Shown: one piece after another, positions 1 to 61,235 of the stretch
How the letters are laid out: each line of letters opens with the position of its first letter
How positions within the stretch are numbered: position 1 is the first letter of the stretch
Sequence record: NC_028831.1
DNA: 61,235 nt
Origin: Escherichia phage slur01
Strand: one strand, 5' to 3'
Translations under genes and position numbers: made by a program
The notes under the pieces: model-generated
Database searches by the model: none
What the model saw: only the letters and a program-made list of their open reading frames with translations
Told to the model about the DNA's origin: nothing

Positions 1-127
1 CACAGGCATCCCAGGCTGCACGTCCGGACAACCTATAACCACACCATCGCAGGAACCGCCAAAGTGTCCGCCAGCTTCGCTGATACGGAACTGGTGTCCA
101 TTTTCGTCCTGCTGATAGACCTGCATA
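1..127. repeat. 127-bp terminal direct repeat, identical to 61109..61235 (circular permutation or assembly overlap)
   Basis: Bases 1..127 match the last 127 bases of the window exactly; a minus-strand ORF reads through the junction. Confidence 0.9.
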
Positions 128-429
128 CCTGCCGCAAGAAGCATAGCAATGAAACGCGCTTCTTCCAGATGTCCGCGGTTAAACAGTCGAAGCTGGCGTC
201 CGTCAAACTCTTTGCGTGTAGCCCAGCGATATCCATAGAAAAGCTTGCGTGCGCATTGCTGCCCAATAAGGGAAGCGCCTAAGTGGCTGCGGTTACCGCT
301 TTCAGGGCGATAAGCGTCTTCAATTGTGGGAATGACTACGCCAAGATACTTACGGTAAGTCCCACCCTGATCTTTTTGCACACCGTCATTGATCGCTTGA
401 AGTGTTTTTTCTGCAATATAAATAGCCAT
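1..429 (-). CDS. 5' part of a YqaJ/lambda-Exo-like PD-(D/E)xK recombination exonuclease (ATG at 427..429; continues in 60629..61235)
   Basis: The minus-strand frame is open from the ATG at 429 (MAIYIAEKTLQAINDG...GASLIGQQCARKLFYG...) and joins in-frame to MQVYQQDENGHQF at 126, which equals 61234. The ORF-track 33..266 ORF is in another frame. Confidence 0.7.
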   Translation of the reverse strand, partial: MAIYIAEKTLQAINDGVQKDQGGTYRKYLGVVIPTIEDAYRPESGNRSHLGASLIGQQCARKLFYGYRWATRKEFDGRQLRLFNRGHLEEARFIAMLLAAGMQVYQQDENGHQFRISEAGGHFGGSCDGVVIGCPDVQPGMPV

Positions 430-494
430 TGGAATACCTTAGAAAAATAAGCCGTCTTTCGACGGCTTATGGACACTACAGAGGGAGGGTTATC

Positions 495-1382
495 TTACTG
501 CTGCCACGGCGGGACTGCTGCTTGTGCTGGATGCGGTTCAGCTTGCTGCTGCGGCTGAGCTTGCTGCTGAGGTGCTGCTGCCTGACCCGGCTGTGCTACC
601 TGCTGCGCCCACGGCTGCTGGGCTGCTTCCGGTGCTACTGGCTGTTGTACCGGAGCTTGCTGCACTGGCTGCTGTGGTGCTGCGTTTTGAGCAGGATTAT
701 CCCACGGCTGCGGTGCGGCATTCTGCCACGGTTGTGCTGCTGCGCCCTGCTGTGGTGCTGGTTGCTGCTGCACAGGCTGCTGAACTGGCTGCTGTTGCTG
801 CACCGGAGCTTGCTGCTGTACAGGCGCTTGCTGTTGCTGAGCAAACGGGTTAGCTGCTGGTTGCTGTGGTGCTGCGCCCGGGAAAGCTGGCTGCTGAGCT
901 GGCGCACCTGCACCGAACGGGTTAGCTACTGCCGCTTGAGCACCCATTGCTGGAGCACCTGCTTCTTTTTCTGCGTACTTAACCGGATCGTTGATGTTAG
1001 CATAACCGTTAGGCTCGTTGCTGTCTTCATAACCTTCCTGAGAACGAACTTTCAGACGCAGGTTCAGCGGAATGTTATGCAGTTGAGCAGGAGTATCCCA
1101 GCGAATTACGCCAACCGCATGGGAAAGCGCGCCCAGTTGCTCGTATGCAATACGCACAGTATCTTCGTTGTCGTTGATAACGTTGTAACGAGCAAAGATT
1201 TTACGACCTTTAGCAAAACCATCAATAATGCTAAACGTTACCTGGATCGCCATACCGCCATTTTTGGTCGGTTTAAATTCAGATGCTTCAATTACTGCTT
1301 TATACCAACCTTTCGGCAATGCGCCGTAAGAAGGTGCTTGATAGCTGCTCGCGTCAAAGTGGAAATTAGTTGGCATAGTCAT
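495..1382 (-). CDS. SSB-like ssDNA-binding protein with Q/P/A-rich disordered C-terminal tail (likely Sak4 partner)
   Basis: Globular N-terminal domain of about 140 aa followed by a long Gln/Pro/Ala low-complexity tail; start overlaps the upstream stop (TAATG); sits next to a Sak4-type ATPase. Confidence 0.6.
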   Translation of the reverse strand: MTMPTNFHFDASSYQAPSYGALPKGWYKAVIEASEFKPTKNGGMAIQVTFSIIDGFAKGRKIFARYNVINDNEDTVRIAYEQLGALSHAVGVIRWDTPAQLHNIPLNLRLKVRSQEGYEDSNEPNGYANINDPVKYAEKEAGAPAMGAQAAVANPFGAGAPAQQPAFPGAAPQQPAANPFAQQQQAPVQQQAPVQQQQPVQQPVQQQPAPQQGAAAQPWQNAAPQPWDNPAQNAAPQQPVQQAPVQQPVAPEAAQQPWAQQVAQPGQAAAPQQQAQPQQQAEPHPAQAAVPPWQQ

Positions 1383-2110
1383 TAGTTGATACCTTTCATT
1401 TTGTTGATAACAGAACCTAAGTGTGGGACTTCAACCGCATCTAAACGTCCCGAACGATCCTTAGCGATTGTATTAAAGTCCGGTTGAGTTTGCAAGTAAC
1501 GATACGAGTTACCTTGCTGATCCTTATTTACATTCAGACGAAATACTTCGTCGAAGAAGTAAGGGAGCATTTGCCCCAATTTGGATCCAGGCATAGACGG
1601 AGCATACGCGGTAACACCGGAGACTTCATCTTTGTCTTTGCCCATTTTAGCAGACATATAAACATGTTTGCCAGGAATATCGCGAAATTTACGGATCAGA
1701 TCTTGCATCTTTTCAAGCAAAGTACCATAAGCTTGACGAGGATCTTTCGTTCCCTTTTTCGCGTTGTTTAAACATTGTTCAGCAATTTCGCTCAAGCTGT
1801 CAAGTGCAATAGAATCGAAATACTGTTGGTTAGCTGGAGTTACGCACCACTGATAAGCCGCTTCAACGTCTTCCAGACATTTCACTTCAATTACCGGAAT
1901 ATCGTAAACGATGGGCAAACCCATGTTACCATAAACACGGTTAAGGTTTTCCGCTGCAATAGACAACAGACCGGATTCTGCGCTGATTAAAATTGGTTTA
2001 GGTAATGTGGCTACAAGGCTGGTTTTACCCATACCTGCTTCACCGTAAACCAGAATTTTGACACCTGTGTCCTGCACAACTTGTGAAGACATTTTAATTT
2101 CAATGGCCAT
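1382..2110 (-). CDS. Sak4-like RecA-fold ATPase (single-strand annealing recombinase)
   Basis: Walker A motif GEAGMGKTS near the N-terminus; about 240 aa; RBS AGAGAGG; adjacent to SSB-like and exonuclease genes. Confidence 0.7.
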   Translation of the reverse strand: MAIEIKMSSQVVQDTGVKILVYGEAGMGKTSLVATLPKPILISAESGLLSIAAENLNRVYGNMGLPIVYDIPVIEVKCLEDVEAAYQWCVTPANQQYFDSIALDSLSEIAEQCLNNAKKGTKDPRQAYGTLLEKMQDLIRKFRDIPGKHVYMSAKMGKDKDEVSGVTAYAPSMPGSKLGQMLPYFFDEVFRLNVNKDQQGNSYRYLQTQPDFNTIAKDRSGRLDAVEVPHLGSVINKMKGIN

Positions 2111-2175
2111 TTAACGCCTCTCTTTTAAGTTCGCGCTCATTGTAACGTAATATACTTTGAACCCTCAATTACTTT

Positions 2176-3102
2176 TTAATCTAAAGCCTGATCACTTTCA
2201 TCGCGGAAATGCATAAAGTTTGCAAAACGCGGTTTATCTTTCACGCCATGAGGGAAGTGTTTATATGAAATAGTCCGACCTTTAATTTTGTCAGGGTTAT
2301 TCCAATAATAAATCTTATCCTCTTGCGTTAGTTTACCAGGACTAACGTTGATTGTATTGCCCGTCTTAACGTCTTTACAAACCAACGTCCCGATCATACC
2401 GTTAGGAACTTTATTTTCCTGATGCGAAGATCGTGTAGTCCTGCCCAGCTCGTTAACAGTAGCTTCATTAAGGTTAGTTTCACCCTCAATAATATCAAGG
2501 ACAATAGCGTCTTCCTGAATAAATCGTTTAATACGAAGATATCCACCTTCACGAACTGTGCCGCGCCCATGTTTATAAGGCTTGTCAGGATCACGGATAA
2601 TAATACCTTCATAACCCATATCAAGCCAGATATTTTCCCAGTAGAGCAGCTCTTGTAAAGACTTAACCACATGCATCTCTACCACTTTCAGGTCGAACAA
2701 TTCACCCTTCGCGTGCTGTGTGGTTATAAAGTCTTTCATCATGTTGTAGCGAGCTTCATACCCCAGCTCTGCTACACTTTCTGCACACAGATCAAAGATG
2801 TGCCATATTAGCAACGGTTCACCTTCAATTGTATTTACCGCACTGGTTGTTTTACGACACAGGTCTGGATCTGTTTCCAACCCTGCTGCAAGTTCACCGT
2901 CATAGCCCATGTACTGGGGACCGCTGAAAATTGCGCTTGTATGGCGGTTTTTAAACAGCTTTAAGCTTCGCCCTACTATCTGCCCGTCCGGATTTAAACC
3001 GCGCACACCGTCGATTTTAGGCAGTATACAGCACGGAAACTTAATCTTTTCTTCAACCGCGTCAGTTGCTAAATGTGGTTTAAATGCCATTGTTAACCTC
3101 AT
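2176..3102 (-). CDS. ATP-dependent DNA ligase
   Basis: Nucleotidyltransferase motif I KIDGVRG (adenylated lysine); start overlaps the RNase H stop (ATGA). An alternative ATG 12 nt downstream has a better RBS. Confidence 0.8.
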   Translation of the reverse strand: MRLTMAFKPHLATDAVEEKIKFPCCILPKIDGVRGLNPDGQIVGRSLKLFKNRHTSAIFSGPQYMGYDGELAAGLETDPDLCRKTTSAVNTIEGEPLLIWHIFDLCAESVAELGYEARYNMMKDFITTQHAKGELFDLKVVEMHVVKSLQELLYWENIWLDMGYEGIIIRDPDKPYKHGRGTVREGGYLRIKRFIQEDAIVLDIIEGETNLNEATVNELGRTTRSSHQENKVPNGMIGTLVCKDVKTGNTINVSPGKLTQEDKIYYWNNPDKIKGRTISYKHFPHGVKDKPRFANFMHFRDESDQALD

Positions 3103-3725
3103 TCATAATAATCATGTTGATAAGAACTGCTACGCATACCGTAACAACGTTCTAAAAGTGTTGCAGCTTTTTGAGCTTTCTCTTTCATACGAGTATTGCG
3201 ACGTAAATGCCCGCTACCCTTTTTAGGTCTATTTTCCTTTTTCTTTGCTTCGGAAATAAGCTCTTTGCATTCCTGCAAACGGATTTTGCTTCTTTCCAAT
3301 CGCATAGCAGAACGCGCACGTTCATCGCAGAATCTTTGTGCTTTACTACGTTGGTCTTGCGTGCTCGTATGACCTTTAACGTGGCGGAACTCAATAGTTA
3401 GATTATATTTACGCAATTGATCGTTCAACCATTTGAAAGCTACACCTTCCTGTTCACTTTTCCAGCTTGCTTCTTTATACACTTTAATAGCTGTTGAACA
3501 ATCTGTTTGCACAATTAAATGATCGCCTGGATGGATTAATTTAGCCTTCATTCCCTCCCAAATAACATTACAGATTGCCATTGTTTCAGCTGCATTATTA
3601 TCAGGAGCGCCCCGTAACGGTCCACCGTTAGCGTTATTTCCACGGTTGCAGACTACCCAGCCCCCATATCCCGCGGCTTTTGTATTTGGACAAAAACTTG
3701 CATCAGATATAATTGTTACTCTCAT
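3099..3725 (-). CDS. Ribonuclease H
   Basis: N-terminal IISDASF and HVKGH motifs typical of RNase H; basic C-terminal extension. Confidence 0.7.
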   Translation of the reverse strand: MRVTIISDASFCPNTKAAGYGGWVVCNRGNNANGGPLRGAPDNNAAETMAICNVIWEGMKAKLIHPGDHLIVQTDCSTAIKVYKEASWKSEQEGVAFKWLNDQLRKYNLTIEFRHVKGHTSTQDQRSKAQRFCDERARSAMRLERSKIRLQECKELISEAKKKENRPKKGSGHLRRNTRMKEKAQKAATLLERCYGMRSSSYQHDYYE

Positions 3726-3735
3726 TATTTATCCT

Positions 3736-3760
3736 TAATAAAAAGGGGTCTGTTGACCCC
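3736..3760 (-). terminator. Rho-independent terminator (minus strand)
   Basis: Hairpin GGGGTC-AACA-GACCCC followed by TTTTTATT on the minus strand, downstream of 3767..3997. Confidence 0.6.
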
Positions 3761-3766
3761 TTATAG

Positions 3767-3997
3767 TTATGCAGGAATGGATTCTTCCGGTGCTTCCGGA
3801 ATAACAATCTCGATCTCTTCCTCATTCTGGAAGGTTAGTCGAAACCCGTCTCCTGGACGCCCGAAAGCAAAGGTAAGGGCTATCGTATTATCCTGCTCGT
3901 AATGACAGATACTTTCTACTTTCATTTCGTTACCGTAAAAGTCACGGTAAATCATTCCAGGTAGCGCATCGGTCGCTTTGATCTTTCTTACAGCCAT
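3767..3997 (-). CDS. hypothetical protein
   Basis: 76-aa ORF with RBS GGGGGAA; compact minus-strand operon context. Confidence 0.5.
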   Translation of the reverse strand: MAVRKIKATDALPGMIYRDFYGNEMKVESICHYEQDNTIALTFAFGRPGDGFRLTFQNEEEIEIVIPEAPEESIPA

Positions 3998-4008
3998 TAT
4001 TCCCCCGT

Positions 4009-4800
4009 TTACAGTTTGTCTTTGAACTCTTCGATATATTGCTCGATCGGATACTGCTTACGCTTGAAACGATCAAACAAGATTTTAGCAGATTCTACGT
4101 CTTCGTCGCTCTCTTTACTTGCGCCCGGTGCCATAAAATCACGCCATGTAAAACCGTTCAGATTATGCATCTTAGCGATGTGCTTGTTGTAACGGCTTTC
4201 CCAGTCCACACGCGGACCTTCCATCTTGCGTAAACCGCGCCCAAGCACCTGTACATACAAATCTTTCTGACGTTGTACAGCTTCACCATTATAAGGTCCG
4301 GTTTTAAACTCAACAACACTACCGTTAAGATCTGCACCATCCGCAAAGTTGTGTAGCATAGTTTCAATAACGTCATTCAATGTTGGAACCGTCACTTTGC
4401 CCTGGGCAATGCCTGCCAAATAACCGACGTTTTCTTCACCGTACAACTCGATCAGTTCTTTCTTGGTTGCTTCTGCTTCTTTGTTTGCGGACAAAGCCAA
4501 CATCTGTTGTTCGAACATGTGTTCCTGTTCCAGGAAGTGAGCATAGCGCTCTTCGTCTACTTTGCACACAATCCATTTATATTCAACATCCTTGCTGAAG
4601 TCCGGATACTGATCTACTTCTACTACTTCCGTAGTAAAGAACTTGCCGTTATATTGAATAACAACTGTATCGCCCGGCTGCAATTCGTCACTTTCCAGAG
4701 CACGGTAGGTATAAAGACGGCCACCTGCTTCAAACTTAACTTTGACAGTTACAACGCCTTTTAACAGAGCATGATAAGCTTTCTGAAATTCTTTACGCAT
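4009..4800 (-). CDS. hypothetical protein
   Basis: 263-aa ORF with RBS AGAGGA; no motif recognised. Confidence 0.6.
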   Translation of the reverse strand: MRKEFQKAYHALLKGVVTVKVKFEAGGRLYTYRALESDELQPGDTVVIQYNGKFFTTEVVEVDQYPDFSKDVEYKWIVCKVDEERYAHFLEQEHMFEQQMLALSANKEAEATKKELIELYGEENVGYLAGIAQGKVTVPTLNDVIETMLHNFADGADLNGSVVEFKTGPYNGEAVQRQKDLYVQVLGRGLRKMEGPRVDWESRYNKHIAKMHNLNGFTWRDFMAPGASKESDEDVESAKILFDRFKRKQYPIEQYIEEFKDKL

Positions 4801-4841
4801 TTTAGTTTCCTCTTGGGCGGATTGACCGCCCGTTAATGTGG

Positions 4842-5252
4842 TTAGGCTTTATTCGGCACAATTTCCAGAGACGCGGAACCAACTTTTGATTCAACGCACT
4901 GGTTAAAGACTGCGGCTTGCTCCGCTGTAAGTTTACGCCAAGCCGCAACTTTCAACACAGGTTTATTTTCCACAAGCTGATCAACGTTAACACCAACTTT
5001 AATCAGATCGCCCAGGATTCCGTTAAGGCTTGGAAGATCAATCTTGCGATCAATCTTGTGTGTCATTTTCATAACCCCGCCAGTAATTTCAACTTTATTA
5101 GTCCCTTCTGATGGAGCAGGGAAATAGGACTTAATAATCTTTTCGCGTAGTGCTCGCTCGCGAGCTTGAAGCTTTTGTAATTCTGCTTTGGTTTTATACC
5201 ACTCAATAACATCTGCTTCGGTTGCTTGTACTGCTTTATCTGCGTCGAACAT
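4842..5252 (-). CDS. hypothetical protein
   Basis: Start re-picked at internal ATG (MFDADKAVQ...) preceded by AGAGGA; the ORF-track start at 5312 lacks an RBS. Confidence 0.5.
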   Translation of the reverse strand: MFDADKAVQATEADVIEWYKTKAELQKLQARERALREKIIKSYFPAPSEGTNKVEITGGVMKMTHKIDRKIDLPSLNGILGDLIKVGVNVDQLVENKPVLKVAAWRKLTAEQAAVFNQCVESKVGSASLEIVPNKA

Positions 5253-5493
5253 TTTTCTATCCTCTGTTGTGTTTCGATGTATGTATAATAGCACATCCAT
5301 GTGACAGGGCAAGACTCAATTTGTATCAATTAATCTTTTTAAACGGATTAGTAATCTAGCAACCTTCCTCCATTCGGCATCCTCCATTAATGGTGAAGGC
5401 TTATACGCTTCAGGTATCGGACAAGGTATATAGGGTTCCATGTCAGATATTACTTGCTTTGATAACTTTTTCTTCCGTTTACCCATAAATAGC

Positions 5494-6147
5494 CTATTTC
5501 AAATAGCGGGAAGTCATAATTGGATGCAAAGACACTTCTTCCTCAGATGTAACCACATCAGTCGCAGGTACAAAGTTGTTGGACTGCTCGTCTCCAAGTT
5601 TCCACCCTTTGCCGTTACCCTTTTTAAGTTCGCCCGTACCAGTGGACCCAAAGCCATTGGCACCGCGCTCAGTGCTCTTAAGCTCGTCCACTTCTACCAG
5701 TTGCACGCTGGGCAGCTTAATAAGCATAGCTTGCGCAATGCGATCACCATGATTGACAGTAAAACTACCATCGTTATCAATAGTAATCTTAACCTTAAGT
5801 TCCCCAGTGTAGTCGCTATCAATGACGCCCACGCAGTTTGCCAAACGCACGTCATTTTTGAATCCGTGCCCGCTACGGGAATAGACCATAAGCGCGTAAC
5901 CTTCAGGAATATCAAACGCTAACCCTGTGCGGAATATGTGCTCGTAAGAGAAAATAATTTGCTCACATCCATCTTCACTTTTAAGATCCGCGTGCAGGTC
6001 AAAGCAAGCAGCCCCAGCACTGGCAAACGATGGCAGGATTGCGGTGTCTGTTAAGCGTTTTACCCCTAACCGCTTGCAAGGTCTATGGGAAAGAATGTTA
6101 CTCTTTACACCTACATTTCGCATTTCGCTAATAATAATATCCTTCAT
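5494..6147 (-). CDS. dut: dUTP diphosphatase (dUTPase)
   Basis: dUTPase motifs AGAACFDL, RSGHG, GVIDSDYTGE, GDRIAQ and GFGSTG in canonical order; RBS AGGTG. Confidence 0.85.
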   Translation of the reverse strand: MKDIIISEMRNVGVKSNILSHRPCKRLGVKRLTDTAILPSFASAGAACFDLHADLKSEDGCEQIIFSYEHIFRTGLAFDIPEGYALMVYSRSGHGFKNDVRLANCVGVIDSDYTGELKVKITIDNDGSFTVNHGDRIAQAMLIKLPSVQLVEVDELKSTERGANGFGSTGTGELKKGNGKGWKLGDEQSNNFVPATDVVTSEEEVSLHPIMTSRYLK

Positions 6148-6156
6148 AATTTCACC

Positions 6157-6624
6157 TTATTGGATTGAACCGCGATCAATTAACCATTGTTTCGCGTGCG
6201 CTTTAAAAATAATGCGGTAGTCATCAAGACTAATTTCCGCGCGGATGGAATCTTTAACTTCATACCACTGCCATTCACCATTACTGAAGACAACTGGGTT
6301 AAGTGGCAAAACAACCTTCCATCCTTTACGTTCTATTTTATACATCAGAACTGGATATCTGCCAAGCTCTTTAGCAGATTGAACAGTCTGCTTCCACCAT
6401 GTGTTTACTTGTGGCGTAGCGTGGTTTTTTACTTCAACCGCATGGTGGCATGTATTGCTAATGTCGCAACCACCGACCGCACTTTGATTCTGGTTACGCT
6501 GAGCAATAGGTTTTTCCGGTAACTGCATCCCCAGCTCTGCGTAAATTTCGGCATAAATTGCATTAAAGAAATCACATACTTCCCGCTCACCGCGTTGACC
6601 TTTAGCGCGAATATTTACTGCCAT
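6157..6624 (-). CDS. Putative PD-(D/E)xK nuclease, Hjc-like Holliday junction resolvase
   Basis: N-terminal GQRGEREV and downstream VEVK resemble the Hjc/archaeal resolvase catalytic core; start re-picked at ATG with GGAG RBS (track uses a GTG at 6654). Confidence 0.45.
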   Translation of the reverse strand: MAVNIRAKGQRGEREVCDFFNAIYAEIYAELGMQLPEKPIAQRNQNQSAVGGCDISNTCHHAVEVKNHATPQVNTWWKQTVQSAKELGRYPVLMYKIERKGWKVVLPLNPVVFSNGEWQWYEVKDSIRAEISLDDYRIIFKAHAKQWLIDRGSIQ

Positions 6625-6696
6625 GTTTGTCTCCATAACTTTAATGTAAAACACTTCATAAAGAATTTTATATTAAAGTTATGTTGATCGCAAGGA

Positions 6697-6729
6697 ACAA
6701 AAAAGCCCAGGCATAAGGATTCCTGGGCT
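6697..6729 (-). terminator. Rho-independent terminator (minus strand)
   Basis: Stem GCCCAGG/CCTGGGC followed by TTTTTTGTT on the minus strand. Confidence 0.6.
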
Positions 6730-7040
6730 CTCTTGATTGTCGGATAGCTTACTTTGACTGCCGTCTTCGTCTATCCTGGCCTACTTGTACAGCCTCGCCA
6801 AAGGCTGGTGACGGTTTGGTACATCTGGCGCCGTCGCGTTAAACATCGTTCACATCGTTCAGTAAGTTGCGGGTTTACCCTGTCCGCTCCAGGAAGCCTA
6901 GCGAAAGTAGTTGCTGTAAGGAGGTACAGCTACCGCTTTCAAGGGCTGAGTTAAGCATCGTTCACTAAGTTAATGTTGTTAAATTGTTAAACCTCGTTAA
7001 CTGTGGTTATCTTAAAGGATGCAGTCTTGAATGGCAAGCT

Positions 7041-7346
7041 TCAATTTTGCGCGGTTCCCTTTGCCGCTTTTGGTGCTAAAGTACCATCATTTAACATCAA
7101 CTCAAAACCTTGTACTTCATAAGTTGGAACAATAGCATAGCCCATGATTGTAAGTACAATAGATTCATCCTCACGACGCGGATAATAAATATGACACCAA
7201 TGAGGAAAAGCATTGTCGTGACGAATCTCTGCATAAGTTTTATGATCAACCAAAATCTTTTGGATTTGGTTATTGTCCTCATTATTTACATTTTCACGGA
7301 TAAGCTCCGCATAAATTGCTTCACAGATAGTATTTACAATGCTCAT
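7041..7346 (-). CDS. hypothetical protein
   Basis: 101-aa ORF with strong RBS GGAGGTG. Confidence 0.55.
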   Translation of the reverse strand: MSIVNTICEAIYAELIRENVNNEDNNQIQKILVDHKTYAEIRHDNAFPHWCHIYYPRREDESIVLTIMGYAIVPTYEVQGFELMLNDGTLAPKAAKGTAQN

Positions 7347-7585
7347 TTTAACACCTCCAACGGACGAAGTAGTTTATAGTGATTTGTTGCAACCCCGCCA
7401 GTGTTATTATATTTCTTCATAACACTGATGAACCCTTTTTGCCGAAGACTTCTTATACAGCTTGATATCATTGTCTGTTGCAATCCTGTAATTTTAGCCA
7501 ATTTTGCATAACTTATGACAATCTCGTTATTAACACGAGGAGCAAATTTTAATGCTTTATATACTAAAATATCATAAGGACACAT
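7343..7585 (-). CDS. Small winged-helix/HTH DNA-binding protein
   Basis: HTH-like segment ISYAKLAKITGLQQTMISSCIRSLRQKGF; start re-picked at ATG preceded by GAGGTG (track ORF runs to 7759 with no RBS). Confidence 0.45.
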   Translation of the reverse strand: MCPYDILVYKALKFAPRVNNEIVISYAKLAKITGLQQTMISSCIRSLRQKGFISVMKKYNNTGGVATNHYKLLRPLEVLK

Positions 7586-7826
7586 TTCACACCTCATAGA
7601 ATGTACATAAACCAGAAATAACCAGCTACGAAAATAGCACCCGCAAATAATTTTAAAAGCTCGAACATTGTTCCCTCCGTCAACTTTATGCTGTAAGTAT
7701 AGCAGGACTTGCGATGTATGCAACAACTTTAGACTTGAAATACATCTATGAAATAGCACGATTTGCCTTTACCTCTGATCCGTCTAGCTGTACTATTAAC
7801 CCATAAACAGAGCGGAGGATTACAAA

Positions 7827-8051
7827 ATGGTCATGCTGAATAAAGTATATAGCACAATGGGCGCGGATTATAAAGTTGTACGTCACCCGCGTACTGGTAA
7901 ATTTGAAGCATACATCCGTCCAATGGGTGAAGGTTGGATGTATTACGGTACTTATGATGATGCTGAGCAAGCTTATAAAGAAGCGGAAAGTGCCGCGGAA
8001 GCATCCGAAATTATGGCAAGGTACGACGTCGATGATTACTACCTTAACTAA
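7827..8051 (+). CDS. Stand-alone AP2-like DNA-binding domain protein
   Basis: YKVVRHPRTGKFEAYIRPMGEGWMYYGTYDDAEQAYKEAE fits the AP2 pattern (R-x-x-GK-W-x-A-x-I...G-T-F-x-x-x-E-x-A); RBS GGAGGA; plus-strand gene inside a minus-strand block, followed by a terminator. Confidence 0.55.
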   Translation: MVMLNKVYSTMGADYKVVRHPRTGKFEAYIRPMGEGWMYYGTYDDAEQAYKEAESAAEASEIMARYDVDDYYLN

Positions 8052-8055
8052 CAAT

Positions 8056-8083
8056 AAAGGGCCTTTCGGCCCTTTATTTATTC
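8056..8083. terminator. Bidirectional rho-independent terminator
   Basis: AAAGGGCC-TTTC-GGCCCTTT hairpin flanked by A-run and T-run; lies between the convergent AP2 and primase genes. Confidence 0.7.
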
Positions 8084-10420
8084 CTCTTCTCCTAAGTTTG
8101 CCATAATACCTTCAACATCTTGCGTAATGCGCCAAGCTGCGCCAGTGAATCCCAGTTTGATAGTCTCCTCCCGTGTTACCGGAACAAGTGCACCCATAGC
8201 AACCATTTCCTTGATCGTAGACTCGATCGCTGCGGACAATCCGTGGTGATAGTTTTTAAACGCGGACTTACTTGCAAGACGAGTAGTAATATCACCCCGC
8301 GTGATAATGCCTTCCTTACGCAGATCTACACGTTTAACTTTGACCCAATCTTTAGTTAGATAATTCACACAAACCTGGCACATAGTACGGATACGAGCTT
8401 CGTCATTAGTACCGATACCCCCACTATGCCATTCCTTCATAATGATATCCTGTCCATGACGCACAAAGTCCAAGGCCCATTGAACATGATAGGTCTGCAC
8501 AACCGGATTGATCCAGTTTTCTCCCACAGCTAACAGGGCGGATAGACGTAACACCTTCAGGTGGGCACGGTTCCAGGGCTGACGGATTGCTTCGTCTTTG
8601 GTTGCGTTAATATTACGGTCACATTCGTCGTTAAACTGATCACATAATGCTTCCGCTTCTGGACTAAACTGCACTTCAATACTTTGATGCTTTGCCATTG
8701 CGACTAAGGTGTGGTTAACAAGATGGCACACCATATCCCGCAAATGCTGATCCATTGTAGTCTGCTGGTTCTTGTTTAAAGGTGGTCGATCCCCTTCATA
8801 GCGGACAACATGGAAACGGGATAAGAAACCGTCCTCCATCATTTCACGGGTTAATGCTTCAAAGAACGTATCCGGTGTCGTTTCGCCCATGATGCTATAG
8901 GCCACACCTTGTTGAGCTTCCGTATTATTAGCCTTATCAGAATAAGACATACCACCGACAATAGACATCTGACCGGACTTTTGATAAACATCGGTAAGGT
9001 CGTTCTTGAAGCTTTGCATCGGTGAACCTGCTGGCGCCGTAGCCATTGCTTTAATAATCTTACCAAACTCACCGTTCAAGTTGATAAAAGATTGTTTGTC
9101 CGCAAAAGATTTACGCAGTGCAGAGCCGGAAGCACATCGGTCAAAAGATACAAAGCTATGAATCTGCGGAAACGGTTCCTGAAGCTGGCTAACTATATTA
9201 GATAAGCCACTGTTCAACGTTTCTTTACCAACACCAGAACGAGCAATAAGGACAAAATATCCATTAAGACCAGATTGCGGAATCTGCCAGACCTTGCCGC
9301 ATACACCGGCCATAAATCCTAGTGCCGTCACAATAGAAATTTCTTTCACTGGTCGGACGGATGCTTTGTAGATATACTTCGCAAGCTCCCCAGCAAGCCC
9401 CGGCGGCCAGTCAATGGCGGTTGCATCAATAGACGTACTTTCTGCAACTACGGTCTGCCCCTGTGTTGTTTCAACAGTTACGGGCATTTCCGCTACCTGT
9501 TGCATTGCACTGTGTGCCGCTTGCATACGGGCAGCATAATCCCGCGCCAGCGCCGCTACGTTTTCCTGGGCAATGCGCTCACGCTCCATGCGACCGCGAC
9601 ACATACGCAAGCAACGGTCAATATGAACATTGTTCTTATTAGCCTTCTCACGTTTGCCCAGTGCGCTATAACGGAACAGACGACGACATTGCTCATTACT
9701 TTCCGTGTAGAATGCATACATAGAAATAAGGGCAAGGTCTGCTTCAGACTGGGAAGGGAATCCCATTTCAACCCATTCACCGTTAAATAACCGTGCATAC
9801 TTATCGCCGTTATCTGCTTCAAGCGCACGCTGATGAATAGTTGCATCATCTTCTACCGGATCTTTTTCTACCAGTTCAATTTCATATGTCTTGCGCTGAA
9901 GATCAATTTCATTCACAAGCATAGTAAGGTAATGATCACGTTCTGCAACTGGTTTGTTGTAGACGGGATTGCCCGTGCAGATAATAAAACGCTCCTGACT
10001 ATAAACCTCGACACCATCACGTCGACGACCTTTACCGATGTTACCTCTTAACCACAGGTGGACACCCAGGCCTGAGCGACTCACTTCGGTGTAAGTATCG
10101 AATGCAGTCATGATCTGTTCGAAGCGGCGCAACTGTTCCGGCGTCGTGTGCTTTTTGGGATCCGGTTCATTGGTTGCGTTCTTCACATCCAGGTCGATGC
10201 AGGTGAACGGGTCTTGTGCAGTAAGCACGAATCCAATATAAGGTTTATTGAAATGAGCGGCGCAACCTTTGGCAGCTTCAAACGTCATAAGCATATCCGG
10301 ATCGGTAACGTCCGCCGCCATCAAACGTCCAATATCGTTATCCCATACGAGCGGCTTCTTGTCCGCATCGGCCACCGCCCATTGTGGGAAAGCTTTAATT
10401 TCAGCGGGAAACAGTTCCAT
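8078..10420 (-). CDS. Putative DNA primase/replicative helicase (primase-polymerase-like N-terminal domain)
   Basis: 780 aa; N-terminal region resembles bifunctional prim-pol domains; central GYFVLIARSGVGKE P-loop-like segment; strong RBS AGGAGG. Confidence 0.5.
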   Translation of the reverse strand: MELFPAEIKAFPQWAVADADKKPLVWDNDIGRLMAADVTDPDMLMTFEAAKGCAAHFNKPYIGFVLTAQDPFTCIDLDVKNATNEPDPKKHTTPEQLRRFEQIMTAFDTYTEVSRSGLGVHLWLRGNIGKGRRRDGVEVYSQERFIICTGNPVYNKPVAERDHYLTMLVNEIDLQRKTYEIELVEKDPVEDDATIHQRALEADNGDKYARLFNGEWVEMGFPSQSEADLALISMYAFYTESNEQCRRLFRYSALGKREKANKNNVHIDRCLRMCRGRMERERIAQENVAALARDYAARMQAAHSAMQQVAEMPVTVETTQGQTVVAESTSIDATAIDWPPGLAGELAKYIYKASVRPVKEISIVTALGFMAGVCGKVWQIPQSGLNGYFVLIARSGVGKETLNSGLSNIVSQLQEPFPQIHSFVSFDRCASGSALRKSFADKQSFINLNGEFGKIIKAMATAPAGSPMQSFKNDLTDVYQKSGQMSIVGGMSYSDKANNTEAQQGVAYSIMGETTPDTFFEALTREMMEDGFLSRFHVVRYEGDRPPLNKNQQTTMDQHLRDMVCHLVNHTLVAMAKHQSIEVQFSPEAEALCDQFNDECDRNINATKDEAIRQPWNRAHLKVLRLSALLAVGENWINPVVQTYHVQWALDFVRHGQDIIMKEWHSGGIGTNDEARIRTMCQVCVNYLTKDWVKVKRVDLRKEGIITRGDITTRLASKSAFKNYHHGLSAAIESTIKEMVAMGALVPVTREETIKLGFTGAAWRITQDVEGIMANLGEEE

Positions 10421-10426
10421 ATTAAA

Positions 10427-10630
10427 TTAAGACCTCCTACGCTTATCGCCTTGCATTGCTATAAGTGCTGGCTCAGCAATTTCGCGCACGTATACAAATA
10501 CGTTAGCGATACGAACAGCTCCAGGAAGTATATCTCGATTGCGGCACAACTTATAACGACTAACCCCGAAACGGGCTTCAATCTCTGATGTGGTTATATA
10601 CTTAGCATCAAACTCGTCTTGTGCAGTCAT
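10427..10630 (-). CDS. Small HTH DNA-binding protein (AlpA/excisionase-like)
   Basis: ITTSEIEARFGVSRYKLCRNRD helix-turn-helix; RBS AGGAGG. Confidence 0.55.
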   Translation of the reverse strand: MTAQDEFDAKYITTSEIEARFGVSRYKLCRNRDILPGAVRIANVFVYVREIAEPALIAMQGDKRRRS

Positions 10631-10691
10631 AGCTCCTCCTTTGTCCGCACACTATACACAGATAAGAGGAGCCATTGCAACCAAATTTGCA

Positions 10692-11474
10692 TTATTGCGC
10701 AGCAAAGTTCGCATATCCCATAACGCATTCATATACCTCTTCAGGAGTGCGACCTTCCCGTAGATTTATCATCCATTCGTCCAATTGTCCAAGGCGTTGC
10801 TGAGCCTTCGTGATGTCATGAAACGCTTGCCATGGAAAAAAGTTTCCCCCAGCTAGTGCAACCTCTATGCCCGTAGCGGCGTTGCCATATGCCTTGAGCT
10901 TGCAAACAGGCCAACGTCCACGATTATCCCAAATTACGGGTTCCACGTTTTTATCCGGTCGCGAATACCATCTATTTTTAAGAGATGTGATTTCTTTTTC
11001 CGTTAACTGCTCACCCTTCGCACGCTCATTCTTGGCAAGCCAAACTTTAAACACAGACTCATTATTTTTATCCTTTGTTTGGCAAACCTTAAAAGCATTC
11101 TCATATGGTGCTTCCGGCCCAAACCGTTTGTAGTAGTCAAACTTGCCGCGGAACTTTGCAACTTCTTTAGTTGTAAGTTCACGATTTTCTTTTTCCTTTA
11201 TTTGTTCGCGCACCCATGCCATAAACTTATCACGCTCAGGGTTTTCTTTTTTTGCAGCAGCTTTTCCATGTTTAACTTTAGGCGTCACATCTTGTGCGCT
11301 ATCAAAATAATCCTCAACCATCTTAAGAGCCTGCTCTTTAGTTACCTTTCCGCGAATACGGGAGCACGCTTGCACGACCCAGGCCGCGAAGCACAAATCC
11401 TTAACCACATTTGAGTTGGTGCTGGTCGGCTGTTCCTCCGCCACCGCGTTATTGTTAGTCAGCTCTGTATTCAT
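10692..11474 (-). CDS. hypothetical protein (adjacent to iteron array)
   Basis: Start re-picked at ATG (MNTELTNNN...) preceded by GGAGG; the track start at 11534 is a TTG inside the repeat array. Confidence 0.55.
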   Translation of the reverse strand: MNTELTNNNAVAEEQPTSTNSNVVKDLCFAAWVVQACSRIRGKVTKEQALKMVEDYFDSAQDVTPKVKHGKAAAKKENPERDKFMAWVREQIKEKENRELTTKEVAKFRGKFDYYKRFGPEAPYENAFKVCQTKDKNNESVFKVWLAKNERAKGEQLTEKEITSLKNRWYSRPDKNVEPVIWDNRGRWPVCKLKAYGNAATGIEVALAGGNFFPWQAFHDITKAQQRLGQLDEWMINLREGRTPEEVYECVMGYANFAAQ

Positions 11475-11482
11475 ATAGCCTC

Positions 11483-11770
11483 CGATAGGGTATTGCCTTA
11501 ACCCTATGGTAAGACCCTCCCTATTAAATTGCAAGAGTTATTGTAAAACAATAGGTATAGGGTGCAATACAGGGTTCATATAGGGTAACCCTATAAACAC
11601 CCTATAAAATACCCTCCCTATGCAGCTTTCTAAATTTATAGTTTTAGTTTACCCCTTGCGCCCCCGCAGAAAAACTAAAGATAGGGGTACTAGGGTATAA
11701 CAATGGCAAATACCCTATACCCTACTCCCTATACTATGATTCTAAAAAATTTGGTGTATACCCCTATAAA
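11483..11770. repeat. Array of at least 12 CCCTATA/TATAGGG heptamer iterons in both orientations
   Basis: Repeated TATAGGG and CCCTATA in direct and inverted arrangements, e.g. TATAGGGTAACCCTATA; followed by an AT-rich tract (11771..11940). Confidence 0.7.
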
Positions 11771-12106
11771 CTTATAAACTTTCAGTCAACTAACTAAAAT
11801 AAACCTAATTAAACTAATATTAATAATAACTATAAATATATATAAAATAAGGATTTATTATTATTGTATATAGTACCTATTGGTATTATGTGATGAGTTT
11901 ATAGTCACTAAATAAACTCTATAAATTTTAATAAACCTGAACGGATGCAGATCAAAAATGAGAAGTCAAGTGCTTTTGAGGGAAATTTATTGAACTATTG
12001 TGATCGGATGGTATATCAAGCTATAATGCGCTTAATCGCGGGATATTGGAGGAGGACTTTATTGCGCGGTTAACCGGACCAGTAGGAGGGCTGGCCCGGA
12101 AGTAGT

Positions 12107-12433
12107 TTAGAGTTGTACAGGTGTGAAGTGGGCTAGCGTATCGTCGGACATAATACCCGACAGTTTTTCGCTTACCCATTCGGACCAAATACTATCCGGT
12201 TCCTGGCGGTGTACAAACCAGATCTCGGATGTGCCTTCTTTGCGCATCGGTTGCACTTCTGCAAGGAACTTGTCCTGCATGAGGCGGGTGAAGCAGACGC
12301 TGGTCATTGGAACTGGCTTTTCGTCTTTATTGTAATAAGGGACCAATATTTTATTTCCGAAGTCGGCAACTTCATAAACCGTTCCTTTACGTAGACCTCT
12401 GATGTCTGTGTAAGAGCGGATAAATGTTCTCAT
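12107..12433 (-). CDS. hypothetical protein
   Basis: Start at ATG with AGGAG RBS (track uses an upstream GTG at 12439). Confidence 0.5.
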   Translation of the reverse strand: MRTFIRSYTDIRGLRKGTVYEVADFGNKILVPYYNKDEKPVPMTSVCFTRLMQDKFLAEVQPMRKEGTSEIWFVHRQEPDSIWSEWVSEKLSGIMSDDTLAHFTPVQL

Positions 12434-12483
12434 GTTCACTCCTAGGGCTCCCGCAGAAGCCCGTTGGTTGATGTGGTTATGGA

Positions 12484-13098
12484 TTATGCGTCCAGTCCGT
12501 TATATTTGCGCCAGGCGTAGAACTGAATGGCGACCGTTGTCCCGTTGTAAGAAGGCATTGCAGCTTTCATTTCTTTCAGCTCCGGCGTGCGGCCCAGTTC
12601 GGCTAAAAGTTTATCGCCCATTGCCCACACGTCGGCGGTTTTTCCTTTCAGAGGCTTGCGAGCGCCATTTTTGAAATCACAGCGAGCAGCTTTTGCATCC
12701 TGTTTTGGTGCGGCAGCTTTTGGCTCTTCAATTTTGATCTCAGAAACCTGCGTGGCAGCTTTTGCGTGTTTCATATCTTTCTCTTCCTCCTGCTCCAGAG
12801 CTTCGAGGCAGCTTTTGACAATTTCCGGATTTACCATTGGGCGCAGTACCGAGACGCTGGCAGCGGGCGCGGCGGTTGGTGCCGGGACTTTCTGCTCCGG
12901 CTGTTGCGCTTTCTTATGGTCGCGCAGCACCTGAAGCACTTCCTTTTCGACGATGTAAAAACCGATCTCGTCCTGATGGATTAACTGTTCGTGTGCGTCG
13001 CGTGCAACCTGGCCCCAGCGAGTTTTGAGGGCGCGGCGTGCATTCGTTTTCATGGTGTAGCGCATTTTGTCCTGTTCGCGGTGAGTTACTTTAGACAT
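12484..13098 (-). CDS. hypothetical protein
   Basis: Start re-picked at MSKVTHREQ with GGAG RBS; Ala/Pro-rich linker in the middle. Confidence 0.5.
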   Translation of the reverse strand: MSKVTHREQDKMRYTMKTNARRALKTRWGQVARDAHEQLIHQDEIGFYIVEKEVLQVLRDHKKAQQPEQKVPAPTAAPAASVSVLRPMVNPEIVKSCLEALEQEEEKDMKHAKAATQVSEIKIEEPKAAAPKQDAKAARCDFKNGARKPLKGKTADVWAMGDKLLAELGRTPELKEMKAAMPSYNGTTVAIQFYAWRKYNGLDA

Positions 13099-13171
13099 GG
13101 TATAGCTCCTTTCGTTAATATTAGTTTGCTTATTACTGCCCACCGTAATGATGAGCAGTGTATAAGAAAAC

Positions 13172-13420
13172 TTATTGCACGATTGCTACGAAATCGGCGG
13201 TTGCGATATCCATGCTTGCGAAAGCAACGATGCTATAGTCGGTGTCGTTGTCCGCGTTAAAAGCTTTGAGGAACTGCTGCACCGCTGCTTTATGGTTAAG
13301 AGTTACGTCGATAGCATAGTCCCAGCTATAGACTTTGCGCTTGCCAAAACCTTTAACTGCAATGCGAGCGCTTTTAGTGTTGGTTGGTGCCAAAAATTTG
13401 GTGACGATAGAAGTAGCCAT
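13172..13420 (-). CDS. hypothetical protein
   Basis: 82-aa ORF with RBS GAGGA. Confidence 0.5.
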   Translation of the reverse strand: MATSIVTKFLAPTNTKSARIAVKGFGKRKVYSWDYAIDVTLNHKAAVQQFLKAFNADNDTDYSIVAFASMDIATADFVAIVQ

Positions 13421-13451
13421 GATGTAATCCTCGTTTTGTTTAAGTTGACTT

Positions 13452-13480
13452 ATTATTGCCCAGTCAGATCAACTAGGCAA
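13452..13480 (-). promoter_or_regulatory. Putative sigma70-type early promoter (TTGCCT-17-AATAAT) for the leftward operon
   Basis: On the minus strand, hexamers TTGCCT and AATAAT with a 17-nt spacer about 30 nt upstream of the 13420 start codon. Confidence 0.3.
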
Positions 13481-13958
13481 GATATAAATCACTTAATTTG
13501 TACTAAATCGTATTCCTTGTAGATGTCGCTAATGTACATATCAAACTGACCCATTAAGAAGATTTCGGCCTCCTCCCAGCTTGGGGCAGATACATAACCA
13601 GCTATTTACCGGAGGCGAGTTCCACTAATTTGAATTCCATGATGCAACCTTAATGTGGTTAAGCAGTATTGCTTTGTTGAAGTAATAATAGCCTTGCATC
13701 GTGATATTGAATAGGCCAAAAGTGCTCTTTTAGAATTGTTTTGCATCTAGTGAAAAATACGCTTGCCCTGCATGTTTAGCACTAATGGCCTAACTAACAT
13801 CACATTATCTGGAGTATTCGCGCGGGCGCACACATACATATAAAGCTGCCAAAATATTTTTATAAAAAGATGCAAAAAGGTGTAGACATATGATCGGTCT
13901 AGCATTACTATATACACATACCGCAAGGTACTACAAATTAACTTAAAGGGTACACATT

Positions 13959-14243
13959 ATGTCCATCGTCACTATGTCGTTCTTCGACCATTGCAATAAC
14001 GAAAAACAAATTATCGTTAACCTGCAAAAAGGGTTTGTTGTCGCACGCAATGCTAACCGCCAATGCATCGCGCTAACCGATTTTGCTTTCCGCCTTAACG
14101 TGGACAACACCACCGCTAAAAATATCGTTCACGATACAGCGTTGGAAGCTGCTCACGCTGCGAAGGATAAAGGTATCCGTGCCGCACGCGAGATTATGCA
14201 CAAGGCGCTCGGCGTCACGTTCTTCGTTGGGATTAAGGGGTAA
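13959..14243 (+). CDS. hypothetical protein (first gene of rightward block)
   Basis: 94-aa ORF at the head of the plus-strand block after a divergent intergenic region. Confidence 0.5.
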   Translation: MSIVTMSFFDHCNNEKQIIVNLQKGFVVARNANRQCIALTDFAFRLNVDNTTAKNIVHDTALEAAHAAKDKGIRAAREIMHKALGVTFFVGIKG

Positions 14244-14248
14244 CTACT

Positions 14249-14392
14249 ATGTCACGCAAATACACGCTTACACGCGCACAGCACGCGTTATTATTGCAGG
14301 TTATGCGCATGGAGTACGAAGAGACTACATGGGCACAAGCTATGCAGACAGGGCGCGAGTTCTACGCGCAACTAATAGCACAAAATGCCTAG
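14249..14392 (+). CDS. hypothetical small protein (47 aa)
   Basis: ATG preceded by AAGGGG; below the ORF-track size cutoff. Confidence 0.3.
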   Translation: MSRKYTLTRAQHALLLQVMRMEYEETTWAQAMQTGREFYAQLIAQNA

Positions 14393-14451
14393 ACAACATG
14401 ATCGGTCTGGTGGATACTACACACATCAACCAAACAACGGGGGTAAACAAA

Positions 14452-14679
14452 ATGCGTAGTTTCAAATGTGTAAGCGTAAATACTACTGGTAACGGTCTGT
14501 TCACGGCAGGTAATGTATATGACTTCAACATGGAAAGTTATAAAGACACAACGCTTACAGGTGTAATGTTCGGTGGCGCTCGTGTCGTTCGCTGCCATTT
14601 AAACAAGAACACGGAAAATGAATATACCCTTATCAGTCGCTACACGGGCGAGCCGTTAGCTGTGTTCCATGCAGCTTAA
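14452..14679 (+). CDS. hypothetical protein
   Basis: ATG preceded by GGGGG; the track's longer 14083..14679 ORF has no plausible upstream start. Confidence 0.45.
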   Translation: MRSFKCVSVNTTGNGLFTAGNVYDFNMESYKDTTLTGVMFGGARVVRCHLNKNTENEYTLISRYTGEPLAVFHAA

Positions 14680-15143
14680 GCTATAACGCACACAGCGCCG
14701 CGCTAGCGAGCTAATGTACATAGGTAATGGTAATGCATTAGCTCGGGCGAAACAGGCGCACAGCGTCGCGCACAGCTCGCACAGCGCACACAGACCCACG
14801 CAGGCCCAGCCGCGCAACCCGACCCATCCTTTTCCAGGTACTTGGATCGCTGGGGCGTGCCCTGTCCATCCTGATAGTATCCTTGTTTGAAAATCTAACT
14901 CGTCAACTATGTTGTTGCCGACATACGCACCCATCACATCCCTGTCCACCTACATCCATGACCCCACCTACCTTCTTTTTGAATATATTACACTCATCCT
15001 TTCTAAATATATGGATTTTGGTAGTAAATTCTGAGTCGTCAACGTATAATTCGTCTTGTAGCTGCTCCATAGCTATCATCTTTAAGCGGATGCAACCAAT
15101 TTCTATCAATTCTTACCAGTTTTACAGCATCAAGGAGGTATTT

Positions 15144-15401
15144 ATGTGCGACTCCAGTGCAAGCGCTACACCCAGCACCTCCAGCAATGTGGTTACAGAG
15201 GTAAATGCAATGCGATTAGGTCCATATCGCGGCTATTATGGTCGGGCAGCATGGAATGACGCTACTCAACGTTTTGAAGGCTGGATTATCTGTCCGGAAC
15301 GTGTTAAATTTCACTCCGTAAAAGAGAAAAATATCGTTCTTAATTTTCAAAAATGTGTCACTAAATATGTAGAGGAGCAAGAAGAATGTCTTATCAATTA
15401 G
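15144..15401 (+). CDS. hypothetical protein
   Basis: ATG preceded by AGGAGG; the track start at 14883 lies in a non-coding repeat region. Confidence 0.55.
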   Translation: MCDSSASATPSTSSNVVTEVNAMRLGPYRGYYGRAAWNDATQRFEGWIICPERVKFHSVKEKNIVLNFQKCVTKYVEEQEECLIN

Positions 15402-15748
15402 CTTTAGAAGCTGCCGGATGCGAAGTATTAGATTATGTTGAATACGGCTGCTATCAAGGTGAGTGGCTTGCATTGATCCGCAAGGACGGCGCTTTGGGAG
15501 TTTGCGAAGGGTCTTATGGTTCCTGCTTAGGTTGCGATGCATTTGAGGCTGAATTTGGTTATTTAGATGATGAGGAAGCGGATTACCAGAAACGTCTTGC
15601 AGATTTTGGAGAAGGTTACTTACCCGCAAATACTTTTGAAGAGATGATTGCTAAGCTTCAGAAGGATGTTGAAAACTATTCATACGATGACGATTATAAG
15701 TCAATGTTGAATACAGTTATTAACTGGCAAAAGCAATACGGGGTTTAA
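15386..15748 (+). CDS. hypothetical acidic Cys-containing protein
   Basis: 120 aa, acidic, with GSYGSCLGCDAFE segment; RBS GAGGAG. Confidence 0.55.
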   Translation: MSYQLALEAAGCEVLDYVEYGCYQGEWLALIRKDGALGVCEGSYGSCLGCDAFEAEFGYLDDEEADYQKRLADFGEGYLPANTFEEMIAKLQKDVENYSYDDDYKSMLNTVINWQKQYGV

Positions 15749-15749
15749 G

Positions 15750-15989
15750 ATGCGTTTAAAGTATAAGCAAAAGATTGTAGAATACTTCGGGATGCAACTT
15801 GTTGTCCCTGAATGGGTTAAATGGCTTGCTGTCGATGGTGATGGGGAGCTGTACGGTTACGAATGCGAGCCTGATATCTTAGTTGATGAACCGTGGGACG
15901 AATGGTACACAGAAGAAGGTAAATGTTACCGCATTACAGAAGTAGTTCTTGAAGAACATTGGTCTGAAACCTTAGTGGAGCTTTTCTAA
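15750..15989 (+). CDS. hypothetical protein, small paralog family member
   Basis: Shares W-x-AVDGDG...Y-x-x-x-P and W...TL motifs with 16333..16629 and 55631..55885. Confidence 0.55.
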   Translation: MRLKYKQKIVEYFGMQLVVPEWVKWLAVDGDGELYGYECEPDILVDEPWDEWYTEEGKCYRITEVVLEEHWSETLVELF

Positions 15990-15990
15990 A

Positions 15991-16281
15991 ATGCACATAG
16001 AAGAGATTGTTGAAGGCAAAGAGTATCGTTTACTGACCGATATTGGTGGTGTTGGGTATACTCCGGATGATGCGGCTTGTTTTAACGTCCTTCCGCAAGG
16101 TGCTATCGTGACAGTTAACAAGGTCGTTACCGATTTATACAGTGTTCATGACGGCAGATGGCCACATGCAGTTATTGTCACCTTCGGTAAAGATGGTTAT
16201 GTGGACCTTGATGGCGAAGACGATACTTACGAAGTTGCGTATACAGGTCTGGTAAGTCCCAATTTCCTGGAAGAAGTATAA
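15991..16281 (+). CDS. hypothetical protein
   Basis: 96-aa ORF, tightly packed with neighbours. Confidence 0.5.
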   Translation: MHIEEIVEGKEYRLLTDIGGVGYTPDDAACFNVLPQGAIVTVNKVVTDLYSVHDGRWPHAVIVTFGKDGYVDLDGEDDTYEVAYTGLVSPNFLEEV

Positions 16282-16332
16282 TTATCAATCTATAATGGGC
16301 TCTACGGAGCCCTTAATTATCTGGAGGCTGTT

Positions 16333-16629
16333 ATGCTGTATTTAGGAATGGACGAAACTGGACACGCGATCCCTTCTGTTAACAAGGAGACGCAAGTATT
16401 TACAGACTATTACGGGTCTGCTATCCCTGTAGAGCCCTGGGCAAACTTTATTGCTGTAGACGCAGACGGTAAAGTTCATTGTTATGACGCCAAACCTTCT
16501 TGCTATGAATCTGGTAAGCAATGGATGCTTGGCGTATACGGTTTGCATGTCCGCTACTGCGGCGAAGTTGACATTGAAGGTGTGGACTGGCGCGATACGT
16601 TGAAGGAGATTAAAGATGTCCGCGGCTGA
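16333..16629 (+). CDS. hypothetical protein, small paralog family member
   Basis: ANFIAVDADGKVHCYDAKP...DWRDTLKEI matches the family motif. Confidence 0.55.
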   Translation: MLYLGMDETGHAIPSVNKETQVFTDYYGSAIPVEPWANFIAVDADGKVHCYDAKPSCYESGKQWMLGVYGLHVRYCGEVDIEGVDWRDTLKEIKDVRG

Positions 16630-16705
16630 AGTTACGACATTTATAATAGCTTTTGCTGTTGCTTTATTCCTTATAGCTAAGTTAGATTTAATGATGGGAT
16701 AGTTT

Positions 16706-16930
16706 ATGCGCTTACTCATGGTGTTAGGTGTTATACTTGCCGCTTTCGTTGTATTTGCAATTGTAGACTCTAAAGAAATGGAGCGGCAAAACTGCCAACG
16801 TACTGGTAACAGCCGGGATGATATTATTTGGCAATATATTTACGATGCAAAAGGTAATGTTATGTCAATGTATCCTCAGGTTATTACTAAGTATGAATAT
16901 AAATGCAATGACCGTAACAGGTGGAGATAA
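16706..16930 (+). CDS. hypothetical membrane protein (one N-terminal TM helix)
   Basis: Hydrophobic N-terminus LLMVLGVILAAFVVFAIV. Confidence 0.5.
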   Translation: MRLLMVLGVILAAFVVFAIVDSKEMERQNCQRTGNSRDDIIWQYIYDAKGNVMSMYPQVITKYEYKCNDRNRWR

Positions 16931-16932
16931 TA

Positions 16933-17286
16933 ATGGAAGTTACTGAAGCTGCTAAACGCATGGTAAAATTCTATGTCGGTTCTGATGCACCTTTAATTCG
17001 CGCTTTTGGTCAGGAACTTTATGTTTTCCAGGGCGATCGAGAGGAGGCTGAAGAAATTGCTCAGGCAATCCTCGATCTGCAAGCAAAAGCGGATCGTGCG
17101 GAAGCCCTTGAAGCCGAATGGCGTGCTCAGGAAGAACGTGCCGAAAATGCTGAAACTGAATTAGTCGACTTGCGTGATCGCTATAGTCAATTGGAAGCTG
17201 TAGCAAAGGACTTCCTGCGTCGTAATAAATATGGTCCTTTGTTCTATCGTGATCTGTATAACCGTTTTAAGGAGATTGTAAAATGA
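16933..17286 (+). CDS. hypothetical coiled-coil protein
   Basis: ATG preceded by GTGGAG; Glu/Ala/Arg-rich heptad-like region. Confidence 0.5.
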   Translation: MEVTEAAKRMVKFYVGSDAPLIRAFGQELYVFQGDREEAEEIAQAILDLQAKADRAEALEAEWRAQEERAENAETELVDLRDRYSQLEAVAKDFLRRNKYGPLFYRDLYNRFKEIVK

Positions 17287-17552
17287 TTACTGCTCAAGAA
17301 GCTCGTGAATTAAGCGATAAGCTGGATATTAGCGAAGATATTGAATTTATCAGTGACAGCATTCGCGTAGCTGCTACAAAGGGATACAATAAAGTATCAC
17401 TGGTAACCAAATACGGCGCTGTTGGCAATCCTGACACTCAAGACCCGACCACTATGAAGATTGCTAAATGGTTAGCTGATTCTGGTTTTACGGTGTTATA
17501 TTATCCTTCAATGGACCAACGTGATAACGAGCGTACTGAGGTAGCATGGTGA
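17283..17552 (+). CDS. hypothetical protein
   Basis: 89-aa ORF; start overlaps the upstream stop. Confidence 0.5.
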   Translation: MITAQEARELSDKLDISEDIEFISDSIRVAATKGYNKVSLVTKYGAVGNPDTQDPTTMKIAKWLADSGFTVLYYPSMDQRDNERTEVAW

Positions 17553-17619
17553 TTGAAGAAAATATCAAATATTGGAAAGGCTTTATTGACGAAATGTTGA
17601 AACCATTGGAGAAGAAATA

Positions 17620-18012
17620 ATGCTATTAGTCGTCACCGGAGGTCGAAATTTTAAGCATGTGGAGTATATTTATGCTCAATTGGATAAGCTGCATATGCAA
17701 AGAAGGATAACCACACTTCGCCACGGTGACGCTGACGGTGTTGACCGCATTTGTGCACAGTGGGCAGAGCGCAACGGTATTAAGACAGAAGCGTTCCCTG
17801 CCCCGTGGGACAATCTTTCCTTACCAAATACCAAGATACGGTATAACGCCAAGGGTGCTTATAATGCACAAGCTGGCGCATACCGTAACCAATTAATGCT
17901 GGATACTGATCCTAAACCAGATCACGCTATTGTGTTTCCTGGCGGAGCTGGTACTATGGATATGTACAGACGGATTAAAGCATCCGGTATCCATTACACA
18001 TTAGCGGAGTAA
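17620..18012 (+). CDS. SLOG/DUF2493-like Rossmann-fold protein
   Basis: Motif series VVTGGRNF, HGDADGVDR, WAERNGI, VFPGGAGTMDM resembles YpsA/DprA-LOG (SLOG) superfamily proteins. Confidence 0.45.
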   Translation: MLLVVTGGRNFKHVEYIYAQLDKLHMQRRITTLRHGDADGVDRICAQWAERNGIKTEAFPAPWDNLSLPNTKIRYNAKGAYNAQAGAYRNQLMLDTDPKPDHAIVFPGGAGTMDMYRRIKASGIHYTLAE

Positions 18013-18015
18013 ATA

Positions 18016-18486
18016 ATGGCTGACGTTAAAACTATTGTTGATGCAATGGACGAATCCAAAGACTGCCAACTGAAGAAGTCGTTTGAAGTAAAACAGGTTA
18101 CAGAGACTCAGTTGGTCTGTAATTTTGCGCGTTATTGTGGACTGGGGCGCGGGAAAGACTGGAACGGGCTTATTGTTATGCCCACATCACAAATCCTCGT
18201 TTACGTTCGCAATATTCTTGAGGATTTATTATATCTTCAGATTGATATCGGTGATGTAGAAATCAATATGACTGCGAGCTCTACCATTGTGGTTAAATGG
18301 CAGTCGGGCGAGACACTGCGTTTGGAAGCGTGCCATTGTGCTAAGAGCCTACACCACCTGCGCGGTTGTCATTACCAGTTCGTTGGGTTTGTACATCCGC
18401 AAGGGTTAAGCGAGCGTACGGCGCTTGTAGCGCGTTTGCTTCTGCGTCCTTATAATAACGAGCCGGAAGTTATATACGAGGCATAA
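18016..18486 (+). CDS. hypothetical protein
   Basis: 156-aa ORF; no motif recognised. Confidence 0.5.
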   Translation: MADVKTIVDAMDESKDCQLKKSFEVKQVTETQLVCNFARYCGLGRGKDWNGLIVMPTSQILVYVRNILEDLLYLQIDIGDVEINMTASSTIVVKWQSGETLRLEACHCAKSLHHLRGCHYQFVGFVHPQGLSERTALVARLLLRPYNNEPEVIYEA

Positions 18487-18487
18487 A

Positions 18488-18913
18488 ATGTCAGTAAATT
18501 TTGTCAAACAGCCAACTTTAAATACATGCGTTTCTGCGTGTTTGGCAATGATCCTTAATAAACCTGTCGAAAAGGTCATTAAGGAATTTCACAGTCGTTA
18601 TTATAACAACTGGGAAATCACTATCAGCGAATATTTGACTAAAAACGGCGTCCCGCATCATTGTTCAGAAGGTGGTGGGCGTGAAACTTTGCATATGGGA
18701 GGTTTGTTCCTGTGCACGGTGCCAAGTCTTAATATTCCTGGCGCATTGCACCAGATTGTGATTGATATGACAGATCACAAGTTTATTGTGCATGATCCAA
18801 TTAAAGGATGGGAAGGTAAAAAGTTCTATGTTGGTCCGGATCAAGATCCTGAAGAGCCTGGAGCTTTTATCATTCATACTTGGGTCAAAGACGTTGAAAT
18901 CCTGCCTTATTAA
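18488..18913 (+). CDS. Putative papain-like (C39-like) cysteine peptidase
   Basis: N-terminal QPTLNTCVSACLAMIL (Gln-Cys arrangement as in C39 peptidases) with a downstream His in FIVHDP. Confidence 0.35.
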   Translation: MSVNFVKQPTLNTCVSACLAMILNKPVEKVIKEFHSRYYNNWEITISEYLTKNGVPHHCSEGGGRETLHMGGLFLCTVPSLNIPGALHQIVIDMTDHKFIVHDPIKGWEGKKFYVGPDQDPEEPGAFIIHTWVKDVEILPY

Positions 18914-18975
18914 TTTTCTTGCTATCACATAACCCTTCATTGTATTGTGTACCCATCGAATAAGAGGGGTACACA

Positions 18976-19161
18976 ATGACCAAACTATACGCCGGATTGT
19001 TTTTATTTGCGACGTTGATGTTCGCTGGGCTTTATACCTATACAGTAGTCGAACAACCTTCCACGGTTATCCGAATCTTTGCAAGTACAGGGCTTTGCAT
19101 CTGTCTTATTCTATTTGTTTTATGCATTGTTATTATCCAAGACCAAAGGAAAATTAAATGA
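18976..19161 (+). CDS. Small membrane protein (two TM helices)
   Basis: Two hydrophobic segments separated by a short loop; RBS GAGGGG. Confidence 0.5.
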   Translation: MTKLYAGLFLFATLMFAGLYTYTVVEQPSTVIRIFASTGLCICLILFVLCIVIIQDQRKIK

Positions 19162-19622
19162 CCACAATTGCGTTTGATGGAAAAGTATTAGCTGCGGACC
19201 GTGGAGTTATGCGCGGGGAAGCTGTGACTGCTTATAAGAAAGTTCATAGCGTGAATGGACATCGTGGACGGTTTTTACTGGGCTTGTGCGGCCTTACAGC
19301 ATTTACCGATCAGGTGTTGCGTTATTTTAATAGCGCGGAACCTGTTAAGTTCCCTGATATTAAACTTTACAGCAAAGATGATGATTACGGGCAAACTTGC
19401 GGTCTTGCTGTCACTCCGGAAGGTACTTGCCATTTTATTTATAATGATGGTACTTTGAGCGAGCCCATGCTGGATGGATGGGGGTCTGAGGGTAGCGGTT
19501 GTGTGTTTGCTGCTGGCGCGTTAGCTGCTGGTGCAAGTGCGAGCGAAGCTATTGAGTTGGCAATTAAACACACCACATGCGCATTCCTGGGAGTTGATAC
19601 AATATCATTTGAGGGTTTTTAA
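19158..19622 (+). CDS. HslV/proteasome-like Ntn-hydrolase peptidase homolog
   Basis: Starts MTTIAFDGKVLAADRGV (Thr directly after Met, as in HslV TTIV...); GWGSEGSGCVFAAGALAAG parallels the HslV GSGG segment. Confidence 0.5.
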   Translation: MTTIAFDGKVLAADRGVMRGEAVTAYKKVHSVNGHRGRFLLGLCGLTAFTDQVLRYFNSAEPVKFPDIKLYSKDDDYGQTCGLAVTPEGTCHFIYNDGTLSEPMLDGWGSEGSGCVFAAGALAAGASASEAIELAIKHTTCAFLGVDTISFEGF

Positions 19623-19623
19623 A

Positions 19624-20115
19624 ATGGAATGGTCTTCCATATTCACTTATTTGGATGGAAAGCTGTTCTGGAAAACTTCTAGAGGTGGTAGAGTTATACC
19701 AGGAGCACTTGCTGGTCATGCTACAAAGAGGGGTTACGTCAAAATACGATGCGGTTGTAGTTTCTATCTAAGGCATCGTATAGTATGGGAAATGCATAAT
19801 GGTTCCATTCCCGAAAATATGCAAATAGATCATATTAATCACGTTCCTGGAGATGATAGGATAGAGAATCTTAGATTAGTTACAAGTACATTAAATAATA
19901 GGAACGTAACCAGATCTAAGCTTAATAAGTCTGGTGTTACTGGTGTTTGCTATCACAAAAGAAATAAAAGATGGATAGCTTATATTAATACACAGGTCGG
20001 TCAAGTAAGACTTGGCTCTTTTATTAATTTTGAAGATGCTGTCAATGCTCGTAAAAATGCTGAGATTGTATATGAATACCACGAGAATCATGGAACTGAA
20101 CGTAAGAGTTTTTGA
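19624..20115 (+). CDS. HNH homing endonuclease with C-terminal AP2 domain
   Basis: HNH core HRIVWEMHNG...IDHINHVPGDDRIENL followed by AP2 segment SGVTGVCYHKRNKRWIAYI...GSFINFEDAVNARKNAE; start re-picked at ATG with GAGGG RBS. Confidence 0.75.
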   Translation: MEWSSIFTYLDGKLFWKTSRGGRVIPGALAGHATKRGYVKIRCGCSFYLRHRIVWEMHNGSIPENMQIDHINHVPGDDRIENLRLVTSTLNNRNVTRSKLNKSGVTGVCYHKRNKRWIAYINTQVGQVRLGSFINFEDAVNARKNAEIVYEYHENHGTERKSF

Positions 20116-20359
20116 TGTTTTACCTTCACAATTAAACTGGAGGATAAAAGATTTTTATAACTATGTCCAAGTGAACGATGATATTTTCTTCACTGATTGT
20201 GAGGAGGTAGCTATTGCGATTATTGATAGTCTGCAAACTAATGGCCTTGTTATCTTTTGGGATGGGGTTAACGATTACTCAGTATATTCAGAAAAGTATC
20301 TTGGCGAAGGGAACTCATTATTCGCTAAGTCCTGCGTTCTGGCATTCCTTAATAGATGA
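20090..20359 (+). CDS. hypothetical protein
   Basis: Start uncertain; chosen as the first ATG not deep inside the HNH gene. Confidence 0.35.
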   Translation: MELNVRVFDVLPSQLNWRIKDFYNYVQVNDDIFFTDCEEVAIAIIDSLQTNGLVIFWDGVNDYSVYSEKYLGEGNSLFAKSCVLAFLNR

Positions 20360-20444
20360 TCCGTCATATCCAATTCAGCTTGCTCCTCTTGATCAAAGCC
20401 TGTTAATATTATCAAGCCTAAATCAAGCGGAGGAGGCTTTATCT

Positions 20445-20882
20445 ATGGCACTTCAACCTCGTGGTATTCGTAATAACAATCCAGGCAATATTCGCTGGGG
20501 TGACAATTGGCAGGGCTTAGTTCCTGCTGATAAGCGAACCGATAAATCTTTTGCGCAATTCACGCAACCGATTTACGGCATTCGTGCACTAGCGAAAATC
20601 CTGACAAACTACACCAAACGTGAAGGCTTACCCAATGTGGGTAAGAAAAACATCGATACTGTACGTGAAATCATCGCTCGCTGGGCACCGCCTAACGAAA
20701 ACGATACGGAAGCGTATATTCGCTCTGTTGCCAAAGCAATTGGTGTTCAACCTAACGATCCAATTAATGTCTTCGACAAGGCAATTATGTCAGGATTGGT
20801 GAAAGCAATCATTCGTCATGAAAATGGCATGATGCCCTATACCGACGACGTAATTAACCGCGCTATTGCAATGGTACTTTAA
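20445..20882 (+). CDS. Putative endolysin (peptidoglycan hydrolase, fold unassigned)
   Basis: Strong RBS GGAGGAGG; conserved-looking GIRNNNPGNIRWGDNWQG motif; sits immediately upstream of holin and spanin genes. Confidence 0.4.
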   Translation: MALQPRGIRNNNPGNIRWGDNWQGLVPADKRTDKSFAQFTQPIYGIRALAKILTNYTKREGLPNVGKKNIDTVREIIARWAPPNENDTEAYIRSVAKAIGVQPNDPINVFDKAIMSGLVKAIIRHENGMMPYTDDVINRAIAMVL

Positions 20883-20884
20883 CT

Positions 20885-20909
20885 GACGGGGCGTTAGCCC
20901 CTTTTATTT
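20885..20909 (+). terminator. Rho-independent terminator
   Basis: GGGGCGTTAGCCCC hairpin followed by TTTTATTT. Confidence 0.55.
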
Positions 20910-20918
20910 GGAGGGAAC

Positions 20919-21263
20919 ATGTTCAATTCACCCAACGAACATTGGGCAGTTCTAGCGGGGTTTGCGTTTATCTCCCTCATTGGGGGAGCTCTCGGTTATG
21001 TCATGCGTACAATAGACGCTGGTAAGAAAGTACGGGCGAGCATTGCATTTCTTGAAGGCTTATCCGCCGCTTTCTTTGGCGTTATAATGTATGCGATCTA
21101 CAGGGAGTTTAACATCAGCCTTTGGTTCGCTTTTGGCCTTGCTGGCCTATTTGCTTGGGCAGGTTCACGTGCTACGCTAAAAGCCCTAACGTCGCTTATA
21201 GCTTCACGGACAGGGATCAAACTCGATTCAGGGGACTGCAAACATGAAAACGATTCTAAATAA
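20919..21263 (+). CDS. Putative holin (multi-TM membrane protein)
   Basis: Three to four hydrophobic helices and a charged C-terminus; directly upstream of the spanin pair. Confidence 0.5.
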   Translation: MFNSPNEHWAVLAGFAFISLIGGALGYVMRTIDAGKKVRASIAFLEGLSAAFFGVIMYAIYREFNISLWFAFGLAGLFAWAGSRATLKALTSLIASRTGIKLDSGDCKHENDSK

Positions 21264-21720
21264 CTTCTTCGGTTTTATAAAAACTAAACCGCGTCTGTTT
21301 ATCGAGTATTTGATGATCGGCGCGGTTGTGTTTTTATGCGGGGTGGCTGCATACTTGTGGTCACAGAACGAGCTCAGCAAAACTAATTTAAATCATGCTG
21401 AGCAAAGACTAACCGTTGTAGAACGGGACAATGCAAAGCTGGGCGAAGCTGTTGTATTTCTTGCATCCCAACGGGAGAAGGATACTGAATCCTATCGAAA
21501 ATTGGCTTCAGCGATTGAAAGTGAGCAACATAACCACAGGTTGCTTCAGGACAAATTAAAAGCACTGGAGAAAAGCAATGCCGACGTCAAAGCTTATCTT
21601 AATGAGCGTGTTCCTGATGATTTGCGCAGGCTGCTCGACGGAGATACAACCTCCACCACCGCCGCAGATAGTGAAGATAAAACTTCCGGCCCATCTGTTG
21701 GTAGAATGTCGGGAAGTTGA
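21244..21720 (+). CDS. Inner-membrane spanin (Rz-like i-spanin)
   Basis: N-terminal TM helix followed by a coiled-coil periplasmic region; the o-spanin gene overlaps its 3' end in another frame. Confidence 0.6.
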   Translation: MKTILNNFFGFIKTKPRLFIEYLMIGAVVFLCGVAAYLWSQNELSKTNLNHAEQRLTVVERDNAKLGEAVVFLASQREKDTESYRKLASAIESEQHNHRLLQDKLKALEKSNADVKAYLNERVPDDLRRLLDGDTTSTTAADSEDKTSGPSVGRMSGS

Positions 21721-21883
21721 TAAATATCCTTTGGTTTATACAAGGGACATTATCCAACGTTTGCAGGATACAGAAACAGCTCTGACTGAATGTAAACTGA
21801 GGGTTAAGGAAATCATACGCTATGAAGCTGAAAATGTTTCGCTTGATTTTGTAGGATCAAGCAATTATATTCAGCCTAAATAG
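21578..21883 (+). CDS. Outer-membrane lipoprotein spanin (Rz1-like o-spanin)
   Basis: Lipoprotein signal with lipobox LMICAGC|S and a Pro-rich stretch; overlaps the i-spanin out of frame. Confidence 0.6.
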   Translation: MPTSKLILMSVFLMICAGCSTEIQPPPPPQIVKIKLPAHLLVECREVDKYPLVYTRDIIQRLQDTETALTECKLRVKEIIRYEAENVSLDFVGSSNYIQPK

Positions 21884-21903
21884 CAATAAGAAAGGGGGCT
21901 TCC

Positions 21904-22461
21904 ATGAACGGGGCAAGTCAAGAGCAATATGATCGTGACTGGACGAATTACATCCAGTATGCAAATAGCTTGTCCGCTGAAGAGATGGCAATACGTGACA
22001 AAGTTGTTGCTGAGTACATGTTCGACTACAATTGGACTAACGCTTGCATGAGATGCGGGTTCAATGCTATGTTTGCACAGGAGCTTGGCCAACGCTTTGC
22101 CACGGACTGTTATGTTCGATGGAAGCTCAAGGAGATTGAAAGATCCCGTGTTCAACGTACTTCTGAGCAAGCTAACATTGAAGCAGACCTTGAGCGTCAG
22201 CATATCATTGAAGCATTAAAACGTGAAGCTCATTATACAGGACCGGGATCTTCTCAAGCTGCTAGAGTCGCCGCATTGGGCAAGCTTGCACAAATTTATG
22301 ATTTGGATGCTCCCAAGAAGGCTAAGATTGATGTTACTAACAGAGGCGGCGTAATGATAGTCCCTGCTGTAGCAAATATTGACGAATGGGAAAAAACTGC
22401 ATCCGAGTCTCAACAACGACTAGTTAAAGAGACTGAAGATGGAGCTAAACCGACAACCTGA
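21904..22461 (+). CDS. Terminase small subunit
   Basis: 185-aa protein immediately upstream of the large terminase; RBS AAGGGGG. Confidence 0.55.
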   Translation: MNGASQEQYDRDWTNYIQYANSLSAEEMAIRDKVVAEYMFDYNWTNACMRCGFNAMFAQELGQRFATDCYVRWKLKEIERSRVQRTSEQANIEADLERQHIIEALKREAHYTGPGSSQAARVAALGKLAQIYDLDAPKKAKIDVTNRGGVMIVPAVANIDEWEKTASESQQRLVKETEDGAKPTT

Positions 22462-23998
22462 TAACATGCCGCGAGTCGTCTGGAAACCACATCCAGGTTC
22501 ACAGACACTCGCTCTATCCTGCCCCGCTGATATTATCCTATACCACGGAACTCGCGGTCCTGGAAAAACGGACTGCCAGCTTATGCGTTTCCGTAAGAAT
22601 GTTGGTGTAGGGTACGGTAAATTTTGGAAGGGTATTATATTCGACCGTGAATATAAAAACCTTGATGACCTTGTAACTAAATCCCAGCGTTGGTTTCCTG
22701 AATTTAAAGACGGGGCTAAATTCCTTAGCTCTAAGTCTGATTATAAATGGGTTTGGCCTACAGGTGAAGAGCTACTTTTCCGCGTTGCTTGTAAAGAAAA
22801 GGATTACTGGTCTTATCACGGTCACGAATACCCATTTATCGGATGGAACGAATTAACAAAATATCCGGACGGGCGTTTGTTTGAAGCTATGATGTCCTGT
22901 AACCGTTCATCTTTCTTACCAGAAGATAACCCAATTATTAATCCAGATGGTACGGTCACATATTTACCGGATATCCCTCTTGAAGTGTTTGCTACCAGTA
23001 ACCCGTTTGGTGCGGGGCATAACTGGGTTAAGAAACGCTTCATTGACGCTGCACCGATGGGTAAAATACTCAGGAAGACTACGCGAGTGTTTAACCCGAG
23101 GACGCAGAAAGACGAAGATGTGGTTACGACGCAATGCCATATCTTTGGTTCGTACCGTGAAAACAAAAACCTAAGTCCAAAATATATTGCAGAACTTATG
23201 TCTATCACAGACCCGAACAAGCGTGCTGCATGGTTGGGCGGGAGCTGGGATATTACATCCGGTGGTATGTTCGATGATCTGTGGCGTAGCACTGTTCACA
23301 AAGTACGACCATTCCCAATTCCAGCAAGTTGGAAGATTACACGTTCGTTTGACTGGGGTTCTTCAAAACCTTTCTCTGTCGGTTGGTGGGCCATTAGTGA
23401 TGGTTCGGATGTTGTGCGCGAAGACGGCACTACATTCTCCACGGTCCGCGGTGACCTGTTTAGGATTAACGAATGGTATGGGACCAACGGTAAGACAAAC
23501 GAAGGTCTACATTTGCTGGACTCAGAAATTGCAAGCGGTATACTGGAGCGGGAATTGGCCTGGGGTATACACGATCGTGTAGTTCCTGGTCCTGCGGATA
23601 ACTCCATTTGGGATCTGGAGAACAATAACTCCACCGCTGCAACAATGGCGAAGAAAATTCGTCTTAACGGGAAGTTATACGACGGTATACATTGGAAGCG
23701 CAGTGATAAGTCTGCTGGGTCGCGTAAACGGGGCTGGCAGAAAATGCGTGAGTTCCTTAAAGCTGCACTGCGGGAAGATGCGAACGGTAAACCTTTGCCC
23801 GGTCCGCGCGAGAATCCAGCAATGTACATTTTTGATAACTGCAACTATTTCTTTGAGCTGGTTCCAAGTCTACCTCGCGATGAAGTAGATCAGGACGACG
23901 TTGATACGGAATGTGAAGACCATATGGGTGATGAAGTTCGTTATATGGTTCTGGATCAAGCTGTTTATACAGGTGTTGGCAAAACTATCGGTATTTAA
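22439..23998 (+). CDS. Terminase large subunit
   Basis: N-terminal Walker A-like YHGTRGPGKTD and a C-terminal nuclease-like region; about 520 aa; followed by the portal gene. Start could instead be the ATG at 22466. Confidence 0.8.
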   Translation: MELNRQPDNMPRVVWKPHPGSQTLALSCPADIILYHGTRGPGKTDCQLMRFRKNVGVGYGKFWKGIIFDREYKNLDDLVTKSQRWFPEFKDGAKFLSSKSDYKWVWPTGEELLFRVACKEKDYWSYHGHEYPFIGWNELTKYPDGRLFEAMMSCNRSSFLPEDNPIINPDGTVTYLPDIPLEVFATSNPFGAGHNWVKKRFIDAAPMGKILRKTTRVFNPRTQKDEDVVTTQCHIFGSYRENKNLSPKYIAELMSITDPNKRAAWLGGSWDITSGGMFDDLWRSTVHKVRPFPIPASWKITRSFDWGSSKPFSVGWWAISDGSDVVREDGTTFSTVRGDLFRINEWYGTNGKTNEGLHLLDSEIASGILERELAWGIHDRVVPGPADNSIWDLENNNSTAATMAKKIRLNGKLYDGIHWKRSDKSAGSRKRGWQKMREFLKAALREDANGKPLPGPRENPAMYIFDNCNYFFELVPSLPRDEVDQDDVDTECEDHMGDEVRYMVLDQAVYTGVGKTIGI

Positions 23999-24009
23999 CT
24001 GGAGGGTAT

Positions 24010-25506
24010 ATGGGTATTGATGCAACTCACCCGCTATATGACAAGTGGAAGGATGCATGGGTCAAGTGCAACGACTGCTATGAGGGTGAAGATAAAATTA
24101 AGGAAGAAGGTGTTAAATATCTACCGCCTTTAGCTTCCATGATTATTGATGGGATGAATAATCCTAATGATTTGGGCTTTCAACGTTGGCTCGCTTATCG
24201 TCTGCGTGCTAACTTCCCTGACGATTATTCAAGTGCGGTTACAAACAATTTAGGTCTGCTGCACCAGAAGCCTCCTACAATCCAGCTTCCACCTGAAATG
24301 GAATACATGCGGGAGCTGTGTACTGCGGACGGTGAAGACATTATTGCTCTGCTACGTCGCATCAATGAAATGCAGTTAAAAAATGGACGTTTGGGCCTGC
24401 TGCTGGACTTGCCGAAAGGTGAGGATGTAAATAACAGACCTTATATTAGCGTTTATGATGCTTTATCCATTATCAACTGGGATGATGGTAAAGATGAATT
24501 GGGCAATATCAACTTGAACATGGTTGTTCTGGATGAAAGCGGTCCTGTACGTGTCAATCAGTTTGACTGGAAAGAAGAGAAGCGTTATCGCGTTCTACAA
24601 TTAGGTCCAATGGACACAGATGAAGTAGCAGGTGGAGCGGTCTACTCCCAACATCTGTTTATTAACAATACCAATTATGATGAAGGGCAAATGATTGCTC
24701 CTTATTATAAAGGTAATACGCTGGATGAAATTCCTTTCCAGTTTGTCAATACAACAGATATTACCCCAGCACCGGAAGCGCCGCCATTGTTGGGTCTTGC
24801 TAACATTTGTCTAAGCATGTACCGAAGTGACGCGGATTACCGCCAATGCTTGCATATGCAGGGTCAGGATACTTTAGTTGTTGTTGGTGGTTCCATGGAA
24901 AATGGAGATAAAGCCCCTCAGCGTATTGGTCCTGGTGCAGTCATTAACGTTTCTCAGGGAGGTGACGCTAAATATGTAGGTGTTAGCGGTGACGGTTTGT
25001 CCGAGCAACGTCTTGCACTGGCAGCGGATAAGCAAGAAGCCCAAATTAAAGCCGGGCAAATGGTAAACAACACCAAGAGCACGCAGGAATCAGGCGAAGC
25101 TATGAAAACGCGTATTGCTGCGCGTACAGCTAGTTTGATTCGAATTGCGTATACTGGTGCGGCTGGTTTGGAGAACTTGCTGAAGGTTTGCGCTAAGTGG
25201 ATGGGTGCGGATCCCGAGAAAGTTGTGGTTAAGCCTAATCTTGAATTTACCAAGAGCATGTTTAACGGTCAGGACTTTGTTCAAATTATTACTGCACGCA
25301 ACCTTAAGGCTCCGATTAGCTTGCAGTCTATTCATGGCTGGCTTGTTGATCAGGGCTTAACCACACTAAGCTTTGAAGAAGAAATGGCAATTCTTGAAGA
25401 AGAGCTTAAGAAGTGGCCTCTGCCCGATGATGCTAAAGCTGATTTAAACGCAGAGCAGCAAGTAAGCAAAGATCCTAAGGAAGACGACGCTTCCGATAAA
25501 GAATAG
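24010..25506 (+). CDS. Portal protein
   Basis: 498 aa, between terminase and scaffold genes, acidic C-terminus; RBS GGAGGG. Confidence 0.7.
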   Translation: MGIDATHPLYDKWKDAWVKCNDCYEGEDKIKEEGVKYLPPLASMIIDGMNNPNDLGFQRWLAYRLRANFPDDYSSAVTNNLGLLHQKPPTIQLPPEMEYMRELCTADGEDIIALLRRINEMQLKNGRLGLLLDLPKGEDVNNRPYISVYDALSIINWDDGKDELGNINLNMVVLDESGPVRVNQFDWKEEKRYRVLQLGPMDTDEVAGGAVYSQHLFINNTNYDEGQMIAPYYKGNTLDEIPFQFVNTTDITPAPEAPPLLGLANICLSMYRSDADYRQCLHMQGQDTLVVVGGSMENGDKAPQRIGPGAVINVSQGGDAKYVGVSGDGLSEQRLALAADKQEAQIKAGQMVNNTKSTQESGEAMKTRIAARTASLIRIAYTGAAGLENLLKVCAKWMGADPEKVVVKPNLEFTKSMFNGQDFVQIITARNLKAPISLQSIHGWLVDQGLTTLSFEEEMAILEEELKKWPLPDDAKADLNAEQQVSKDPKEDDASDKE

Positions 25507-25601
25507 TTGCAACTTCCAAGTTGATTGGTTTATATTAACGAACACGGGGCTGGGACGGCTCAGCTCCAAAAACGTCACACGGGTGACAACGGAGATAAGA
25601 A

Positions 25602-26474
25602 ATGAAAAAGAGTTCTGTAGCTATTAGTGTTGGTATGGCTTTAATTAATCCACGCGCTCGCGGTGAAGGTGATGTGGAACTGGAATACGAATATGCATCT
25701 GCGGAAGAGATCCCGGCAGAGTTTGCAACTCTTTACGCAGAGCAGGGCGGTAAATACGTTCTTGCAAAAGTTAAAGGTGTAGCCCCTGCTGATAGCGTTC
25801 GTCGTCTGGAAAGTGCATTGGCAAAAGAACGTAACGACCATCGTCAGGTGAAGCAACAGATTAGCGCACTTGGGCGTCCGGTTGAAGAAGTCCTTGCGGA
25901 CCTTGATCGTATCCCTCAACTGGAAGCTGCCGCTAACGGTAAAGGTACTCCGGAAGACATCGAAAAGATGGTTAAAGCTCGTCTTGCTCCGCTCGAGCGT
26001 CAATTGCAAACTGTAGCAGCTGAACGCGATTCCGTTAAGCAGGAAATTGAAGGCTACCGCACTCGCGAAACTAAAGCGAAGATTAAAGACGCAGTTATTG
26101 CTGCTGCATCCGGTGCTAAGCTGCGTCCGTCTGCTATCGAAGATGCGGTGACTTATGCACAGTTGCAAATGACCGTCGACGAGAACGGCAATGTGGTTAC
26201 GAAAGATGGGGCGGGTGTAACTCCATACCTAACCCCGGCGGATTGGCTTAACGAGATCCTCCCGAAACGTCCTCACTGGGTTGAGGGTTCTGCTGGTGGC
26301 GGTGCATCTGGTCCGGGCGCTGGCGGTCATCACGGTGAAGACCCATACAGTCACGACGGTTGGAACATCTCTAAGCAGATGAATCTCTGGAAAACTAATC
26401 AATCTTTAGCTAAACGCTTAGCTGAAAAGAATGGCGTAGATCCGCTGAAGCCTGTACGTCCTGCTAAGAAATAA
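25602..26474 (+). CDS. Head scaffolding protein
   Basis: Coiled-coil-rich, charged 290-aa protein immediately upstream of the major capsid gene. Confidence 0.6.
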   Translation: MKKSSVAISVGMALINPRARGEGDVELEYEYASAEEIPAEFATLYAEQGGKYVLAKVKGVAPADSVRRLESALAKERNDHRQVKQQISALGRPVEEVLADLDRIPQLEAAANGKGTPEDIEKMVKARLAPLERQLQTVAAERDSVKQEIEGYRTRETKAKIKDAVIAAASGAKLRPSAIEDAVTYAQLQMTVDENGNVVTKDGAGVTPYLTPADWLNEILPKRPHWVEGSAGGGASGPGAGGHHGEDPYSHDGWNISKQMNLWKTNQSLAKRLAEKNGVDPLKPVRPAKK

Positions 26475-26475
26475 G

Positions 26476-26504
26476 TTGACATCCCGACGTCCCTGATGTT
26501 AAGT
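26476..26504 (+). promoter_or_regulatory. Putative sigma70-like promoter TTGACA-17-TTAAGT upstream of the major capsid gene
   Basis: Consensus -35 TTGACA, 17-nt spacer, -10 TTAAGT; overlaps a 10-bp inverted repeat (26490..26520). Confidence 0.4.
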
Positions 26505-26596
26505 TTCAACACATCAGGGACACGGGTTCCTAAACAGCCTTCCACGGGGAAAGGCTACCAACAGTAAACAAATCAATCCTTTTCCTGGAGACAAGT

Positions 26597-27658
26597 ATGT
26601 CTAAATCTAAAATTATTCTGCCATTTGGTCGTGGTGAAACTGACCTGACTCGTTTGACGGATGTCATTGTCCCTGAGATCTTCACTGGTTATGTGCAGAC
26701 GCAGACCGCTGAACTTTCTGCTCTGATTCAATCCGGTGCGGTTGTAATGGACGAGCGTTTATCTGCTAACCTTGCTGGTGCAGGTCTGACTTTTAACGAG
26801 CCGTTCTATAACGACCTGAAAGATGAAGACGAAGATATCGCGGTTGATAAAGGTAATCCGTCAAAACCGTCTAATATCACTACCGGATCTGAAGTTCAGG
26901 TTCGTATGAGTCGTTCAAAATCCTGGGGTTCTGCGGATCTGGTATCAGCTTTGATTGGTAACGACCCAATGACCGCTATCGGTAACCGCGTGTCTGCGTG
27001 GTGGGTCCGCCGTCTGCAAGCTGCATACATCGCAACCTGGAAAGGTGTATTTGCTAATGCGAAGAAATCTCATAACGACGATTTGACTTTCGACATCTCT
27101 GGTTCTTCTTTTGTAAATAACCAGACCAACTTTACCGCGTCTAACTTCATCAACGCAACTGCAACGATGGGTGATGCTGCTCGCGGTCTGACCATGATTA
27201 TGGTACACTCTACCGTTCGTAACCGTATGCGTCAGTTGAACCTGATCGACTTCATTCCGGATGCTCGCGGTGAAACTCAGTTTGAGTATTATCAGGGTCT
27301 GCGTATTATTGAAGACGACTCCATGCCGCACGATCCGTCTACTGGTGTGTTTGAAAGCTGGCTGTTCGGCCCGGGCGCAACTGCAATGGGTGCTGGATCA
27401 CCGAAAGTTCCGACCGCTGTGGTGCGTGACGAAGCCGCTAACCAAGGCGCTGGTGAAGAAGTTCTTCACAACCGTGTTGAATGGATTCTGCATCCGGTTG
27501 GCCATGCTTGGGCTGCTGCTCAAACTGCTAAAGGTGGTCCGTCTAACGCTGCTACCACTAACAACCTGGCCCATGAAGATTCCTGGCGTCGTGCGTTCCC
27601 TGAGCGCAAGCAGCTTAAAGTTGCACGCCTGATTACTCGTGAGTATCAGGGTTCCTAA
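26597..27658 (+). CDS. Major capsid protein
   Basis: 353 aa, follows the scaffold gene, followed by a strong terminator. Confidence 0.75.
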   Translation: MSKSKIILPFGRGETDLTRLTDVIVPEIFTGYVQTQTAELSALIQSGAVVMDERLSANLAGAGLTFNEPFYNDLKDEDEDIAVDKGNPSKPSNITTGSEVQVRMSRSKSWGSADLVSALIGNDPMTAIGNRVSAWWVRRLQAAYIATWKGVFANAKKSHNDDLTFDISGSSFVNNQTNFTASNFINATATMGDAARGLTMIMVHSTVRNRMRQLNLIDFIPDARGETQFEYYQGLRIIEDDSMPHDPSTGVFESWLFGPGATAMGAGSPKVPTAVVRDEAANQGAGEEVLHNRVEWILHPVGHAWAAAQTAKGGPSNAATTNNLAHEDSWRRAFPERKQLKVARLITREYQGS

Positions 27659-27689
27659 GGCTTCACTCAACGCCGCGCTGTAGTATTTT

Positions 27690-27716
27690 GGGGACATCTT
27701 ATGTCCCCTCTTTTTT
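27690..27716 (+). terminator. Rho-independent terminator after the major capsid gene
   Basis: GGGGACAT-CTT-ATGTCCCC hairpin followed by TCTTTTTT. Confidence 0.8.
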
Positions 27717-27728
27717 AGGAGAACAACC

Positions 27729-28052
27729 ATGCGTTATCAACGTTATGAGCGACATGACTTGATGGAAAAATCGTTGCAGGTGGAGCCAATTTCGATTACT
27801 CTCGATCCTGCTACGATTGACACCACAACTTCAGAAGTAAAAACGGTTACTGTTAAAATAAACTTTGTCCCAGGCGGAACTACAAACAAAGCGTATAGCG
27901 CGTCAGTTGACGGTTCCTCTGCTACAATTAAAGACAACGGGGACGGTACAATTACTGTGACCACAACCGAAAGCAGTGGTACTTCAAACTTGACAGTAAC
28001 GTCCAAGGCAAAGGATAGTGTTACTGGTACATGTGTTATTAATGTGACCTAA
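27729..28052 (+). CDS. Ig-like domain protein (probable capsid decoration protein)
   Basis: Thr/Ser-rich beta-strand pattern (TVTVKINFVPGG...TITVTTTESSGTSNLTVTSKAKDSVTGTCVINVT) typical of bacterial Ig-like domains; sits directly after the capsid gene. Confidence 0.5.
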   Translation: MRYQRYERHDLMEKSLQVEPISITLDPATIDTTTSEVKTVTVKINFVPGGTTNKAYSASVDGSSATIKDNGDGTITVTTTESSGTSNLTVTSKAKDSVTGTCVINVT

Positions 28053-28069
28053 AAAATAAGGATTAAACA

Positions 28070-28723
28070 ATGAAGACATTAATTGAAGCATTGTTAGAAC
28101 TTGATCCGGATAACCCGAATCATTGGACTAGCGACGGTCTACCTAAAGTAGACGCTCTGCGTTTCGCTACCGCTAACCCGTCTTTAACCCGCGACGATAT
28201 TACGACTGCTGCCCCTCTATTCACCCGCGATAACCGCGTGCTGGAAGAGCCCGAGCCTGTGGAACCCGTTAAATCTGCTGATCCAGTTTTACATGAAGCA
28301 GTTAAACAGGAGAAAGCTCATGAAGAACAAAAGAAAGTCGCGGTTGCAACGATGCAAATCGAAGTTAAGATTAGCGAAGCACTGCGTGCTCTTCTGGAGC
28401 CGGAAAAAATCGGTGACGCTTCCAGCTTAACCGATGAAGAACTGAAAGCGAAGCGCGAAAAGCTTAGCAATGTGGTTAAAGAGATTGCCCACACTAAGCA
28501 CGCGCTGGAGCTTGCTATTGCCGACGTTCAAGCGGATCTGGATAAGATTATCGTTGAGCAGGAAAGTCGTCGTCCTAAGTCCGGGCTTACTGCAACTCAG
28601 ATGTATCTTGAAGCGCAGAAAAAACGTAAACCTGAAGACATGCTTTCTGACCATCTCTTCCAGAACCCTATTGACGATCCGGTCGCCCGTATGGTTGCGC
28701 GTAATATGATGCGTCGAGGTTAA
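28070..28723 (+). CDS. hypothetical structural protein
   Basis: 217 aa, charged and helical; head-to-tail module position. Confidence 0.5.
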   Translation: MKTLIEALLELDPDNPNHWTSDGLPKVDALRFATANPSLTRDDITTAAPLFTRDNRVLEEPEPVEPVKSADPVLHEAVKQEKAHEEQKKVAVATMQIEVKISEALRALLEPEKIGDASSLTDEELKAKREKLSNVVKEIAHTKHALELAIADVQADLDKIIVEQESRRPKSGLTATQMYLEAQKKRKPEDMLSDHLFQNPIDDPVARMVARNMMRRG

Positions 28724-28776
28724 CCATGGAAATGAGCCATAGACAATATGTGTTGTGGCTCCTCCGACGTAATAGA

Positions 28777-28808
28777 AAACGGCGTCAAGAAGACGCCGTT
28801 TCTGTTCC
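28777..28808 (+). terminator. Possible rho-independent terminator or attenuator
   Basis: Perfect 10-bp stem AAACGGCGTC/GACGCCGTTT with loop AAGAA, followed by CTGTTCC (weak T-run). Confidence 0.35.
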
Positions 28809-28861
28809 TGAAGAAGAGCTCCCGCCGCTTATCCCTACAACCATCGCAATGAGGAAGAAAG

Positions 28862-29368
28862 ATGGAGATTCCACTGATAGTTGAAGATGGTACTGGTGTA
28901 CCGGACGCCAACAGTTATGTTACCATTGAACAAGTCCGCATGTATGCAGCAATGCGAGGTATTGTACTTCCAAGTGAAGACGAAGATCTAAAGACAAAGA
29001 TCTTTGACGCTATGGATTTTGTGGAAGGGTACAGCCAACGCTTTAAAGGTTATAAAATTAACCCACAGCAACCGCTAAATTGGCCACGCTACGGGGTGTT
29101 TGTGGACGGGTTCGAGCTACCCCAAAGCCCCTTACCAAAGGCGCTTATAAACGCTGTTTGCCAGCTTACAGCGGACTCAGCTACTGGCGGTCCTCTTAAT
29201 GGGAAAACTACTGCATATGCAGTCAAAAGAACTAAAGTAGAAGGTCTTGAGATTGAATACGCAACTGGTAGCACAGCACAGTCAGGTCCAGCAAAAACAT
29301 ATGATAAAGCTATGACGTTTTTATCACCTTTGCTGGGTTATCAAATGGGTAACAGATTAATACGGTGA
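28862..29368 (+). CDS. Putative head-tail adaptor/connector protein
   Basis: 168 aa; position between head and tail genes. Confidence 0.4.
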   Translation: MEIPLIVEDGTGVPDANSYVTIEQVRMYAAMRGIVLPSEDEDLKTKIFDAMDFVEGYSQRFKGYKINPQQPLNWPRYGVFVDGFELPQSPLPKALINAVCQLTADSATGGPLNGKTTAYAVKRTKVEGLEIEYATGSTAQSGPAKTYDKAMTFLSPLLGYQMGNRLIR

Positions 29369-29371
29369 TTT

Positions 29372-29752
29372 ATGAGCTTTCCTTATGAGCAGTTAGTTGA
29401 AGCTGCAAAGCAAATGATCAACGACGCTGGCGTTAACTGTACCCTTGTTGTTATGGAGCAAGGGGAAGGTCAAGATGAATGGGACGATCCGAGCGTTGAA
29501 AAACGATACCCATTCATTGGAGCTTTCCTTTCACCGAAGGAAAAGATGATTGGCGGCAGTCTTGTTTCTGCTGGTGAACTGAAAGTGTTGACTTACCCAA
29601 TGACACCTCCATTGACTCGCGATAAAGCAATGACTGCACGCATTGAGCGTGTGTCACCGGATGGGGAACTGGAAGTGTGGACAATAAATGAGTTTGTTGA
29701 TACACGACCAGCTAACGTTTCTGTTCTTTACACTTTTAAGGTGACGCGATAA
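29372..29752 (+). CDS. Putative head closure/neck protein
   Basis: 126 aa; start overlaps the upstream stop; position. Confidence 0.4.
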   Translation: MSFPYEQLVEAAKQMINDAGVNCTLVVMEQGEGQDEWDDPSVEKRYPFIGAFLSPKEKMIGGSLVSAGELKVLTYPMTPPLTRDKAMTARIERVSPDGELEVWTINEFVDTRPANVSVLYTFKVTR

Positions 29753-30159
29753 TGGGATTCGGGGCGGATATTCGACGTGCAAGTCAGAAGGTACTTGTTC
29801 AGACAAGCGAACAGGCCAAAAAAGTCGTTGTCAAGTTCACAGAGAACGTGATACAGGATACTCCTGTTAAGACCGGACGCACAAAAGGTGGTTGGCGGTC
29901 ATCCATTGGTGCGCCGTATGCAACGGAAACTATCCGCCTCGATCCTACTGGAGAGATGGCTAAAGCTGAAGCCCGAGTTATTGCACGCAAACTACCTAAT
30001 GATAAAGACTGGACTTTCTATTTTAGCAACCTGACACCATATGCTGGCAAACTGGAGTTCTTAGGTTGGTCACAGCAAGCCCCGAACGGTATGGTTCGTA
30101 TTAACGTAGCGAAGCTTCCAATGTTGATACGTCAAGCTATAGCAGAAGGAAAACTATAA
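29752..30159 (+). CDS. HK97 gp10-like tail component (neck/tail completion)
   Basis: DTPVKTGRTKGGWRS matches the HK97 gp10-family PVDTGRLRGSW motif. Confidence 0.6.
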   Translation: MGFGADIRRASQKVLVQTSEQAKKVVVKFTENVIQDTPVKTGRTKGGWRSSIGAPYATETIRLDPTGEMAKAEARVIARKLPNDKDWTFYFSNLTPYAGKLEFLGWSQQAPNGMVRINVAKLPMLIRQAIAEGKL

Positions 30160-30608
30160 TGCTTGGATACGATTTCATTAATGATGCATTTAATAAGATG
30201 CTACGCGAAGCAGTTGGACCGGATATTGGTATAGCGTGGAAGAATAAGAAGTTTACACCTAAAGCTAACCAGATGTGGTTAAAGGCAATCAATGCTCCCG
30301 CTTCCACTTACGCTGCAACGCTAGGTGATAACGGTCTGAATGAAATTCCAGGCTTCTACCAAATCACAGTATATAGTCCTTTAAACACTGGAACGTCTAA
30401 GCAGAATCAAATCTTGGATTCTATTCGGAAAAAGTTTAAACTGGGCTTGCGTATCCCGTGCCCGGATGACCACACGTTACGGATTGTCAGTTTAGACTTT
30501 TCGCAAGGTGGACAAACTTCGCTGAACGATTTTACCAAAGGCGGGGTTGAAGATAACTGGGACGTTAACTTTATCACAATCTATTGGTCGGCTCGTGAGC
30601 CGAGGTAA
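30159..30608 (+). CDS. Putative tail terminator/completion protein
   Basis: 149 aa, immediately upstream of the major tail protein. Confidence 0.4.
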   Translation: MLGYDFINDAFNKMLREAVGPDIGIAWKNKKFTPKANQMWLKAINAPASTYAATLGDNGLNEIPGFYQITVYSPLNTGTSKQNQILDSIRKKFKLGLRIPCPDDHTLRIVSLDFSQGGQTSLNDFTKGGVEDNWDVNFITIYWSAREPR

Positions 30609-30622
30609 GAGAGGATCTAAAT

Positions 30623-31546
30623 ATGGCTACAGGTTCACGTTATTCGTGTTACTACGTCAAAGAAGATGTAAGCAACACTACGCCAGCGAGTGCGAAGTTT
30701 ACTCCGTTCCGTGTGACCAGCTCCGGTCTGGACATTAATATTGCAACGCTGGAATCTGAAGAACTGCGCGATGACGCTGAAACTGCGGACTTCCGCCTCG
30801 GTGCTCGCAGTGTTGAAGGTACAGTAACGGGCGAAATGTCCTTCGGCACCTTCGATGATCTTATTGCTGCTGCACTTCGTGGGGAGTGGCAAGACAACGT
30901 CCTTAAAGGCGGTATTATCCGTCAGTCGTTTACTTTCGTAGACTATAACGCAGATCTACCGTCAGGTAAATATACAATTTATCGCGGTTGCGAAGTTAAT
31001 AGCATGACTTTCTCATTGTCTGCTGAAAACATGACCACAGTGGAATTCGGTATTGTTGGTCGCTCGATGGAGATTGCGGAATCGCTTCCATCTGGTGCAA
31101 CTATCAAAGAGCGTACGACTACTTCACCGATGGATGGTTTCTCCGGCCGCTTGCTGGAAAACGACGAAGAAATCAGCGTTATTACGGAAATCGGTCTTAC
31201 CGTTGAAAACGATATTGCACCACGCTTTGTTGTTGGTTCTAAGTTCTCCATTGAACCGTCCGCTGGTCGTCGTGCGGTAACTGGTACAGCTAACGTGTAC
31301 TTCCTGGATAACAAGCTGCGTATGAAGTATCTGGATGAAGTGGAAACTTCAATCAAGTTTGATCTGATTGACCCAAGCAATCCGGAACAAAAATACACTG
31401 TGGAAATCCCTCGCGTGAAGTTCACTGAAGCTCCACGTCCTATTAACGGCGAAGGGGATATCATGCTTAATATGGGCTACCGCGGATTGCTGGACCCAAC
31501 AACCGCAAGTTCCATCAAAATTACCCGCGTTCTAGCGGCAGCCTAA
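30623..31546 (+). CDS. Major tail (tube) protein
   Basis: 307 aa, directly upstream of the chaperone-frameshift-tape measure unit. Confidence 0.65.
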   Translation: MATGSRYSCYYVKEDVSNTTPASAKFTPFRVTSSGLDINIATLESEELRDDAETADFRLGARSVEGTVTGEMSFGTFDDLIAAALRGEWQDNVLKGGIIRQSFTFVDYNADLPSGKYTIYRGCEVNSMTFSLSAENMTTVEFGIVGRSMEIAESLPSGATIKERTTTSPMDGFSGRLLENDEEISVITEIGLTVENDIAPRFVVGSKFSIEPSAGRRAVTGTANVYFLDNKLRMKYLDEVETSIKFDLIDPSNPEQKYTVEIPRVKFTEAPRPINGEGDIMLNMGYRGLLDPTTASSIKITRVLAAA

Positions 31547-31555
31547 GGATAAGAA

Positions 31556-31963
31556 ATGACCGACACCAAAAAAGCCAAAGTTGTAGTAGCTAAAAGCTTC
31601 CGTGATTTTAAAACTGTGAGCCGGGCCAACGACCCGGCAAACACTAAGCCTATGAATGTGGTTATTCCTGGTGTAGGCGACACTGGCGAAAAACTCTACA
31701 TTCGTAGCCGCTACTGCACAGAGTACCGTGATGCTGAACTGAAAGCACAGCGTCAACTGTTGGCTCTTATGCAGGGTAAAGACGGTGAAGTAACGGATGC
31801 TATGAAGGAAGATATCCTTACCCGTTCACTGTGTAACCTTGTAGCAGGTTGGACTTTTGACGAGCCACCGACTGTTGACAACGTGTTTGAGTTCTTAACG
31901 GAGAACCCAACTGTCCGAGAAGATCTTAACGTATTTGCCGCTAAAGATAGTAATTTTTTCTAA
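31556..31963 (+). CDS. Tail assembly chaperone (G-like, 0-frame product)
   Basis: 135 aa between major tail and tape measure genes; ends with slippery heptamer T-TTT-TTC just before the stop. Confidence 0.7.
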   Translation: MTDTKKAKVVVAKSFRDFKTVSRANDPANTKPMNVVIPGVGDTGEKLYIRSRYCTEYRDAELKAQRQLLALMQGKDGEVTDAMKEDILTRSLCNLVAGWTFDEPPTVDNVFEFLTENPTVREDLNVFAAKDSNFF

Positions 31964-32361
31964 AAGCGCGCAGACAGTTAATTGATAAGAAGATCCTCCA
32001 ATGGGAACTAAATAGCAAAGTCCCCGGCGGGGGATCTTCTTTATTATCGCAACTGCAAAAGGTTGAGGAACAGTCTGGTAAGACGCCACCTAAGCTTAAA
32101 GAATATCGGGAAAAGGAAATACCGGTTTGCTTTGAATACCTGTCTACTTTATTTGATGACATTTACACTGGAGGGGATTTTAGTTATACAGAATTGCACA
32201 GCTATCAGGTAACAATGGGCTTACATCTTCAACCGTACGAATGCGAAATACTGCGACAGCTATGGCTTGAAAAGCGCGTGTCTGAAGCTGAACAAAATGC
32301 TAAACTCATGGAAAGTCAAATGCAAAATCAGAATAAAGGTAGAAGGAAAAGGAGAAGGTAA
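31556..32361 (+). CDS. Tail assembly chaperone frameshift product (GT-like; programmed -1 frameshift at 31954..31960)
   Basis: The -1 frame after the slippery site TTTTTTC is open for 133 codons with no ATG and ends at a TAA overlapping the tape-measure ATG. Confidence 0.6.
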
Positions 32362-35300
32362 TGGCCGAAACTGCTTCGCTAGTAATCAGGGTTGACGCGA
32401 AAGGGATTAGCACAGCGGACTCCATGCTGCGTAACCTTGCGCGTACAGGTGACACAGCGGAGCGTTCCGCTCAACGTGTCACATCCAGCTATAAAACATT
32501 GTCTAACACATCTAACGAACTTGCAACTGTCACAAGTCGTTTAGATGCTGCAATTGTAGGAATGATCAGCGTTGACACCATTAACCGTGTTATTTCGCTA
32601 TCGGACTCCTGGACTATCCTCACCAACAAACTTGAACTGGCTCGTACGGGTAATGAAACCGTTGCGGATGCACAGCAACGCGTGTTTGATATTGCCCAGC
32701 GGTCACGTACAAGCTTGGAAGCAACTGCAACTCTATATTCCCGTCTCCAGCGTGCAATGAAGAATACTGGTATGACGGGTATGGAGCTTGGACGTATCAC
32801 TGAAACAATTAACAAAGCGATGATTGTTTCCGGTGCAACGTCACATGAAGCAAGCGCTGCTCTTATTCAGTTTTCGCAAGCAATGGCATCCGGTGTTTTG
32901 CGCGGGGATGAATTCCGTTCTGTTGCAGAACAAGCCCCGCGCTTAACTCAAATCATGTCCGATGCGTTAGGTGTTACCATTGGACAATTGCGTGAAATGG
33001 CTTACAGCGGCAAGTTGAGCGCCGATGTGGTTATCAAATCGTTGTCTGGTGCTGCGGATACAATTGATAAAGAATTTAGCCGCACTATGCCAACGTTTAA
33101 CCAGCAATGGACGGTTGCAACAAACAACTTGACTAAGTTCATGGGCGAATCCCAAAAGACTCAAGGTGCGGTTGCTGCATTGGGACAGACGTTTGTTGCG
33201 TTATCCGAAAACTTAGGAACGGTTGTAACAGTTGGTTCAGCTTTAGCCACAGTGATTACCGCCCGTATCATTACGGCAATGCTTGCTAAGACTAAAGCGT
33301 CTATAGCTGCTGCAAAAGCATCGCAGATGGAAGCTGCACAAACGGCGGCAACTACTGCGGTGATGCAAAGCTCTATTGGCGTTACCGCGCAGAAAGCGGC
33401 TGCGGATCGTGCTGCCTCTCTTGCAGCGTTACAGGTTGCTCGCGGGTCATTAGCGGTTGCTAAAGGTACGGCAGCGGAAGCAGGCGCACGTCTTGCGCTT
33501 ATTAACGCTACCCGTGCGCATTCTGCGGCAATTATGGCGGACGTACAAGCGCGGCAAGCGCTCAATGCTGCGCTTAATGCAACTGTACCAGCCGCAAGCC
33601 GAGCAGCTACAGCAATGAGCGTGCTGCGCGGTACTATGGGGTTAATTGGCGGTCCTGTTGGTGTAGCAATGCTGGCAGCGGGTGCAATTTACTCCTATAA
33701 AGCGTCGTTGGAAGCTGGTCGTGCGGAAAACAATCAGTTTGCGGATAGTGTTGATTCTGTACGCGAGAAACTGATGCAGATGACAGAAGCTCAGTTGGCA
33801 GCTAACGCAGTTAAAGCTCGCGCAATTCTCCCCGAACTTGAAGAGCAAATGAAGCGGGAGCAAACTGCTCTTAAATCTGCAACGGAAACGCAGAAGTTCT
33901 ATGAAGCACAATTAAAACGTCGCGCTGCGTCCGGTCGTAATACAGCTAGTGCCGAGAAGAATTTACAGATTGCTACGGATAACGTCAAGCTTGCTGCTGA
34001 ACGTGCTGAAGAAGCTCAACGCCGTTACAACAATGTCTTAGAAATGACAAGCCCTGCTATCGAGAAGATAATTCCGTTAGCTCGTCAGCTTGCAGCGGAT
34101 ATGAAAGCAGTGCTTAATATCAAATCCGGTCCGCTTATTGACGAGAAAGTGCTTGATCGTTTTAAAGGTCAGTTAGGTGACGTTAACCGTGAGATTGACG
34201 TTAACACGGTTAAAGGTGCTGGTAATGCTCGCCAGGCTGCAATCCTTAGTGGGCTGTATCAAACTCTGGGCAAAGATGCAGACACCTACGGAAGTCTAAT
34301 TCGCAAAGTAGCTATGGGGCAGGATGTTAGCTCTGAAGCAACAAGCGAGTCCGCAAAAGAACTTGTTAAATATGCTCAAGAGCTAGCGGAAGCTTACGGC
34401 AAGAATTATGATCTTGAAGAAGCGGAGAGAAATCGAACCAAAGCTACAAAAGACGCTATTAAGGCGGATCAACAGAACGCCAAAGTTATTGACGATTTAC
34501 GCAACAAGCTTAACGAAGTAACCACAGGGGTTAAGGAAAACGCTAAAGCTAAAGCGCAAGCTGTAGCACTCAATAAGTTAAATGCGTCCGCAACGGCTGC
34601 GGAAAAAGCAGAAGTTGTTAGTCTTGCTGCTGCAATTTACGATGCAGAAGAAGCTCAAAAGAAACTGGACGAGCGTAAGAAGAATCGTAAGTTTGCTCAG
34701 GGTCTGTTAGATGAAGGTATGACAGACTACGCGCAAATTGAATACGAGATGCAAGAAAAGATTATGAAGCTTCACAGGGATCAACAAGCGGATGATCTTG
34801 AGCATTATAAGCTCTACGAAGATGCAAAGACGCAAGTCCTGAAGAAAGCAAGTATGGAAAGAGAAAATCTGGATAAAGTTCTTATGAACCGAATGATATC
34901 TTTTTCTCAGGAATCCTTAGGCATTATAATGGATGGCCTGTCACAGGCTGTAAGCCAGCAGAACTTCTTTTATAAAGCTATGTTTGCAGCACAGAAAGCA
35001 ATGCAAATCCCATCAATCCTTGCCAACACGGAAACGGCAGCATCTGCGGCGCTTGCATGGGGTACACAGCAAGGAGGTGCTACGATGGGTGCAACAATGG
35101 CAGCTATAGTGAAAACTATGGGTTATGCGTCCGCTGCTACTGTGGGTGGCTTGGCGATCGCTGGTATGGCTCACGACGGTATTGATAACGTTCCGCGTGA
35201 AGGTACATGGCTGCTGGATAAGGGTGAACGTGTACTTAATGCTCCGTCTAATGACAAGTTAAATCGCTTCCTGGATAGCCAAGCTTCACAACAAGGTGGC

Positions 35301-35477
35301 GTGAATATGTCCGGTGGTGTTAGCATTGTTCAGTATATCACGGTGCAAGGGAATGGCGATGCAGCACTCACACAAGCCATGCAAAAAGCGGCCCGTGATG
35401 GCGCTGAGCAGGGATATAATAAAGTTCTCAATGACTTTGCATCCCGAGGAACAATTCGTAGAACTGCAATGGGGTAA
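32361..35477 (+). CDS. Tail tape measure protein
   Basis: 1038 aa, Ala-rich helical, after the chaperone frameshift unit; RBS AAGGAG. Confidence 0.85.
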   Translation: MAETASLVIRVDAKGISTADSMLRNLARTGDTAERSAQRVTSSYKTLSNTSNELATVTSRLDAAIVGMISVDTINRVISLSDSWTILTNKLELARTGNETVADAQQRVFDIAQRSRTSLEATATLYSRLQRAMKNTGMTGMELGRITETINKAMIVSGATSHEASAALIQFSQAMASGVLRGDEFRSVAEQAPRLTQIMSDALGVTIGQLREMAYSGKLSADVVIKSLSGAADTIDKEFSRTMPTFNQQWTVATNNLTKFMGESQKTQGAVAALGQTFVALSENLGTVVTVGSALATVITARIITAMLAKTKASIAAAKASQMEAAQTAATTAVMQSSIGVTAQKAAADRAASLAALQVARGSLAVAKGTAAEAGARLALINATRAHSAAIMADVQARQALNAALNATVPAASRAATAMSVLRGTMGLIGGPVGVAMLAAGAIYSYKASLEAGRAENNQFADSVDSVREKLMQMTEAQLAANAVKARAILPELEEQMKREQTALKSATETQKFYEAQLKRRAASGRNTASAEKNLQIATDNVKLAAERAEEAQRRYNNVLEMTSPAIEKIIPLARQLAADMKAVLNIKSGPLIDEKVLDRFKGQLGDVNREIDVNTVKGAGNARQAAILSGLYQTLGKDADTYGSLIRKVAMGQDVSSEATSESAKELVKYAQELAEAYGKNYDLEEAERNRTKATKDAIKADQQNAKVIDDLRNKLNEVTTGVKENAKAKAQAVALNKLNASATAAEKAEVVSLAAAIYDAEEAQKKLDERKKNRKFAQGLLDEGMTDYAQIEYEMQEKIMKLHRDQQADDLEHYKLYEDAKTQVLKKASMERENLDKVLMNRMISFSQESLGIIMDGLSQAVSQQNFFYKAMFAAQKAMQIPSILANTETAASAALAWGTQQGGATMGATMAAIVKTMGYASAATVGGLAIAGMAHDGIDNVPREGTWLLDKGERVLNAPSNDKLNRFLDSQASQQGGVNMSGGVSIVQYITVQGNGDAALTQAMQKAARDGAEQGYNKVLNDFASRGTIRRTAMG

Positions 35478-35480
35478 TAT

Positions 35481-36065
35481 ATGCTCACTTGGCCCGAAGA
35501 AATTAGACCGTCTGAGATGGAATGGTATCTAGTTTCAAACTCTGTAGAATTTACAAGCCCCTTCAATGGGGCTTCCCAAACTGTGTCCTATCCTGGATCA
35601 CGATGGGAAGCAACGTTGACATTTAGTAATTTAAATGACTGGCAATCCAGAAAGCTTGAATCAACATTAGCTAAGCTTGATGGTAAAGCTGGTCGAATCA
35701 TGCTCCAGGATTTTGGTCGTTGGGGACGTGCACCGATTGGATCACCTGTGGTTAACGGTGCAAACAATACGGGGACAACTTTATCAACTAAAGGTTGGAC
35801 ACCTAATAGAAAGGTTTTATGGGAAGGGGATTACATCGCAGTAAACAATGAATTAAAATTAATAACCGAGGATGCTTGGAGCGATTCTTCTGGCAACGTG
35901 ATATTAAATATCGCCCCGATGCTAAGGACTATTCCACCGAATGGGGCTAAAATCGAAACTCAAAAGCCACAAGGGGCTTTCCGGTTAGCGGAAAATACTA
36001 ACGGGGTTAAGCGTCAGCCAGCTTTTAATAATTCATTCACTCTAAAATTCTCGGAGGCGTTCTAA
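35481..36065 (+). CDS. Minor tail protein (lambda gpM-like position)
   Basis: First gene after the tape measure in a lambda-like tail-tip cassette. Confidence 0.45.
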   Translation: MLTWPEEIRPSEMEWYLVSNSVEFTSPFNGASQTVSYPGSRWEATLTFSNLNDWQSRKLESTLAKLDGKAGRIMLQDFGRWGRAPIGSPVVNGANNTGTTLSTKGWTPNRKVLWEGDYIAVNNELKLITEDAWSDSSGNVILNIAPMLRTIPPNGAKIETQKPQGAFRLAENTNGVKRQPAFNNSFTLKFSEAF

Positions 36066-36649
36066 TGCTATTCAGTCCTTTCAGCGATACGCTTCTCAAC
36101 GCAATGGAGCAGTCGAACGTTAGTCTGGTACTTGCTGCGGAAATTGACTTTCCTTCTGGTGTAACGCGTGTGCATACTGGGACAGGGGTTGTTGTTATTA
36201 ATGGTCAGACTTTCCTTGGCGTTGGTACTCTTGGGGACGTTGGGTCCGTGACTGAGGAAAACAGCACTAGCTCCAGCACAATGTCCATGGCGCTTAGCGG
36301 TCTGGACATGAGTCTTGTTGGGGAGACATTAAACGAAGAAGTTATCGGGCGTAATGTTGTTTGCTATATTGCAGTGATGAGCGATCAAGGTAATGTCATT
36401 GCTGCTAATATTTTATTTGAAGGTTTTATTACAGACACCGCATTACAAGCAGGTCAACAGAATGCCTTGAGTTATGTTATTTCCAACGTGTTTGAGCGTT
36501 GGTCACAAGGTTTACCGGATCGCTATACAGATGAAAGTCAACAGCGTTTATATCCAGGCGACCGTTTCTTTAGATACATTGCACAAATGGCTGAACGTTC
36601 AATCTTTTGGGGGAGTAAGAAAGATGCGCCAGGGTTCTCCTATGAGTAA
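36065..36649 (+). CDS. Minor tail protein (lambda gpL-like position)
   Basis: Second gene after the tape measure; RBS GGAGG. Confidence 0.45.
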   Translation: MLFSPFSDTLLNAMEQSNVSLVLAAEIDFPSGVTRVHTGTGVVVINGQTFLGVGTLGDVGSVTEENSTSSSTMSMALSGLDMSLVGETLNEEVIGRNVVCYIAVMSDQGNVIAANILFEGFITDTALQAGQQNALSYVISNVFERWSQGLPDRYTDESQQRLYPGDRFFRYIAQMAERSIFWGSKKDAPGFSYE

Positions 36650-37058
36650 GTTGCCGGGCTGGCAGACACGTTTATTAACCACAGTAAAGGAGTTGTCATC
36701 GACTCCTTTTTCTTGGGGTGAAAATGATTGCTGCACCTTCGCGGCTAAATGTGTTGATGCGCAATACGGCACAAATATCTACGAACAAGTTGCTGGAAAA
36801 TATAGTACCGAGCTTGGAAGTAAAAAGTTCACTATTGAAAGAGTTGGAACCGCTTACCTTCCATTGTTATTGGATACTTACCTCAGCGAACGAGTTGACA
36901 AGAACTATGCGCAAAGAGGCGATGTGGTTACATTTGAGGGAGCATTGGGCTTAACTGCTGGCATATTATGGACTGGATATGTATGGGCTATGGGTCCGAA
37001 CGGTGTGGAAACATTCCCGCTTAATAAGATCAAAATTACGGATATTTGGAGGGTCTAA
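36624..37058 (+). CDS. Tail assembly protein with NlpC/P60-like cysteine peptidase motif (lambda gpK-like)
   Basis: FSWGENDCCTFAAKCV resembles the NlpC/P60 catalytic Cys region; start re-picked at ATG with GGGAG RBS. Confidence 0.5.
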   Translation: MRQGSPMSKLPGWQTRLLTTVKELSSTPFSWGENDCCTFAAKCVDAQYGTNIYEQVAGKYSTELGSKKFTIERVGTAYLPLLLDTYLSERVDKNYAQRGDVVTFEGALGLTAGILWTGYVWAMGPNGVETFPLNKIKITDIWRV

Positions 37059-46948: not shown

Positions 46949-47242
46949 CTAGCCCCCAAAAGTACCCATATGATCAAGGGTTCTAATGCGCTGCTCCAGC
47001 CAACGTGCGTTCTTTTCAAAATGTTTATTGGTACGCGCTGCTTTGCACGCATCAATAATACCTAACTCACATCCAAGCTGCGTTTGTCCCATCACGTAAG
47101 AATGGGTCAACATGCTGGATACAAGCTCTTCACATTGTAACTTAATAGGATGGTCTTGGCATAGTTTCTTTGCTGCATCTTTTAAATCCACAGCTTGGAC
47201 ACCAGGCGCTATCAGCAAAGTTACGAGTAATAAACGTTTCAT
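46949..47242 (-). CDS. Secreted/periplasmic hypothetical protein
   Basis: Sec signal peptide MKRLLLVTLLIAPGVQA; four Cys. Confidence 0.5.
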   Translation of the reverse strand: MKRLLLVTLLIAPGVQAVDLKDAAKKLCQDHPIKLQCEELVSSMLTHSYVMGQTQLGCELGIIDACKAARTNKHFEKNARWLEQRIRTLDHMGTFGG

Positions 47243-47526
47243 TATGCTTTCCCTTTACGACATAAGGCTTGAAGTTCCAGAAGCGCATCAATGTCTTCCT
47301 GTGGAGTTACACCAACGTGAATTGGATATTTAGCGCGGCATTCGTTGCCGACTTCAACAGTGTGGTTAATGTAGCCGTAAACACATCCGCCAATAACAGT
47401 GAAGATAAGCGCAACAATCATTGTAAGGTACTTACCTTGTTTGCGTTCTTCATTTTGTTTATTAAGCTGACGGTTAAGTTCTACCGCGTCGATTTTACCT
47501 TTATTGTAATCGTCTACTAAGCTCAT
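47242..47526 (-). CDS. hypothetical membrane-anchored protein
   Basis: Start re-picked at ATG with GAGGAG RBS; one TM helix LTMIVALIFTVIGGCVYGYI. Confidence 0.45.
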   Translation of the reverse strand: MSLVDDYNKGKIDAVELNRQLNKQNEERKQGKYLTMIVALIFTVIGGCVYGYINHTVEVGNECRAKYPIHVGVTPQEDIDALLELQALCRKGKA

Positions 47527-47552
47527 TTTGTATCTCCTCTTGTTGTATGCAT

Positions 47553-47580
47553 ATATTAAAACAGACCCGCGAAGGGTCTG
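47553..47580 (-). terminator. Rho-independent terminator after the DNA polymerase gene (minus strand)
   Basis: CAGACCC-GCGAA-GGGTCTG hairpin followed by TTTTAATAT on the minus strand. Confidence 0.7.
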
Positions 47581-47590
47581 CAAGTAGAAT

Positions 47591-49576
47591 TTAGGCGTAT
47601 CCCATGTCTTCGAGATACTTCTCTGCTTTAGCTATATAAGCATCATAATCTATGTCGTCCGGTATTTTATCCGGTAGCGTCATAATCGGGACGCCTCCCG
47701 CGCTACCAGCTACACGGTTGCCCGAGTTAGCATAGATTATTTCAGGTGTTTCTTCATTAGTGCTTAAGTACCAGCGTACAACCTTACCCAAAAATTCGCC
47801 ATTCCATACCGCGCCACCTTTTACCGCACGTAGGATAATGAATTTTCTAATATCGTTGCAATTGCGTATAGTACGAGAAACAGGCGTACCGTGGGCCAAA
47901 CATTCACATACAGCTTCCATAATGATCTCACCAGTACAGTTCTTTTGAAGACCTGTCTTTGCGAACCACCCTTTACGTTTAATTTCAACATTTCCTTCCT
48001 CGTCAGGTTCTTTTACTGCAACATAGTTATTGACGTTAGCGCTGTACAGCTTGTCATAGTAGTTGGACTCCATTACAAAACCTGTTACGGATTCCCACCA
48101 CTTGATCATATTATCAACGAAGTCCTGCATGTGGTCCGGATACTTAAGCACAATGCCGTCCGTGTTGGCTGAAATTACTTTAACTCCGTTCAGCTCAAAC
48201 GCTTCAATAAGCATTAACAGCGATAACTGCCCAGTTAATGTAACTTGTATCAATAATTGCGGAGCGTACAGTACAGACCACATTGATCCCAACTTACCGA
48301 ACGATCCGTTGATTACGATCTTCAGAGTATTGGCTGTGTTCTTGTCCCCTGACTGCTTAGCTGCAATACGGCGGTCTACAATGCTTTTATAAACACGAAG
48401 AAACGCTGGTCCCAACTGTTCTGGATATAAGCCCTGATTAAGAATGATTGTAGGATAATAAGACGTTACGTCAATGTCCCGCTTTTTGATACCAGGCTCT
48501 TTACCGTGGCCAGCACACTCTTCGGAGCTGTGCAAACCACCAATACCCATACGGTAGACACCGTCCGCAATCTTGATCTCAAGACCTGTTAATGCAGGAG
48601 GTAAGCTGACACCACCGTTATCGCTAACAATAAAGCGACAGTCCCGAACAATATCCAAAACACTATTCATCAGAGGTGTTTGAAAACGAATAAAGTCCGG
48701 TATGTTATATGCATATTTAGTTCCAGGATAAACTTGTGGACGCTGCGGACGCACGCCCGTTAACGCTTGAATTTCGTGTTTAATCACGTCTTCTGCAATC
48801 TGCGCATCAGAACGTGAACGCAGATCCACACCGTATTCTTTCGACATAATTTCACGAAGATGTAAAGGTTCCTGTAATGCAATAAAACATTCTTCCGTCT
48901 GTACAAGGTCGTTAATACAGTACCAGCGTACAATCAACATCTGGTCCTGCGTCAGCATTGTATTTGGCTTGAACGGTAAATCCTGCATACGGCGAGTATG
49001 TACACGTCCGCCATATTGTTTCAAACCACCGGACCCAGGCAGCACTTCCATAATATCGATGTGGTTAACGTTCTGCATACGCTTGAGACGGTAACTCTTC
49101 AATACATCCGAAGGACGCCAGTCTTCAACGATTATTTTATCAGTTGCGTCTTTAAGCTGAGCATTAGAGCAGCCGTTAAGCGCAAGCGTAGCAATGGGCA
49201 TATCGTACCCGTTACCGTTAAAGCTTACGATAAGGAAGTTTGTCATTACCCAGTTAAGTAATAAGCAATTCAAACTACAACCGTGATACATCTCGAAGTA
49301 GACAACTTTCTTAGTTCGCACTCCGCGAAATGCAATTAAGAAATAATTTGGATAACATTCTATATCATATACAAGCGGTTCGCGGTTAATCCATGCTTGA
49401 ATAAGTTCGTCCTGTGTGTACAGGTTGTATTGGAAGTTCCGCGCTTCCTCAAGGTTAGGCAAATAATCCGGGCGCTCCCAAGTTCGCTCCGGCGGTAAAC
49501 GTTTAACCTTTTCTTTCTTTGCTTTTGGCTCAGGCGGTAAGTCCTGCCAAAAGAAACCAATAGCATCTGTCCGCAT
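47591..49576 (-). CDS. DNA polymerase with N-terminal 3'-5' exonuclease domain
   Basis: Exo-I-like YDIECYPNYF; polymerase motifs DVTSYYPTII, KIVINGSFGKLG, ANTDGIVL; start chosen at ATG overlapping the upstream stop (TAATG). The track ORF extends to 49630. Confidence 0.85.
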   Translation of the reverse strand: MRTDAIGFFWQDLPPEPKAKKEKVKRLPPERTWERPDYLPNLEEARNFQYNLYTQDELIQAWINREPLVYDIECYPNYFLIAFRGVRTKKVVYFEMYHGCSLNCLLLNWVMTNFLIVSFNGNGYDMPIATLALNGCSNAQLKDATDKIIVEDWRPSDVLKSYRLKRMQNVNHIDIMEVLPGSGGLKQYGGRVHTRRMQDLPFKPNTMLTQDQMLIVRWYCINDLVQTEECFIALQEPLHLREIMSKEYGVDLRSRSDAQIAEDVIKHEIQALTGVRPQRPQVYPGTKYAYNIPDFIRFQTPLMNSVLDIVRDCRFIVSDNGGVSLPPALTGLEIKIADGVYRMGIGGLHSSEECAGHGKEPGIKKRDIDVTSYYPTIILNQGLYPEQLGPAFLRVYKSIVDRRIAAKQSGDKNTANTLKIVINGSFGKLGSMWSVLYAPQLLIQVTLTGQLSLLMLIEAFELNGVKVISANTDGIVLKYPDHMQDFVDNMIKWWESVTGFVMESNYYDKLYSANVNNYVAVKEPDEEGNVEIKRKGWFAKTGLQKNCTGEIIMEAVCECLAHGTPVSRTIRNCNDIRKFIILRAVKGGAVWNGEFLGKVVRWYLSTNEETPEIIYANSGNRVAGSAGGVPIMTLPDKIPDDIDYDAYIAKAEKYLEDMGYA

Positions 49577-50529
49577 TAGACACGTTCTCCAATTAATACA
49601 CCGCGAAGATTTTCCCCAAAGAATGCACAAGGTTGCGGATATAAACTAAAGTCCGCAGTCTTAACCACATTTTCGAGTAATAACAGGATGTCGATATTGT
49701 AAACTCCTGTTATTGATCTGTCCTGCAATACGAAGCTTGCACCTTCTGCATCATCGTAATGAGTACGTGCTAGACCGTTTTCAATATATACGCGAGGACG
49801 ATCTTCCGCAAACGGTTTGATTTTATGCAGACCCTCAAAAAGTCCTGGATCAACAGGATGTGCATTGCATTGAACATTTAAAATACGACGTATATCAGGC
49901 CACTCCGCATCAATAAGCTGTGTCCGCAACCAGCGACCTTCCGGATAATGAAACGTGACATTGTTCTTGCTAACCTGAATATGTGTCGGGTTAGATTTAA
50001 TACGCAGTATTTCTTTAATAGCAACAGACGGTATTATGCAGTCAATAGGGAATTGATTACCGAACCAATATTCCGCAATGGTGACGTTATTTGTAGCAAA
50101 CAGGCTACCGTTATTAATCAGAATACCGCAAGCCCACGGGCGGGATGCATCTGAGCCTACAAACGGAGCAACGGACTTCACACCGTGTACGAAGCGAGCA
50201 CCGTCTATTTCGTATAACTCCCCTTCAGGGAATACGTGAGGCGTTTCCTTGTCAATGCAGCGTATAGCAACACGAAAAGGCCCGGACTTGATATTAAGTT
50301 TACCGTTAGCCATCATTGTTAGCTGCACTGTTTCATCGCAGTTCGAAATAGCTTTAATCATAGGGCCAGCTTCGGGCTTGCAATCAATATCCAGCTCAAT
50401 AGGGCTACCCAGTGCAATAACACCGTTAAAGCCCTGTACCTGTCCGTCACGAATAAGAAAACTGGTAAGCCCTTCTACCAGTTCCTTTTTAGCGACCGAG
50501 CCTTGAACAAATTTAAGAGCGTCTAACAT
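49576..50529 (-). CDS. hypothetical protein, possibly sliding-clamp-like processivity factor
   Basis: 317 aa, translationally coupled to the DNA polymerase gene; N-terminus loosely resembles beta-clamp starts. Confidence 0.3.
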   Translation of the reverse strand: MLDALKFVQGSVAKKELVEGLTSFLIRDGQVQGFNGVIALGSPIELDIDCKPEAGPMIKAISNCDETVQLTMMANGKLNIKSGPFRVAIRCIDKETPHVFPEGELYEIDGARFVHGVKSVAPFVGSDASRPWACGILINNGSLFATNNVTIAEYWFGNQFPIDCIIPSVAIKEILRIKSNPTHIQVSKNNVTFHYPEGRWLRTQLIDAEWPDIRRILNVQCNAHPVDPGLFEGLHKIKPFAEDRPRVYIENGLARTHYDDAEGASFVLQDRSITGVYNIDILLLLENVVKTADFSLYPQPCAFFGENLRGVLIGERV

Positions 50530-50756
50530 TAGCGGTCCTCGATTGCTCTAATTGTGGTTAAATCTAATTCACAGGTTGGAGGGTATCCATAAAGTCCAAT
50601 TTGTTTTCCTTGTGCATTAAACCATGTACCTGACGGATCCTGCCACTGCTTAGGTGTCTTGTGGAGAAATACTACTCTGTTTTCACCGTAATAATTAATT
50701 CTTACACCTGTGTGAGTATATTTACGTTTACCTTTTGGTCTTCTTAAGTTAGCCAT
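50529..50756 (-). CDS. hypothetical protein
   Basis: 75-aa basic ORF coupled between dpdA and the downstream gene. Confidence 0.45.
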   Translation of the reverse strand: MANLRRPKGKRKYTHTGVRINYYGENRVVFLHKTPKQWQDPSGTWFNAQGKQIGLYGYPPTCELDLTTIRAIEDR

Positions 50757-51676
50757 CAGAACAACTCCATTACACGATCACGGAATGTGCCGTCATGGGT
50801 GGCGTTAATGTTTGCAGCAATTACACCATACGCCCATAAGTTGAAGGCAGCACGTGATTCATAGATTGTTGATAAACGTTCGTAAGTGAAACCGTTTTGC
50901 TCAAGGTATTTAAGGACAGCGTCTTGTTCAATTTCAGTTAATGTTGAAACATGCTTACCAAAATGGTGGCGGTCCGGCGACTTATCTGATACGCGCATTG
51001 GGCCCCACGGAGGAGTAACCACACTTCCAAACGCTGCTGCTTGAATCCAGGAGGATGAGTCACAGCTATACCACGGATAACGCTCCATAATGGTTGTGGA
51101 CGTAATACCAAACGCATGAAGTTTAATCTTAGCACGTCCGCTACCGTCGCAAATATATTTGTCCCACATGCGGTCAAGCCAAGTTTTAAGCGTGTCTGTG
51201 GAACGCCCTACCATGCCACCGATGGTGATATATTCGTAGTTCTTCATGTAGTATTCAAGATAGCGGAAGTCCTCCCCAAAGTGAAAGCAAGGTAACGGTT
51301 TAGCACCGCGTGCTTCCATTTCAAGTTGGTTACGGTAGGTTTGCAACGGATCACCGATACCATCGAGCACCGACGCCATTACTGCGCCATCTTCTACGCG
51401 AAGGATGTCTTTGTTGCGCTTGATGTATTCGCAGTATTCAACAATATCAATGTGAGCACCTAACGAGTGCGCGGAGAATGCACCGGAGTCGAGAAACACT
51501 TTAGCCCCGTCCGCACGCATCTGATCGACATACTTCTGACGCCCAACGTAGTGGTATGATTCCAAAATATGGGGCAGATTGCGCGTGATATTTTTCTCAT
51601 GCTCAGACAGCTTTTCATAACGCTGCTGGCCAGGCATATAGCCGTTAGTATACACAGCCGCCATGAATACATTCAT
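50756..51676 (-). CDS. dpdA: DpdA-like DNA-guanine transglycosylase (TGT superfamily)
   Basis: 306 aa with FLDSGAF and ITIGGMVGRS segments, encoded next to the folE-queD-queC-queE cluster; RBS GGAGG. Confidence 0.6.
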   Translation of the reverse strand: MNVFMAAVYTNGYMPGQQRYEKLSEHEKNITRNLPHILESYHYVGRQKYVDQMRADGAKVFLDSGAFSAHSLGAHIDIVEYCEYIKRNKDILRVEDGAVMASVLDGIGDPLQTYRNQLEMEARGAKPLPCFHFGEDFRYLEYYMKNYEYITIGGMVGRSTDTLKTWLDRMWDKYICDGSGRAKIKLHAFGITSTTIMERYPWYSCDSSSWIQAAAFGSVVTPPWGPMRVSDKSPDRHHFGKHVSTLTEIEQDAVLKYLEQNGFTYERLSTIYESRAAFNLWAYGVIAANINATHDGTFRDRVMELF

Positions 51677-51697
51677 ATCTTAAATAAACCTCCAATG

Positions 51698-51736
51698 ACT
51701 AAAAAGCCCATACCAGTATTATGACCGATATGGGCT
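51698..51736 (-). terminator. Rho-independent terminator (minus strand)
   Basis: AGCCCATA...TATGGGCT hairpin followed by TTTTTAG on the minus strand, downstream of the HNH gene. Confidence 0.55.
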
Positions 51737-51755
51737 TGATCTGTAAAGCTATCTA

Positions 51756-52214
51756 TTATTTAAAATTAGCTTTCTTAGTTTCGCTAATTTTACGTTTGGT
51801 TTCCTCTGTATGATGTTTCCCGTACATTGGATTCAGTTCACCATATTTTTGATACATTGGGTTATCTTTCCCAAACCGTGGACGTGTCCTTGCCCTCCCT
51901 CTAACTTTCTTATCCAACCCGTTTTGTTTTTGATCTCCTAAATATAAATGATCTGGGTTAATGCAAGACGGATTATCACATGTATGCAGAACGCACCCTG
52001 TAGCGGAATCAGGTAAACCAATTTCTCCTTTGTACAGTTTATAGCTCTCGCGATGCGCAAAACTAAAAATTCGTTCACCTTTGGAACCACTAATCATTCT
52101 ACCGTAACCGTCTTTATCCTTACTACCAGTCCAGTTCCAGCAACCAGTAGAAGGGTCTATAACGTATTTGCTTAGTCTTTCGGACATCGGCTTTTTAGTA
52201 TAGACCCTTGGCAT
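51756..52214 (-). CDS. HNH homing endonuclease
   Basis: GCWNWTGSKDKDGYGRM and HTCDNPSCINPDHL HNH_3-type motifs; inserted between folE and dpdA. Confidence 0.75.
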   Translation of the reverse strand: MPRVYTKKPMSERLSKYVIDPSTGCWNWTGSKDKDGYGRMISGSKGERIFSFAHRESYKLYKGEIGLPDSATGCVLHTCDNPSCINPDHLYLGDQKQNGLDKKVRGRARTRPRFGKDNPMYQKYGELNPMYGKHHTEETKRKISETKKANFK

Positions 52215-52215
52215 A

Positions 52216-52875
52216 TTAACGAATCCGTTGATAATTAGTAGCAGATTCTAAAAATTCTTGGCGCCATTGTTTACCAATATCACTACCATGTTCCAGCTCT
52301 GTAGCTCCACGGAAAGCTTTCGTAATAGTGCTCGAGCCACAAACCTGCTTGATTCCTCTTGCCTCCATGCACATATGCTTAGCGTCAATATAAACACATA
52401 CAGCTTTCGGGTTTAAATGCTCCTGAATAGCGTCTGCAATCTGGTTAGTAAGACGTTCCTGAACTTGCAGTCGACGACTAAAAGCATCCACAACGCGAGA
52501 CAGCTTACTAAGCCCAACAATCTTCCCATTGGGGACATAACCAACAACAGCACGACCGATGATAGGAGCCATGTGATGCTCACAATGACTGTATACAGGA
52601 ATATCACGGACAATGACCATTTCATTGGTGTTTTCCGCCCCATCCTCAAAGGTTTTAAACAGTCCAGCAATATCTACATCATAGCCCCCGAACCACGTCT
52701 GGTATGCTTTAGCAACACGATATGGAGTCTCTTCCAAACCTGGACGTAATTCAATGCAATCTTCAATACGAGTTAGTAAAGTACGCACAGCTCGAGTAAT
52801 ATCAAATTGAGTAGCTTCGTTATCAATAGTAAATTTTGGCATGGTTTGCAGTTTCCTTGTTGTTAATGTGGTCAT
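52216..52875 (-). CDS. folE: GTP cyclohydrolase I
   Basis: Signature SHCEHHMAPI and HMCMEARG motifs. Confidence 0.9.
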   Translation of the reverse strand: MTTLTTRKLQTMPKFTIDNEATQFDITRAVRTLLTRIEDCIELRPGLEETPYRVAKAYQTWFGGYDVDIAGLFKTFEDGAENTNEMVIVRDIPVYSHCEHHMAPIIGRAVVGYVPNGKIVGLSKLSRVVDAFSRRLQVQERLTNQIADAIQEHLNPKAVCVYIDAKHMCMEARGIKQVCGSSTITKAFRGATELEHGSDIGKQWRQEFLESATNYQRIR

Positions 52876-52876
52876 A

Positions 52877-53371
52877 TTACAGGCTATAGTTTACGTGACA
52901 TTTCGAAGTTTCTTCGATGGTGCATTCTACAAGTTGAACACCATGTTCGTCAAGCAGTTGTGGCCCAATTACGTTGACCATATATGCAGCTAAGTTTTCC
53001 GCAGTTGGGTTGAATGGTAAAGATACCAATGAGCTTAAGAAATGCTCATGGTCTTCATGTTCCAGAGGACAACTCGGGCGACTTGCTGCAATTTTCAAAG
53101 CGTCAATCAAATTATCACGATTCCAATGCAGGAACTTATGATCCCAATTATCTTCCAACCACTGGCAGAGCGTAGTTTTAACCACACTGAAGTCGATAAC
53201 CCGCCCAACGTCGTCCAGCAAGTTACTATTGATTTCTTGAAACCCTTTTTTCGGCGCAACCTTAAAGTGAAACTTATAGTTGTGACCGTGAAGGTGACGA
53301 CACTTACTTTCATGACCCACAACGCGGTGACCAGCGCAAATTTCATGTGAACGAATTACTGTATAACTCAT
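52877..53371 (-). CDS. queD: 6-carboxy-5,6,7,8-tetrahydropterin synthase
   Basis: Zn-binding CxxxHGH pattern (CAGHRVVGHESKCRHLHGHNY); T-fold size. Confidence 0.85.
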   Translation of the reverse strand: MSYTVIRSHEICAGHRVVGHESKCRHLHGHNYKFHFKVAPKKGFQEINSNLLDDVGRVIDFSVVKTTLCQWLEDNWDHKFLHWNRDNLIDALKIAASRPSCPLEHEDHEHFLSSLVSLPFNPTAENLAAYMVNVIGPQLLDEHGVQLVECTIEETSKCHVNYSL

Positions 53372-53925
53372 TTTAATACCTCTTTAGACTGTTCAATTTC
53401 TAACGCACGCTGCGCCGACGCAATAATGTCTTTCAAATCTTCTACAAGACTTTTATGACCGCGTTCGCCAGGCTGCAACGCCTTTTTAATCAAATGTTGT
53501 AAAGCTGGGTTAGTTGTCTTCCAAGCTTCCAAGACATCATAGACGTCCACGATGCATTTTACAACATTCCCGTTTTGATCTTTACCATAAATAACTTTCT
53601 GATATTTATTCATGGGAATTTTAGACGGTTCGTATTTCATAAAAATTGCGGTTTTGTCAGTTCGCCAATTGGGTAAATTCCCTTCAATAGCTTGCTTGGC
53701 ATAATCCTCCGCAACGATATATCGCCAGGCTATAATATCTTGAATTTTATAAGGGCTATTCTCATCCATAGCTGAACGCCCTTCTACAGCCCAATCCCAT
53801 CCATCTAATAGATTCTTAACGTGTGTGCCGTTGCGCAAACGAACTTCAAACTTTTCATTGCGAAGAAAGATAGGCATTCCTTTCCCATCGTGCTGGTGCC
53901 AAATTTTATTCAAATTATCTTTCAT
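53368..53925 (-). CDS. hypothetical protein inside the 7-deazaguanine cluster
   Basis: 186 aa from the ATG 2 nt after the upstream stop; no recognised motif. Confidence 0.5.
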   Translation of the reverse strand: MKDNLNKIWHQHDGKGMPIFLRNEKFEVRLRNGTHVKNLLDGWDWAVEGRSAMDENSPYKIQDIIAWRYIVAEDYAKQAIEGNLPNWRTDKTAIFMKYEPSKIPMNKYQKVIYGKDQNGNVVKCIVDVYDVLEAWKTTNPALQHLIKKALQPGERGHKSLVEDLKDIIASAQRALEIEQSKEVLK

Positions 53926-53927
53926 TT

Positions 53928-54407
53928 TTACACTCTCGCTGTACGTGAATGAACTTCGTAAACAATCCAAAGGATAGCGGACGCTGTGAACTTACTTAAG
54001 CTCATTGCTACCATAGATCCTGGATTAACAATACCTATAATACTTAAGAACACAATGGAATCAATTGGTACAGCTACCAAAGAGCTGATAAATACACGTT
54101 GATGAAACGGCTTCTTAGTAATCGTGTATACCGCATAGTCCGCAAACTCGCTAAGAGCAAAGGATGCAACGGATGCAACTACAACCGCAGGATTACCGAA
54201 CACCCAGCTAAGGATGCAACCAACAATCATTGCCGGGATGACGCCTTTACCAGCGTTACGCTGTGCGTAATCACGCAGGACAAAGATAATGCCTACAAAG
54301 AAAGCCATCATTGGGACTACGCCAAGTGGCGTGTTAAGCATTGGAAGGTAGGAAAATCCCAGATTTACGAATATGATTGCAGCCAAGTAAGCAACGATAA
54401 ATTTCAT
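53928..54407 (-). CDS. Integral membrane protein, candidate queuosine-precursor transporter
   Basis: Four to five predicted TM helices; encoded inside the que cluster. Function is inferred from context only. Confidence 0.35.
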   Translation of the reverse strand: MKFIVAYLAAIIFVNLGFSYLPMLNTPLGVVPMMAFFVGIIFVLRDYAQRNAGKGVIPAMIVGCILSWVFGNPAVVVASVASFALSEFADYAVYTITKKPFHQRVFISSLVAVPIDSIVFLSIIGIVNPGSMVAMSLSKFTASAILWIVYEVHSRTARV

Positions 54408-54527
54408 ACTTTTGTTCTCCAGTTTTAACAGCGCTATTCGCTGGTTGTTGGGTTTAAAAGCTTTAGTAGTATAGTTGGGTTACCGCACCCTAAACAATGC
54501 GCTAGCGGTGCGGTTTTCGCGGTAAGA

Positions 54528-55235
54528 TCAAGCTTTGCTGATAAATTCGCTATAGCCTTTAGCGCGAAGTTTACACGCCGGGCATTCCCCGCAACCGTAT
54601 CCCCAGTCATGCAGAGTGCGACGGACGCCATTATAGCACGTATGGGACTGCTCAATTACTGTGGTTAAGAAACCAACCTTATCCGCCAGCTCAAACGTTT
54701 CTGCTTTATTTAAACGCATAAGCGGAGTAACAAAATGGATATCTGTTTCATATCCAACGTTTAATGTAGCTTCAAGAAGGTCTACAAACTGCTGACGGCA
54801 ATCCGGATAACCGCTATAGTCCGTTTCACAAACGCCCGTAACCACATATCGGGCTCCAACCTTCTGCGCGTAGGCGTGCGCGGTAGTCAGGAAAAGAGCA
54901 TTACGGTTGGGCACAAAGCTTGCCGGAAGGTTGTTGTGCTGTTCGTGATGTTCGTTAACATCACCTTCGTTCCCGATTAAAGCACTATTGCCGATCTGTT
55001 TCAAAGCAGGTAATTCAAAGACAACAAACGGGACATTGTGCTCTTTACAAATTTGATTAGCACAAGCCAGCTCAATGTTATGACGTTGACCGTATGCAAA
55101 ACCAATAGCGTACACCTTATCATAGTTATTAAGCGCAAGACCCAAACAGGTCACGCTGTCCTGGCCGCCAGACAGGACGACAACGGCGGAGTTATGATTT
55201 TTTACAGGGAATACCAGTTTATCTAATTTATTCAT
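54528..55235 (-). CDS. queC: 7-cyano-7-deazaguanine synthase
   Basis: PP-loop VLSGGQDS and C-terminal Zn motif CGECPAC; 235 aa with no amidotransferase fusion. Confidence 0.9.
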   Translation of the reverse strand: MNKLDKLVFPVKNHNSAVVVLSGGQDSVTCLGLALNNYDKVYAIGFAYGQRHNIELACANQICKEHNVPFVVFELPALKQIGNSALIGNEGDVNEHHEQHNNLPASFVPNRNALFLTTAHAYAQKVGARYVVTGVCETDYSGYPDCRQQFVDLLEATLNVGYETDIHFVTPLMRLNKAETFELADKVGFLTTVIEQSHTCYNGVRRTLHDWGYGCGECPACKLRAKGYSEFISKA

Positions 55236-55236
55236 T

Positions 55237-55425
55237 TTAGAAACCTTTAAGGCTAATATTAAGGTTAATGACTACTTGTTCAACTACAGCTTCAGAGGTT
55301 ACCTGACGCTGGTGTATCTCAAGCTCCGTATGTATTTTCTTGGATGCAGCACGACAAATAGCGTCATTCAACTCGTCTTGTAAACGTTGAATTTTCTGCA
55401 TAAGGATTACAGTTTCTTCATTCAT
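55237..55425 (-). CDS. hypothetical small protein in the que cluster
   Basis: 62-aa ORF between queC and queE. Confidence 0.4.
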   Translation of the reverse strand: MNEETVILMQKIQRLQDELNDAICRAASKKIHTELEIHQRQVTSEAVVEQVVINLNISLKGF

Positions 55426-55630
55426 TTACTTCACCTTTAATATCACAAGGGTTGATTGTTACGTTAGACATTACAATTGGATGATTGCGCGCTCCAATTG
55501 TGCTAACGTGATTAATATCTAATTCTACATGCACGCCCTGCATAGTAGCGTGAGCAATTGAAGAATTAAGTTTTTCTACCAGCTCAGTAATCATTTCCTG
55601 ATGCTGTTTCGCTTCTTCCAAAGTGATCAT
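55418..55630 (-). CDS. hypothetical small protein in the que cluster
   Basis: 70-aa ORF; shares a loose pattern (hydrophobic-H-x-EL-x-I-x-H...V-x-x-N-x-x-I) with 55237..55425. Confidence 0.4.
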   Translation of the reverse strand: MITLEEAKQHQEMITELVEKLNSSIAHATMQGVHVELDINHVSTIGARNHPIVMSNVTINPCDIKGEVNE

Positions 55631-55885
55631 TTAAACCTCCGTTAATGTTTGAGTCCAGTCTAAGCCTTCAAGATCTACATCAGCTATTTCATCGTACTCG
55701 TAAGCTTCCGGATCTGCTGGCAACCATCTATCAAAGCGATGGCTAAGTTCTGGAGGAATTGCTTCATACCCCCAAACCTTCCCATCCTTGTCGGCTGCCA
55801 GATAATCAACTCGACTTGGAACGGTTAAAGTGACACCACAAAAATTAACATCTTTAGTATGCACAACCTGGCTTAACACACGCAT
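55631..55885 (-). CDS. hypothetical protein, small paralog family member
   Basis: YLAADKDGKVWGYEAIPPE...DLEGLDWTQTL matches the family at 15750..15989 and 16333..16629. Confidence 0.5.
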   Translation of the reverse strand: MRVLSQVVHTKDVNFCGVTLTVPSRVDYLAADKDGKVWGYEAIPPELSHRFDRWLPADPEAYEYDEIADVDLEGLDWTQTLTEV

Positions 55886-56592
55886 TATTCCACTCCGATA
55901 TATTTGTGAACCTGAAGCTGCAACGTGTAACCGTGTTTCATACAGCTTTGGACAACGGCTTGGATATTACTGTGGTTAAGGTCTTCATCCTGCTCGTCCA
56001 TTGGCTGTAAATATATCTTACCCTTGAAACCCTTCGGAGGTCTAGCGATAAATGGCGTAGCTTGATGATCTAATGCCTGAAGCGGCAAACCATCTTCCAC
56101 GTTTACACAGCACGCTTTAAGTACATATTTAAATGCATTAGCGCGGCGCAGCACAGAAGGATGAATCTTTGAGGTCTTGGGACTACATACAATTACAGGT
56201 AACTGGGAAAAGTTCTTAGGTAAAGGCATAGACCCATTAGTTTCAATTTGCACCAAATACCCGCGCGATAACAGTTGTTCAATAAACGGGTTAATTTGCT
56301 GACGGAACGGTTCACCCCCAGTGATAACCACAAGTGAGGTGCTATTACCTGATTCCAGCTTACGGCTTTCGATTAAACGCATAATATCGACAATATGATA
56401 AAGACTACGACCAACAGTATAATCCGTATCACAGCCAGGACATTGCAGGTTGCACCCAGCAAGACGCACAAATACAGCAGGTTGTCCGCAGAATGGACCT
56501 TCACCCTGAATGGTAGAGAATACCGAATGCACGTCTAAATACATATCGTTTTCTTTAGAACGAGACTCGGGAGCTTGTTGATTAATATTCAT
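55885..56592 (-). CDS. queE: 7-carboxy-7-deazaguanine synthase (radical SAM)
   Basis: Radical-SAM cluster motif CNLQCPGC; 235 aa; coupled to the downstream gene. Confidence 0.85.
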   Translation of the reverse strand: MNINQQAPESRSKENDMYLDVHSVFSTIQGEGPFCGQPAVFVRLAGCNLQCPGCDTDYTVGRSLYHIVDIMRLIESRKLESGNSTSLVVITGGEPFRQQINPFIEQLLSRGYLVQIETNGSMPLPKNFSQLPVIVCSPKTSKIHPSVLRRANAFKYVLKACCVNVEDGLPLQALDHQATPFIARPPKGFKGKIYLQPMDEQDEDLNHSNIQAVVQSCMKHGYTLQLQVHKYIGVE

Positions 56593-56606
56593 CTTAAATC
56601 CTCTAG

Positions 56607-56634
56607 TGAAAAAGAAAGCGCCTCATTGGGCGCT
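56607..56634 (-). terminator. Rho-independent terminator (minus strand)
   Basis: AAGCGCC-TCATT-GGCGCTT hairpin followed by CTTTTTC on the minus strand. Confidence 0.6.
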
Positions 56635-56661
56635 TTCATTATAACGTGATATGTTTTGATA

Positions 56662-57465
56662 TTACAAGCCGTTCAGGGCTTCCGGTACTGGCATAGGTAC
56701 GCGACCAGTTACACCATTAAACTTCTTCCAACGTGCATACTGAGTTTTAACGGTATCTTCGTTCAGACCGTGGCGACCAGCCAGATTCAGAACATAAGAG
56801 ATCGGAGCAGGCTGACCCAGCGTAGCGCTAATCTGATCCATCAGAGCCCAGGCACGACCGCAGGAAGTTTCAGGTTGTGGACGACGAACACCATTCTGTT
56901 CAGGCATACGGTTCGCTTCTTTCGCTTTTTCACGTTCAGCTTTTTCGCGGGCTTTTTCAGCAGCCTTTTCAGCCTGTTTAGCAGCGCGGATCTTGTCTTT
57001 GAAGCCTTTGATAAACGAATCCAGTTCGTCAACCATGCTCTGAGCAGCACTTACTGCACCGGACAGATCTTCATCTTTGGATTTTTTAACAACTGCTTTC
57101 AGCTCTTTCAGTTTATTCTTAAAAAGCTTCAGCTGTTCAGAACCCTGAAATTCAGCTACCGTAATCTCTTCAATAGTGCCTTTATCGGCAACATCGGATA
57201 AAACAGACCTCACGGTTTCAACTCCGCGGGAAAGAGCGGTAAATTTATTTTCCGCTACAGCACGAATTTCAGCTTGTTTCTTTTCAGCGGCAGCTTTTTT
57301 CTCTGCTTCTTTTTTCTCTTTTGCTACGCGTGCAGCTTCAGCGGCAGCGGCTTTTTTAGCTTCTGCATCGTTAGCAGTAACTTCTTTCTTTGCAGGCTTA
57401 GCAGATTTTGCAGCGGCAGCAGCGGCTGCGGCAGCAGCGGCTTTCTTATCTTCAATATTACTCAT
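56662..57465 (-). CDS. Ala/Lys-rich histone-H1-like protein with a globular C-terminal domain
   Basis: N-terminal AAAAAAAAAAKSAKPAKK and AEKKAAAEKK repeats; start re-picked at ATG with GGAG RBS. Confidence 0.55.
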   Translation of the reverse strand: MSNIEDKKAAAAAAAAAAAKSAKPAKKEVTANDAEAKKAAAAEAARVAKEKKEAEKKAAAEKKQAEIRAVAENKFTALSRGVETVRSVLSDVADKGTIEEITVAEFQGSEQLKLFKNKLKELKAVVKKSKDEDLSGAVSAAQSMVDELDSFIKGFKDKIRAAKQAEKAAEKAREKAEREKAKEANRMPEQNGVRRPQPETSCGRAWALMDQISATLGQPAPISYVLNLAGRHGLNEDTVKTQYARWKKFNGVTGRVPMPVPEALNGL

Positions 57466-57592
57466 TTTCTTCACTCCGAATTATTATGGGTTCGTTTGTT
57501 ACCAACGGGGTTAAATGTACCAAAGGATTTTGTGACACGCAACCACTTACATAAACATTTTTAAAAATATTTTTGATCAGGGTTAGAACTTA

Positions 57593-58087
57593 TTAGCTCT
57601 TCGCACCTCTGCCCGGTGTCCATGCGGCTTGCAATGCGGGTTGCTCACAAATGACCCTGGCACCGGAAATAATACCACCCTCCCGTTCAGCATCGTATTT
57701 GACACGGGCAGGTTTCCAAAGTCCTTCATCCATTGACGGTACGTATTGCCCAAGTTGAGGCGAGCAAAAGCCCTGGATATCATATTCCACACAGAATTCG
57801 GCTTGTGCGCTAATTTGGGCGTGATCCAGGATTGTTTCTGGAAGTTGCGTAAAGTAATCAGACAAAATGCGCTCAACGATTTCCCGTTCATATGGTGCAG
57901 CTCCTAAATTTTCTGTCAGGTTAATATAAAGCATTTGAAGATCAACATCTTCAAGATCTTTTAAATCGTTTACTGGTGTTACCAGTGTTGACTCCGGACA
58001 ACAGATAATTCCAAGTTGGTGTAGTGTCAACCAATTGGGATGTTTTGCCAAGAGTTCAAATTTATCTGTATCAATTAGGACGTACAT
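57593..58087 (-). CDS. hypothetical protein
   Basis: 164-aa ORF; preferred over the overlapping 57583..57891 ORF in another frame. Confidence 0.5.
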   Translation of the reverse strand: MYVLIDTDKFELLAKHPNWLTLHQLGIICCPESTLVTPVNDLKDLEDVDLQMLYINLTENLGAAPYEREIVERILSDYFTQLPETILDHAQISAQAEFCVEYDIQGFCSPQLGQYVPSMDEGLWKPARVKYDAEREGGIISGARVICEQPALQAAWTPGRGAKS

Positions 58088-58146
58088 TGCAATCCCCTAT
58101 AAATAAGTAATGCCCCAATAGTAGGGGCATTAGATGTTGAAGTCAA

Positions 58147-60123
58147 TTAGAAAGGAACGTAATCCGGATCGTCTACTTGCACAGGGTTAACCACATTGTT
58201 CACCGTTATACCTTGCGTATTCTGCGAAACAATATCGTCCCAACTTACATCATCGTTATAGCTCGGACCTTCTGTTGTTCCATCCTGACCGTATACTTTA
58301 ACCTGAATAGCTTCGTCGTCCTGTGGAGCTTCAAACTTACCGAAACAAGTACCGTCATAATCATAGTTCAATATCTCAGGCCATTTCTTATTGGTATGAA
58401 CTTTGATGTATTTTGGTGTTTTAAGCATTGCAGCAACATCAAGAGCTTCTTCAATAGTTTGTGGTAAAGGTAAATGTGTCCTTTTCTTCCACCATGCGAC
58501 AGCTTTACGACCTGCCCAGTCCCCATGAAGCAGAGCTACCCATTCACTGAATATTTTACTACCGCAATAATAAGTCACCTTCATTGTTGGAGGTTTAGAG
58601 CTGTCATTGCGTTTAGTATGCTTTGCATAAGTAACATGCGTAACTTTGAAGTCTTCAACTACTGGAATATCCTGCTTGATCAGGGCTTCCGTACTTGCAG
58701 CTTTCTTGAGTTTGGTCTGGAACTTAAACTCATGACCGCAAAAGCCTTCTTTAACGTAATCCGTCCCGCGTAGCCTAAATCCTTTCAGATATAATTGTTG
58801 AACTTGTTCCTGTGTGACGCTGTCCATTGGGATTGGTGCGAAGCCACCGCAATAGCGAGCGGATGCATGATTATACGACCCACATACATCGCATTCTTTA
58901 ACCGGAGCAGTGCCAGCACCTTTTTCGCCCGGGCGCTTGGGTTTAACAGGGTCGTTAATAGGGCCCAAACGGCGCGTATTACCGCTGAAATCCAGTACAA
59001 GGCAGTTCTGCTTGGGGCTTGCCGCAATAGCTTGTAAGCGTCCCTCCTGCGTGGAAAGATCAAAGCCCTCCGCGTACACCGGACGCGTACCGCGACCCAG
59101 CATCTGAACCCATAGCACCGCCGACGCAGTGGGACGGAGCATGATAATTAAGTCCAGCATTGGATGATCAAAACCTGTGGTTAAGACGTTATTGTTAGTT
59201 AATGCTCGAAATTCACCGCGCTTGAATTTTTCAATAATCTCGTCACGTTCTTTTGCATCAAGCTTAGAGTGAATACATCCACAGCTAATACCCATATCGT
59301 TCAGCATATCGCACGCGTCTTTAGCGTGTTCAATGCCAGAACAAAATATAAGCCAGCTTTGACGGTCTTCACCACATTCAATTGCTTCCTCAAGTGCGCG
59401 GAGTGTTGCGTCATCGCGGTTTACCGCACTTTGCAGCTCACTCTGAATAAATTCACCGCCGCGTTTACCTACCCCGTTGAGGTCTAGTTCCATCTTAGTA
59501 CGCTTTGGCACAACCGGAAGAAGATAACCTTGTTCCAGAAACCAGTTGAAGGCTTCCGGAGTAGTTGCATCAAACGTTACCTTATCAAATAACGCATCAT
59601 CGTCTTCGTTTTCCTTAACAATTGAACCATACCCCAGTCGATAAGGTGTAGCAGTAAGACCGATGATTTTTAAGTAAGGGTTAACTTCACGCAACGCTGC
59701 AAAGAACTTCTTATACATTGTTGCATCACGCGGACTAATAAGATGCGCTTCGTCCACAAAAATAAGATCAACTTTGCCGAACTTTTTCGGATGCTTAGCA
59801 ACGGACGCAATTCCTGCAAAGGTAATAAGATTGTAGACTTCTTTACGCTTCAAACCCGCGCTGTAAATACCTGCTGGCGCTTCGGGCCAGACTTTCATTA
59901 ATTTATCATAGTTTTGTGCAATTAACTCTTTGACGTGAGTTAACATCATTACGCGCTGGTTTGGATACCATTTGTAAAGCAGATCGAGGAACCCCGCGAT
60001 AACGAGCGATTTTCCTGTCCCTGTTGGTAACAGGATCAAAGGGTTCCCCGCGTTACCCTTTTCAGCATCAAAATAGCGGAATACGCTATAAACTGCTTCC
60101 TGTTGATAATCTCTTAATTTCAT
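58147..60123 (-). CDS. Superfamily-2 DEAH-box DNA helicase with C-terminal extension
   Basis: Walker A LLPTGTGKS, DEAH box FVDEAHLIS, motif III GLTATPYR, motif VI QMLGRGTR; about 250 extra C-terminal residues with Cys cluster CDVCGSYNHASARYCGG. Confidence 0.85.
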   Translation of the reverse strand: MKLRDYQQEAVYSVFRYFDAEKGNAGNPLILLPTGTGKSLVIAGFLDLLYKWYPNQRVMMLTHVKELIAQNYDKLMKVWPEAPAGIYSAGLKRKEVYNLITFAGIASVAKHPKKFGKVDLIFVDEAHLISPRDATMYKKFFAALREVNPYLKIIGLTATPYRLGYGSIVKENEDDDALFDKVTFDATTPEAFNWFLEQGYLLPVVPKRTKMELDLNGVGKRGGEFIQSELQSAVNRDDATLRALEEAIECGEDRQSWLIFCSGIEHAKDACDMLNDMGISCGCIHSKLDAKERDEIIEKFKRGEFRALTNNNVLTTGFDHPMLDLIIMLRPTASAVLWVQMLGRGTRPVYAEGFDLSTQEGRLQAIAASPKQNCLVLDFSGNTRRLGPINDPVKPKRPGEKGAGTAPVKECDVCGSYNHASARYCGGFAPIPMDSVTQEQVQQLYLKGFRLRGTDYVKEGFCGHEFKFQTKLKKAASTEALIKQDIPVVEDFKVTHVTYAKHTKRNDSSKPPTMKVTYYCGSKIFSEWVALLHGDWAGRKAVAWWKKRTHLPLPQTIEEALDVAAMLKTPKYIKVHTNKKWPEILNYDYDGTCFGKFEAPQDDEAIQVKVYGQDGTTEGPSYNDDVSWDDIVSQNTQGITVNNVVNPVQVDDPDYVPF

Positions 60124-60626
60124 AAAGGTCTCACTGTTCCATGATTCTTGTTAAACCCGTATGTAATTTCAGCCTCTTTTCTTGTCTTTATTGCGTCTTG
60201 TAGACTTTCAAAATAACCAAGATGCAGCCGAATACCGTATACATCAATTTGAGCTTTCCATTTCTTATTTGCCTTAGCCCATGTCACTCCAGGACAACCG
60301 CTCTTATTATTCGATGGTAGTTTTCTATTATGGTTGTTATGGTATTTATTACTTTTATTTAGATTAGTTTTCCAATTATGCGTACCATCACCATCATCAT
60401 GATCAATATATTCAGGTTCTTCATCATAGAGCATTTTCCAGATTATACGGTGTGCGTAATAATTAAGACCGTTCATAAAAACCATAATATAGGTTTTACC
60501 ATGATTAAAAGTAACTTCACTCCCTGCAATTTGACCGTTATGGTTCCAAAATAAGTTACCGCTATCTTCGCTATAGCTAAAAATCCTATTGAGTTCTTCT
60601 TGCGTCGGTAACGGCAACCTTTTCAT
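60120..60626 (-). CDS. HNH homing endonuclease with C-terminal AP2 domain
   Basis: HNH segment HRIIWKMLYDEEP...IDHDDGDGTHNW and AP2 segment SGCPGVTWAKANKKWKAQIDVYGIRLHLGYFESLQDA; start at ATG (track uses a TTG at 60632). Confidence 0.7.
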   Translation of the reverse strand: MKRLPLPTQEELNRIFSYSEDSGNLFWNHNGQIAGSEVTFNHGKTYIMVFMNGLNYYAHRIIWKMLYDEEPEYIDHDDGDGTHNWKTNLNKSNKYHNNHNRKLPSNNKSGCPGVTWAKANKKWKAQIDVYGIRLHLGYFESLQDAIKTRKEAEITYGFNKNHGTVRPL

Positions 60627-60628
60627 AA

Positions 60629-61235
60629 TCAATCTTTCCCGTAATAATTAGCTACTTGATAGTTTTGACAACCAACTTTCTGTCCTTGCGTATCCACTGC
60701 GGCGGAATGGAAATTGCAATACCATGTTCCATCTTCTTTTGGTTCAAGGAATTGACATGTGCGGCAGTTTACTTCCGGCATAGTTTTACGCCAGCATAGT
60801 GAGGAGTGATCGCACCATTTACATTCGAAGAAAGTGGAATCTTTAAATGCGCGGTCCGGAATATCTGTAGCAATAGCAATCTGCACACCACGATCAATAT
60901 ACATGTCCGCGGTAACAGGATCAAACGGAATAATTTCTGCGTAAACTTCATCGTCATTCTTGTTTACAGCAAGATATAACGCTGCGCCAAGACCTAGTTT
61001 TCGCATGTACACGTTCATCTGTACATAGTGCTCAGGTTTGGCTTCTTTAACACCTTTAGCTTTCAGCTTTTTAAAAGACTTATCGTTATGCGTCTTCATT
61101 TCGGTGAGCACAGGCATCCCAGGCTGCACGTCCGGACAACCTATAACCACACCATCGCAGGAACCGCCAAAGTGTCCGCCAGCTTCGCTGATACGGAACT
61201 GGTGTCCATTTTCGTCCTGCTGATAGACCTGCATA
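60629..61235 (-). CDS. 3' part of the YqaJ/lambda-Exo-like PD-(D/E)xK exonuclease (5' part at 1..429 across the junction)
   Basis: In frame with the 1..429 segment through the terminal repeat; C-terminal Cys cluster CKWC...CWRK...CRTC; total about 302 aa. Confidence 0.7.
   Translation of the reverse strand, partial: MQVYQQDENGHQFRISEAGGHFGGSCDGVVIGCPDVQPGMPVLTEMKTHNDKSFKKLKAKGVKEAKPEHYVQMNVYMRKLGLGAALYLAVNKNDDEVYAEIIPFDPVTADMYIDRGVQIAIATDIPDRAFKDSTFFECKWCDHSSLCWRKTMPEVNCRTCQFLEPKEDGTWYCNFHSAAVDTQGQKVGCQNYQVANYYGKD
61109..61235. repeat. 127-bp terminal direct repeat, identical to 1..127
   Basis: Exact identity with the first 127 bases of the window. Confidence 0.9.

What the first reader, a model, noticed from the sequence alone, without database searches (positions are those of the whole stretch)
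1..2110. Recombination module (YqaJ-like exonuclease, SSB-like protein, Sak4-type ATPase) spanning the sequence junction
The exonuclease ORF is split by the linear representation (5' end at 1..429, 3' end at 60629..61235) and is followed by translationally coupled SSB-like and Sak4-like genes. The exonuclease carries a C-terminal four-Cys cluster, and the SSB-like protein has a Q/P/A-rich tail instead of the usual acidic tip.
Basis: partly seen in the sequence, partly recalled or inferred. Interest (0 to 1): 0.4.

Follow-up and report, generated by a model that had tools for sequence, protein, structure and literature searches.

The report
Known Seuratvirus phage recombination gene module
This is the ordinary, already annotated DNA recombination/replication gene set of a CAjan-like E. 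coli phage, and the exonuclease gene looks split only because a circular assembly was cut open inside it; two small details are not in the literature searched here (a conserved uncharged "PPW" tip on the DNA-binding protein, and a second four-cysteine module on the nuclease).

Summary
The interpretation needs corrections.

- **What the window is.** It is a circular assembly of a Seuratvirus, 98% identical to Escherichia phage CAjan, with an exact 127-bp end overlap.
- **The split gene.** Removing the overlap restores a 302-aa exonuclease identical to CAjan gp49, which is contiguous in about 30 related records. The split is a linearisation artefact.
- **Gene order.** All genes are on the minus strand. 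The order is Sak4 (2110→1382), SSB (1382→495), exonuclease. The exonuclease is last, not first.
- **Coupling.** Only Sak4 and the SSB are translationally coupled (TAATG). A terminator-like hairpin separates the SSB from the exonuclease. The exonuclease is instead coupled, through an inserted HNH gene, to an SF2 helicase.
- **The exonuclease.** It matches no Pfam model, including YqaJ. It belongs to PHROG 1990, "Cas4-domain exonuclease". Its fold sits equally close to lambda exonuclease and Cas4. It has eight invariant cysteines: a Cas4-type set (C59 plus CX2CX5C) and a second Cys4 module.
- **The SSB.** It is a DUF669 protein with a PrgE-like OB fold. Its Q/A/P tail is almost uncharged, but it ends in a conserved PPW motif, parallel to the NDYPPF tip that recruits Sak4 in phage HK620.

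Verdict: a known module, low interest, with two minor new descriptive details.

The parts
1..127 (.). Left copy of the exact 127-bp terminal duplication. It is the overlap of a circular assembly, and the true circle is 61,108 bp.
   Evidence: prefix equals suffix for exactly 127 bases. 127 is a common maximum assembler k-mer (own knowledge).
61109..61235 (.). Right copy of the same 127-bp duplication.
1..429 (-). Exonuclease CDS, 5' part (aa 1-143). Includes C59 (codon 253-255) and catalytic D128.
   Evidence: PHROG 1990 at E=3e-118.
60629..61108 (-). Exonuclease CDS, 3' part (aa 144-302 plus stop). Includes E146-x-K148, Q173xxxY177 (61007-61021), CKWCDHSSLC (60794-60823) and the second Cys4 module CRTC...C...C (60668-60766).
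   Evidence: AF2 model pLDDT 94.6. Fold matches.
442..470 (-). Terminator-like hairpin ATAAGCCGTC-GAAA-GACGGCTTAT followed by TTTTT, between the SSB stop and the exonuclease RBS/ATG.
   Evidence: The same site is annotated as a rho-independent terminator in phage SA80RD.
963..1382 (-). DUF669 SSB, OB-fold domain (aa 1-140).
495..962 (-). DUF669 SSB, Q/A/P-rich tail (aa 141-295) plus stop. It is predicted here to be disordered (inference from composition; only residues 142-150 were modelled, at pLDDT below 50). It has four PW motifs, and the terminal PPW lies at 504-512.
1382..2110 (-). Sak4-like RecA-core ATPase (AAA_24). Walker A GEAGMGKT lies at 2021-2044. Its stop overlaps the SSB start (TAATG).
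   Evidence: PF13479 at E=1.2e-27 and PHROG 124 at E=1.7e-59. Junction. Motif coordinates.
60120..60626 (-). HNH homing-type endonuclease inserted between the exonuclease and the helicase. GC is 35%, against 45-46% in the neighbouring genes. It is not part of the core module.
   Evidence: PHROG 99 at E=5e-53. Among the 25 records listed, only two cover this stretch (SA80RD, VogelGryff); the rest cover 88% of the query. A third homologue in phage slur01 is cited in SA80RD's annotation note. GC values.
58147..60123 (-). SF2 (ResIII/Helicase_C) helicase. Its ATG overlaps the HNH stop (ATGA). In relatives that lack the HNH gene it directly abuts the exonuclease.
   Evidence: Exonuclease-helicase adjacency in L005, L010, L011 and L012.
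2176..3102 (-). ATP-dependent DNA ligase, the conserved upstream neighbour of Sak4.
   Evidence: Synteny.

Best explanation
The locus is the recombination/replication-restart module of a Seuratvirus (Queuovirinae), read from a circular assembly that happened to be opened inside the exonuclease gene.

**Proposed mechanism**
1. A PD-(D/E)XK exonuclease resects double-stranded ends 5'->3' and leaves 3' single-stranded tails. Its core resembles lambda exonuclease and Cas4. It carries a Cas4/AddB-type four-cysteine 'iron staple' and an extra C-terminal Cys4 module. It probably works with the SF2 helicase to which it is translationally coupled.
2. The DUF669 (PrgE-like OB-fold) SSB coats the single-stranded DNA. 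It is the only SSB candidate in the genome, so it probably serves replication as well.
3. The SSB's long uncharged Q/A/P linker presents a conserved PPW tip. That tip recruits the RecA-core ATPase Sak4 onto SSB-coated DNA.
4. Sak4 then performs ATP-dependent single-strand annealing.
5. Ligase, RNase H and RusA, encoded upstream, finish the products.
6. The hairpin between the SSB and the exonuclease probably attenuates transcription, so that the stoichiometric SSB is made in excess over the enzymes.

**Shown here:** gene identities, folds, motif conservation, gene junctions, synteny, and the artefactual nature of the split.
**Inferred:** all biochemical activities, the role of PPW, the attenuation, and the metal content of the cysteine sites.
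For: **Identity of the phage and of the split**
- The window is 98% identical to CAjan over 6 kb, and more than 30 Seuratvirus records match.
- The exonuclease is contiguous in CAjan at 38041-38949, and the window protein is 100% identical to it.
- The start of the CAjan record (small terminase subunit) maps to window 21904, far from the junction.
- A Seuratvirus assembly is reported to circularise, consistent with headful packaging (PMC9022592).

**Families**
- PHROG 1990 at 3e-118, PF05037 at 2.4e-14, PF13479 at 1.2e-27 and PHROG 124 at 1.7e-59.

**Exonuclease**
- D128, E146, K148, Q173 and Y177 are invariant. So are C59, C239, C242 and C248, and C258, C261, C274 and C290, across 120 homologues.
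- AF2 model pLDDT is 94.6.
- Foldseek's best match is Cas4 SSO0001 at E=2.5e-6.

**SSB**
- PPW lies within the last 15 residues in 118 of 121 homologues.
- In a search using only the N-terminal domain, with no word bias, 115 of the best 150 representatives have PPW and 23 more have [PA]W.
- In HK620 the last six residues (NDYPPF) of the DUF669-like SSB are required for Sak4 loading and recombineering (PMC5928155).

**Organisation**
- The order ligase, AAA_24, DUF669, exonuclease, helicase recurs in five divergent loci.
- No other SSB is annotated in CAjan.
Against: - No biochemical data exist for any of these three proteins.
- The HK620 Sak4 and SSB are not detectably similar to the window proteins by BLASTP or hhalign. 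HK620 HkaK has no Pfam hit in the current release. The transfer of function therefore rests on shared family models (AAA_24, PHROG 124) and on the paper's HHpred statement.
- PPW is followed by 2-11 more residues, unlike SSB tips whose terminal carboxylate is bound. The docking mode, if there is one, must differ.
- The exonuclease lies behind a terminator-like hairpin and is coupled to the helicase, so it may belong functionally to a helicase-nuclease pair rather than to Sak4/SSB.
- The fold search cannot separate Cas4-type from lambda-exonuclease-type nucleases.
Confidence: 0.8

Rival explanations
1. One reading: a lambda-Red-like module whose exonuclease is a YqaJ/lambda-exonuclease family member with a C-terminal four-Cys zinc finger.
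For:
Against: - There is no PF09588 or other Pfam match, even at E<=10.
- The strong match is to PHROG 1990, 'Cas4-domain exonuclease'.
- The invariant C59 plus CX2CX5C set is the Cas4/AddB/Dna2/EXO5 signature, which lambda-exonuclease-type enzymes lack (signature from PMC5704561, and own knowledge).
- Foldseek ranks Cas4 first.
- There are eight conserved cysteines, not four.
Confidence: 0.12
2. The 127-bp repeat is a genuine physical terminal redundancy, so virion DNA ends inside the exonuclease gene.
For: Only the repeat itself.
Against: - More than 30 related records, opened at different points, carry the gene intact.
- The conventional start at the terminase genes is 22 kb away.
- A related genome circularises on assembly, and its authors suggest headful packaging.
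- 127 bp equals a standard assembler k-mer (own knowledge).
- Even a true direct terminal repeat would restore the gene once the DNA circularises or forms concatemers.
Confidence: 0.03
3. The DUF669 protein is primarily the replicative SSB. Its PPW tip docks replisome parts (polymerase, clamp-like factor, primase, helicase) or the exonuclease rather than Sak4, and Sak4 acts as a mediator or loader in replication restart. This overlaps with the best explanation and is not exclusive of it.
For: - No other SSB is annotated in CAjan.
- Kazlauskas et al. argue that DUF669 proteins are replicative SSBs in viruses that lack known SSBs (PMC4889955).
- The module sits among ligase, RNase H, helicase, primase and polymerase genes.
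Against: - Sak4 and the SSB are translationally coupled, and that adjacency is conserved in 5 of 5 loci.
- The HK620 precedent shows tip-dependent Sak4 recruitment.
Confidence: 0.3
4. By analogy with the N4 SSB, the tail of the DUF669 protein activates host RNA polymerase for late transcription.
For: - The N4 SSB is linked to DUF669 at 98% HHsearch probability (PMC4889955).
- N4 has the same gene set of Cas4-motif exonuclease, Sak4 and SSB.
- That the N4 SSB is required for late transcription is my own recollection; no paper was retrieved for it.
Against: - The N4 SSB tail is basic (...SLFGKK), with no PPW and no Q/P tract.
- Nothing here links the Seuratvirus protein to transcription.
Confidence: 0.04

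Closest known systems
Escherichia phage CAjan gp49-gp50-gp51 (Seuratvirus, NC_028776)
   Same: - DNA is 98% identical and the gene order is the same.
- The exonuclease protein is 100% identical.
- RefSeq already names the genes 'Cas4-domain exonuclease', 'hypothetical protein (DUF669)' and 'Sak4-like ssDNA annealing protein'.
   Different: - The window has an HNH endonuclease inserted between the exonuclease and the helicase. CAjan lacks it; SA80RD and VogelGryff have it.
- The window is opened at a different point of the circle.
Phage HK620 Sak4 (HkaL) plus cognate SSB (HkaK), characterised experimentally (PMC5928155)
   Same: - A RecA-core-only AAA_24 ATPase is encoded immediately upstream of a non-canonical SSB.
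- The SSB tip contains PP followed by an aromatic residue (NDYPPF there, VPPWQQ here).
- The tip is needed for Sak4 loading in HK620.
   Different: - No pairwise or hhalign similarity is detectable.
- The HK620 SSB has a short, acidic tail ending exactly at Phe. This one has a 155-residue, nearly uncharged Q/A/P tail, and PPW is followed by QQ.
- HK620 pairs the module with Abc2, a RecBCD hijacker, instead of its own exonuclease.
Phage N4 gp42 exonuclease / gp44 Sak4-like / gp45 SSB
   Same: - It has the same three functions.
- The N4 exonuclease also ends with CX2CX5C (CNYCSIFNIC).
- The N4 SSB is linked to DUF669.
   Different: - The order differs, with a primase between the exonuclease and Sak4.
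- The N4 exonuclease lacks the second Cys4 module.
- The N4 SSB tail is basic, with no PPW.
Cas4 nucleases (SSO0001 4ic1; Pcal_0546 4r5q), and AddB/Dna2/EXO5 nuclease domains
   Same: - PD-(D/E)XK core with D...ExK and QxxxY motifs.
- One N-terminal Cys plus C-terminal CX2CX5C.
   Different: - No match to the Pfam Cas4 or PDDEXK_1 models.
- No CRISPR context.
- An extra, invariant CX2C-X12-C-X15-C module of about 45 residues at the C-terminus.
Lambda exonuclease / LHK-Exo / YqaJ family
   Same: - The same presumed role of 5'->3' resection feeding an annealing protein.
   Different: - No sequence-profile match.
- Lambda-type enzymes have no cysteine cluster.
- The partner here is a RecA-like Sak4 plus an SSB rather than a Rad52-like Red-beta.
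PrgE of plasmid pCF10 (8s4s)
   Different: - No sequence-detectable similarity.
- PrgE is 144 aa, with no long low-complexity tail and no Sak4 partner.

Membership tests
Cas4-family nuclease (PD-(D/E)XK plus Fe-S module) | Catalytic PD-(D/E)XK motifs (D, ExK) and the QxxxY motif | tested here: met
   D128, E146, K148, Q173 and Y177 are invariant in 120 homologues.
Cas4-family nuclease (PD-(D/E)XK plus Fe-S module) | Four conserved cysteines: one N-terminal plus C-terminal CX2CX5C | tested here: met
   C59, C239, C242 and C248 are invariant. The definition is from PMC5704561.
Cas4-family nuclease (PD-(D/E)XK plus Fe-S module) | Match to the curated Cas4 or PDDEXK_1 profile (PF01930, PF12705) | tested here: not met
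   No Pfam family at E<=10 and no NCBIfam family. Only PHROG 1990, 'Cas4-domain exonuclease', matches, at 3e-118.
Cas4-family nuclease (PD-(D/E)XK plus Fe-S module) | RecB/Cas4-like fold | tested here: met
   [not shown]
Cas4-family nuclease (PD-(D/E)XK plus Fe-S module) | Actually binds a [4Fe-4S] or [2Fe-2S] cluster | not testable with these tools
   Needs purified protein.
YqaJ / lambda-exonuclease family (PF09588) | Match to the PF09588 profile | tested here: not met
   No hit at E<=10.
YqaJ / lambda-exonuclease family (PF09588) | Lambda-exonuclease-like fold | tested here: met
   [not shown]
Sak4 (RecA-core-only SSAP, AAA_24) | AAA_24 / PHROG 124 profile match with Walker A and Walker B | tested here: met
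   PF13479 at 1.2e-27, 97 bits against a cutoff of 27. PHROG 124 at 1.7e-59. GEAGMGKT at aa 23-30. Walker B was read by eye as IALD at aa 101-104. HK620 Sak4 also hits AAA_24.
Sak4 (RecA-core-only SSAP, AAA_24) | Adjacent cognate ssb gene | tested here: met
   TAATG overlap with the DUF669 gene. The adjacency holds in 5 of 5 divergent loci.
Sak4 (RecA-core-only SSAP, AAA_24) | ATP-dependent ssDNA binding and annealing, stimulated by the SSB | not testable with these tools
   Shown only for HK620.
DUF669 phage SSB (PF05037) | PF05037 profile match above the gathering score | tested here: met
   54 bits against a cutoff of 21, E=2.4e-14, covering aa 8-144.
DUF669 phage SSB (PF05037) | OB fold | tested here: met
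   [not shown]
DUF669 phage SSB (PF05037) | Acidic C-terminal tail, as stated for the family in PMC4889955 | tested here: not met
   The tail has 3 acidic residues in 155, and the last 15 residues of the homologues average 0.23 acidic residues. Acidic PPF or LPF tips occur in only 2 of the best 150 representatives.
DUF669 phage SSB (PF05037) | Homology to the experimentally characterised HK620 SSB | tested here: inconclusive
   BLASTP E=5.1. hhalign probability 1.9%, although the aligned GWY...GRK segment is plausible. The link rests on the paper's own HHpred analysis.
Canonical bacterial SSB (PF00436) | SSB profile match and DDDIPF-type tip | tested here: not met
   PF05037 is the only Pfam hit. 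There is no PDB sequence hit. The tip is VPPWQQ.

The most novel reading that the evidence does not exclude
A large clade of DUF669 phage SSBs has replaced the classical acidic SSB tip with an uncharged, internally placed motif, consensus HPAQxA[TV]PPW[AQ]Q. Further PW repeats are scattered along a Q/A/P linker. This could be a distinct docking code for Sak4, and possibly for the exonuclease, whose family-specific second Cys4 module may be the receptor or a second metal site. If so, recruitment of the annealing protein by the SSB tip could be tested with a simple peptide.
Probability: 0.35. Interest if true: 0.4.

Novelty: already known. Interest (0 to 1): 0.18.

Why it matters
It matters little as a discovery. 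The module is already annotated in RefSeq for a 98%-identical phage, and its logic (Sak4 plus a cognate SSB) has been shown experimentally in HK620.

It is useful in three smaller ways.
- It corrects the annotation: the exonuclease is Cas4-type rather than YqaJ, the gene order and coupling are as described here, and the split is an artefact.
- The conserved PPW tip contradicts the published generalisation that DUF669 proteins have acidic tails. It offers a clean peptide-level handle for testing SSB-Sak4 docking in Queuovirinae.
- The invariant second Cys4 module defines a subfamily of phage Cas4-like exonucleases that Pfam and NCBIfam do not cover.

Tried and rejected
- **PDB sequence searches.** Single-sequence and profile searches for all three proteins returned only noise or compositional hits such as ankyrin repeats and the ZipA linker.
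- **Family libraries.** Pfam at E<=10, NCBIfam and PADLOC gave nothing for the exonuclease.
- **Direct comparison with HK620.** BLASTP and hhalign against HK620 Sak4 and SSB showed no significant similarity. A direct homology claim was dropped in favour of shared family models and the literature.
- **Cysteine geometry.** I wanted to measure Cys S-S distances in the AF2 model to tell a zinc site from an Fe-S site, but the coordinates are not exposed.
- **Bias in the first PPW count.** The count came from a word-seeded search using the full-length query. It was repeated with the N-terminal domain only in an index-free search, and the result held.
- **A defence-system reading.** This was considered for the Cas4-like nuclease with the helicase. 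The exonuclease has no PADLOC hit, the helicase has only generic SF2 hits, and the context is the replication module of a lytic phage.
- **Tandem DNA repeats as the source of the tail.** Only short 12- and 18-bp arrays of 2-3 copies are present, so the tail is low-complexity rather than a recent repeat expansion.
Full report
**1. What is in the sequence**

The first 127 bases of the window are identical to the last 127. When one copy is removed, a 61,108-bp circle remains.

On the minus strand an ORF starts at the ATG at 429 and runs off the left end. It continues in frame from 61108 to a TGA ending at 60629. The result is a single 302-aa protein. This protein is identical to database protein P0001 and to gp49 of Escherichia phage CAjan.

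**2. Where the window comes from, and whether the split is physical**

The window matches more than 30 Seuratvirus (Queuovirinae) genomes. It is 98% identical to CAjan over the first 6 kb.

In CAjan the exonuclease is contiguous at 38041-38949. In SA80RD it is contiguous at 37901-38809. The conventional record start, the small terminase subunit gene, maps to window position 21904, about 22 kb from the junction.

A Seuratvirus genome (OddieOddie) is reported to circularise on assembly, which its authors take to suggest headful packaging (PMC9022592). A 127-bp overlap is also the length of a commonly used maximum assembler k-mer (own knowledge).

**3. Gene order and coupling**

All the genes lie on the minus strand. 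Transcription therefore runs in this order:

- ligase (3102→2176)
- Sak4-like ATPase (2110→1382)
- DUF669 SSB (1382→495)
- exonuclease (429→1, then 61108→60629)
- HNH endonuclease (60626→60120)
- SF2 helicase (60123→58147)

The junctions are as follows.

- **Sak4/SSB.** The Sak4 stop overlaps the SSB start (TAATG), with AAGG eight bases upstream. This pair is translationally coupled.
- **SSB/exonuclease.** They are 65 nt apart. The spacer holds a perfect 10-bp-stem hairpin (ATAAGCCGTC-GAAA-GACGGCTTAT) followed by TTTTT, then an AAGG ribosome-binding site. SA80RD annotates the same site as a rho-independent terminator. No promoter-like site was found in the spacer. I infer partial termination that lowers expression of the downstream enzymes relative to the SSB.
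- **Exonuclease/HNH.** The exonuclease TGA is followed after 2 nt by the HNH ATG.
- **HNH/helicase.** The HNH stop overlaps the helicase ATG (ATGA).
- **Relatives without HNH.** There the exonuclease and the helicase abut or overlap: a 1-nt gap in CAjan and in L005, a 4-nt overlap in L010, and a 1-nt overlap in L011 and L012.

Sak4 and the SSB are coupled to each other. The exonuclease is coupled to the helicase.

**4. The exonuclease**

*Profile matches.* It matches no Pfam family even at E<=10, which excludes YqaJ, Cas_Cas4 and PDDEXK_1. It matches no NCBIfam or PADLOC model. It matches PHROG 1990, "Cas4-domain exonuclease", at E=3e-118 over the whole length.

*Conserved residues.* In 120 homologues of 53-74% identity, the following residues are invariant:

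- D128, E146, K148, Q173 and Y177, which form the PD-(D/E)XK and QxxxY motifs
- eight cysteines

C59 with C239-X2-C242-X5-C248 reproduces the four-cysteine pattern that defines Cas4, AddB, Dna2 and EXO5 nucleases (definition in PMC5704561; spacing from own knowledge). C258-X2-C261-X12-C274-X15-C290 forms a second, family-specific set. It lies in a small beta-hairpin, strand and helix module at the C-terminus.

All eight cysteines are also kept in an Alteromonas phage homologue and in three metagenomic loci. Phage N4 gp42 has the CX2CX5C motif but ends right after it, so it lacks the second module.

*Fold.* The AF2 model is confident, at pLDDT 94.6.

| Method | Hit | Score |
|---|---|---|
| Foldseek | Cas4 SSO0001 | E=2.5e-6 |
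| Foldseek | LHK-Exo / lambda exonuclease | E=3.5e-5 and weaker |
| Foldseek | EXO5 | E=3.9e-4 |

The fold alone therefore cannot decide between the lambda-exonuclease/YqaJ type and the Cas4 type. The cysteine signature and the PHROG match tip the assignment to Cas4-like. Whether the second Cys4 set binds zinc or a second Fe-S cluster cannot be told from these data.

**5. The SSB-like protein**

*Domain.* Residues 8-144 match Pfam DUF669 at 54 bits, against a cutoff of 21. The AF2 model of residues 1-150 has pLDDT 85.9 and the classic b1-b2-b3-alpha-b4-b5 OB topology.

No other SSB is annotated in CAjan, so this protein is probably also the replicative SSB. That agrees with the argument made for DUF669 proteins in PMC4889955.

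*Tail.* Residues 141-295 are 32% Q, 26% A and 20% P, with three acidic and no basic residues.

The tail is not featureless, however. It holds four PW motifs and ends in AVPPWQQ.

- Among 121 homologues, 118 have PPW in the last 15 residues. The consensus is HPAQxA[TV]PPW[AQ]Q.
- That set was retrieved with a word-seeded search on the full-length query, so it could be biased towards similar tails. I repeated the test with only the OB domain in an index-free phmmer search of 1.84 billion representatives.
- Of the best 150 representatives, 115 have PPW and 23 more have [PA]W near the end. Only two have acidic ...DDVPPFE or ...DDDSDLPF tips.
- When the linker composition shifts to A/P-rich (L005), the PW repeats and the terminal PPW persist.

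*Functional precedent.* In HK620, the last six residues (NDYPPF) of the DUF669-like SSB are required for Sak4 to bind SSB-coated ssDNA and for stimulation of annealing and recombineering (PMC5928155). PP followed by an aromatic residue is therefore the common element. The acidity, and the placement at the extreme C-terminus, are what this clade has lost.

I infer that PPW is the partner-docking tip. This is not demonstrated. The HK620 proteins are too divergent to align with these.

**6. The Sak4-like protein**

It matches AAA_24 at E=1.2e-27 and PHROG 124, "Sak4-like ssDNA annealing protein", at E=1.7e-59. Walker A (GEAGMGKT, aa 23-30) was confirmed by translation. Walker B was read directly from the sequence as IALD (aa 101-104). 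HK620 Sak4 hits the same Pfam model.

**7. Conservation of the module**

The order ligase, AAA_24, DUF669, (0-2 small genes), eight-Cys exonuclease, SF2 helicase recurs in five divergent loci. One of them is Alteromonas phage R7M. N4 carries the same three functions in a different order.

**8. Mechanism**

This section is inferred, apart from the anatomy described above.

1. The exonuclease, probably assisted by the coupled SF2 helicase, resects ends 5'->3'.
2. The DUF669 SSB coats the resulting ssDNA.
3. The SSB's flexible uncharged linker presents PPW to load Sak4.
4. Sak4 anneals complementary strands in an ATP-dependent manner.
5. Ligase, RNase H and RusA, encoded upstream, complete the products.

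The likely biological roles are recombination-dependent replication and concatemer formation for headful packaging, together with repair.

**9. Verdict**

This is a known, already annotated module. The family assignment of the exonuclease, the gene order and coupling, and the cysteine count need correcting.

Two descriptive details were not found in the literature searched here: the conserved neutral PPW tip, and the second invariant Cys4 module. They are modest. Interest is low.

Noticed in passing
window 60120-60626 (-): An HNH endonuclease (PHROG 99, 168 aa from its ATG) is inserted exactly between the exonuclease and the helicase. Its GC is 35%, against 45-46% for the neighbours. Among the 25 records listed, only SA80RD and VogelGryff cover this stretch; the others match 88% of the query. 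SA80RD's annotation note also cites a homologue in phage slur01. It looks like a mobile homing endonuclease that preserves translational coupling on both sides.
   Followed up: partly
window 429-1385 (+), and L005 4814-5750: The CAG/GCT-rich DNA that encodes the Q/A/P tail produces long spurious ORFs in other frames and on the opposite strand, for example a 318-aa plus-strand ORF in the window. In a JGI metagenome contig (L005), the gene caller reported two opposite-strand genes in place of the real 318-aa DUF669 gene. This is an annotation hazard for the family.
   Followed up: partly
window 58147-60123 (-), and L005, L010, L011, L012: The Cas4-like exonuclease is always immediately upstream of an SF2 ResIII/Helicase_C helicase and overlaps or abuts it. 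The helicase has a C-terminal extension of about 300 aa that contains a CDVCGSYNHASARYC motif. This suggests a split helicase-nuclease resection machine. It was not examined further.
   Followed up: partly
L009 (phage N4) 1344-2318, 4521-5276, 5322-6119: The N4 gp42 exonuclease ends with CNYCSIFNIC, the same CX2CX5C iron-staple pattern. It sits near a Sak4-like gene (gp44) and the N4 SSB (gp45), whose tail is basic (...SLFGKK). The Cas4-motif exonuclease, Sak4 and DUF669-like SSB trio is therefore not confined to Queuovirinae.
   Followed up: partly
window 495-962 (-) compared with homologues P0121-P0127: Tail length varies among close relatives of 88-97% identity (262, 288, 294, 295 aa) while the terminal ...AVPPWQQ stays fixed. 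This is consistent with a length-tolerant linker and a constrained tip.
   Followed up: no
window 56662-57474 (-): A 270-aa Ala/Lys/Glu-rich protein with an 11-residue poly-Ala run. In relatives it is annotated as a 'transcriptional activator FtrA domain-containing protein'. It is low-complexity and was not examined.
   Followed up: no
CAjan record 28848-34508 (L001, L013), with equivalent genes in the window downstream of the helicase: The 7-deazaguanine (preQ0) DNA-modification genes (DpdA-like transglycosylase, FolE, QueD, QueC, QueE) lie just downstream of the module, as expected for Queuovirinae. The recombination enzymes therefore act on modified DNA.
   Followed up: no
window 429/61108 junction: The point where the assembly was opened falls exactly on a codon boundary, between aa 143 and 144 of the exonuclease. 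This looks coincidental.
   Followed up: yes

What the first reader, a model, noticed from the sequence alone, without database searches (positions are those of the whole stretch)
6730..7040. About 300-bp structured non-coding region with a duplicated CATCGTTCAC...TAAGTT motif
No convincing ORF exists here; the only track ORF (6754..6954) has no RBS and odd composition. The motif (T)TAA(A/G)CATCGTTCAC...TAAGTT occurs twice about 110 bp apart (around 6838..6873 and 6951..6981), next to a GC-rich hairpin and a minus-strand terminator. This could be a small RNA gene or a regulator-binding region.
Basis: seen in the sequence. Interest (0 to 1): 0.5.

Follow-up and report, generated by a model that had tools for sequence, protein, structure and literature searches.

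The report
Conserved structured small RNA gene in Seuratvirus
The 300-bp gap is most likely a previously undescribed gene for a ~300-nucleotide folded non-coding RNA, read from the minus strand, that Seurat-like E. coli phages conserve better than most of their neighbouring protein genes; what the RNA does is still unknown.

Summary
The window is a Seuratvirus (Queuovirinae) genome. Window 6699-7037 holds a self-contained minus-strand unit: a sigma-70-type promoter (TTGCCA-17-TAAGAT, 7037-7009), about 300 nt with no conserved ORF, and an intrinsic terminator (6729-6699).

That repeat in turn belongs to two arrays of U(U/G)AAC pentamers spaced 8-10 nt apart, with six copies at 7000-6954 and three at 6861-6842. 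No other such array exists in the 61-kb window.

Between and after the arrays lie five helices supported by compensatory changes across three lineages (E. coli phages, Salmonella phage STP-SP5, Hafnia phage yong3):
- a long hairpin whose loop reads ACCUCCUUA, the 16S rRNA 3' end;
- an H-type pseudoknot;
- two hairpins with invariant, mutually complementary loops;
- a 3' hairpin.

G-U pairs favour the minus-sense RNA. The element is 96-99% identical among E. coli Seuratviruses, while the upstream ORF is about 73% identical. It matches no Rfam family, no tRNA and no E. coli sequence, and it is absent from sister genera.

Verdict: a new genus-specific phage small RNA. Transcription and function are untested. 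The arrays could instead be DNA sites (operator or origin).

The parts
7032..7037 (-). -35 hexamer TTGCCA of the RNA's own promoter
   Evidence: Promoter scan. The hexamer is TTGACA in STP-SP5 and TTGCAA in yong3, always 17 nt from the -10 box, although the spacer sequence differs. It starts 3 nt after the stop codon of ORF 7041-7346.
7009..7014 (-). -10 hexamer TAAGAT
   Evidence: The hexamer is TAATAT in STP-SP5 and TAAGAT in yong3.
6699..7002 (-). Predicted transcript, about 300 nt (start inferred about 7 nt after the -10 box, end in the U-tract)
   Evidence: Inferred from the promoter and terminator. Minimum-free-energy z-score is -2.9 on the minus strand against -0.9 on the plus strand. 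No conserved ORF. No Rfam or tRNA match.
6950..7001 (-). 5' array: six U(U/G)AAC pentamers at 10, 8, 9, 9 and 10 nt spacing; includes 16-nt repeat copies 6986-7001 and 6950-6965
   Evidence: STP-SP5 lacks one unit (8 nt). yong3 keeps GUUAAC/CUGAAC repeats. No supported base pairing.
6895..6947 (-). P1: long interrupted hairpin (about 19 bp); the 8-nt loop plus the first closing base read ACCUCCUUA (6917-6925), identical to the 3' end of 16S rRNA
   Evidence: RNAalifold. Six of 19 pairs change on both sides, and 98.9% of cells are paired. The loop is invariant in E. coli phages and STP-SP5. The 10-mer ACCTCCTTAC equals the 16S 3' end. P1 is absent in yong3.
6869..6894 (-). P2: H-type pseudoknot UCCUG-GA-GCGG-A-CAGGR-UAAAC-CCGC
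   Evidence: 98% of cells paired, and 4 of 9 pairs change on both sides. The changes come from STP-SP5 (GUGG/CCAC) and from a diverged duplicate of the module in metagenome contig L014 (CCAG-GA-CUGU-A-CUGG-AUAAAC-ACAG). The A/G polymorphism at 6878 keeps a U-A or U-G pair. Stem 1 competes with a possible long-range helix CCUGG/CCAGG.
6838..6868 (-). R2 array: three U(U/G)AAC units; tandem 9-nt unit GAACGAUGU x2; 16-nt repeat copy 6838-6853
   Evidence: It has three 9-nt units in Dru_SM1, point changes in L004/L009/L011/L015, and a roughly 100-nt insertion in L014. It is the most variable part among near-identical phages.
6810..6835 (-). P3: hairpin GACGG/CCGUC with a 16-nt loop CGCCAGAUGUACCAAA
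   Evidence: The C-G pair becomes G-C in yong3. The loop is invariant apart from one base in yong3.
6790..6807 (-). P4: hairpin CAGCCU(U)/(G)AGGCUG with loop UUGGCG; UGGC is complementary to GCCA in the P3 loop (possible loop-loop contact)
   Evidence: two pairs change on both sides in yong3 and one becomes G-U in STP-SP5. The 4-bp loop-loop pairing is invariant, so covariation cannot test it.
6742..6776 (-). P5: 3'-domain hairpin GGAUAG/CUAUCC enclosing the conserved ...GUCAAAGUAAG...
   Evidence: Dru_SM1-type phages have AAAUAAGG/CCUUAUUU at the aligned place. The STP-SP5 minimum-free-energy fold forms it. It is not evident in yong3. In the window it competes with a predicted pairing of 6952-6959 to 6743-6751.
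6699..6729 (-). Intrinsic terminator: stem GCCCAGG/CCUGGGC, 10-nt loop, six U
   Evidence: Dru_SM1-type phages have a different 10-bp stem plus U-run here. yong3 has a third version, GCCCACU/AGUGGGC plus U6.
6665..6693 (-). Separate promoter of the downstream PDDEXK/RusA-like gene (context only, not part of the RNA)
   Evidence: TTGCGA-17-TAAAAT. yong3 has TTGCAA-18-TATAAT at the same place. This shows the terminator closes an autonomous unit and is not an attenuator.

Best explanation
Window 7037-6699 (minus strand) is an autonomous gene for a roughly 300-nt structured non-coding RNA specific to the genus Seuratvirus.

Inferred from sequence and comparison:
- Host sigma-70 RNA polymerase starts about 7 nt after TAAGAT (about 7002) and stops at the intrinsic terminator (about 6699).
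- Read-through from the upstream ORF would end at the same terminator.

Shown by comparison:
- The RNA folds into P1 (loop ACCUCCUUA), an H-type pseudoknot (P2), two hairpins with invariant loops (P3, P4), a 3' hairpin (P5) and the terminator.
- These folded parts are separated by two unstructured arrays of U(U/G)AAC every 8-10 nt.

Inferred mechanism, held with low certainty:
- The RNA acts in trans as a multivalent binding RNA.
- The pentamer arrays are a landing pad for a single-strand-binding or oligomeric RNA-binding protein of phage or host. The adjacent pseudoknot and hairpins organise that binding, and the number of units can vary.
- P3 and P4 form the universal core.
- In the E. coli and Salmonella lineages, the added P1 loop can pair with Shine-Dalgarno sequences (GGAGG) of mRNAs.

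The confidence figure is for 'a transcribed, structured RNA that works at the RNA level'. I put the specific mechanism at about 0.25.
For: Identity of the window:
- It is 99% identical to Escherichia phage KurtStettler and Skure, which are Seuratvirus.

Promoter:
- The hexamers and the 17-nt spacing are kept in three lineages although the spacer diverges.

Terminator:
- Three unrelated stem sequences, each followed by a U-run, sit at the same position.
- The downstream gene has its own conserved promoter.

Structure:
- On alignment A4, 99.4% of cells are paired and 7 pairs change on both sides, against 0-2 in slid controls and 0 of 500 shuffles.
- P3 and P4 with yong3: 3 pairs change on both sides, 100% paired.
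- Pseudoknot: 4 of 9 pairs change on both sides.
- P5 is GGAUAG/CUAUCC here and AAAUAAGG/CCUUAUUU in Dru_SM1-type phages.

Strand:
- 32 of 350 cells are G-U or U-G pairs, which would be A-C mismatches on the plus strand.
- The fold z-score is -2.9 on the minus strand and -0.9 on the plus strand.

Non-coding:
- No ORF is conserved in any frame.

Constraint:
- The RNA is 96-99% identical among E. coli Seuratviruses.
- Over the same comparisons the upstream ORF is about 73% identical, the primase 76-98% and a DNA-polymerase core segment 89-95%.

Arrays:
- They are unique in the genome, both lie on the minus strand, and indels remove or add whole units.
Against: - No transcript data were available, so the start, the end and expression itself are predictions.
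- The promoter scan finds no more sites in this region than in shuffled sequence (4 found against 5.6 expected). Support for the promoter therefore rests on conservation only.
- Covariation comes from few independent lineages: STP-SP5, yong3, the Dru_SM1 type, contig L004 and one paralogous duplication in L014.
- P1 with the anti-Shine-Dalgarno loop, and P2, are missing in yong3. They cannot be the universal active site.
- No convincing base-pairing target was found in the phage. The best candidate, 16 bp with the DNA polymerase mRNA, is not conserved in STP-SP5.
- G-T pairs are also tolerated in single-stranded DNA hairpins.
- The arrays show no feature that separates an RNA role from a DNA role.
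Confidence: 0.62

Rival explanations
1. The repeat arrays, and perhaps the hairpins, work as DNA. They would form a replication origin or primosome-loading region of the replication module: iteron-like direct repeats bound by an initiator or the primase-helicase, hairpins formed in unwound single-stranded DNA, and the promoter providing transcriptional activation or a primer.
For: - The element sits inside the replication gene cluster. It lies about 300 bp downstream of an ORF with a winged helix like DnaD_N and phage O-type initiators (weak hits), and about 1 kb from the prim-pol/helicase gene.
- There are three 16-nt direct repeats and nine short direct repeats in one orientation.
- 6950-7049 is AT-rich (GC 0.34).
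- From memory, unverified here: the phage P4 origin uses TGTTCACC octamers, which share GTTCAC with this repeat.
Against: - The cumulative GC skew turns at about 12-15 kb, not here.
- Repeat spacing (8-10 bp, then 36 and 112 bp) and copy number differ between lineages, unlike typical iterons.
- A compact pseudoknot with conserved A-rich loops, a conserved promoter and three independent terminators are not explained by an origin.
- The element stays 98% identical in phages whose primase is only 76-77% identical.
Confidence: 0.14
2. The arrays are operator DNA for a phage repressor, for example a ribbon-helix-helix protein that binds short tandem repeats. The repressor would control the promoter at 7037-7009. 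The rest is a structured 3' UTR or small RNA.
For: - The six-unit array begins at about +2 of the predicted transcript, directly under the promoter.
- Each 16-nt repeat is an imperfect palindrome GTTAA-N6-TT(A/C)AC.
Against: - No other such array exists at any other promoter in the 61-kb window.
- The palindromic second half-site is not kept in STP-SP5 or yong3.
- The second array lies 145 nt inside the transcript, between conserved RNA structures.
Confidence: 0.1
3. It is a cis-acting leader, either an attenuator or riboswitch or a processive antitermination signal, that controls the downstream PDDEXK/RusA-dUTPase genes.
For: - Promoter, 300-nt structured RNA, terminator, then a gene 75 nt further on is the layout of a riboswitch leader.
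- An H-type pseudoknot with an A-rich loop recalls preQ1-I aptamers, and this phage subfamily makes 7-deazaguanines (subfamily).
- A 12-mer is shared with the rrnB boxA region.
Against: - The terminator sequence is replaced wholesale in two lineages, with no conserved alternative (antiterminator) pairing.
- The downstream gene keeps its own near-consensus promoter after the terminator.
- In Dru_SM1 and STP-SP5 other genes are inserted between the RNA and RusA.
- No riboswitch model matches, even in 56-86-nt searches at E<=10.
- A shared 12-mer or longer arises in 7% of shuffles.
Confidence: 0.06
4. It is a protein-coding region (the + strand ORF 6754-6954 annotated in some relatives), or sequence with no function.
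For: Several GenBank records annotate a hypothetical protein here.
Against: - The ORF starts with TTG and has no ribosome-binding site.
- Its frame and length change between lineages. Only the residues encoded over the P3 loop persist.
- Conservation above that of coding neighbours, together with compensatory changes, excludes neutrality.
Confidence: 0.02

Closest known systems
Phage-encoded small RNAs with their own promoter and intrinsic terminator (lambda OOP, P22 sar, P4 CI RNA, DicF, Stx-phage AgvB/AsxR; from general knowledge)
   Same: It is a short autonomous transcription unit inside a phage gene cluster, ends in a hairpin plus U-run, and has no coding capacity.
   Different: It is three to five times longer and multi-domain, and it lies in a strictly lytic siphovirus. 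It is not antisense to any neighbouring gene. No target is known, and there is no sequence or covariance-model similarity to any of them.
T4 gene 32 translational operator (a 5' pseudoknot followed by an unstructured A/U-rich tract with UUAAA/UAAA repeats that gp32 coats cooperatively; from memory, not checked here)
   Same: An H-type pseudoknot (P2) is followed directly by an unstructured array of short U-A-A-containing repeats (R2). The unit number is flexible.
   Different: Here the module lies inside a terminated non-coding RNA, not ahead of a start codon. The repeat is U(U/G)AAC at an 8-10 nt period. No binding protein has been identified.
Multi-site protein-sponge RNAs (CsrB/CsrC, RsmY/Z)
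   Same: The size (250-370 nt), many copies of a short motif and a terminal terminator are alike.
   Different: The CsrA motif GGA is not enriched: 4 copies against 5 expected, and 0 in yong3. The motifs here lie in unpaired runs and not in hairpin loops. No Rfam hit.
Small RNAs that block ribosome-binding sites with C/U-rich loops (for example RsaE/RoxS and RNAIII in Gram-positive bacteria), and the 16S rRNA 3' end itself
   Same: The P1 loop shows ACCUCCUUA, a 9-10 nt identity with the 16S 3' terminus. It is invariant while its stem covaries.
   Different: There is a single such loop, and it is absent in the Hafnia phage homologue. No preferred target was found.
preQ1-I riboswitch aptamer
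   Same: Both are compact H-type pseudoknots with an A-rich third loop. The phage belongs to a subfamily that makes 7-deazaguanine DNA modifications.
   Different: No match to any preQ1 covariance model. Loop 2 is a single A and lacks the ligand-pairing C. The pseudoknot is not ahead of a que gene and is absent in yong3.
Iteron-type phage and plasmid origins (lambda ori, P4 ori/crr)
   Same: Both have direct repeats near replication genes and next to an AT-rich stretch.
   Different: The units are very short and irregularly conserved. There is no skew switch. The arrays are embedded in a unit with RNA-level covariation.

Membership tests
Any Rfam 15 family (including tRNA/tmRNA, 6S, RNase P, riboswitches, known phage RNAs) | Score at or above the family's gathering threshold with its covariance model | tested here: not met
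   There were 0 hits at gathering threshold in the whole window. At E<=10 in 551-, 56- and 86-nt searches only noise appeared (10-17 bits against thresholds of 35-270). ARAGORN found nothing.
Independent bacterial-type small RNA gene | Own promoter upstream of the RNA | tested here: met
   TTGCCA-17-TAAGAT matches 9 of 12 consensus positions. The hexamers and spacing are conserved in STP-SP5 and yong3 while the spacer diverges. Promoter activity itself was not measured.
Independent bacterial-type small RNA gene | Intrinsic terminator at the 3' end | tested here: met
   A 7-8 bp GC-rich stem is followed by six U. Three non-homologous versions sit at the same site in different lineages.
Independent bacterial-type small RNA gene | No conserved reading frame | tested here: met
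   A six-frame ORF comparison across five homologues found none conserved.
Independent bacterial-type small RNA gene | Conserved secondary structure with compensatory changes | tested here: met
   The number of independent lineages is small.
Independent bacterial-type small RNA gene | A discrete transcript detected in infected cells | not testable with these tools
   No expression data were available. The literature searches found no study of this locus.
Hfq-dependent small RNA | Terminator hairpin with a U-tail of 6 or more, plus an A-R-N or U-rich internal site; Hfq binding | tested here: inconclusive
   A tail of six U is present in the window and in yong3. AAC/AAU triplets occur in the 5' array but are not contiguous. 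Binding cannot be tested here.
CsrB/Rsm-type sponge | Many GGA motifs, mostly in hairpin loops | tested here: not met
   GGA occurs 4 times against 5.0 expected in the window RNA, and 0 times against 3.0 expected in yong3.
preQ1-I riboswitch | Match to the aptamer consensus or covariance model; ligand-pairing C at the end of loop 2; position ahead of a regulated gene | tested here: not met
   No PreQ1 family hit at E<=10 in a 56-nt search. Loop 2 is a single A. An autonomous terminator and a separate promoter follow.
Iteron-type replication origin | Three or more direct repeats | tested here: met
   There are three 16-nt repeats and nine pentamer units.
Iteron-type replication origin | Regular spacing and a conserved repeat set across relatives; strand-composition switch at the site | tested here: not met
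   The 16-nt repeats are spaced 36 and 112 bp apart. Unit number and sequence vary among lineages. The cumulative GC-skew minimum is at about 12-15 kb.
Iteron-type replication origin | Initiator binding and initiation of DNA synthesis at the site | not testable with these tools
   This needs gel-shift or footprinting assays and replication mapping.
Type III antitoxin (ToxI-like) or CRISPR-repeat mimic RNA | Tandem 34-36-nt repeats (ToxI-like), or near-full-length identity to a host CRISPR repeat | tested here: not met
   Only 9-nt tandem units are present. No E. coli chromosomal match. The resemblance of P2 to the type I-E repeat, compared by eye with the repeat recalled from memory, is limited to GGAUAAACC. 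In the window itself the A is a G.
rrn/lambda boxA antitermination site | boxA consensus GCUCUUUAACAA, including its 5' half | tested here: not met
   The shared word is TTTAACAATTTA. The 5' half reads GAGG here and GCUC in boxA. A shared word of 12 nt or more occurs in 7% of shuffles.

The most novel reading that the evidence does not exclude
The RNA is a phage-made decoy that imitates parts of the host rRNA operon transcript or other host RNA. It would use its anti-Shine-Dalgarno loop, a boxA-like 5' word and the multivalent U(U/G)AAC arrays to capture host translation or transcription factors, or to neutralise an RNA-targeting defence. On this reading it would be a new class of large regulatory or anti-host RNA in lytic coliphages. 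Unit-number changes and module duplications would be traces of an arms race.
Probability: 0.1. Interest if true: 0.85.

Novelty: new member of a known kind. Interest (0 to 1): 0.55.

Why it matters
- Non-coding RNAs of strictly lytic coliphages are almost unexplored.
- This RNA is large and multi-domain, and it is better conserved than most of the neighbouring protein genes compared here (only the RusA-like gene is as well conserved, and better conserved in STP-SP5). Conservation at that level argues for an important role.
- It occurs in phages that are already laboratory models: the BASEL collection phage KurtStettler (Bas22) and its relatives, and CAjan and Seurat, which are used to study 7-deazaguanine DNA. 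Deletion, Northern blots and pull-downs are therefore straightforward.
- It would add a new RNA family to Rfam.
- It would correct the spurious 'hypothetical protein' annotations in several GenBank records.
- It may reveal a new way for a phage RNA to recruit or sequester a protein through periodic pentamer arrays.

Tried and rejected
- Known RNA families and tRNA/tmRNA: no hit.
- Host origin: no similar sequence in 5,426 E. coli genomes. The single genome-contig hit (L021) and metagenome hit L012 are 20-24-nt chance matches.
- Homologues outside Seuratvirus: two covariance models (R1 with 165 positions, R2 with 61 positions) found nothing in Nonagvirus JenP2, Nipunavirus JG012, Enterobacter phage EC151, Vibrio phage pVco-14 or Klebsiella phage K4PH164. 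The syntenic gap in EC151 is an unannotated ORF.
- Base-pairing targets in the phage: exact complementary words reach 12 nt at most, which is chance level. The duplex scan gave z of about -5 for every query region. Its most striking hit pairs R2 with the DNA polymerase mRNA at about 48285-48300 over 16 bp, but this is lost in STP-SP5.
- rRNA-operon mimicry: the two longest shared words fall on boxA and on the 16S 3' end. A shared word of 12 nt or more occurs in 7% of shuffles, and the boxA 5' half is not matched. I keep this only as a lead.
- CsrB-like sponge: GGA is not enriched.
- Riboswitch or attenuator: there is no conserved antiterminator, and the terminators are replaced wholesale.
- Partner protein: the upstream 101-aa ORF has no Pfam hit, is unrelated to the ORF upstream of the yong3 RNA (E = 2.2), and gave an AlphaFold model with pLDDT 46, so no fold search was made.
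- Coding potential: rejected.
- Literature: five full-text searches found nothing on this locus. A search for the P4 iteron octamer returned only primer sequences.
- More diverged copies: three further scans of viral contigs returned only the two contigs already found. A BLAST search with the yong3 element found no further relatives.
Full report
**What the window is.**
The region and its flanks are 98-99% identical to Escherichia phages KurtStettler (Bas22), Skure, CAjan and Seurat, which belong to Queuovirinae, genus Seuratvirus. Around the finding all genes run on the minus strand:
- a prim-pol/helicase gene (8078-10420);
- a winged-helix ORF with weak similarity to DnaD_N and O-type initiators (7343-7759);
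- a 101-aa ORF of unknown function (7041-7346);
- the gap;
- a PDDEXK/RusA-like nuclease gene (6157-6624);
- a dUTPase gene.

**The observation.**
The repeat finder adds a third, degenerate copy of the 16-nt unit at 6986-7001. Read on the minus strand, the repeats resolve into a shorter periodic motif, U(U/G)AAC.
- Six copies start at 7000, 6990, 6982, 6973, 6964 and 6954.
- Three more start at 6861, 6852 and 6842.
- These are the only chains of three or more such motifs at 8-11 nt spacing in the whole 61-kb window. In 200 shuffled genomes the longest chain was 2 in 184 cases and 3 in three cases.
- The RNA holds 9 copies against 0.7 expected.
- Tandem Repeats Finder sees only the two cleanest stretches: 6843-6861 with period 9, and 6976-6991 with period 8.

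**A transcription unit on the minus strand.**
- A sigma-70-type promoter, TTGCCA-17-TAAGAT (7037-7009), begins three bases after the stop codon of the upstream ORF.
- The scan itself finds no more promoter-like sites in this region than in shuffled sequence (4 found against 5.6 expected), so conservation carries the argument.
- Salmonella phage STP-SP5 has TTGACA-17-TAATAT and Hafnia phage yong3 has TTGCAA-17-TAAGAT, with diverged spacers.
- About 300 nt downstream lies an intrinsic terminator: GCCCAGG/CCUGGGC followed by six U, at 6729-6699.
- Dru_SM1-type phages carry a different 10-bp stem plus U-run at that place. yong3 carries a third version.
- After the terminator, the nuclease gene has its own promoter in every lineage.
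- The unit is therefore closed at both ends. It is not a leader of the next gene.

**It is not coding.**
The + strand ORF 6754-6954 starts with TTG. Several GenBank records annotate a hypothetical protein in this gap. Its frame and length change between lineages, and only the residues encoded over one conserved loop persist. No other frame is conserved.

**It is structured RNA.**
RNAalifold on ten RNA-sense sequences predicts a long hairpin, P1, at 6947-6895. Six of its pairs change on both sides in STP-SP5 or in contig L004. On alignment A4 with the named structure:
- 99.4% of cells are paired;
- 7 pairs change on both sides, against 0-2 when the partners are slid;
- 0 of 500 shuffles reach the observed values on three measures.

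yong3 was found through synteny and with covariance model R1 (52.7 bits). It adds a C-G to G-C swap in P3 and two double changes in P4, while the two loops stay almost invariant.

The stretch UCCUG-GA-GCGG-A-CAGGR-UAAAC-CCGC fits an H-type pseudoknot. STP-SP5 changes stem 2 to GUGG/CCAC. A metagenomic relative (L014) carries an insertion of about 100 nt that contains a diverged copy of the module, CCAG-GA-CUGU-A-CUGG-AUAAAC-ACAG. In that copy both stems are changed and the unpaired bases are kept.

In the 3' domain, GGAUAG/CUAUCC is replaced by AAAUAAGG/CCUUAUUU in Dru_SM1-type phages.

Thirty-two of 350 cells are G-U pairs, which would be mismatches in a plus-sense transcript. The fold is also more stable than shuffles only on the minus strand: z = -2.9 against -0.9.

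The caveat is that the number of independent lineages is small.

**Constraint and distribution.**
Nucleotide identity to the window:

| Segment | E. coli Seuratviruses | STP-SP5 |
|---|---|---|
| RNA element | 96-99% | 79-81% |
| RusA-like nuclease gene | 95-97% (68% in Dru_SM1) | 85% |
| Upstream 101-aa ORF | about 73% | 72% |
| Primase gene | 76-98% | 70% |
| DNA polymerase core segment | 89-95% | 74% |

- The 101-aa protein is 56-59% identical at the amino-acid level in two IMG/VR contigs.
- Exact-word scans found the element in 2 viral contigs and 8 metagenome contigs. They found it in no bacterial genome: the one genome hit is a 24-nt chance match.
- It has no E. coli counterpart.
- Two covariance models find it in no sister genus of Queuovirinae.
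- yong3 lacks P1, P2 and the second array. It keeps the promoter, the 5' array, a first hairpin whose loop resembles the P3 loop, P3, P4, the 3' motif CAAGUAAGC and a terminator.
- The universal core is therefore the 5' array plus P3 and P4. The anti-Shine-Dalgarno hairpin and the pseudoknot are lineage additions.

**How it may work.**
What is shown is the anatomy. What follows is inference.

The arrays are unpaired, directional and periodic. They tolerate gain or loss of whole units: STP-SP5 lacks 8 nt in the 5' array, Dru_SM1 has an extra 9 nt in R2, and L014 has a module duplication. That behaviour suits a multivalent binding platform for a single-strand-binding or oligomeric protein. The nearest analogy I know, from memory, is the T4 gene 32 operator, a pseudoknot followed by UUAAA repeats.

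The P1 loop ACCUCCUUA is identical to the 16S 3' end and is invariant while its stem covaries. It could therefore pair with ribosome-binding sites.

I found no specific target. Complementary words within the phage are at chance level. The best duplex, between R2 and the DNA polymerase mRNA, is not conserved.

Several readings were tested and dropped:
- a CsrB-like sponge (GGA not enriched);
- a riboswitch (no conserved antiterminator, no model match);
- boxA mimicry (the 12-mer shared with the rrnB leader lacks the boxA 5' half, and shared words that long occur in 7% of shuffles).

**Rivals.**
The arrays could act as DNA, either as operator sites under the promoter or as iterons of an origin in the replication module. 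For this speak the location, the nearby initiator-like wHTH ORF, and the imperfect palindromes GTTAA-N6-TT(A/C)AC. Against it:
- no composition switch here;
- irregular and lineage-variable repeats;
- no second site elsewhere in the genome;
- RNA-type features that an origin does not explain.

None of these rivals removes the evidence that the folded part is selected as RNA.

**Verdict.**
It is a new, genus-restricted phage small-RNA family with an unusual architecture. Its expression and function remain to be tested, and the experiments are easy in available model phages.

Noticed in passing
window 6634-6683: A perfect 12-bp inverted repeat, CATAACTTTAAT/ATTAAAGTTATG, lies between the terminator and the RusA-like start codon. 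It overlaps the -10 box of that gene's promoter and ends right at its GGAG ribosome-binding site. Relatives carry one mismatch. It could be an operator or a 5'-UTR hairpin. The weak miRNA-like Rfam hits come from this hairpin.
   Followed up: no
L003 2361-2873 (Dru_SM1); also the L010, VogelGryff, SA80RD, OddieOddie and SA126VB type: In a subgroup of Seuratviruses an HNH endonuclease gene is inserted just downstream of the RNA. Exactly there the RNA's 3' domain and terminator are replaced by a strongly diverged version that keeps the P5 helix and a terminator. This looks like the footprint of a homing endonuclease next to a highly conserved target.
   Followed up: partly
L014 about 1130-1250 (metagenome contig ERZ1026901 NODE-154): An insertion of about 100 nt inside the R2 array contains a diverged duplicate of the pseudoknot-plus-repeat module and an extra hairpin.
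   Followed up: partly
window 7827-8051 (+) and 8053-8078: A lone + strand 74-aa ORF sits in a minus-strand cluster. It has a weak AP2 / HNH-associated DNA-binding domain hit and is followed by a perfect 11-bp hairpin that could terminate in both directions.
   Followed up: no
window 7041-7759: The window is a local mosaic. The 101-aa ORF is only about 73% identical in nucleotides to that of its otherwise closest relative KurtStettler. The wHTH ORF aligns over only 42% of its length. The RNA between these ORFs and RusA is 99% identical.
   Followed up: partly
L019 12405-12716 (Enterobacter phage EC151): The 320-bp 'intergenic' gap between the primase and endonuclease genes is an unannotated ORF of about 103 aa, not an RNA.
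   Followed up: yes
window 48285-48300 (-), inside the DNA polymerase gene: A 16-bp complementarity (one G-U pair) links the R2 repeat to the mRNA segment that encodes the conserved NGSFGKLG motif. It is lost in STP-SP5, so it is probably chance.
   Followed up: yes
window 6981-6992 and 6916-6925 versus E. coli rrnB (L022 321-332 and 1993-2002): The two longest words shared with the rRNA operon are TTTAACAATTTA and ACCTCCTTAC. The first covers the 3' half of the leader boxA and the bases after it. The second covers the 3' end of 16S rRNA and the next base. This is suggestive but not statistically compelling.
   Followed up: partly
window 34182-34213 (-): This is the only other place with three TTAAC within the tested spacing: TTAACCGTGTTAACGTCAATCTCACGGTTAAC. 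It contains a 10-bp inverted repeat, AACCGTG...CACGGTT.
   Followed up: no

What the first reader, a model, noticed from the sequence alone, without database searches (positions are those of the whole stretch)
11483..11940. Dense array of CCCTATA/TATAGGG heptamers next to an AT-rich tract: candidate origin or operator
At least 12 copies of the heptamer occur in both orientations within about 300 bp, including the near-palindrome TATAGGGTAACCCTATA, directly followed by a roughly 170-bp AT-rich region. Iterons plus an AT-rich unwinding element are the classic architecture of a replication origin. The array abuts the start of ORF 10692..11474 and lies near the primase gene.
Basis: seen in the sequence. 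Interest (0 to 1): 0.65.

Follow-up and report, generated by a model that had tools for sequence, protein, structure and literature searches.

The report
Iteron-like array beside phage genome end
Fourteen short CCCTAT repeats next to the most AT-rich DNA of this E. coli phage form a real protein-docking array that changes in step with the neighbouring gene in related phages; it is most likely the phage's replication origin plus its own control switch, and it lies where the terminal repeat of the phage DNA begins.

Summary
The window is a Seuratvirus (about 97% identical to phages CAjan and Seurat). There are 14 CCCTA cores (12 CCCTAT, 7 exact CCCTATA) in 296 bp against 0.12 expected. They are followed by a 170-bp tract of 81% A+T, the least stable duplex in the 61 kb.

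Across 25 related loci the array has exclusive variants:
- CCCTAT;
- CACTAT, laid out in positionally matching places;
- a third class with AAGTTTTG and GGAATA repeats.

The only genome segment that changes with the array is the adjacent cassette 10421-11743 (gp64, gp65 and the array). The primase-helicase and the small terminase subunit stay 99-100% identical across classes. Natural recombinants exclude gp64 and the C-terminal half of gp65 as the repeat reader, which leaves the N-terminal half of gp65, a protein with no known relatives.

New finding: two related records carry exact terminal duplications. Both edges map to homologous sites, so I predict a 3.15-kb direct terminal repeat at 11716-14863 that starts inside the array.

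Best reading (0.45): a SaPI-like iteron origin with a trans-acting specificity protein and a self-regulated promoter. Rivals are an operator only (0.25) and a terminus-processing element (0.15). Nothing was tested biochemically.

The parts
8078..10420 (-). Primase-polymerase/helicase (gp63-like, 780 aa), third gene of the operon that starts at the array
   Evidence: PHROG 3022 'DNA primase' E=3e-275; Pfam NrS1-1_pol-like_HBD. Pfam DUF3987 is recorded on a relative. It is 100% identical in amino acids to the KurtStettler primase, although that phage has the other repeat class.
10427..10630 (-). gp64-like 67-aa winged-helix protein of the MerR/Xis/BldC type
   Evidence: AF2 model pLDDT 84, topology beta-alpha-alpha-beta-beta-alpha. 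Best Foldseek matches are BldC 6ama (prob 0.95), Tn916 Xis 1y6u (0.94), SoxR, RacA and RdfS, but E-values are only about 0.2. No Pfam hit. It is present in all three classes. No alignment column is fixed and different between CCCTA-type and CACTA-type phages; only one column (S15 vs A/T) has disjoint residue sets.
10692..11474 (-). gp65-like 260-aa protein, candidate reader of the repeats (N-terminal half)
   Evidence: No Pfam or NCBIfam hit; PHROG 27223, function unknown. Only 5 hits among 1.84 billion representative proteins. Found only in Seuratvirus phages. The AF2 model is weak (pLDDT 67): three two-helix units plus a C-terminal beta/alpha domain. Eight alignment columns are fixed and different between CCCTA-type and CACTA-type phages, all in residues 22-115.
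11485..11524 (.). Promoter-proximal sites: inverted pair ATAGGG(11485-11490)-N11-CCCTAT(11502-11507) plus CCCTAT 11519-11524 (with ACCCT 11514-11518)
   Evidence: They lie between the Shine-Dalgarno sequence and the -35-like hexamer of the operon.
11506..11567 (-). Promoter-like hexamers for the gp65-gp64-primase operon: TTGCAA(11534-11529)-17-TACCAT(11511-11506) and TTGCAC(11567-11562)-16-TACAAT(11545-11540)
   Evidence: Only 8 of 12 matches each. The TTGCAA hexamer is kept in class B, where it pairs with TATAGT, itself a repeat (my reading). The depositors of SA126VB annotated TTGCCA-17-TATAAT further upstream in that phage's gap, about 60 bp beyond the position equivalent to the window's hexamers, flanked by CACTAT sites.
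11556..11621 (.). Central dyad cluster: TAGGG at 11558 and 11581 (plus CAGGG 11571) facing CCCTA at 11589, 11600 and 11616 (plus ACCCT 11610); includes the palindrome 11579-11595
   Evidence: Inverted repeat I1 has arms 11559-11586 and 11588-11615. Sites are 8-23 bp apart, and 8-13 bp apart once the partial CAGGG (11571) and ACCCT (11610) sites are counted.
11622..11680 (.). Spacer between the two clusters: a short AT-rich stretch, then C-runs (CCCCTTGCGCCCCC), then an A-run. The sites on its two sides point towards each other.
   Evidence: Every class has a spacer of this style (T-run, C4-5 runs, A-run) but with a different sequence.
11681..11768 (.). Right cluster: TAGGG at 11682 and 11691; CCCTA at 11713, 11720 and 11727 (7-bp tandem); CCCTA at 11762
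   Evidence: inverted repeat I6. Positionally homologous to the class B sites TAGTAGTAGTAGTG ... CCACTATCACTACTATACTAT.
11716..14863 (.). Predicted direct terminal repeat of the virion DNA. Its left edge lies inside the right cluster of the array.
   Evidence: ECP2304 positions 1-3695 equal 59896-63590 exactly. Hafnia phage yong3 positions 1-3424 equal 59400-62823 exactly. The left edges map about 60 nt left of the anchor (window 11715-11716). The right edges both fall 2 nt before CCATCCTGATAGTA, which is window 14866-14879. This is inferred for the window, not observed in it.
11776..11790 (+). Anchor AAACTTTCAGTCAAC: boundary between the class-specific part and the conserved part
   Evidence: Exact in 21 of 21 Seuratvirus loci of all three classes. 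Diverged in the two more distant metagenomic phages.
11776..11945 (.). Conserved AT-rich tract (80.6% A+T), lowest duplex stability in the genome
   Evidence: Conserved across classes A, B and C.
11766..11936 (.). Second, class-independent repeat ATAAAC, 6 copies on both sides of the AT core (11766, 11774, 11799 | 11897 on the minus strand, 11912, 11931)
   Evidence: Six observed against 0.79 expected; 0 of 1000 dinucleotide shuffles reach 6. ATAAAC is also among the commonest 6-mers in the class B gap and in yong3.
11998..12027 (+). Best sigma-70-like match of the gap, TTGTGA-18-TATAAT, pointing rightwards, antisense to gp66
   Evidence: 10 of 12 matches. The sequence is conserved in all classes.
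12032..12099 (.). Two conserved hairpins just after the stop codon of the gp66-like gene (12107..12433, minus strand): terminator-like end of the leftward early operon
   Evidence: Minus-strand RNA fold -29.3 kcal/mol, z = -3.6. Plus-strand fold z = -2.3. Depositors of SA80RD and SA126VB annotated a terminator here. There is no U-tract.

Best explanation
The array is a set of about 14 binding sites for a protein encoded in the adjacent cassette, most probably the N-terminal half of gp65. I read it as the phage's replication origin, combined with the autoregulated promoter of the replication operon.

Proposed mechanism:
1. gp65 is made from a weak promoter that three sites overlap, so it limits its own synthesis.
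2. gp65 oligomers fill the two dyad-arranged clusters, whose sites face each other across a 59-bp spacer. This distorts or melts the DNA at the spacer and/or the adjoining AT-rich tract.
3. The bound complex recruits the class-invariant primase-polymerase/helicase encoded two genes downstream, perhaps with the small Xis/BldC-like protein gp64 as an architectural partner.
4. Because the array sits at the left edge of the predicted terminal repeat, rightward synthesis from it would copy that repeat.

Shown here: the array and its statistics; its class switching; its co-inheritance with the cassette; the exclusion of primase, small terminase, gp64 and the C-half of gp65 as specificity readers; the AT-tract stability minimum; the skew flip; and the terminal-repeat edges in two relatives.

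Inferred: protein binding, origin firing, autoregulation, and the link to terminal-repeat copying.
For: 1. Fourteen short sites in 296 bp, P about 1e-24. They form dyad clusters with minus-oriented sites to the left of plus-oriented sites.
2. Motif use is mutually exclusive across 23 loci: CCCTA 13-14 with CACTA 0 in class A; CACTA 10-15 with CCCTA 0-2 in class B; AAGTTTTG and GGAATA in class C.
3. The class A and class B arrays align site by site with the same single-base change, for example TATAGGGTAACCCTATA against TATAGTGAGCCACTATA. This is concerted change, as expected for a protein-DNA recognition pair.
4. The only genome segment that follows the array class is 10421-11743.
5. The primase is 100% identical between the window (class A) and KurtStettler (class B). 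The small terminase is 98.9-100% identical in all classes.
6. L025 has a class-B-type gp64 but CCCTAT repeats. L024 has a foreign gp65 C-half but keeps CCCTA repeats. The eight class-diagnostic residues all lie in gp65 residues 22-115.
7. In class C, gp65 is replaced by a different DNA-binding protein (AP2 domain, E = 2e-4, below Pfam's cut-off) together with different repeats.
8. The AT-rich tract is more than 5 sd less stable than the genome mean.
9. The plus-strand GC skew of minus-strand genes is negative left of the gap (12 of 14 ORFs) and zero or positive for the three genes right of it.
10. The layout matches SaPI origins: 6-12 penta- or hexanucleotide iterons next to pri-rep, in opposite orientations around an AT-rich centre (PMC9371898).
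Against: - There is no experimental or marker-frequency evidence that replication starts here.
- gp65 resembles no known initiator and its model is weak.
- There are no DnaA boxes in the gap.
- The 5' end of gp65 is physically next to the array, so simple linkage could produce the gp65-N association.
- The leftmost sites overlap promoter-like hexamers, so part or all of the array could be purely regulatory.
- The large AT-rich tract is conserved across classes and lies at the start of the predicted terminal repeat. It may belong to packaging or end functions rather than unwinding.
- The skew evidence rests on three small genes.
Confidence: 0.45

Rival explanations
1. Operator array only. The repeats are binding sites for a cassette-encoded transcription factor (gp65 and/or gp64, acting like P2 Cox or BldC on arrays of short boxes). 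[quoted passage not shown] Replication starts elsewhere.
For: - An inverted pair ATAGGG-N11-CCCTAT and a third site lie between the -35-like hexamer and the ribosome-binding site.
- In class B the -10-like hexamer TATAGT is itself a repeat. In SA126VB an 11/12 promoter annotated by the depositors is flanked by CACTAT sites.
- gp64 has a Xis/BldC/MerR-type fold.
- Yong3's depositors named the homolog 'regulatory protein cox'.
- Regulator-operator pairs are classic co-varying cassettes.
- The gap sits between a terminator-like hairpin and the operon.
Against: - Only 3-4 of 14 sites are near the promoter-like hexamers. The rest extend to 290 bp upstream in two dyad clusters around a spacer.
- The motif occurs at chance level elsewhere in the genome, so it is not a general promoter element.
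- The class A promoter matches are weak (8 of 12).
- This reading does not explain the skew flip or the adjacency to the stability minimum.
Confidence: 0.25
2. Terminus-processing element. The array marks the junction between unique DNA and the terminal repeat. It helps cut, or copy the terminal repeat in, concatemers, like the heptamer arrays that flank the T7 terminal repeat (from my own knowledge of Dunn and Studier's T7 sequence; not checked here).
For: - The left edge of the terminal duplication in ECP2304 and yong3 maps to window 11715-11716, inside the right cluster. In class C it falls at a GGAATAATTTATTCC palindrome.
- Both edges are homologous in two phages.
- The physical end of 9g lies at the equivalent of the right edge (PMC4276943).
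- Iggy, another Queuovirinae phage, has a measured terminal repeat.
Against: - The small terminase is 98.9-100% identical across classes with different arrays.
- The cut position keeps its distance from the conserved anchor, not from any class-specific site.
- There is no matching array at the right edge near 14863.
- The array travels with replication genes, not packaging genes. terS lies 10 kb away.
Confidence: 0.15
3. A pac site made of repeats bound by the small terminase, or a plasmid-like partition (centromere) site.
For: Arrays of short repeats around a bendable AT-rich centre resemble P1 and SPP1 pac sites and the parC site of plasmid R1 (from my own knowledge). The region lies at a genome end.
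Against: - The small terminase does not co-vary with the array.
- No partition ATPase lies nearby.
- The phage has no integrase and no matching sequence in 5,426 E. coli genomes.
- The conserved ATAAAC repeats and anchor are better candidates for terminase recognition than the class-specific array.
Confidence: 0.05

Closest known systems
SaPI replication origins (Staphylococcus aureus pathogenicity islands; pri-rep-ori)
   Same: - Penta- or hexanucleotide iterons, 6-12 copies, directly next to a primase/helicase operon.
- Iterons on the two sides of an AT-rich centre point in opposite directions.
- Iteron sequence and recognition protein differ between related elements as matched pairs (PMC9371898).
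   Different: - In SaPIs the iterons are read by a winged-helix domain at the C-terminus of the Rep helicase itself. Here the primase-helicase is identical in phages with different repeats, so recognition must come from a separate protein.
- The array lies upstream of the operon, not downstream of rep.
- A much larger AT-rich tract lies to one side.
- There is no sequence relationship.
Lambdoid phage ori with O protein; iteron plasmids (pSC101, F, P1, R6K)
   Same: - Repeats next to an AT-rich unwinding tract.
- The initiator's DNA-binding part and the iterons are exchanged together between relatives.
- Inverted half-sites at the initiator's own promoter give autoregulation (from my own knowledge; review PMC4980987 listed).
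   Different: - Those iterons are 17-22 bp direct repeats; here the cores are 5-7 bp in both orientations.
- Lambda ori lies inside the O gene.
- gp65 has no detectable similarity to O, Rep_3 or any Pfam family.
- No DnaA boxes.
pRN1-type replicons (small DNA-binding protein plus prim-pol/helicase ORF904)
   Same: An operon in which a small DNA-binding protein precedes an NrS-1/pRN1-type primase-polymerase fused to a helicase. The promoter region and the origin are cis elements beside the operon (PMC4234260 abstract; PMC5862659).
   Different: - It is an archaeal plasmid.
- ORF56 is a CopG-type repressor, not a Xis-type winged helix.
- The origin is downstream and is not an array of short repeats.
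P2 Cox, lambda Xis and BldC: small winged-helix proteins that coat arrays of short boxes
   Same: gp64 has this fold, and such proteins bind several closely spaced short repeats cooperatively (from my own knowledge).
   Different: gp64 does not co-vary with the class-defining base of the repeats. If it binds here, it reads something else, for example the shared CTATA part or the conserved ATAAAC repeats.
Repeat arrays flanking the T7 terminal repeat (SRL/SRR)
   Same: An array of heptamer-scale repeats directly abuts a direct terminal repeat (the T7 facts are from my own knowledge).
   Different: - T7 has arrays on both flanks. Here only the left edge has one.
- The Seuratvirus array varies with a replication-gene cassette.

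Membership tests
Iteron-type replication origin (SaPI / lambda / iteron-plasmid kind) | Cluster of several copies of a short repeat, far above chance | tested here: met
   14 CCCTA in 296 bp against 0.12 expected
Iteron-type replication origin (SaPI / lambda / iteron-plasmid kind) | Adjacent or central AT-rich, easily melted tract | tested here: met
   11785-11934 is the least stable 150 bp of the genome. There is also a short AT stretch in the spacer 11622-11651.
Iteron-type replication origin (SaPI / lambda / iteron-plasmid kind) | Located beside the genes for the initiator or replicative helicase | tested here: met
   The array starts 11 nt from the first gene of the gp65-gp64-primase/helicase operon.
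Iteron-type replication origin (SaPI / lambda / iteron-plasmid kind) | Repeats and a cognate protein change together between relatives | tested here: met
Three exclusive repeat classes travel with cassette 10421-11743 and with nothing else.
Iteron-type replication origin (SaPI / lambda / iteron-plasmid kind) | Strand-composition switch at the site | tested here: inconclusive
   The skew of minus-strand genes changes sign at the gap, but only three genes lie on the right. The cumulative minimum is broad, 12.0-15.2 kb.
Iteron-type replication origin (SaPI / lambda / iteron-plasmid kind) | Initiator binds the repeats, and replication starts there | not testable with these tools
   Needs EMSA or footprinting and marker-frequency or 2D-gel analysis.
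DnaA-dependent origin | DnaA boxes (TTATNCACA) in the region | tested here: not met
   None with one mismatch or fewer in 11475-12106. The nearest are inside gp65.
Autoregulatory operator | Binding sites overlap the promoter of the regulator's own operon | tested here: inconclusive
   Three sites lie between the -35-like hexamer and the ribosome-binding site, but the hexamers score only 8 of 12 and no transcription start is known. A stronger promoter is annotated in SA126VB further upstream in the gap, flanked by CACTAT sites.
pac site bound by small terminase | Specificity follows the small terminase; site in or near terS | tested here: not met
   The small terminase is 98.9-100% identical in classes A, B and C. 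terS is at 21904, 10 kb away.
T7-type arrays flanking a terminal repeat | Repeat arrays on both flanks of the terminal repeat | tested here: not met
   An array is present only at the left edge. There is no CCCTAT near 14863.
MerR/Xis/BldC-type winged helix (gp64) | beta-alpha-alpha-beta-beta(-alpha) fold; match to a family profile | tested here: inconclusive
   Fold and top structural neighbours agree (prob 0.85-0.95, TM 0.5-0.66), but E is about 0.2. No Pfam or PDB sequence match reaches significance.

The most novel reading that the evidence does not exclude
gp65 founds a new family of origin-specificity proteins. Three tandem two-helix units would read 5-7-bp iterons and recruit a class-invariant primase-polymerase/helicase. 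The origin would sit deliberately at the edge of a 3.1-kb direct terminal repeat, so that origin firing duplicates that repeat for packaging.

A further twist: every one of the 14 sites ends in GGT or GGA, which are reported target contexts of the CAjan DpdA enzyme. Post-replicative 7-deazaguanine modification could therefore mark used origins, much as Dam methylation does at oriC.
Probability: 0.15. Interest if true: 0.8.

Novelty: new variant of a known kind. Interest (0 to 1): 0.55.

Why it matters
- No replication origin, origin-binding protein or genome-end structure has been described for Seuratvirus in the papers I could search. This genus is used in the BASEL collection and in work on 7-deazaguanine DNA.
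- The natural series of arrays differs by one base in every site, and recombinants mix the candidate proteins. Together they give a ready-made specificity experiment for an uncharacterised DNA-binding protein family.
- If the array is the origin, a primase-polymerase/helicase that carries its own origin-recognition domain in SaPIs and many plasmids has here handed that job to a separate, exchangeable protein.
- The predicted terminal repeat also matters practically. Most deposited Seuratvirus genomes would be missing about 3 kb of their true ends.

Tried and rejected
- **Rfam:** scan of 11300-12300 at E <= 1 found no match.
- **gp65 function:** no Pfam or NCBIfam hit; its only PHROG match (27223) has no known function. 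The exhaustive HMMER search returned only its own narrow family plus three marginal repeat-like hits. The AF2 model had pLDDT 67, and Foldseek against the PDB gave only meaningless matches.
- **gp64 by sequence:** no significant PDB or Pfam match.
- **IMG/VR search with the primase:** only 3 loci, one of them the window itself.
- **E. coli genomes:** no copy of the cassette or array, so it is not a prophage or satellite element there.
- **Primase as repeat reader:** rejected, because the identical protein occurs with two repeat classes.
- **gp64 as reader of the class-defining base:** rejected by L025 and by the column analysis.
- **An unlinked co-varying gene:** rejected for the segments that differ between the window and KurtStettler. 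They are HNH endonucleases or unique inserts shared across classes.
- **General promoter motif, or T7-promoter-like TATAGGG:** rejected, because the motif is at chance frequency outside the array.
- **DnaA boxes:** none.
- **Terminal duplication of ECP2304 as an assembly accident:** considered and rejected. Yong3 shows the same two edges at homologous positions.
- **More distant relatives:** Providencia phage PSTCR7 shows no array near its primase. Nonagvirus SP8 has an AT-rich, repeat-bearing gap (CTTTATAAA units) upstream of the same operon, but it is not alignable.
- **9g record:** its deposited start is not the physical end. The published end at 28,243 had to be located inside the record.
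Full report
**Identity and setting.** The window is a complete Seuratvirus genome (subfamily Queuovirinae). The 3 kb around the finding is 96-97% identical to Escherichia phages CAjan and Seurat, and the window itself is an IMG/VR contig. The finding lies in a 632-bp gene-free gap, 11475-12106, inside a long block of minus-strand genes. To its right are small early genes; the gp66-like gene is 12107-12433. To its left is an operon of three genes:
- a 260-aa protein of unknown function (10692-11474, here gp65);
- a 67-aa protein (10427-10630, gp64);
- a 780-aa primase-polymerase/helicase (8078-10420).

All 25 related loci I examined have a long gap in the same place.

**The observation.** The exact heptamer occurs 7 times, the hexamer CCCTAT 12 times and the core CCCTA 14 times between 11486 and 11767. 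From the rest of the window 0.12 CCCTA are expected in 296 bp (P about 1e-24). Simulated genomes never exceed 6, and shuffles of the region never exceed 4. The site consensus is (A)CCCTAT(A).

The sites fall into four groups:
- three next to the gene start (11485-11524);
- a dyad cluster at 11556-11621, which holds the palindrome 11579-11595;
- a right cluster at 11681-11733;
- one site at 11762.

In each cluster the minus-oriented sites lie left of the plus-oriented ones. A 59-bp spacer (11622-11680) separates the two main clusters. The 170-bp tract 11776-11945 is 80.6% A+T, and 11785-11934 is by a wide margin the least stable duplex in the genome.

**Comparison with relatives: the key result.** The right two thirds of the gap are conserved in all Seuratvirus loci, starting with the 15-mer AAACTTTCAGTCAAC (11776-11790), which is exact in 21 of 21 loci. 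The left ~300-460 bp are not conserved and come in exclusive classes:

| Class | Phages | Repeats |
|---|---|---|
| A | window, CAjan, Seurat, SLUR26 | 13-14 CCCTA, no CACTA |
| B | 12 phages, including KurtStettler, Greed, Dru_SM1 | 10-15 CACTA, 0-2 CCCTA |
| C | Skure, GottfriedDienst, VogelGryff, STP-SP5, one metagenomic contig | AAGTTTTG and GGAATA |

The class A and class B arrays align position by position, with the same one-base change in site after site. Examples are GTATAGGGTG against GTATAGTGCG, TATAGGGTAACCCTATA against TATAGTGAGCCACTATA, and ACCCTATACCCTACT against CCACTATCACTACT. Such concerted change in homologous sites is what a change of specificity in a DNA-binding protein predicts. 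Neutral drift does not predict it.

**Which protein follows the repeats.**
- A whole-genome comparison of the window with KurtStettler (class B) is collinear at 88-99% identity, apart from the tail-fibre genes, some small inserts and the segment 10421-11743.
- The other divergent segments are homing endonucleases or unique inserts. They are shared with phages of other classes or absent from other class A phages, so they do not follow the array.
- The primase-helicase is 100% identical in amino acids between the window and KurtStettler.
- The small terminase is 98.9-100% identical in all three classes.

Two metagenomic phages act as natural swaps:
- L025 has a gp64 of the class B type (69-73% identity to class B, 52% to class A, the same helix-turn-helix residues) but CCCTAT repeats. 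Its gp65 is nearest to class A.
- L024 has the window's gp64 (100%) and a chimeric gp65 (N-half 79% to the window; C-half 48% to the window but 64% to a class B protein). It keeps CCCTA/CCCCTA repeats.

Column analysis gives the same answer. gp64 has no position fixed and different between CCCTA-type and CACTA-type phages. gp65 has eight such positions, all in residues 22-115: N22T, K51A, K71R, K75G, R89S, T101D, F108Y and Y115H.

There is a caveat. The 5' end of gp65 is the DNA closest to the array, so linkage alone could give this pattern. The firm conclusion is negative: gp64, the C-half of gp65, the primase and the terminase need not match the repeats.

In class C, gp65 is absent. A 93-aa protein with an AP2-type DNA-binding domain (E = 2e-4, below Pfam's cut-off) and an 89-aa protein take its place.

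**The proteins.**
- gp65 has no Pfam or NCBIfam match, and its only PHROG match (27223) has no known function. It has only its own narrow family among 1.84 billion representative proteins and occurs only in Seuratvirus records. Its model is weak (pLDDT 67). The model suggests three two-helix units with a recurring F/W...LTxKE pattern at about residues 29, 84 and 142, followed by a beta/alpha domain. The structure search found nothing usable.
- gp64 models well (pLDDT 84) as a beta-alpha-alpha-beta-beta-alpha winged helix. Its nearest solved folds are BldC, Tn916 Xis, SoxR, RacA and RdfS, but E-values are only about 0.2 and sequence searches are not significant.

**Promoter and terminator.** On the minus strand, TTGCAA-17-TACCAT (11534-11506) and TTGCAC-16-TACAAT (11567-11540) are the best promoter-like matches upstream of gp65. 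Each scores only 8 of 12. Three sites, including the inverted pair ATAGGG-N11-CCCTAT, lie between them and the ribosome-binding site. In class B the corresponding -10-like hexamer is TATAGT, itself a repeat (my reading). In SA126VB the depositors annotated TTGCCA-17-TATAAT further upstream in the gap, flanked by CACTAT sites. Two conserved hairpins at 12032-12099 follow the gp66 stop codon (z = -3.6 on the minus strand) and were annotated as a terminator in two relatives.

**Strand composition.** Twelve of the 14 minus-strand ORFs left of the gap have negative plus-strand GC skew (one of the two exceptions, 7746-8054, overlaps a gene that CAjan annotates on the plus strand). The three minus-strand genes right of it have skews of +0.045, +0.006 and +0.113, and their third-position skew is reversed. 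Cumulative skew has a broad minimum between 12.0 and 15.2 kb. This fits a replication-related switch at the gap, but the evidence is thin.

**An unexpected finding: the genome end.**
- The ECP2304 record (63,590 bp) repeats its first 3,695 bp exactly at its end.
- The record of Hafnia phage yong3, a more distant Seuratvirus, repeats its first 3,424 bp.
- In both, the left edge lies about 60 nt left of the anchor or its equivalent, which is window 11715-11716, inside the right cluster of the array.
- In both, the right edge falls 2 nt before CCATCCTGATAGTA, which the window has at 14866-14879.

Two edges at homologous sites in two phages argue for a real direct terminal repeat. For the window I predict 11716-14863. 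Two published results are consistent with this:
- The physical end of Nonagvirus 9g (position 28,243, with evidence for a terminal repeat; PMC4276943) lies in the divergent intergenic region, after GGGGCGGCTCT. This resembles the window's GGGGCGTGCCCTGT before the right edge.
- Phage iggy of the same subfamily has a measured terminal repeat (PMC10484667).

The local sequence at the left edge differs between classes, while its distance to the conserved anchor is kept. The end is therefore probably set from the conserved part. That part also carries a second, class-independent repeat, ATAAAC, six times on both sides of the AT core (0 of 1000 shuffles reach six).

**Interpretation.** The gap has two layers:
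- a class-specific layer, 11485-11770: the array, its spacer and the promoter. It belongs to the gp64-gp65 cassette;
- a conserved layer, 11776-12106: the anchor, the AT-rich tract with ATAAAC repeats, a plus-strand promoter-like site and the hairpins. It opens the terminal repeat.

For the class-specific layer I favour a SaPI-like origin with built-in autoregulation (0.45). The reasons:
- the short iterons, their number, and their opposite orientation around a spacer;
- the position next to a primase/helicase operon;
- the exchange of matched modules between relatives.

All of these are the described hallmarks of SaPI origins (PMC9371898). The stability minimum and the skew flip point the same way. 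The main difference is that recognition is in trans.

An operator-only reading (0.25) explains the promoter-proximal sites well, but not the 10 or more distal ones. A terminus-processing role (0.15) is suggested by the edge inside the array, but the invariant terminase and the absence of an array at the other edge argue against it. A pac or partition site is unlikely (0.05). The roles are not exclusive. An origin at the edge of the terminal repeat could serve to copy that repeat.

**Literature.** I found no description of an origin, of these repeats or of the terminal repeat for Seuratvirus in the searchable papers.

Noticed in passing
window 11716-14863 (edges inferred from L029/L030 = ECP2304 and L034/L035 = yong3): Two related records carry exact terminal duplications of 3.4-3.7 kb with both edges at homologous sites. 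This predicts a 3.15-kb direct terminal repeat in this phage. Most deposited Seuratvirus genomes (56-60 kb) would then lack one copy.
   Followed up: yes
window 14840-14879: The right edge of the predicted terminal repeat lies after GGGGCGTGCCCTGT and before CCATCCTGATAGTA. The published physical end of Nonagvirus 9g follows a similar GGGGCGGCTCT (L033:1744).
   Followed up: partly
window 11766-11936: A second repeat, ATAAAC, occurs six times on both sides of the AT core. It is independent of the array class, and is also among the commonest 6-mers in the class B gap and in yong3. It is a candidate site for a conserved protein (terminase or helicase).
   Followed up: partly
window 11998-12099: A conserved plus-strand promoter-like site (TTGTGA-18-TATAAT, 10 of 12) points away from all nearby genes, into two conserved hairpins and antisense to gp66. 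It could be a small RNA, an origin-activating transcript or half of a bidirectional terminator. No Rfam match.
   Followed up: partly
window 11486-11767: All 14 sites end in GGT (11 sites) or GGA (3 sites). These are contexts reported as targets of the CAjan DpdA enzyme (GA, GGC, GGT; PMC10484667), so each site may carry a 7-deazaguanine in mature DNA.
   Followed up: no
window 10692-11474 (gp65): There is an internal threefold repeat of about 55 aa (F/W...G..LTxKE at about residues 29, 84 and 142). In the metagenomic phage L024 the protein is a chimera of a class-A-like N-half and a class-B-like C-half, and its array mixes CCCCTA with TACTAC runs.
   Followed up: partly
L004:2807-3088 (Skure) and other class C loci: In class C phages gp65 is replaced by a 93-aa stand-alone AP2-domain protein and an 89-aa protein. 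The GGAATA repeats there flank the AT-rich tract on both sides.
   Followed up: partly
window 51677-52305 (ORF 51756..52214, 152 aa): A segment between the DpdA and FolE genes of the deazaguanine cluster has no match in any of 50,697 phage records, including CAjan and Seurat.
   Followed up: no
window 19624-20422 and 60125-60627: HNH homing-endonuclease inserts are shared at 98-99% identity with a scattered subset of Seuratvirus phages of other array classes.
   Followed up: partly
window 526-825 (within ORFs 429..1385 / 495..1382): GCAGCA occurs 14 times in 300 bp in the most GC-rich kilobase of the window (56% GC). This is probably a coding trinucleotide repeat.
   Followed up: no
window 7350-7582: A 233-bp segment is absent from every related locus fetched, including the class A phages.
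   Followed up: no
L023:1-800 (Nonagvirus SP8): The sister genus has an ~800-bp gene-free region upstream of the operon that leads to its small protein and primase. It has an AT-rich centre and five or six CTTTATAAA(T)T units, so it is similar in style to the Seuratvirus gap but not alignable.
   Followed up: no

What the first reader, a model, noticed from the sequence alone, without database searches (positions are those of the whole stretch)
13126..13461. Shared upstream motif TGGGCA(A/G)TAATAAG before two leftward early genes
The same 14-nt motif (plus-strand CTTATTA(C/T)TGCCCA at about 13129..13142 and 13448..13461) lies about 30 nt upstream of the start codons of 12484..13098 and 13172..13420. 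It overlaps a plausible -10 hexamer in both cases. This could be a conserved early promoter or operator.
Basis: seen in the sequence. Interest (0 to 1): 0.35.

Follow-up and report, generated by a model that had tools for sequence, protein, structure and literature searches.

The report
Conserved hairpins between phage early genes
The shared 14-base motif is one arm of a conserved hairpin that sits between the first early genes of this Seurat-like E. coli phage and marks the points where small early genes are swapped between related phages; it is not primarily a promoter or operator.

Summary
The window is a Seuratvirus (Queuovirinae) genome, about 95% identical to CAjan and KurtStettler. As a bare 14-mer it is not beyond chance (P about 0.39 among 89 upstream regions).

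Each copy is the 3' strand of a 50-57 nt imperfect hairpin on the sense (minus) strand: T1 13123..13172 and T2 13440..13496. Each starts at the upstream stop codon and ends 8-15 nt before the next Shine-Dalgarno.

- **Homology:** a covariance model built only from other phages' T2 elements finds T1 at E=2.8e-6 and nothing else in 61 kb.
- **Covariation:** across 14 variants, 98% of cells pair and 10 of 14 pairs carry compensatory double changes.
- **Promoter and terminator readings:** there is no U tract. TTGCCT-17-AATAAT exists only in T2, and spacing elsewhere in the family is 14-18.
- **Cassette junctions:** seven relatives lack the 82-aa gene plus T1 and keep one hairpin, and five unrelated small ORFs occupy the slot before T2.

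Best reading: intercistronic mRNA hairpins, possibly RNase III-type processing or stability sites, that also act as cassette junctions resembling T4 PeSLs. The function is untested. This is a modestly interesting new variant of a known kind.

The parts
13440..13496 (-). Element T2, an imperfect hairpin of about 23 bp. The upper stem is 13471..13480 paired with 13456..13465, with loop 13466..13470. There is a 3x2 internal loop, and an AU-rich lower stem that includes the UGA stop (13489..13491) of the upstream small ORF. The covariance-model match spans 13438..13498.
   Evidence: RNA fold -22.7 kcal/mol, z -6.9. CM hits of 84 bits and 84.7 bits with a model that holds no window sequence. Covariation.
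13123..13172 (-). Element T1, an imperfect hairpin of 20 bp. The upper stem is 13150..13159 paired with 13135..13144, with loop 13145..13149. There is a 2x1 internal loop. The lower stem starts at the last base of the UAA stop of the 82-aa gene. The covariance-model match spans 13118..13176.
   Evidence: RNA fold -21.3 kcal/mol, z -7.2. Found at E=2.8e-6 by a model built without it. Its two natural alleles differ by compensatory changes only.
13449..13462 (-). It is the 3' arm of the T2 upper stem, the UA of the internal loop, and the 3' strand of the lower stem.
13129..13142 (-). It occupies the same position within T1. The G that differs from copy 2 pairs with a C, where copy 2 has A paired with U.
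13452..13480 (-). Sigma-70-like match inside T2: TTGCCT (13475..13480), a 17-nt spacer, then AATAAT (13452..13457). The two hexamers lie on the two arms of the hairpin.
   Evidence: 9/12 match; such matches are as frequent in shuffles. The 17-nt spacing is kept in Seurat, STP-SP5, yong3 and Vid5 but not in K4PH164, 9g, T1 or KS_A3.
13172..13420 (-). 82-aa early gene (phrog_3199, unknown function). Together with its leader and T1 (13118..13440) it forms an optional cassette.
   Evidence: PHROG hit at 8e-26. Homologues occur in 201 phage records of several families. The cassette is absent from Seurat, VogelGryff, SA80RD, SHIN8, KS_A3, STP-SP5 and yong3.
12484..13098 (-). 204-aa early gene (phrog_22313, unknown function), the conserved gene downstream of the hairpin(s).
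   Evidence: Homology with cassette-less phages resumes at 13117.
13489..13640 (-). Slot-1 small ORF (MEFKLVELASGK...). It is 50 aa in KurtStettler and SA80RD and is frameshifted here by a 1-nt deletion in the A run at 13605..13607. In other phages this slot holds unrelated ORFs.

Best explanation
The 14-nt motif is the 3' half of a conserved, imperfect hairpin of about 50-57 nt: a 9-10 bp upper stem, a small invariant internal loop (A.. / UA), and an AU-rich lower stem, giving 17-23 bp in total.

The window holds two paralogous copies, T2 and T1, in the sense orientation of the immediate-early leftward operon. Each begins at or just after the stop codon of one small gene and ends 8-15 nt before the Shine-Dalgarno of the next.

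Shown:
- The hairpin is under selection for pairing, not for the TGGGCA sequence.
- The family has 1-3 copies per genome, confined to the immediate-early region of Seuratvirus, Nonagvirus 9g, Klebsiella phage K4PH164 and Pantoea phage Vid5.
- The elements are the conserved islands between exchangeable gene cassettes of the form SD-ORF-hairpin.

Inferred:
- In the mRNA the two-turn helix with an internal loop acts as an intercistronic processing or stability element. The closest anatomy is an RNase III single-cleavage site that leaves a protective 3' hairpin on the upstream message. A weak attenuator is the alternative.
- In the DNA, the conserved flanks provide homology for cassette gain, loss and replacement, as proposed for T4-type PeSLs.
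- T2, but not T1, may additionally carry a functional sigma-70 promoter.

Sub-claim confidence: selected hairpin 0.9; cassette junction 0.8; RNA processing, stability or attenuation as the primary role 0.45; RNase III specifically 0.3.
For: **Structure**
- The elements fold at -21.3 and -22.7 kcal/mol with z of -7.2 and -6.9.
- In 81-84 nt context the sense strand gives z of -3.9 and -4.6, against -1.6 and -1.9 for the antisense strand.

**Covariation**
- In 13 variants, 98.9% of cells pair against 31-58% when partners are slid. Seven of 9 upper-stem pairs have double changes, and 0 of 500 shuffles reach this.
- In 14 variants including the rightward-operon type, Vid5, 9g and K4PH164, 98.0% pair and 10 of 14 pairs have double changes.
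- The two natural T1 alleles differ by 2 double and 3 wobble-compatible changes, none disruptive. KS_A3 has a wholly different 10-bp stem between identical flanks.

**Independent homology of the two copies:** model R2, built without the window and without T1, finds T1 at E=2.8e-6 and nothing else. Models R1 and R3 with filters off find only these two elements in the window.

**Not a canonical terminator:** there is no T run after either stem, and neither is listed by the terminator scan.

**Cassette junction**
- Seven relatives have one T2-type hairpin directly before the 204-aa gene.
- Five unrelated ORFs occupy the slot before T2.
- Homology breakpoints fall in or at the element. The T2 island at 13498..13441 is 72-97% identical while both of its flanks are non-homologous.
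- A near-identical leader-plus-ORFan block (53-aa ORFan 100% identical) is shared by SA126VB and the Hafnia phage yong3, whose neighbouring 204-aa gene products are only 55% identical to the window's protein; the high identity ends inside the hairpin.

**Anatomy fits RNase III substrates:** two helical turns, with internal loops that restrict cleavage to one strand and leave protective 3' hairpins (PMC1540722, read).

**Fits PeSLs:** a stem-loop between or over the -35 and -10 boxes, an SD at the 3' end, elements flanking ORFans, and a single element in the relative that lacks the ORFan (PMC2839356).
Against: - No transcript ends, cleavage sites or reporter data exist for any Seuratvirus in the searched literature, so every functional step is inferred from anatomy.
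- Strand preference is clear for the window's copies: -19.1 against -10.6 and -21.0 against -14.7 kcal/mol. It is not family-wide. Only 10 of 14 variants fold better in sense, and two rightward-operon variants fold much better in antisense. A DNA-level (cruciform or ssDNA) role is therefore not excluded.
- Compensatory changes in a DNA quasi-palindrome can also arise by templated correction rather than selection on RNA.
- The invariant unpaired bases and the conserved TTGCC/GGCAA arms in most members suggest a sequence-specific partner that a plain stability hairpin would not need.
- Unlike PeSLs, the family is low-copy, and only one subtype has promoter-like boxes.
- The cassette-less phages are not simple deletion products of a crossover within the 14-mer. 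SHIN8 and SA80RD carry about 19 extra nt between the two homology blocks.
Confidence: 0.6

Rival explanations
1. Sigma-70 early promoters. Host RNA polymerase would start about 7 nt downstream of the AATAAT or AGTAAT box in each copy, giving each gene its own transcript. In a weaker version only T2 is a promoter, making it a composite promoter plus stem-loop as in T4 PeSLs.
For: T2 has TTGCCT-17-AATAAT (9/12) with an AT-rich stretch upstream. It would give a leader of about 22 nt with a GAGG Shine-Dalgarno. The same 17-nt arrangement recurs in Seurat, STP-SP5, yong3 and Vid5, whose stems differ, and KS_A3 has CTAACA-18-TATAAT. PeSLs place the stem-loop between -35 and -10 in just this way and are active promoters (PMC2839356).
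Against: - T1 has CTGCTC-15-AGTAAT. The G replaces the critical -11 A and covaries with its pairing partner.
- The rightward-operon members have no usable -10. K4PH164 has a 14-nt spacer and 9g a 15-nt spacer.
- The -35 box is simply the complement of the 3' arm, so its conservation is confounded with pairing.
- 9/12 matches are as common in shuffled sequence: 36 sites against 34.8.
- What is invariant across the family is pairing plus the internal loop, not promoter geometry.
Confidence: 0.1
2. Rho-independent terminators or attenuators, as annotated for both homologous sites in the GenBank record of phage SA126VB. These would stop part of the read-through after each small early gene.
For: Both sites are annotated 'rho-independent terminator' in OL960573 by WebGeSTer, and T1 also by TransTermHP. 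They lie immediately after stop codons and have stable 10-bp upper stems. PeSL stem-loops without obvious U tracts reduced reporter expression strongly (PMC2839356).
Against: There is no U tract. After the upper stem comes UAAUAAG, and after the full helix come A-rich leaders. The flanks are U-rich 5' and A-rich 3', the reverse of a terminator, and they pair to extend the helix. The consensus scan lists neither site, although it lists classical terminators elsewhere in the window. Essential downstream genes depend on read-through.
Confidence: 0.12
3. A cis-acting regulatory RNA recognised by a specific factor. Examples would be a nut/put-like antitermination signal or the binding site of a phage or host RNA-binding protein. 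It would be placed after the first cistron of each divergent early operon.
For: - Members occur in sense orientation in both divergent early operons of SA126VB, ECP2304 and yong3, after the first gene, which resembles nutL/nutR topology.
- Unpaired internal-loop bases (A / UA) and the adjacent AUA / AAUA are invariant in all 14 variants.
- The element is about 80% identical between phages whose neighbouring proteins are 24-34% identical.
- The long leftward operon contains many classical terminators.
Against: Apical loops are not conserved in sequence or size (4-7 nt), unlike boxB. No boxA-like partner was found. The window has two copies in one operon and none in the other. There is no Rfam match, and no candidate N-like protein was identified.
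Confidence: 0.08
4. A DNA operator: an inverted repeat bound by a dimeric phage repressor or activator that controls the two genes.
For: The arms form an inverted repeat (TTGCC...GGCAA) that is conserved in most members and overlaps promoter-like boxes in T2. A weak winged-helix signal exists in the 7343..7759 product.
Against: Half-site spacing varies from 22 to 25 nt. KS_A3 and the rightward-operon members have unrelated arms. In the core the two halves differ by G.U-compatible changes in 18 cells, against 2 A.C cells. The 10427..10630 product has no Pfam HTH hit even at E of 1 or less.
Confidence: 0.04

Closest known systems
PeSLs (promoter-early stem-loops) of T4-type myoviruses (Arbiol et al. 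2010, PMC2839356; Comeau et al. 2014, PMC4122927)
   Same: - Intergenic elements that run from a stop codon to the next start and include the SD.
- A stable stem-loop lying between or over sigma-70-like -35 and -10 boxes (T2).
- They flank small ORFs of unknown function in a hypervariable early region.
- A close relative that lacks the ORF has a single element in its place, and homology breakpoints fall inside the element.
   Different: - This is a siphovirus subfamily (Queuovirinae) rather than T4-like phages.
- There are only 1-3 copies per genome rather than dozens.
- Only one subtype (T2) has promoter-like boxes, and these are 9/12 rather than consensus.
- The stems are not polyG/polyC.
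- A long AU-rich lower stem and an invariant internal loop are added.
- No minicircle, promoter or terminator assays exist for these elements.
RNase III processing signals between early genes of phage T7 (R0.3, R1.1 and others) and the lambda N-leader and sib sites
   Same: Intercistronic hairpins in early mRNA made by host RNA polymerase. They have about two helical turns (17-23 bp here) interrupted by a small asymmetric internal loop about 10 bp below the apical loop. This is the anatomy that limits cleavage to one strand and leaves a protective 3' hairpin (PMC1540722).
   Different: There is no sequence similarity and no cleavage data. The proximal and distal box antideterminants were not evaluated. 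The lower stem is very AU-rich and partly mismatched in some family members.
Intrinsic (rho-independent) terminators
   Same: A stable hairpin directly after a stop codon. Both sites are annotated as terminators in GenBank record OL960573.
   Different: There is no 3' U tract. The flanks have the opposite polarity (U-rich 5', A-rich 3') and pair with each other.
Integron attC sites (compared by logic only)
   Same: A structured, imperfect hairpin at the 3' end of each exchangeable gene cassette. Its flanks and its pairing are conserved while the central sequence varies.
   Different: There is no integrase. The conserved flanks read GTTGA...TCAAC rather than RYYYAAC...GTTRRRY. No evidence of site-specific recombination exists. 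Membership is not claimed.

Membership tests
Sigma-70 promoter | -35 and -10 hexamers close to TTGACA and TATAAT, with A at -11 and T at -7 | tested here: inconclusive
   T2 has TTGCCT and AATAAT, 9/12, but such matches are at shuffle frequency (36 against 34.8). T1 has CTGCTC and AGTAAT (G at -11) or TAATAA (A at -7), read.
Sigma-70 promoter | Spacer of 17 +/- 1 bp, conserved among homologous elements | tested here: not met
   The spacer is 17 nt in T2, Seurat, STP-SP5, yong3 and Vid5. It is 18 in KS_A3, 15 in both T1 alleles and 9g, and 14 in K4PH164. The rightward-operon type has no -10.
Sigma-70 promoter | Transcription start about 7 nt downstream of the -10 | not testable with these tools
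   No Seuratvirus transcript mapping was found.
Intrinsic terminator | G+C-rich stem-loop | tested here: met
   10-bp upper stems with 6 (T1) and 5 (T2) G-C pairs.
Intrinsic terminator | Run of U immediately 3' of the stem | tested here: not met
   The 3' sequence is UAAUAAG followed by A-rich leaders. Neither site is in the terminator-like list.
PeSL (T4-type promoter-early stem-loop) | Intergenic element from stop codon to next start, with a stem-loop and a 3' Shine-Dalgarno | tested here: met
PeSL (T4-type promoter-early stem-loop) | Consensus sigma-70 early promoter with an AT-rich upstream region in each element | tested here: not met
   Only T2-type members have promoter-like boxes. T1 and the rightward-operon members do not.
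PeSL (T4-type promoter-early stem-loop) | Elements flank ORFans in a hyperplastic region, and a relative lacking the ORFan has a single element | tested here: met
   The 82-aa gene is flanked by T2 and T1 here. Seurat, VogelGryff, SA80RD, SHIN8, KS_A3, STP-SP5 and yong3 have a single T2-type element. Five unrelated ORFs occupy the upstream slot.
PeSL (T4-type promoter-early stem-loop) | Many dispersed copies per genome | tested here: not met
   There are 2 copies in the window. SA126VB has 3 across the parts scanned (9.6-kb early-region locus plus record positions 1-49000), and 9g has 1 in the first 50 kb of its 56.7-kb record.
PeSL (T4-type promoter-early stem-loop) | Recombination between elements producing excised minicircles; measured promoter and terminator activity | not testable with these tools
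   This needs inverse PCR and reporter assays.
E. coli RNase III substrate | Quasi-continuous double helix of about two turns (about 20-22 bp) | tested here: met
   20 bp in T1 and 23 bp in T2, and 17-20 bp in 13 of 14 family variants. The criterion is from PMC1540722.
E. coli RNase III substrate | Internal loop or bulge that restricts cleavage to one strand | tested here: met
   The internal loop is 3x2 in T2 and 2x1 in T1, lies 10 bp below the apical loop, and has invariant A / UA bases.
E. coli RNase III substrate | Absence of proximal and distal box antideterminant base pairs; actual cleavage that depends on rnc | not tested
   The cleavage site is unknown, so the boxes cannot be placed. 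In vitro cleavage or comparison with an rnc mutant is needed.
Palindromic operator of a dimeric DNA-binding protein | Two half-sites of conserved sequence at fixed spacing | tested here: not met
   Spacing is 22-25 nt. The arms are unrelated in KS_A3 and in the rightward-operon members. Half-sites differ by G.U-type changes.
Lambda-type nut site / HK022 put | Conserved boxB loop with boxA (nut), or a two-stem-loop put structure | tested here: not met
   The element is a single hairpin. Loops vary in sequence and length from 4 to 7 nt. There is no Rfam hit.
Any curated RNA family (Rfam 15) | Score at or above the gathering threshold | tested here: not met
   There were 0 hits in the window at gathering thresholds. 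In 12900..13800 there were only chance-level hits, with E of 0.24 and 6.

The most novel reading that the evidence does not exclude
The hairpin could be a dedicated, structure-specific exchange signal for immediate-early gene cassettes. It would resemble an integron attC site in logic: one imperfect hairpin at the 3' end of each SD-ORF cassette, with conserved flanks and pairing but a free central sequence. A phage or host recombination or repair enzyme would recognise it as folded DNA. This would actively drive the swapping of small early genes, possibly anti-defence or host-takeover genes, among Seuratvirus, Nonagvirus, Vid5-like and other enterobacterial phages. The alternative is that it merely provides passive homology.
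Probability: 0.06. Interest if true: 0.75.

Novelty: new variant of a known kind. Interest (0 to 1): 0.4.

Why it matters
- **Annotation.** It replaces a plausible but wrong label with a defined element. The promoter/operator reading here, and the 'terminator' label in two GenBank records, give way to a structured element supported by covariation and shared by Queuovirinae and Vid5-like phages. Covariance models for it now exist.
- **Genome evolution.** It marks exactly where the most variable immediate-early genes of these phages are gained, lost and replaced. Such genes are the usual home of anti-defence and host-takeover functions. This extends the PeSL idea of regulatory cassettes as recombination junctions beyond T4-like myoviruses.
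- **Testability.** The BASEL phages Bas22-25 are Seuratviruses, so the predictions can be tested directly: RNase III-dependent ends, promoter activity of T2 only, and excision of the cassette. The element could also serve as a landmark for engineering early-gene insertions.

Tried and rejected
- **Further copies of the motif.** A search at up to 2 mismatches and a gapped signature TTTATA-N22-34-WRTAATAA gave only the known sites plus chance hits inside genes.
- **Whole-window hairpin scan.** The 64-nt sliding-window fold was too unspecific, with more than 600 windows below -17 kcal/mol. It was replaced by intergenic folds and covariance models.
- **First significance simulation.** It timed out and was redone in vectorised form. 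That run showed the bare 14-mer is not significant.
- **Rfam.** Nothing was found.
- **Literature.** No transcript mapping for Seuratviruses was found.
- **Source of the KS_A3 stem.** It occurs only in KS_A3 and KS_S4.
- **Host origin.** There is no match in 5,426 complete E. coli genomes.
- **Simple-deletion model.** A crossover within the 14-mer producing the cassette-less phages was rejected, because SHIN8 and SA80RD keep about 19 nt that neither window flank has.
- **Strictly sense-RNA-specific folding.** This claim was weakened after finding that 4 of 14 variants fold better in antisense.
- **HTH label for 10427..10630.** No Pfam support.
Full report
**Identity of the window.** The region around the finding is 92-97% identical to Escherichia phages KurtStettler, CAjan, Greed and Seurat, all Seuratvirus (Queuovirinae). 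A crude ORF map shows leftward genes up to about 13.6 kb and rightward genes from about 13.96 kb. The finding therefore lies in the first kilobase of the leftward early operon, next to the divergent control region.

**The observation.** CTTATTACTGCCCA is at 13129..13142 and CTTATTATTGCCCA at 13449..13462. On the sense (minus) strand the motifs end 30 and 28 nt before the ATGs of 12484..13098 and 13172..13420.

No other copy exists at one mismatch or fewer. As a bare 14-mer the similarity is not remarkable. Among the 80-nt upstream regions of 89 ORFs, shuffles give at least one pair with 13/14 identity at a similar offset in 38.5% of trials.

**What the motif belongs to.** Folding the sense strand shows that each motif is the 3' strand of a long imperfect hairpin.
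- T1 spans 13123..13172, with 20 bp, -21.3 kcal/mol and z -7.2.
- T2 spans 13440..13496, with 23 bp, -22.7 kcal/mol and z -6.9.

Each has a 10-bp upper stem, a 5-nt loop, a small internal loop, and an AU-rich lower stem in which UAAUAAG pairs with YUUAU upstream. The lower stem reaches into the stop codon of the preceding ORF. The hairpin ends 8-15 nt before the next Shine-Dalgarno. The single A/G difference between the two motif copies is matched by U/C in the opposite arm.

**Are the two copies really related?** A covariance model built only from T2-type elements of 11 other phages, with no window sequence and no T1, was run with filters off. It finds T2 at 84.7 bits and T1 at 38.1 bits (E=2.8e-6), and nothing else in both strands of the 61-kb window. 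Two other models agree that the window holds exactly two members.

**Comparative evidence for the structure.** Variants were collected from relatives.
- In an alignment of 13 distinct variants, 98.9% of cells form standard pairs, against 31-58% when partners are slid by 1-3 columns. Seven of nine upper-stem pairs show changes on both sides, and no shuffle of 500 reaches the observed values.
- Adding the more distant members gives 98.0% paired and 10 of 14 pairs with double changes.
- The orthologous T1 has two alleles. Window and CAjan carry ACTGCTCATC/GGTGGGCAGT. SLUR25, phiG7 and PLYYY01 carry CTTGCCTACT/GGTAGGCAAT. They differ by two double and three wobble-compatible substitutions and no disruptive one, inside nearly identical flanks.
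- KS_A3 and KS_S4 carry an unrelated perfect 10-bp stem between the same flanks.

So TGGGCA itself is not conserved; its pairing is. What is invariant in all 14 variants is AUA on the 5' side and UAAUA on the 3' side. This includes the unpaired A and UA of the internal loop.

**Distribution.** The family is low-copy and restricted to the immediate-early region.
- The window has two copies.
- SA126VB, ECP2304, yong3 and one IMG/VR contig have a third copy. It lies in sense orientation after the first gene of the rightward operon (CTTATAC-AATGGGCATT-loop-AGTGCCCATT-AATAAGCTAACTAATTATAACGAGG), and its flanks resemble those of T1.
- 9g has one copy in the 50 kb of its 56.7-kb record that was scanned. 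K4PH164 and Pantoea phage Vid5 each have one in the loci examined.
- A marginal hit (E=0.08) lies in front of the 82-aa homologue of rV5.
- There is no match in Rfam and none in 5,426 complete E. coli genomes.

**Cassette junctions.** Seurat, VogelGryff, SA80RD, SHIN8, KS_A3/KS_S4, STP-SP5 and yong3 lack the 82-aa gene and T1. They have a single T2-type hairpin directly before the 204-aa gene. The ORF just upstream of T2 is one of five unrelated small proteins in different phages.

A homology map of the window against seven relatives gives this layout:
- conserved leader, 13760-13648;
- variable slot 1, 13647-13499;
- conserved T2 island, 13498-13441 (72-97% identity);
- optional slot 2, 13440-13118 (leader, 82-aa gene and T1);
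- conserved block from 13117 into the 204-aa gene.

SA126VB and the Hafnia phage yong3 share a near-identical leader-plus-ORFan block, and the high identity stops inside the hairpin. Their neighbouring 204-aa gene products are 99% and 55% identical to the window's protein respectively. The 82-aa gene belongs to phrog_3199 and has homologues in 201 phage records of several families. The unit of exchange is therefore SD-ORF-hairpin.

**Promoter, terminator or operator?**
- *Promoter.* T2 carries TTGCCT-17-AATAAT. The 17-nt spacing recurs in Seurat, STP-SP5, yong3 and Vid5 despite different stems, so promoter activity of T2 cannot be dismissed. However, the -35 is just the complement of the 3' arm, and 9/12 matches are as frequent in shuffled sequence (36 against 34.8). 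T1 has CTGCTC-15-AGTAAT, the rightward-operon type has no -10, and K4PH164 and 9g have spacers of 14 and 15 nt.
- *Terminator.* The SA126VB record labels both sites as rho-independent terminators. There is no U tract, the flanks have the opposite polarity and pair with each other, and the consensus scan does not list them. Classical terminators are easy to see elsewhere in the window.
- *Operator.* A dimeric-protein operator is contradicted by variable half-site spacing (22-25 nt), by unrelated arms in some members, and by 18 G.U cells against 2 A.C cells in the core.

**Most likely mechanism.** The anatomy is a two-turn helix with a small internal loop about 10 bp below the apical loop, placed between cistrons of an early host-polymerase transcript. 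This is the anatomy of E. coli RNase III single-cleavage substrates, which leave a protective 3' hairpin on the upstream message (PMC1540722). I therefore rank an mRNA processing, stability or attenuation role first, with RNase III as the most specific guess.

The combination of a stem-loop, sometimes with promoter boxes on its arms, an SD at the 3' end, flanking of ORFans, and a single element in relatives that lack the ORFan matches the PeSLs of T4-type phages (PMC2839356; PMC4122927). Those are proposed to mediate modular shuffling by recombination. The differences are the low copy number, the inconsistent promoter, and the extended AU-rich lower stem with an invariant loop.

**Caveats.**
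- No experimental transcript data exist for this genus.
- The window's two copies fold much better in sense than in antisense, but only 10 of 14 family variants do. A DNA-level role (cruciform or ssDNA), or templated quasi-palindrome correction as the source of the double changes, is not excluded.
- The invariant unpaired bases hint at a specific partner that remains unidentified.

**Verdict.** It is a conserved structured intergenic element, a new low-copy variant of the PeSL or intercistronic-hairpin kind, and not a shared promoter or operator motif. Interest is moderate.

Noticed in passing
window 13489..13640 (-), A run at 13605..13607: The small first ORF of the leftward operon is 50 aa in KurtStettler and SA80RD (MEFKLVELASGKIAGYV...). 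Here it is broken by a 1-nt deletion in an A run (AAAA to AAA), giving a stop after 12 codons. This is either a pseudogene or a homopolymer sequencing error.
   Followed up: partly
window 11485..11735, within the 632-nt gap 11475..12106: There are many copies of ACCCTATA / TATAGGGT in both orientations, followed by a very AT-rich stretch (about 11800-11935). They look like iterons and may mark a replication origin or a regulator-binding array.
   Followed up: partly
L001 5361..5419 (+), L014 1634..1692 (-), L012 1678..1736 (-), L003 2860..2919 (-): A third member of the hairpin family sits after the first gene of the rightward early operon in SA126VB, ECP2304, yong3 and an IMG/VR contig. Its flanks resemble T1 and its stem has the G-rich arm on the 5' side. 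The window lacks both this element and that gene.
   Followed up: partly
L001 4580..4744 (-) and L012 2260..2421 (+): The slot-1 ORFan MSNYFNIIYF... is 100% identical in protein between E. coli phage SA126VB and Hafnia phage yong3, within a near-identical DNA block. Their neighbouring 204-aa gene products are 99% and 55% identical to the window's protein. This points to recent horizontal exchange, with one boundary inside the hairpin.
   Followed up: partly
window 12434..12483 (-): A different short hairpin (GGGCUUCUGCGGGAGCCC, 7 bp with a tetraloop) lies directly before the SD of 12107..12433. It has no U tract. It is conserved in KS_A3 and SHIN8, with a similar hairpin at the same place in STP-SP5.
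   Followed up: no
window about 6634..6683, in the gap 6625..7040: An 18-bp, almost purely A/T palindrome (CATAACTTTAATGTAAAA...TTTTATATTAAAGTTATG) lies next to a strong bidirectional-looking terminator at about 6700-6730.
   Followed up: no
L013 (Pantoea phage Vid5, MG948468) 2432..2992: The tblastn match to the 204-aa protein (34% identity, E=6e-17) and the hairpin element upstream of it are on the strand opposite to the annotated CDS Vid5_gp80 and its neighbours. That early region may be annotated on the wrong strand.
   Followed up: no
window 1..61235: The window appears to be a complete or nearly complete, circularly permuted Seuratvirus genome (relatives are 55.6-63.6 kb). The leftward replication and 7-deazaguanine gene block continues across the window ends.
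   Followed up: no
The second has no Pfam hit at all.
   Followed up: partly
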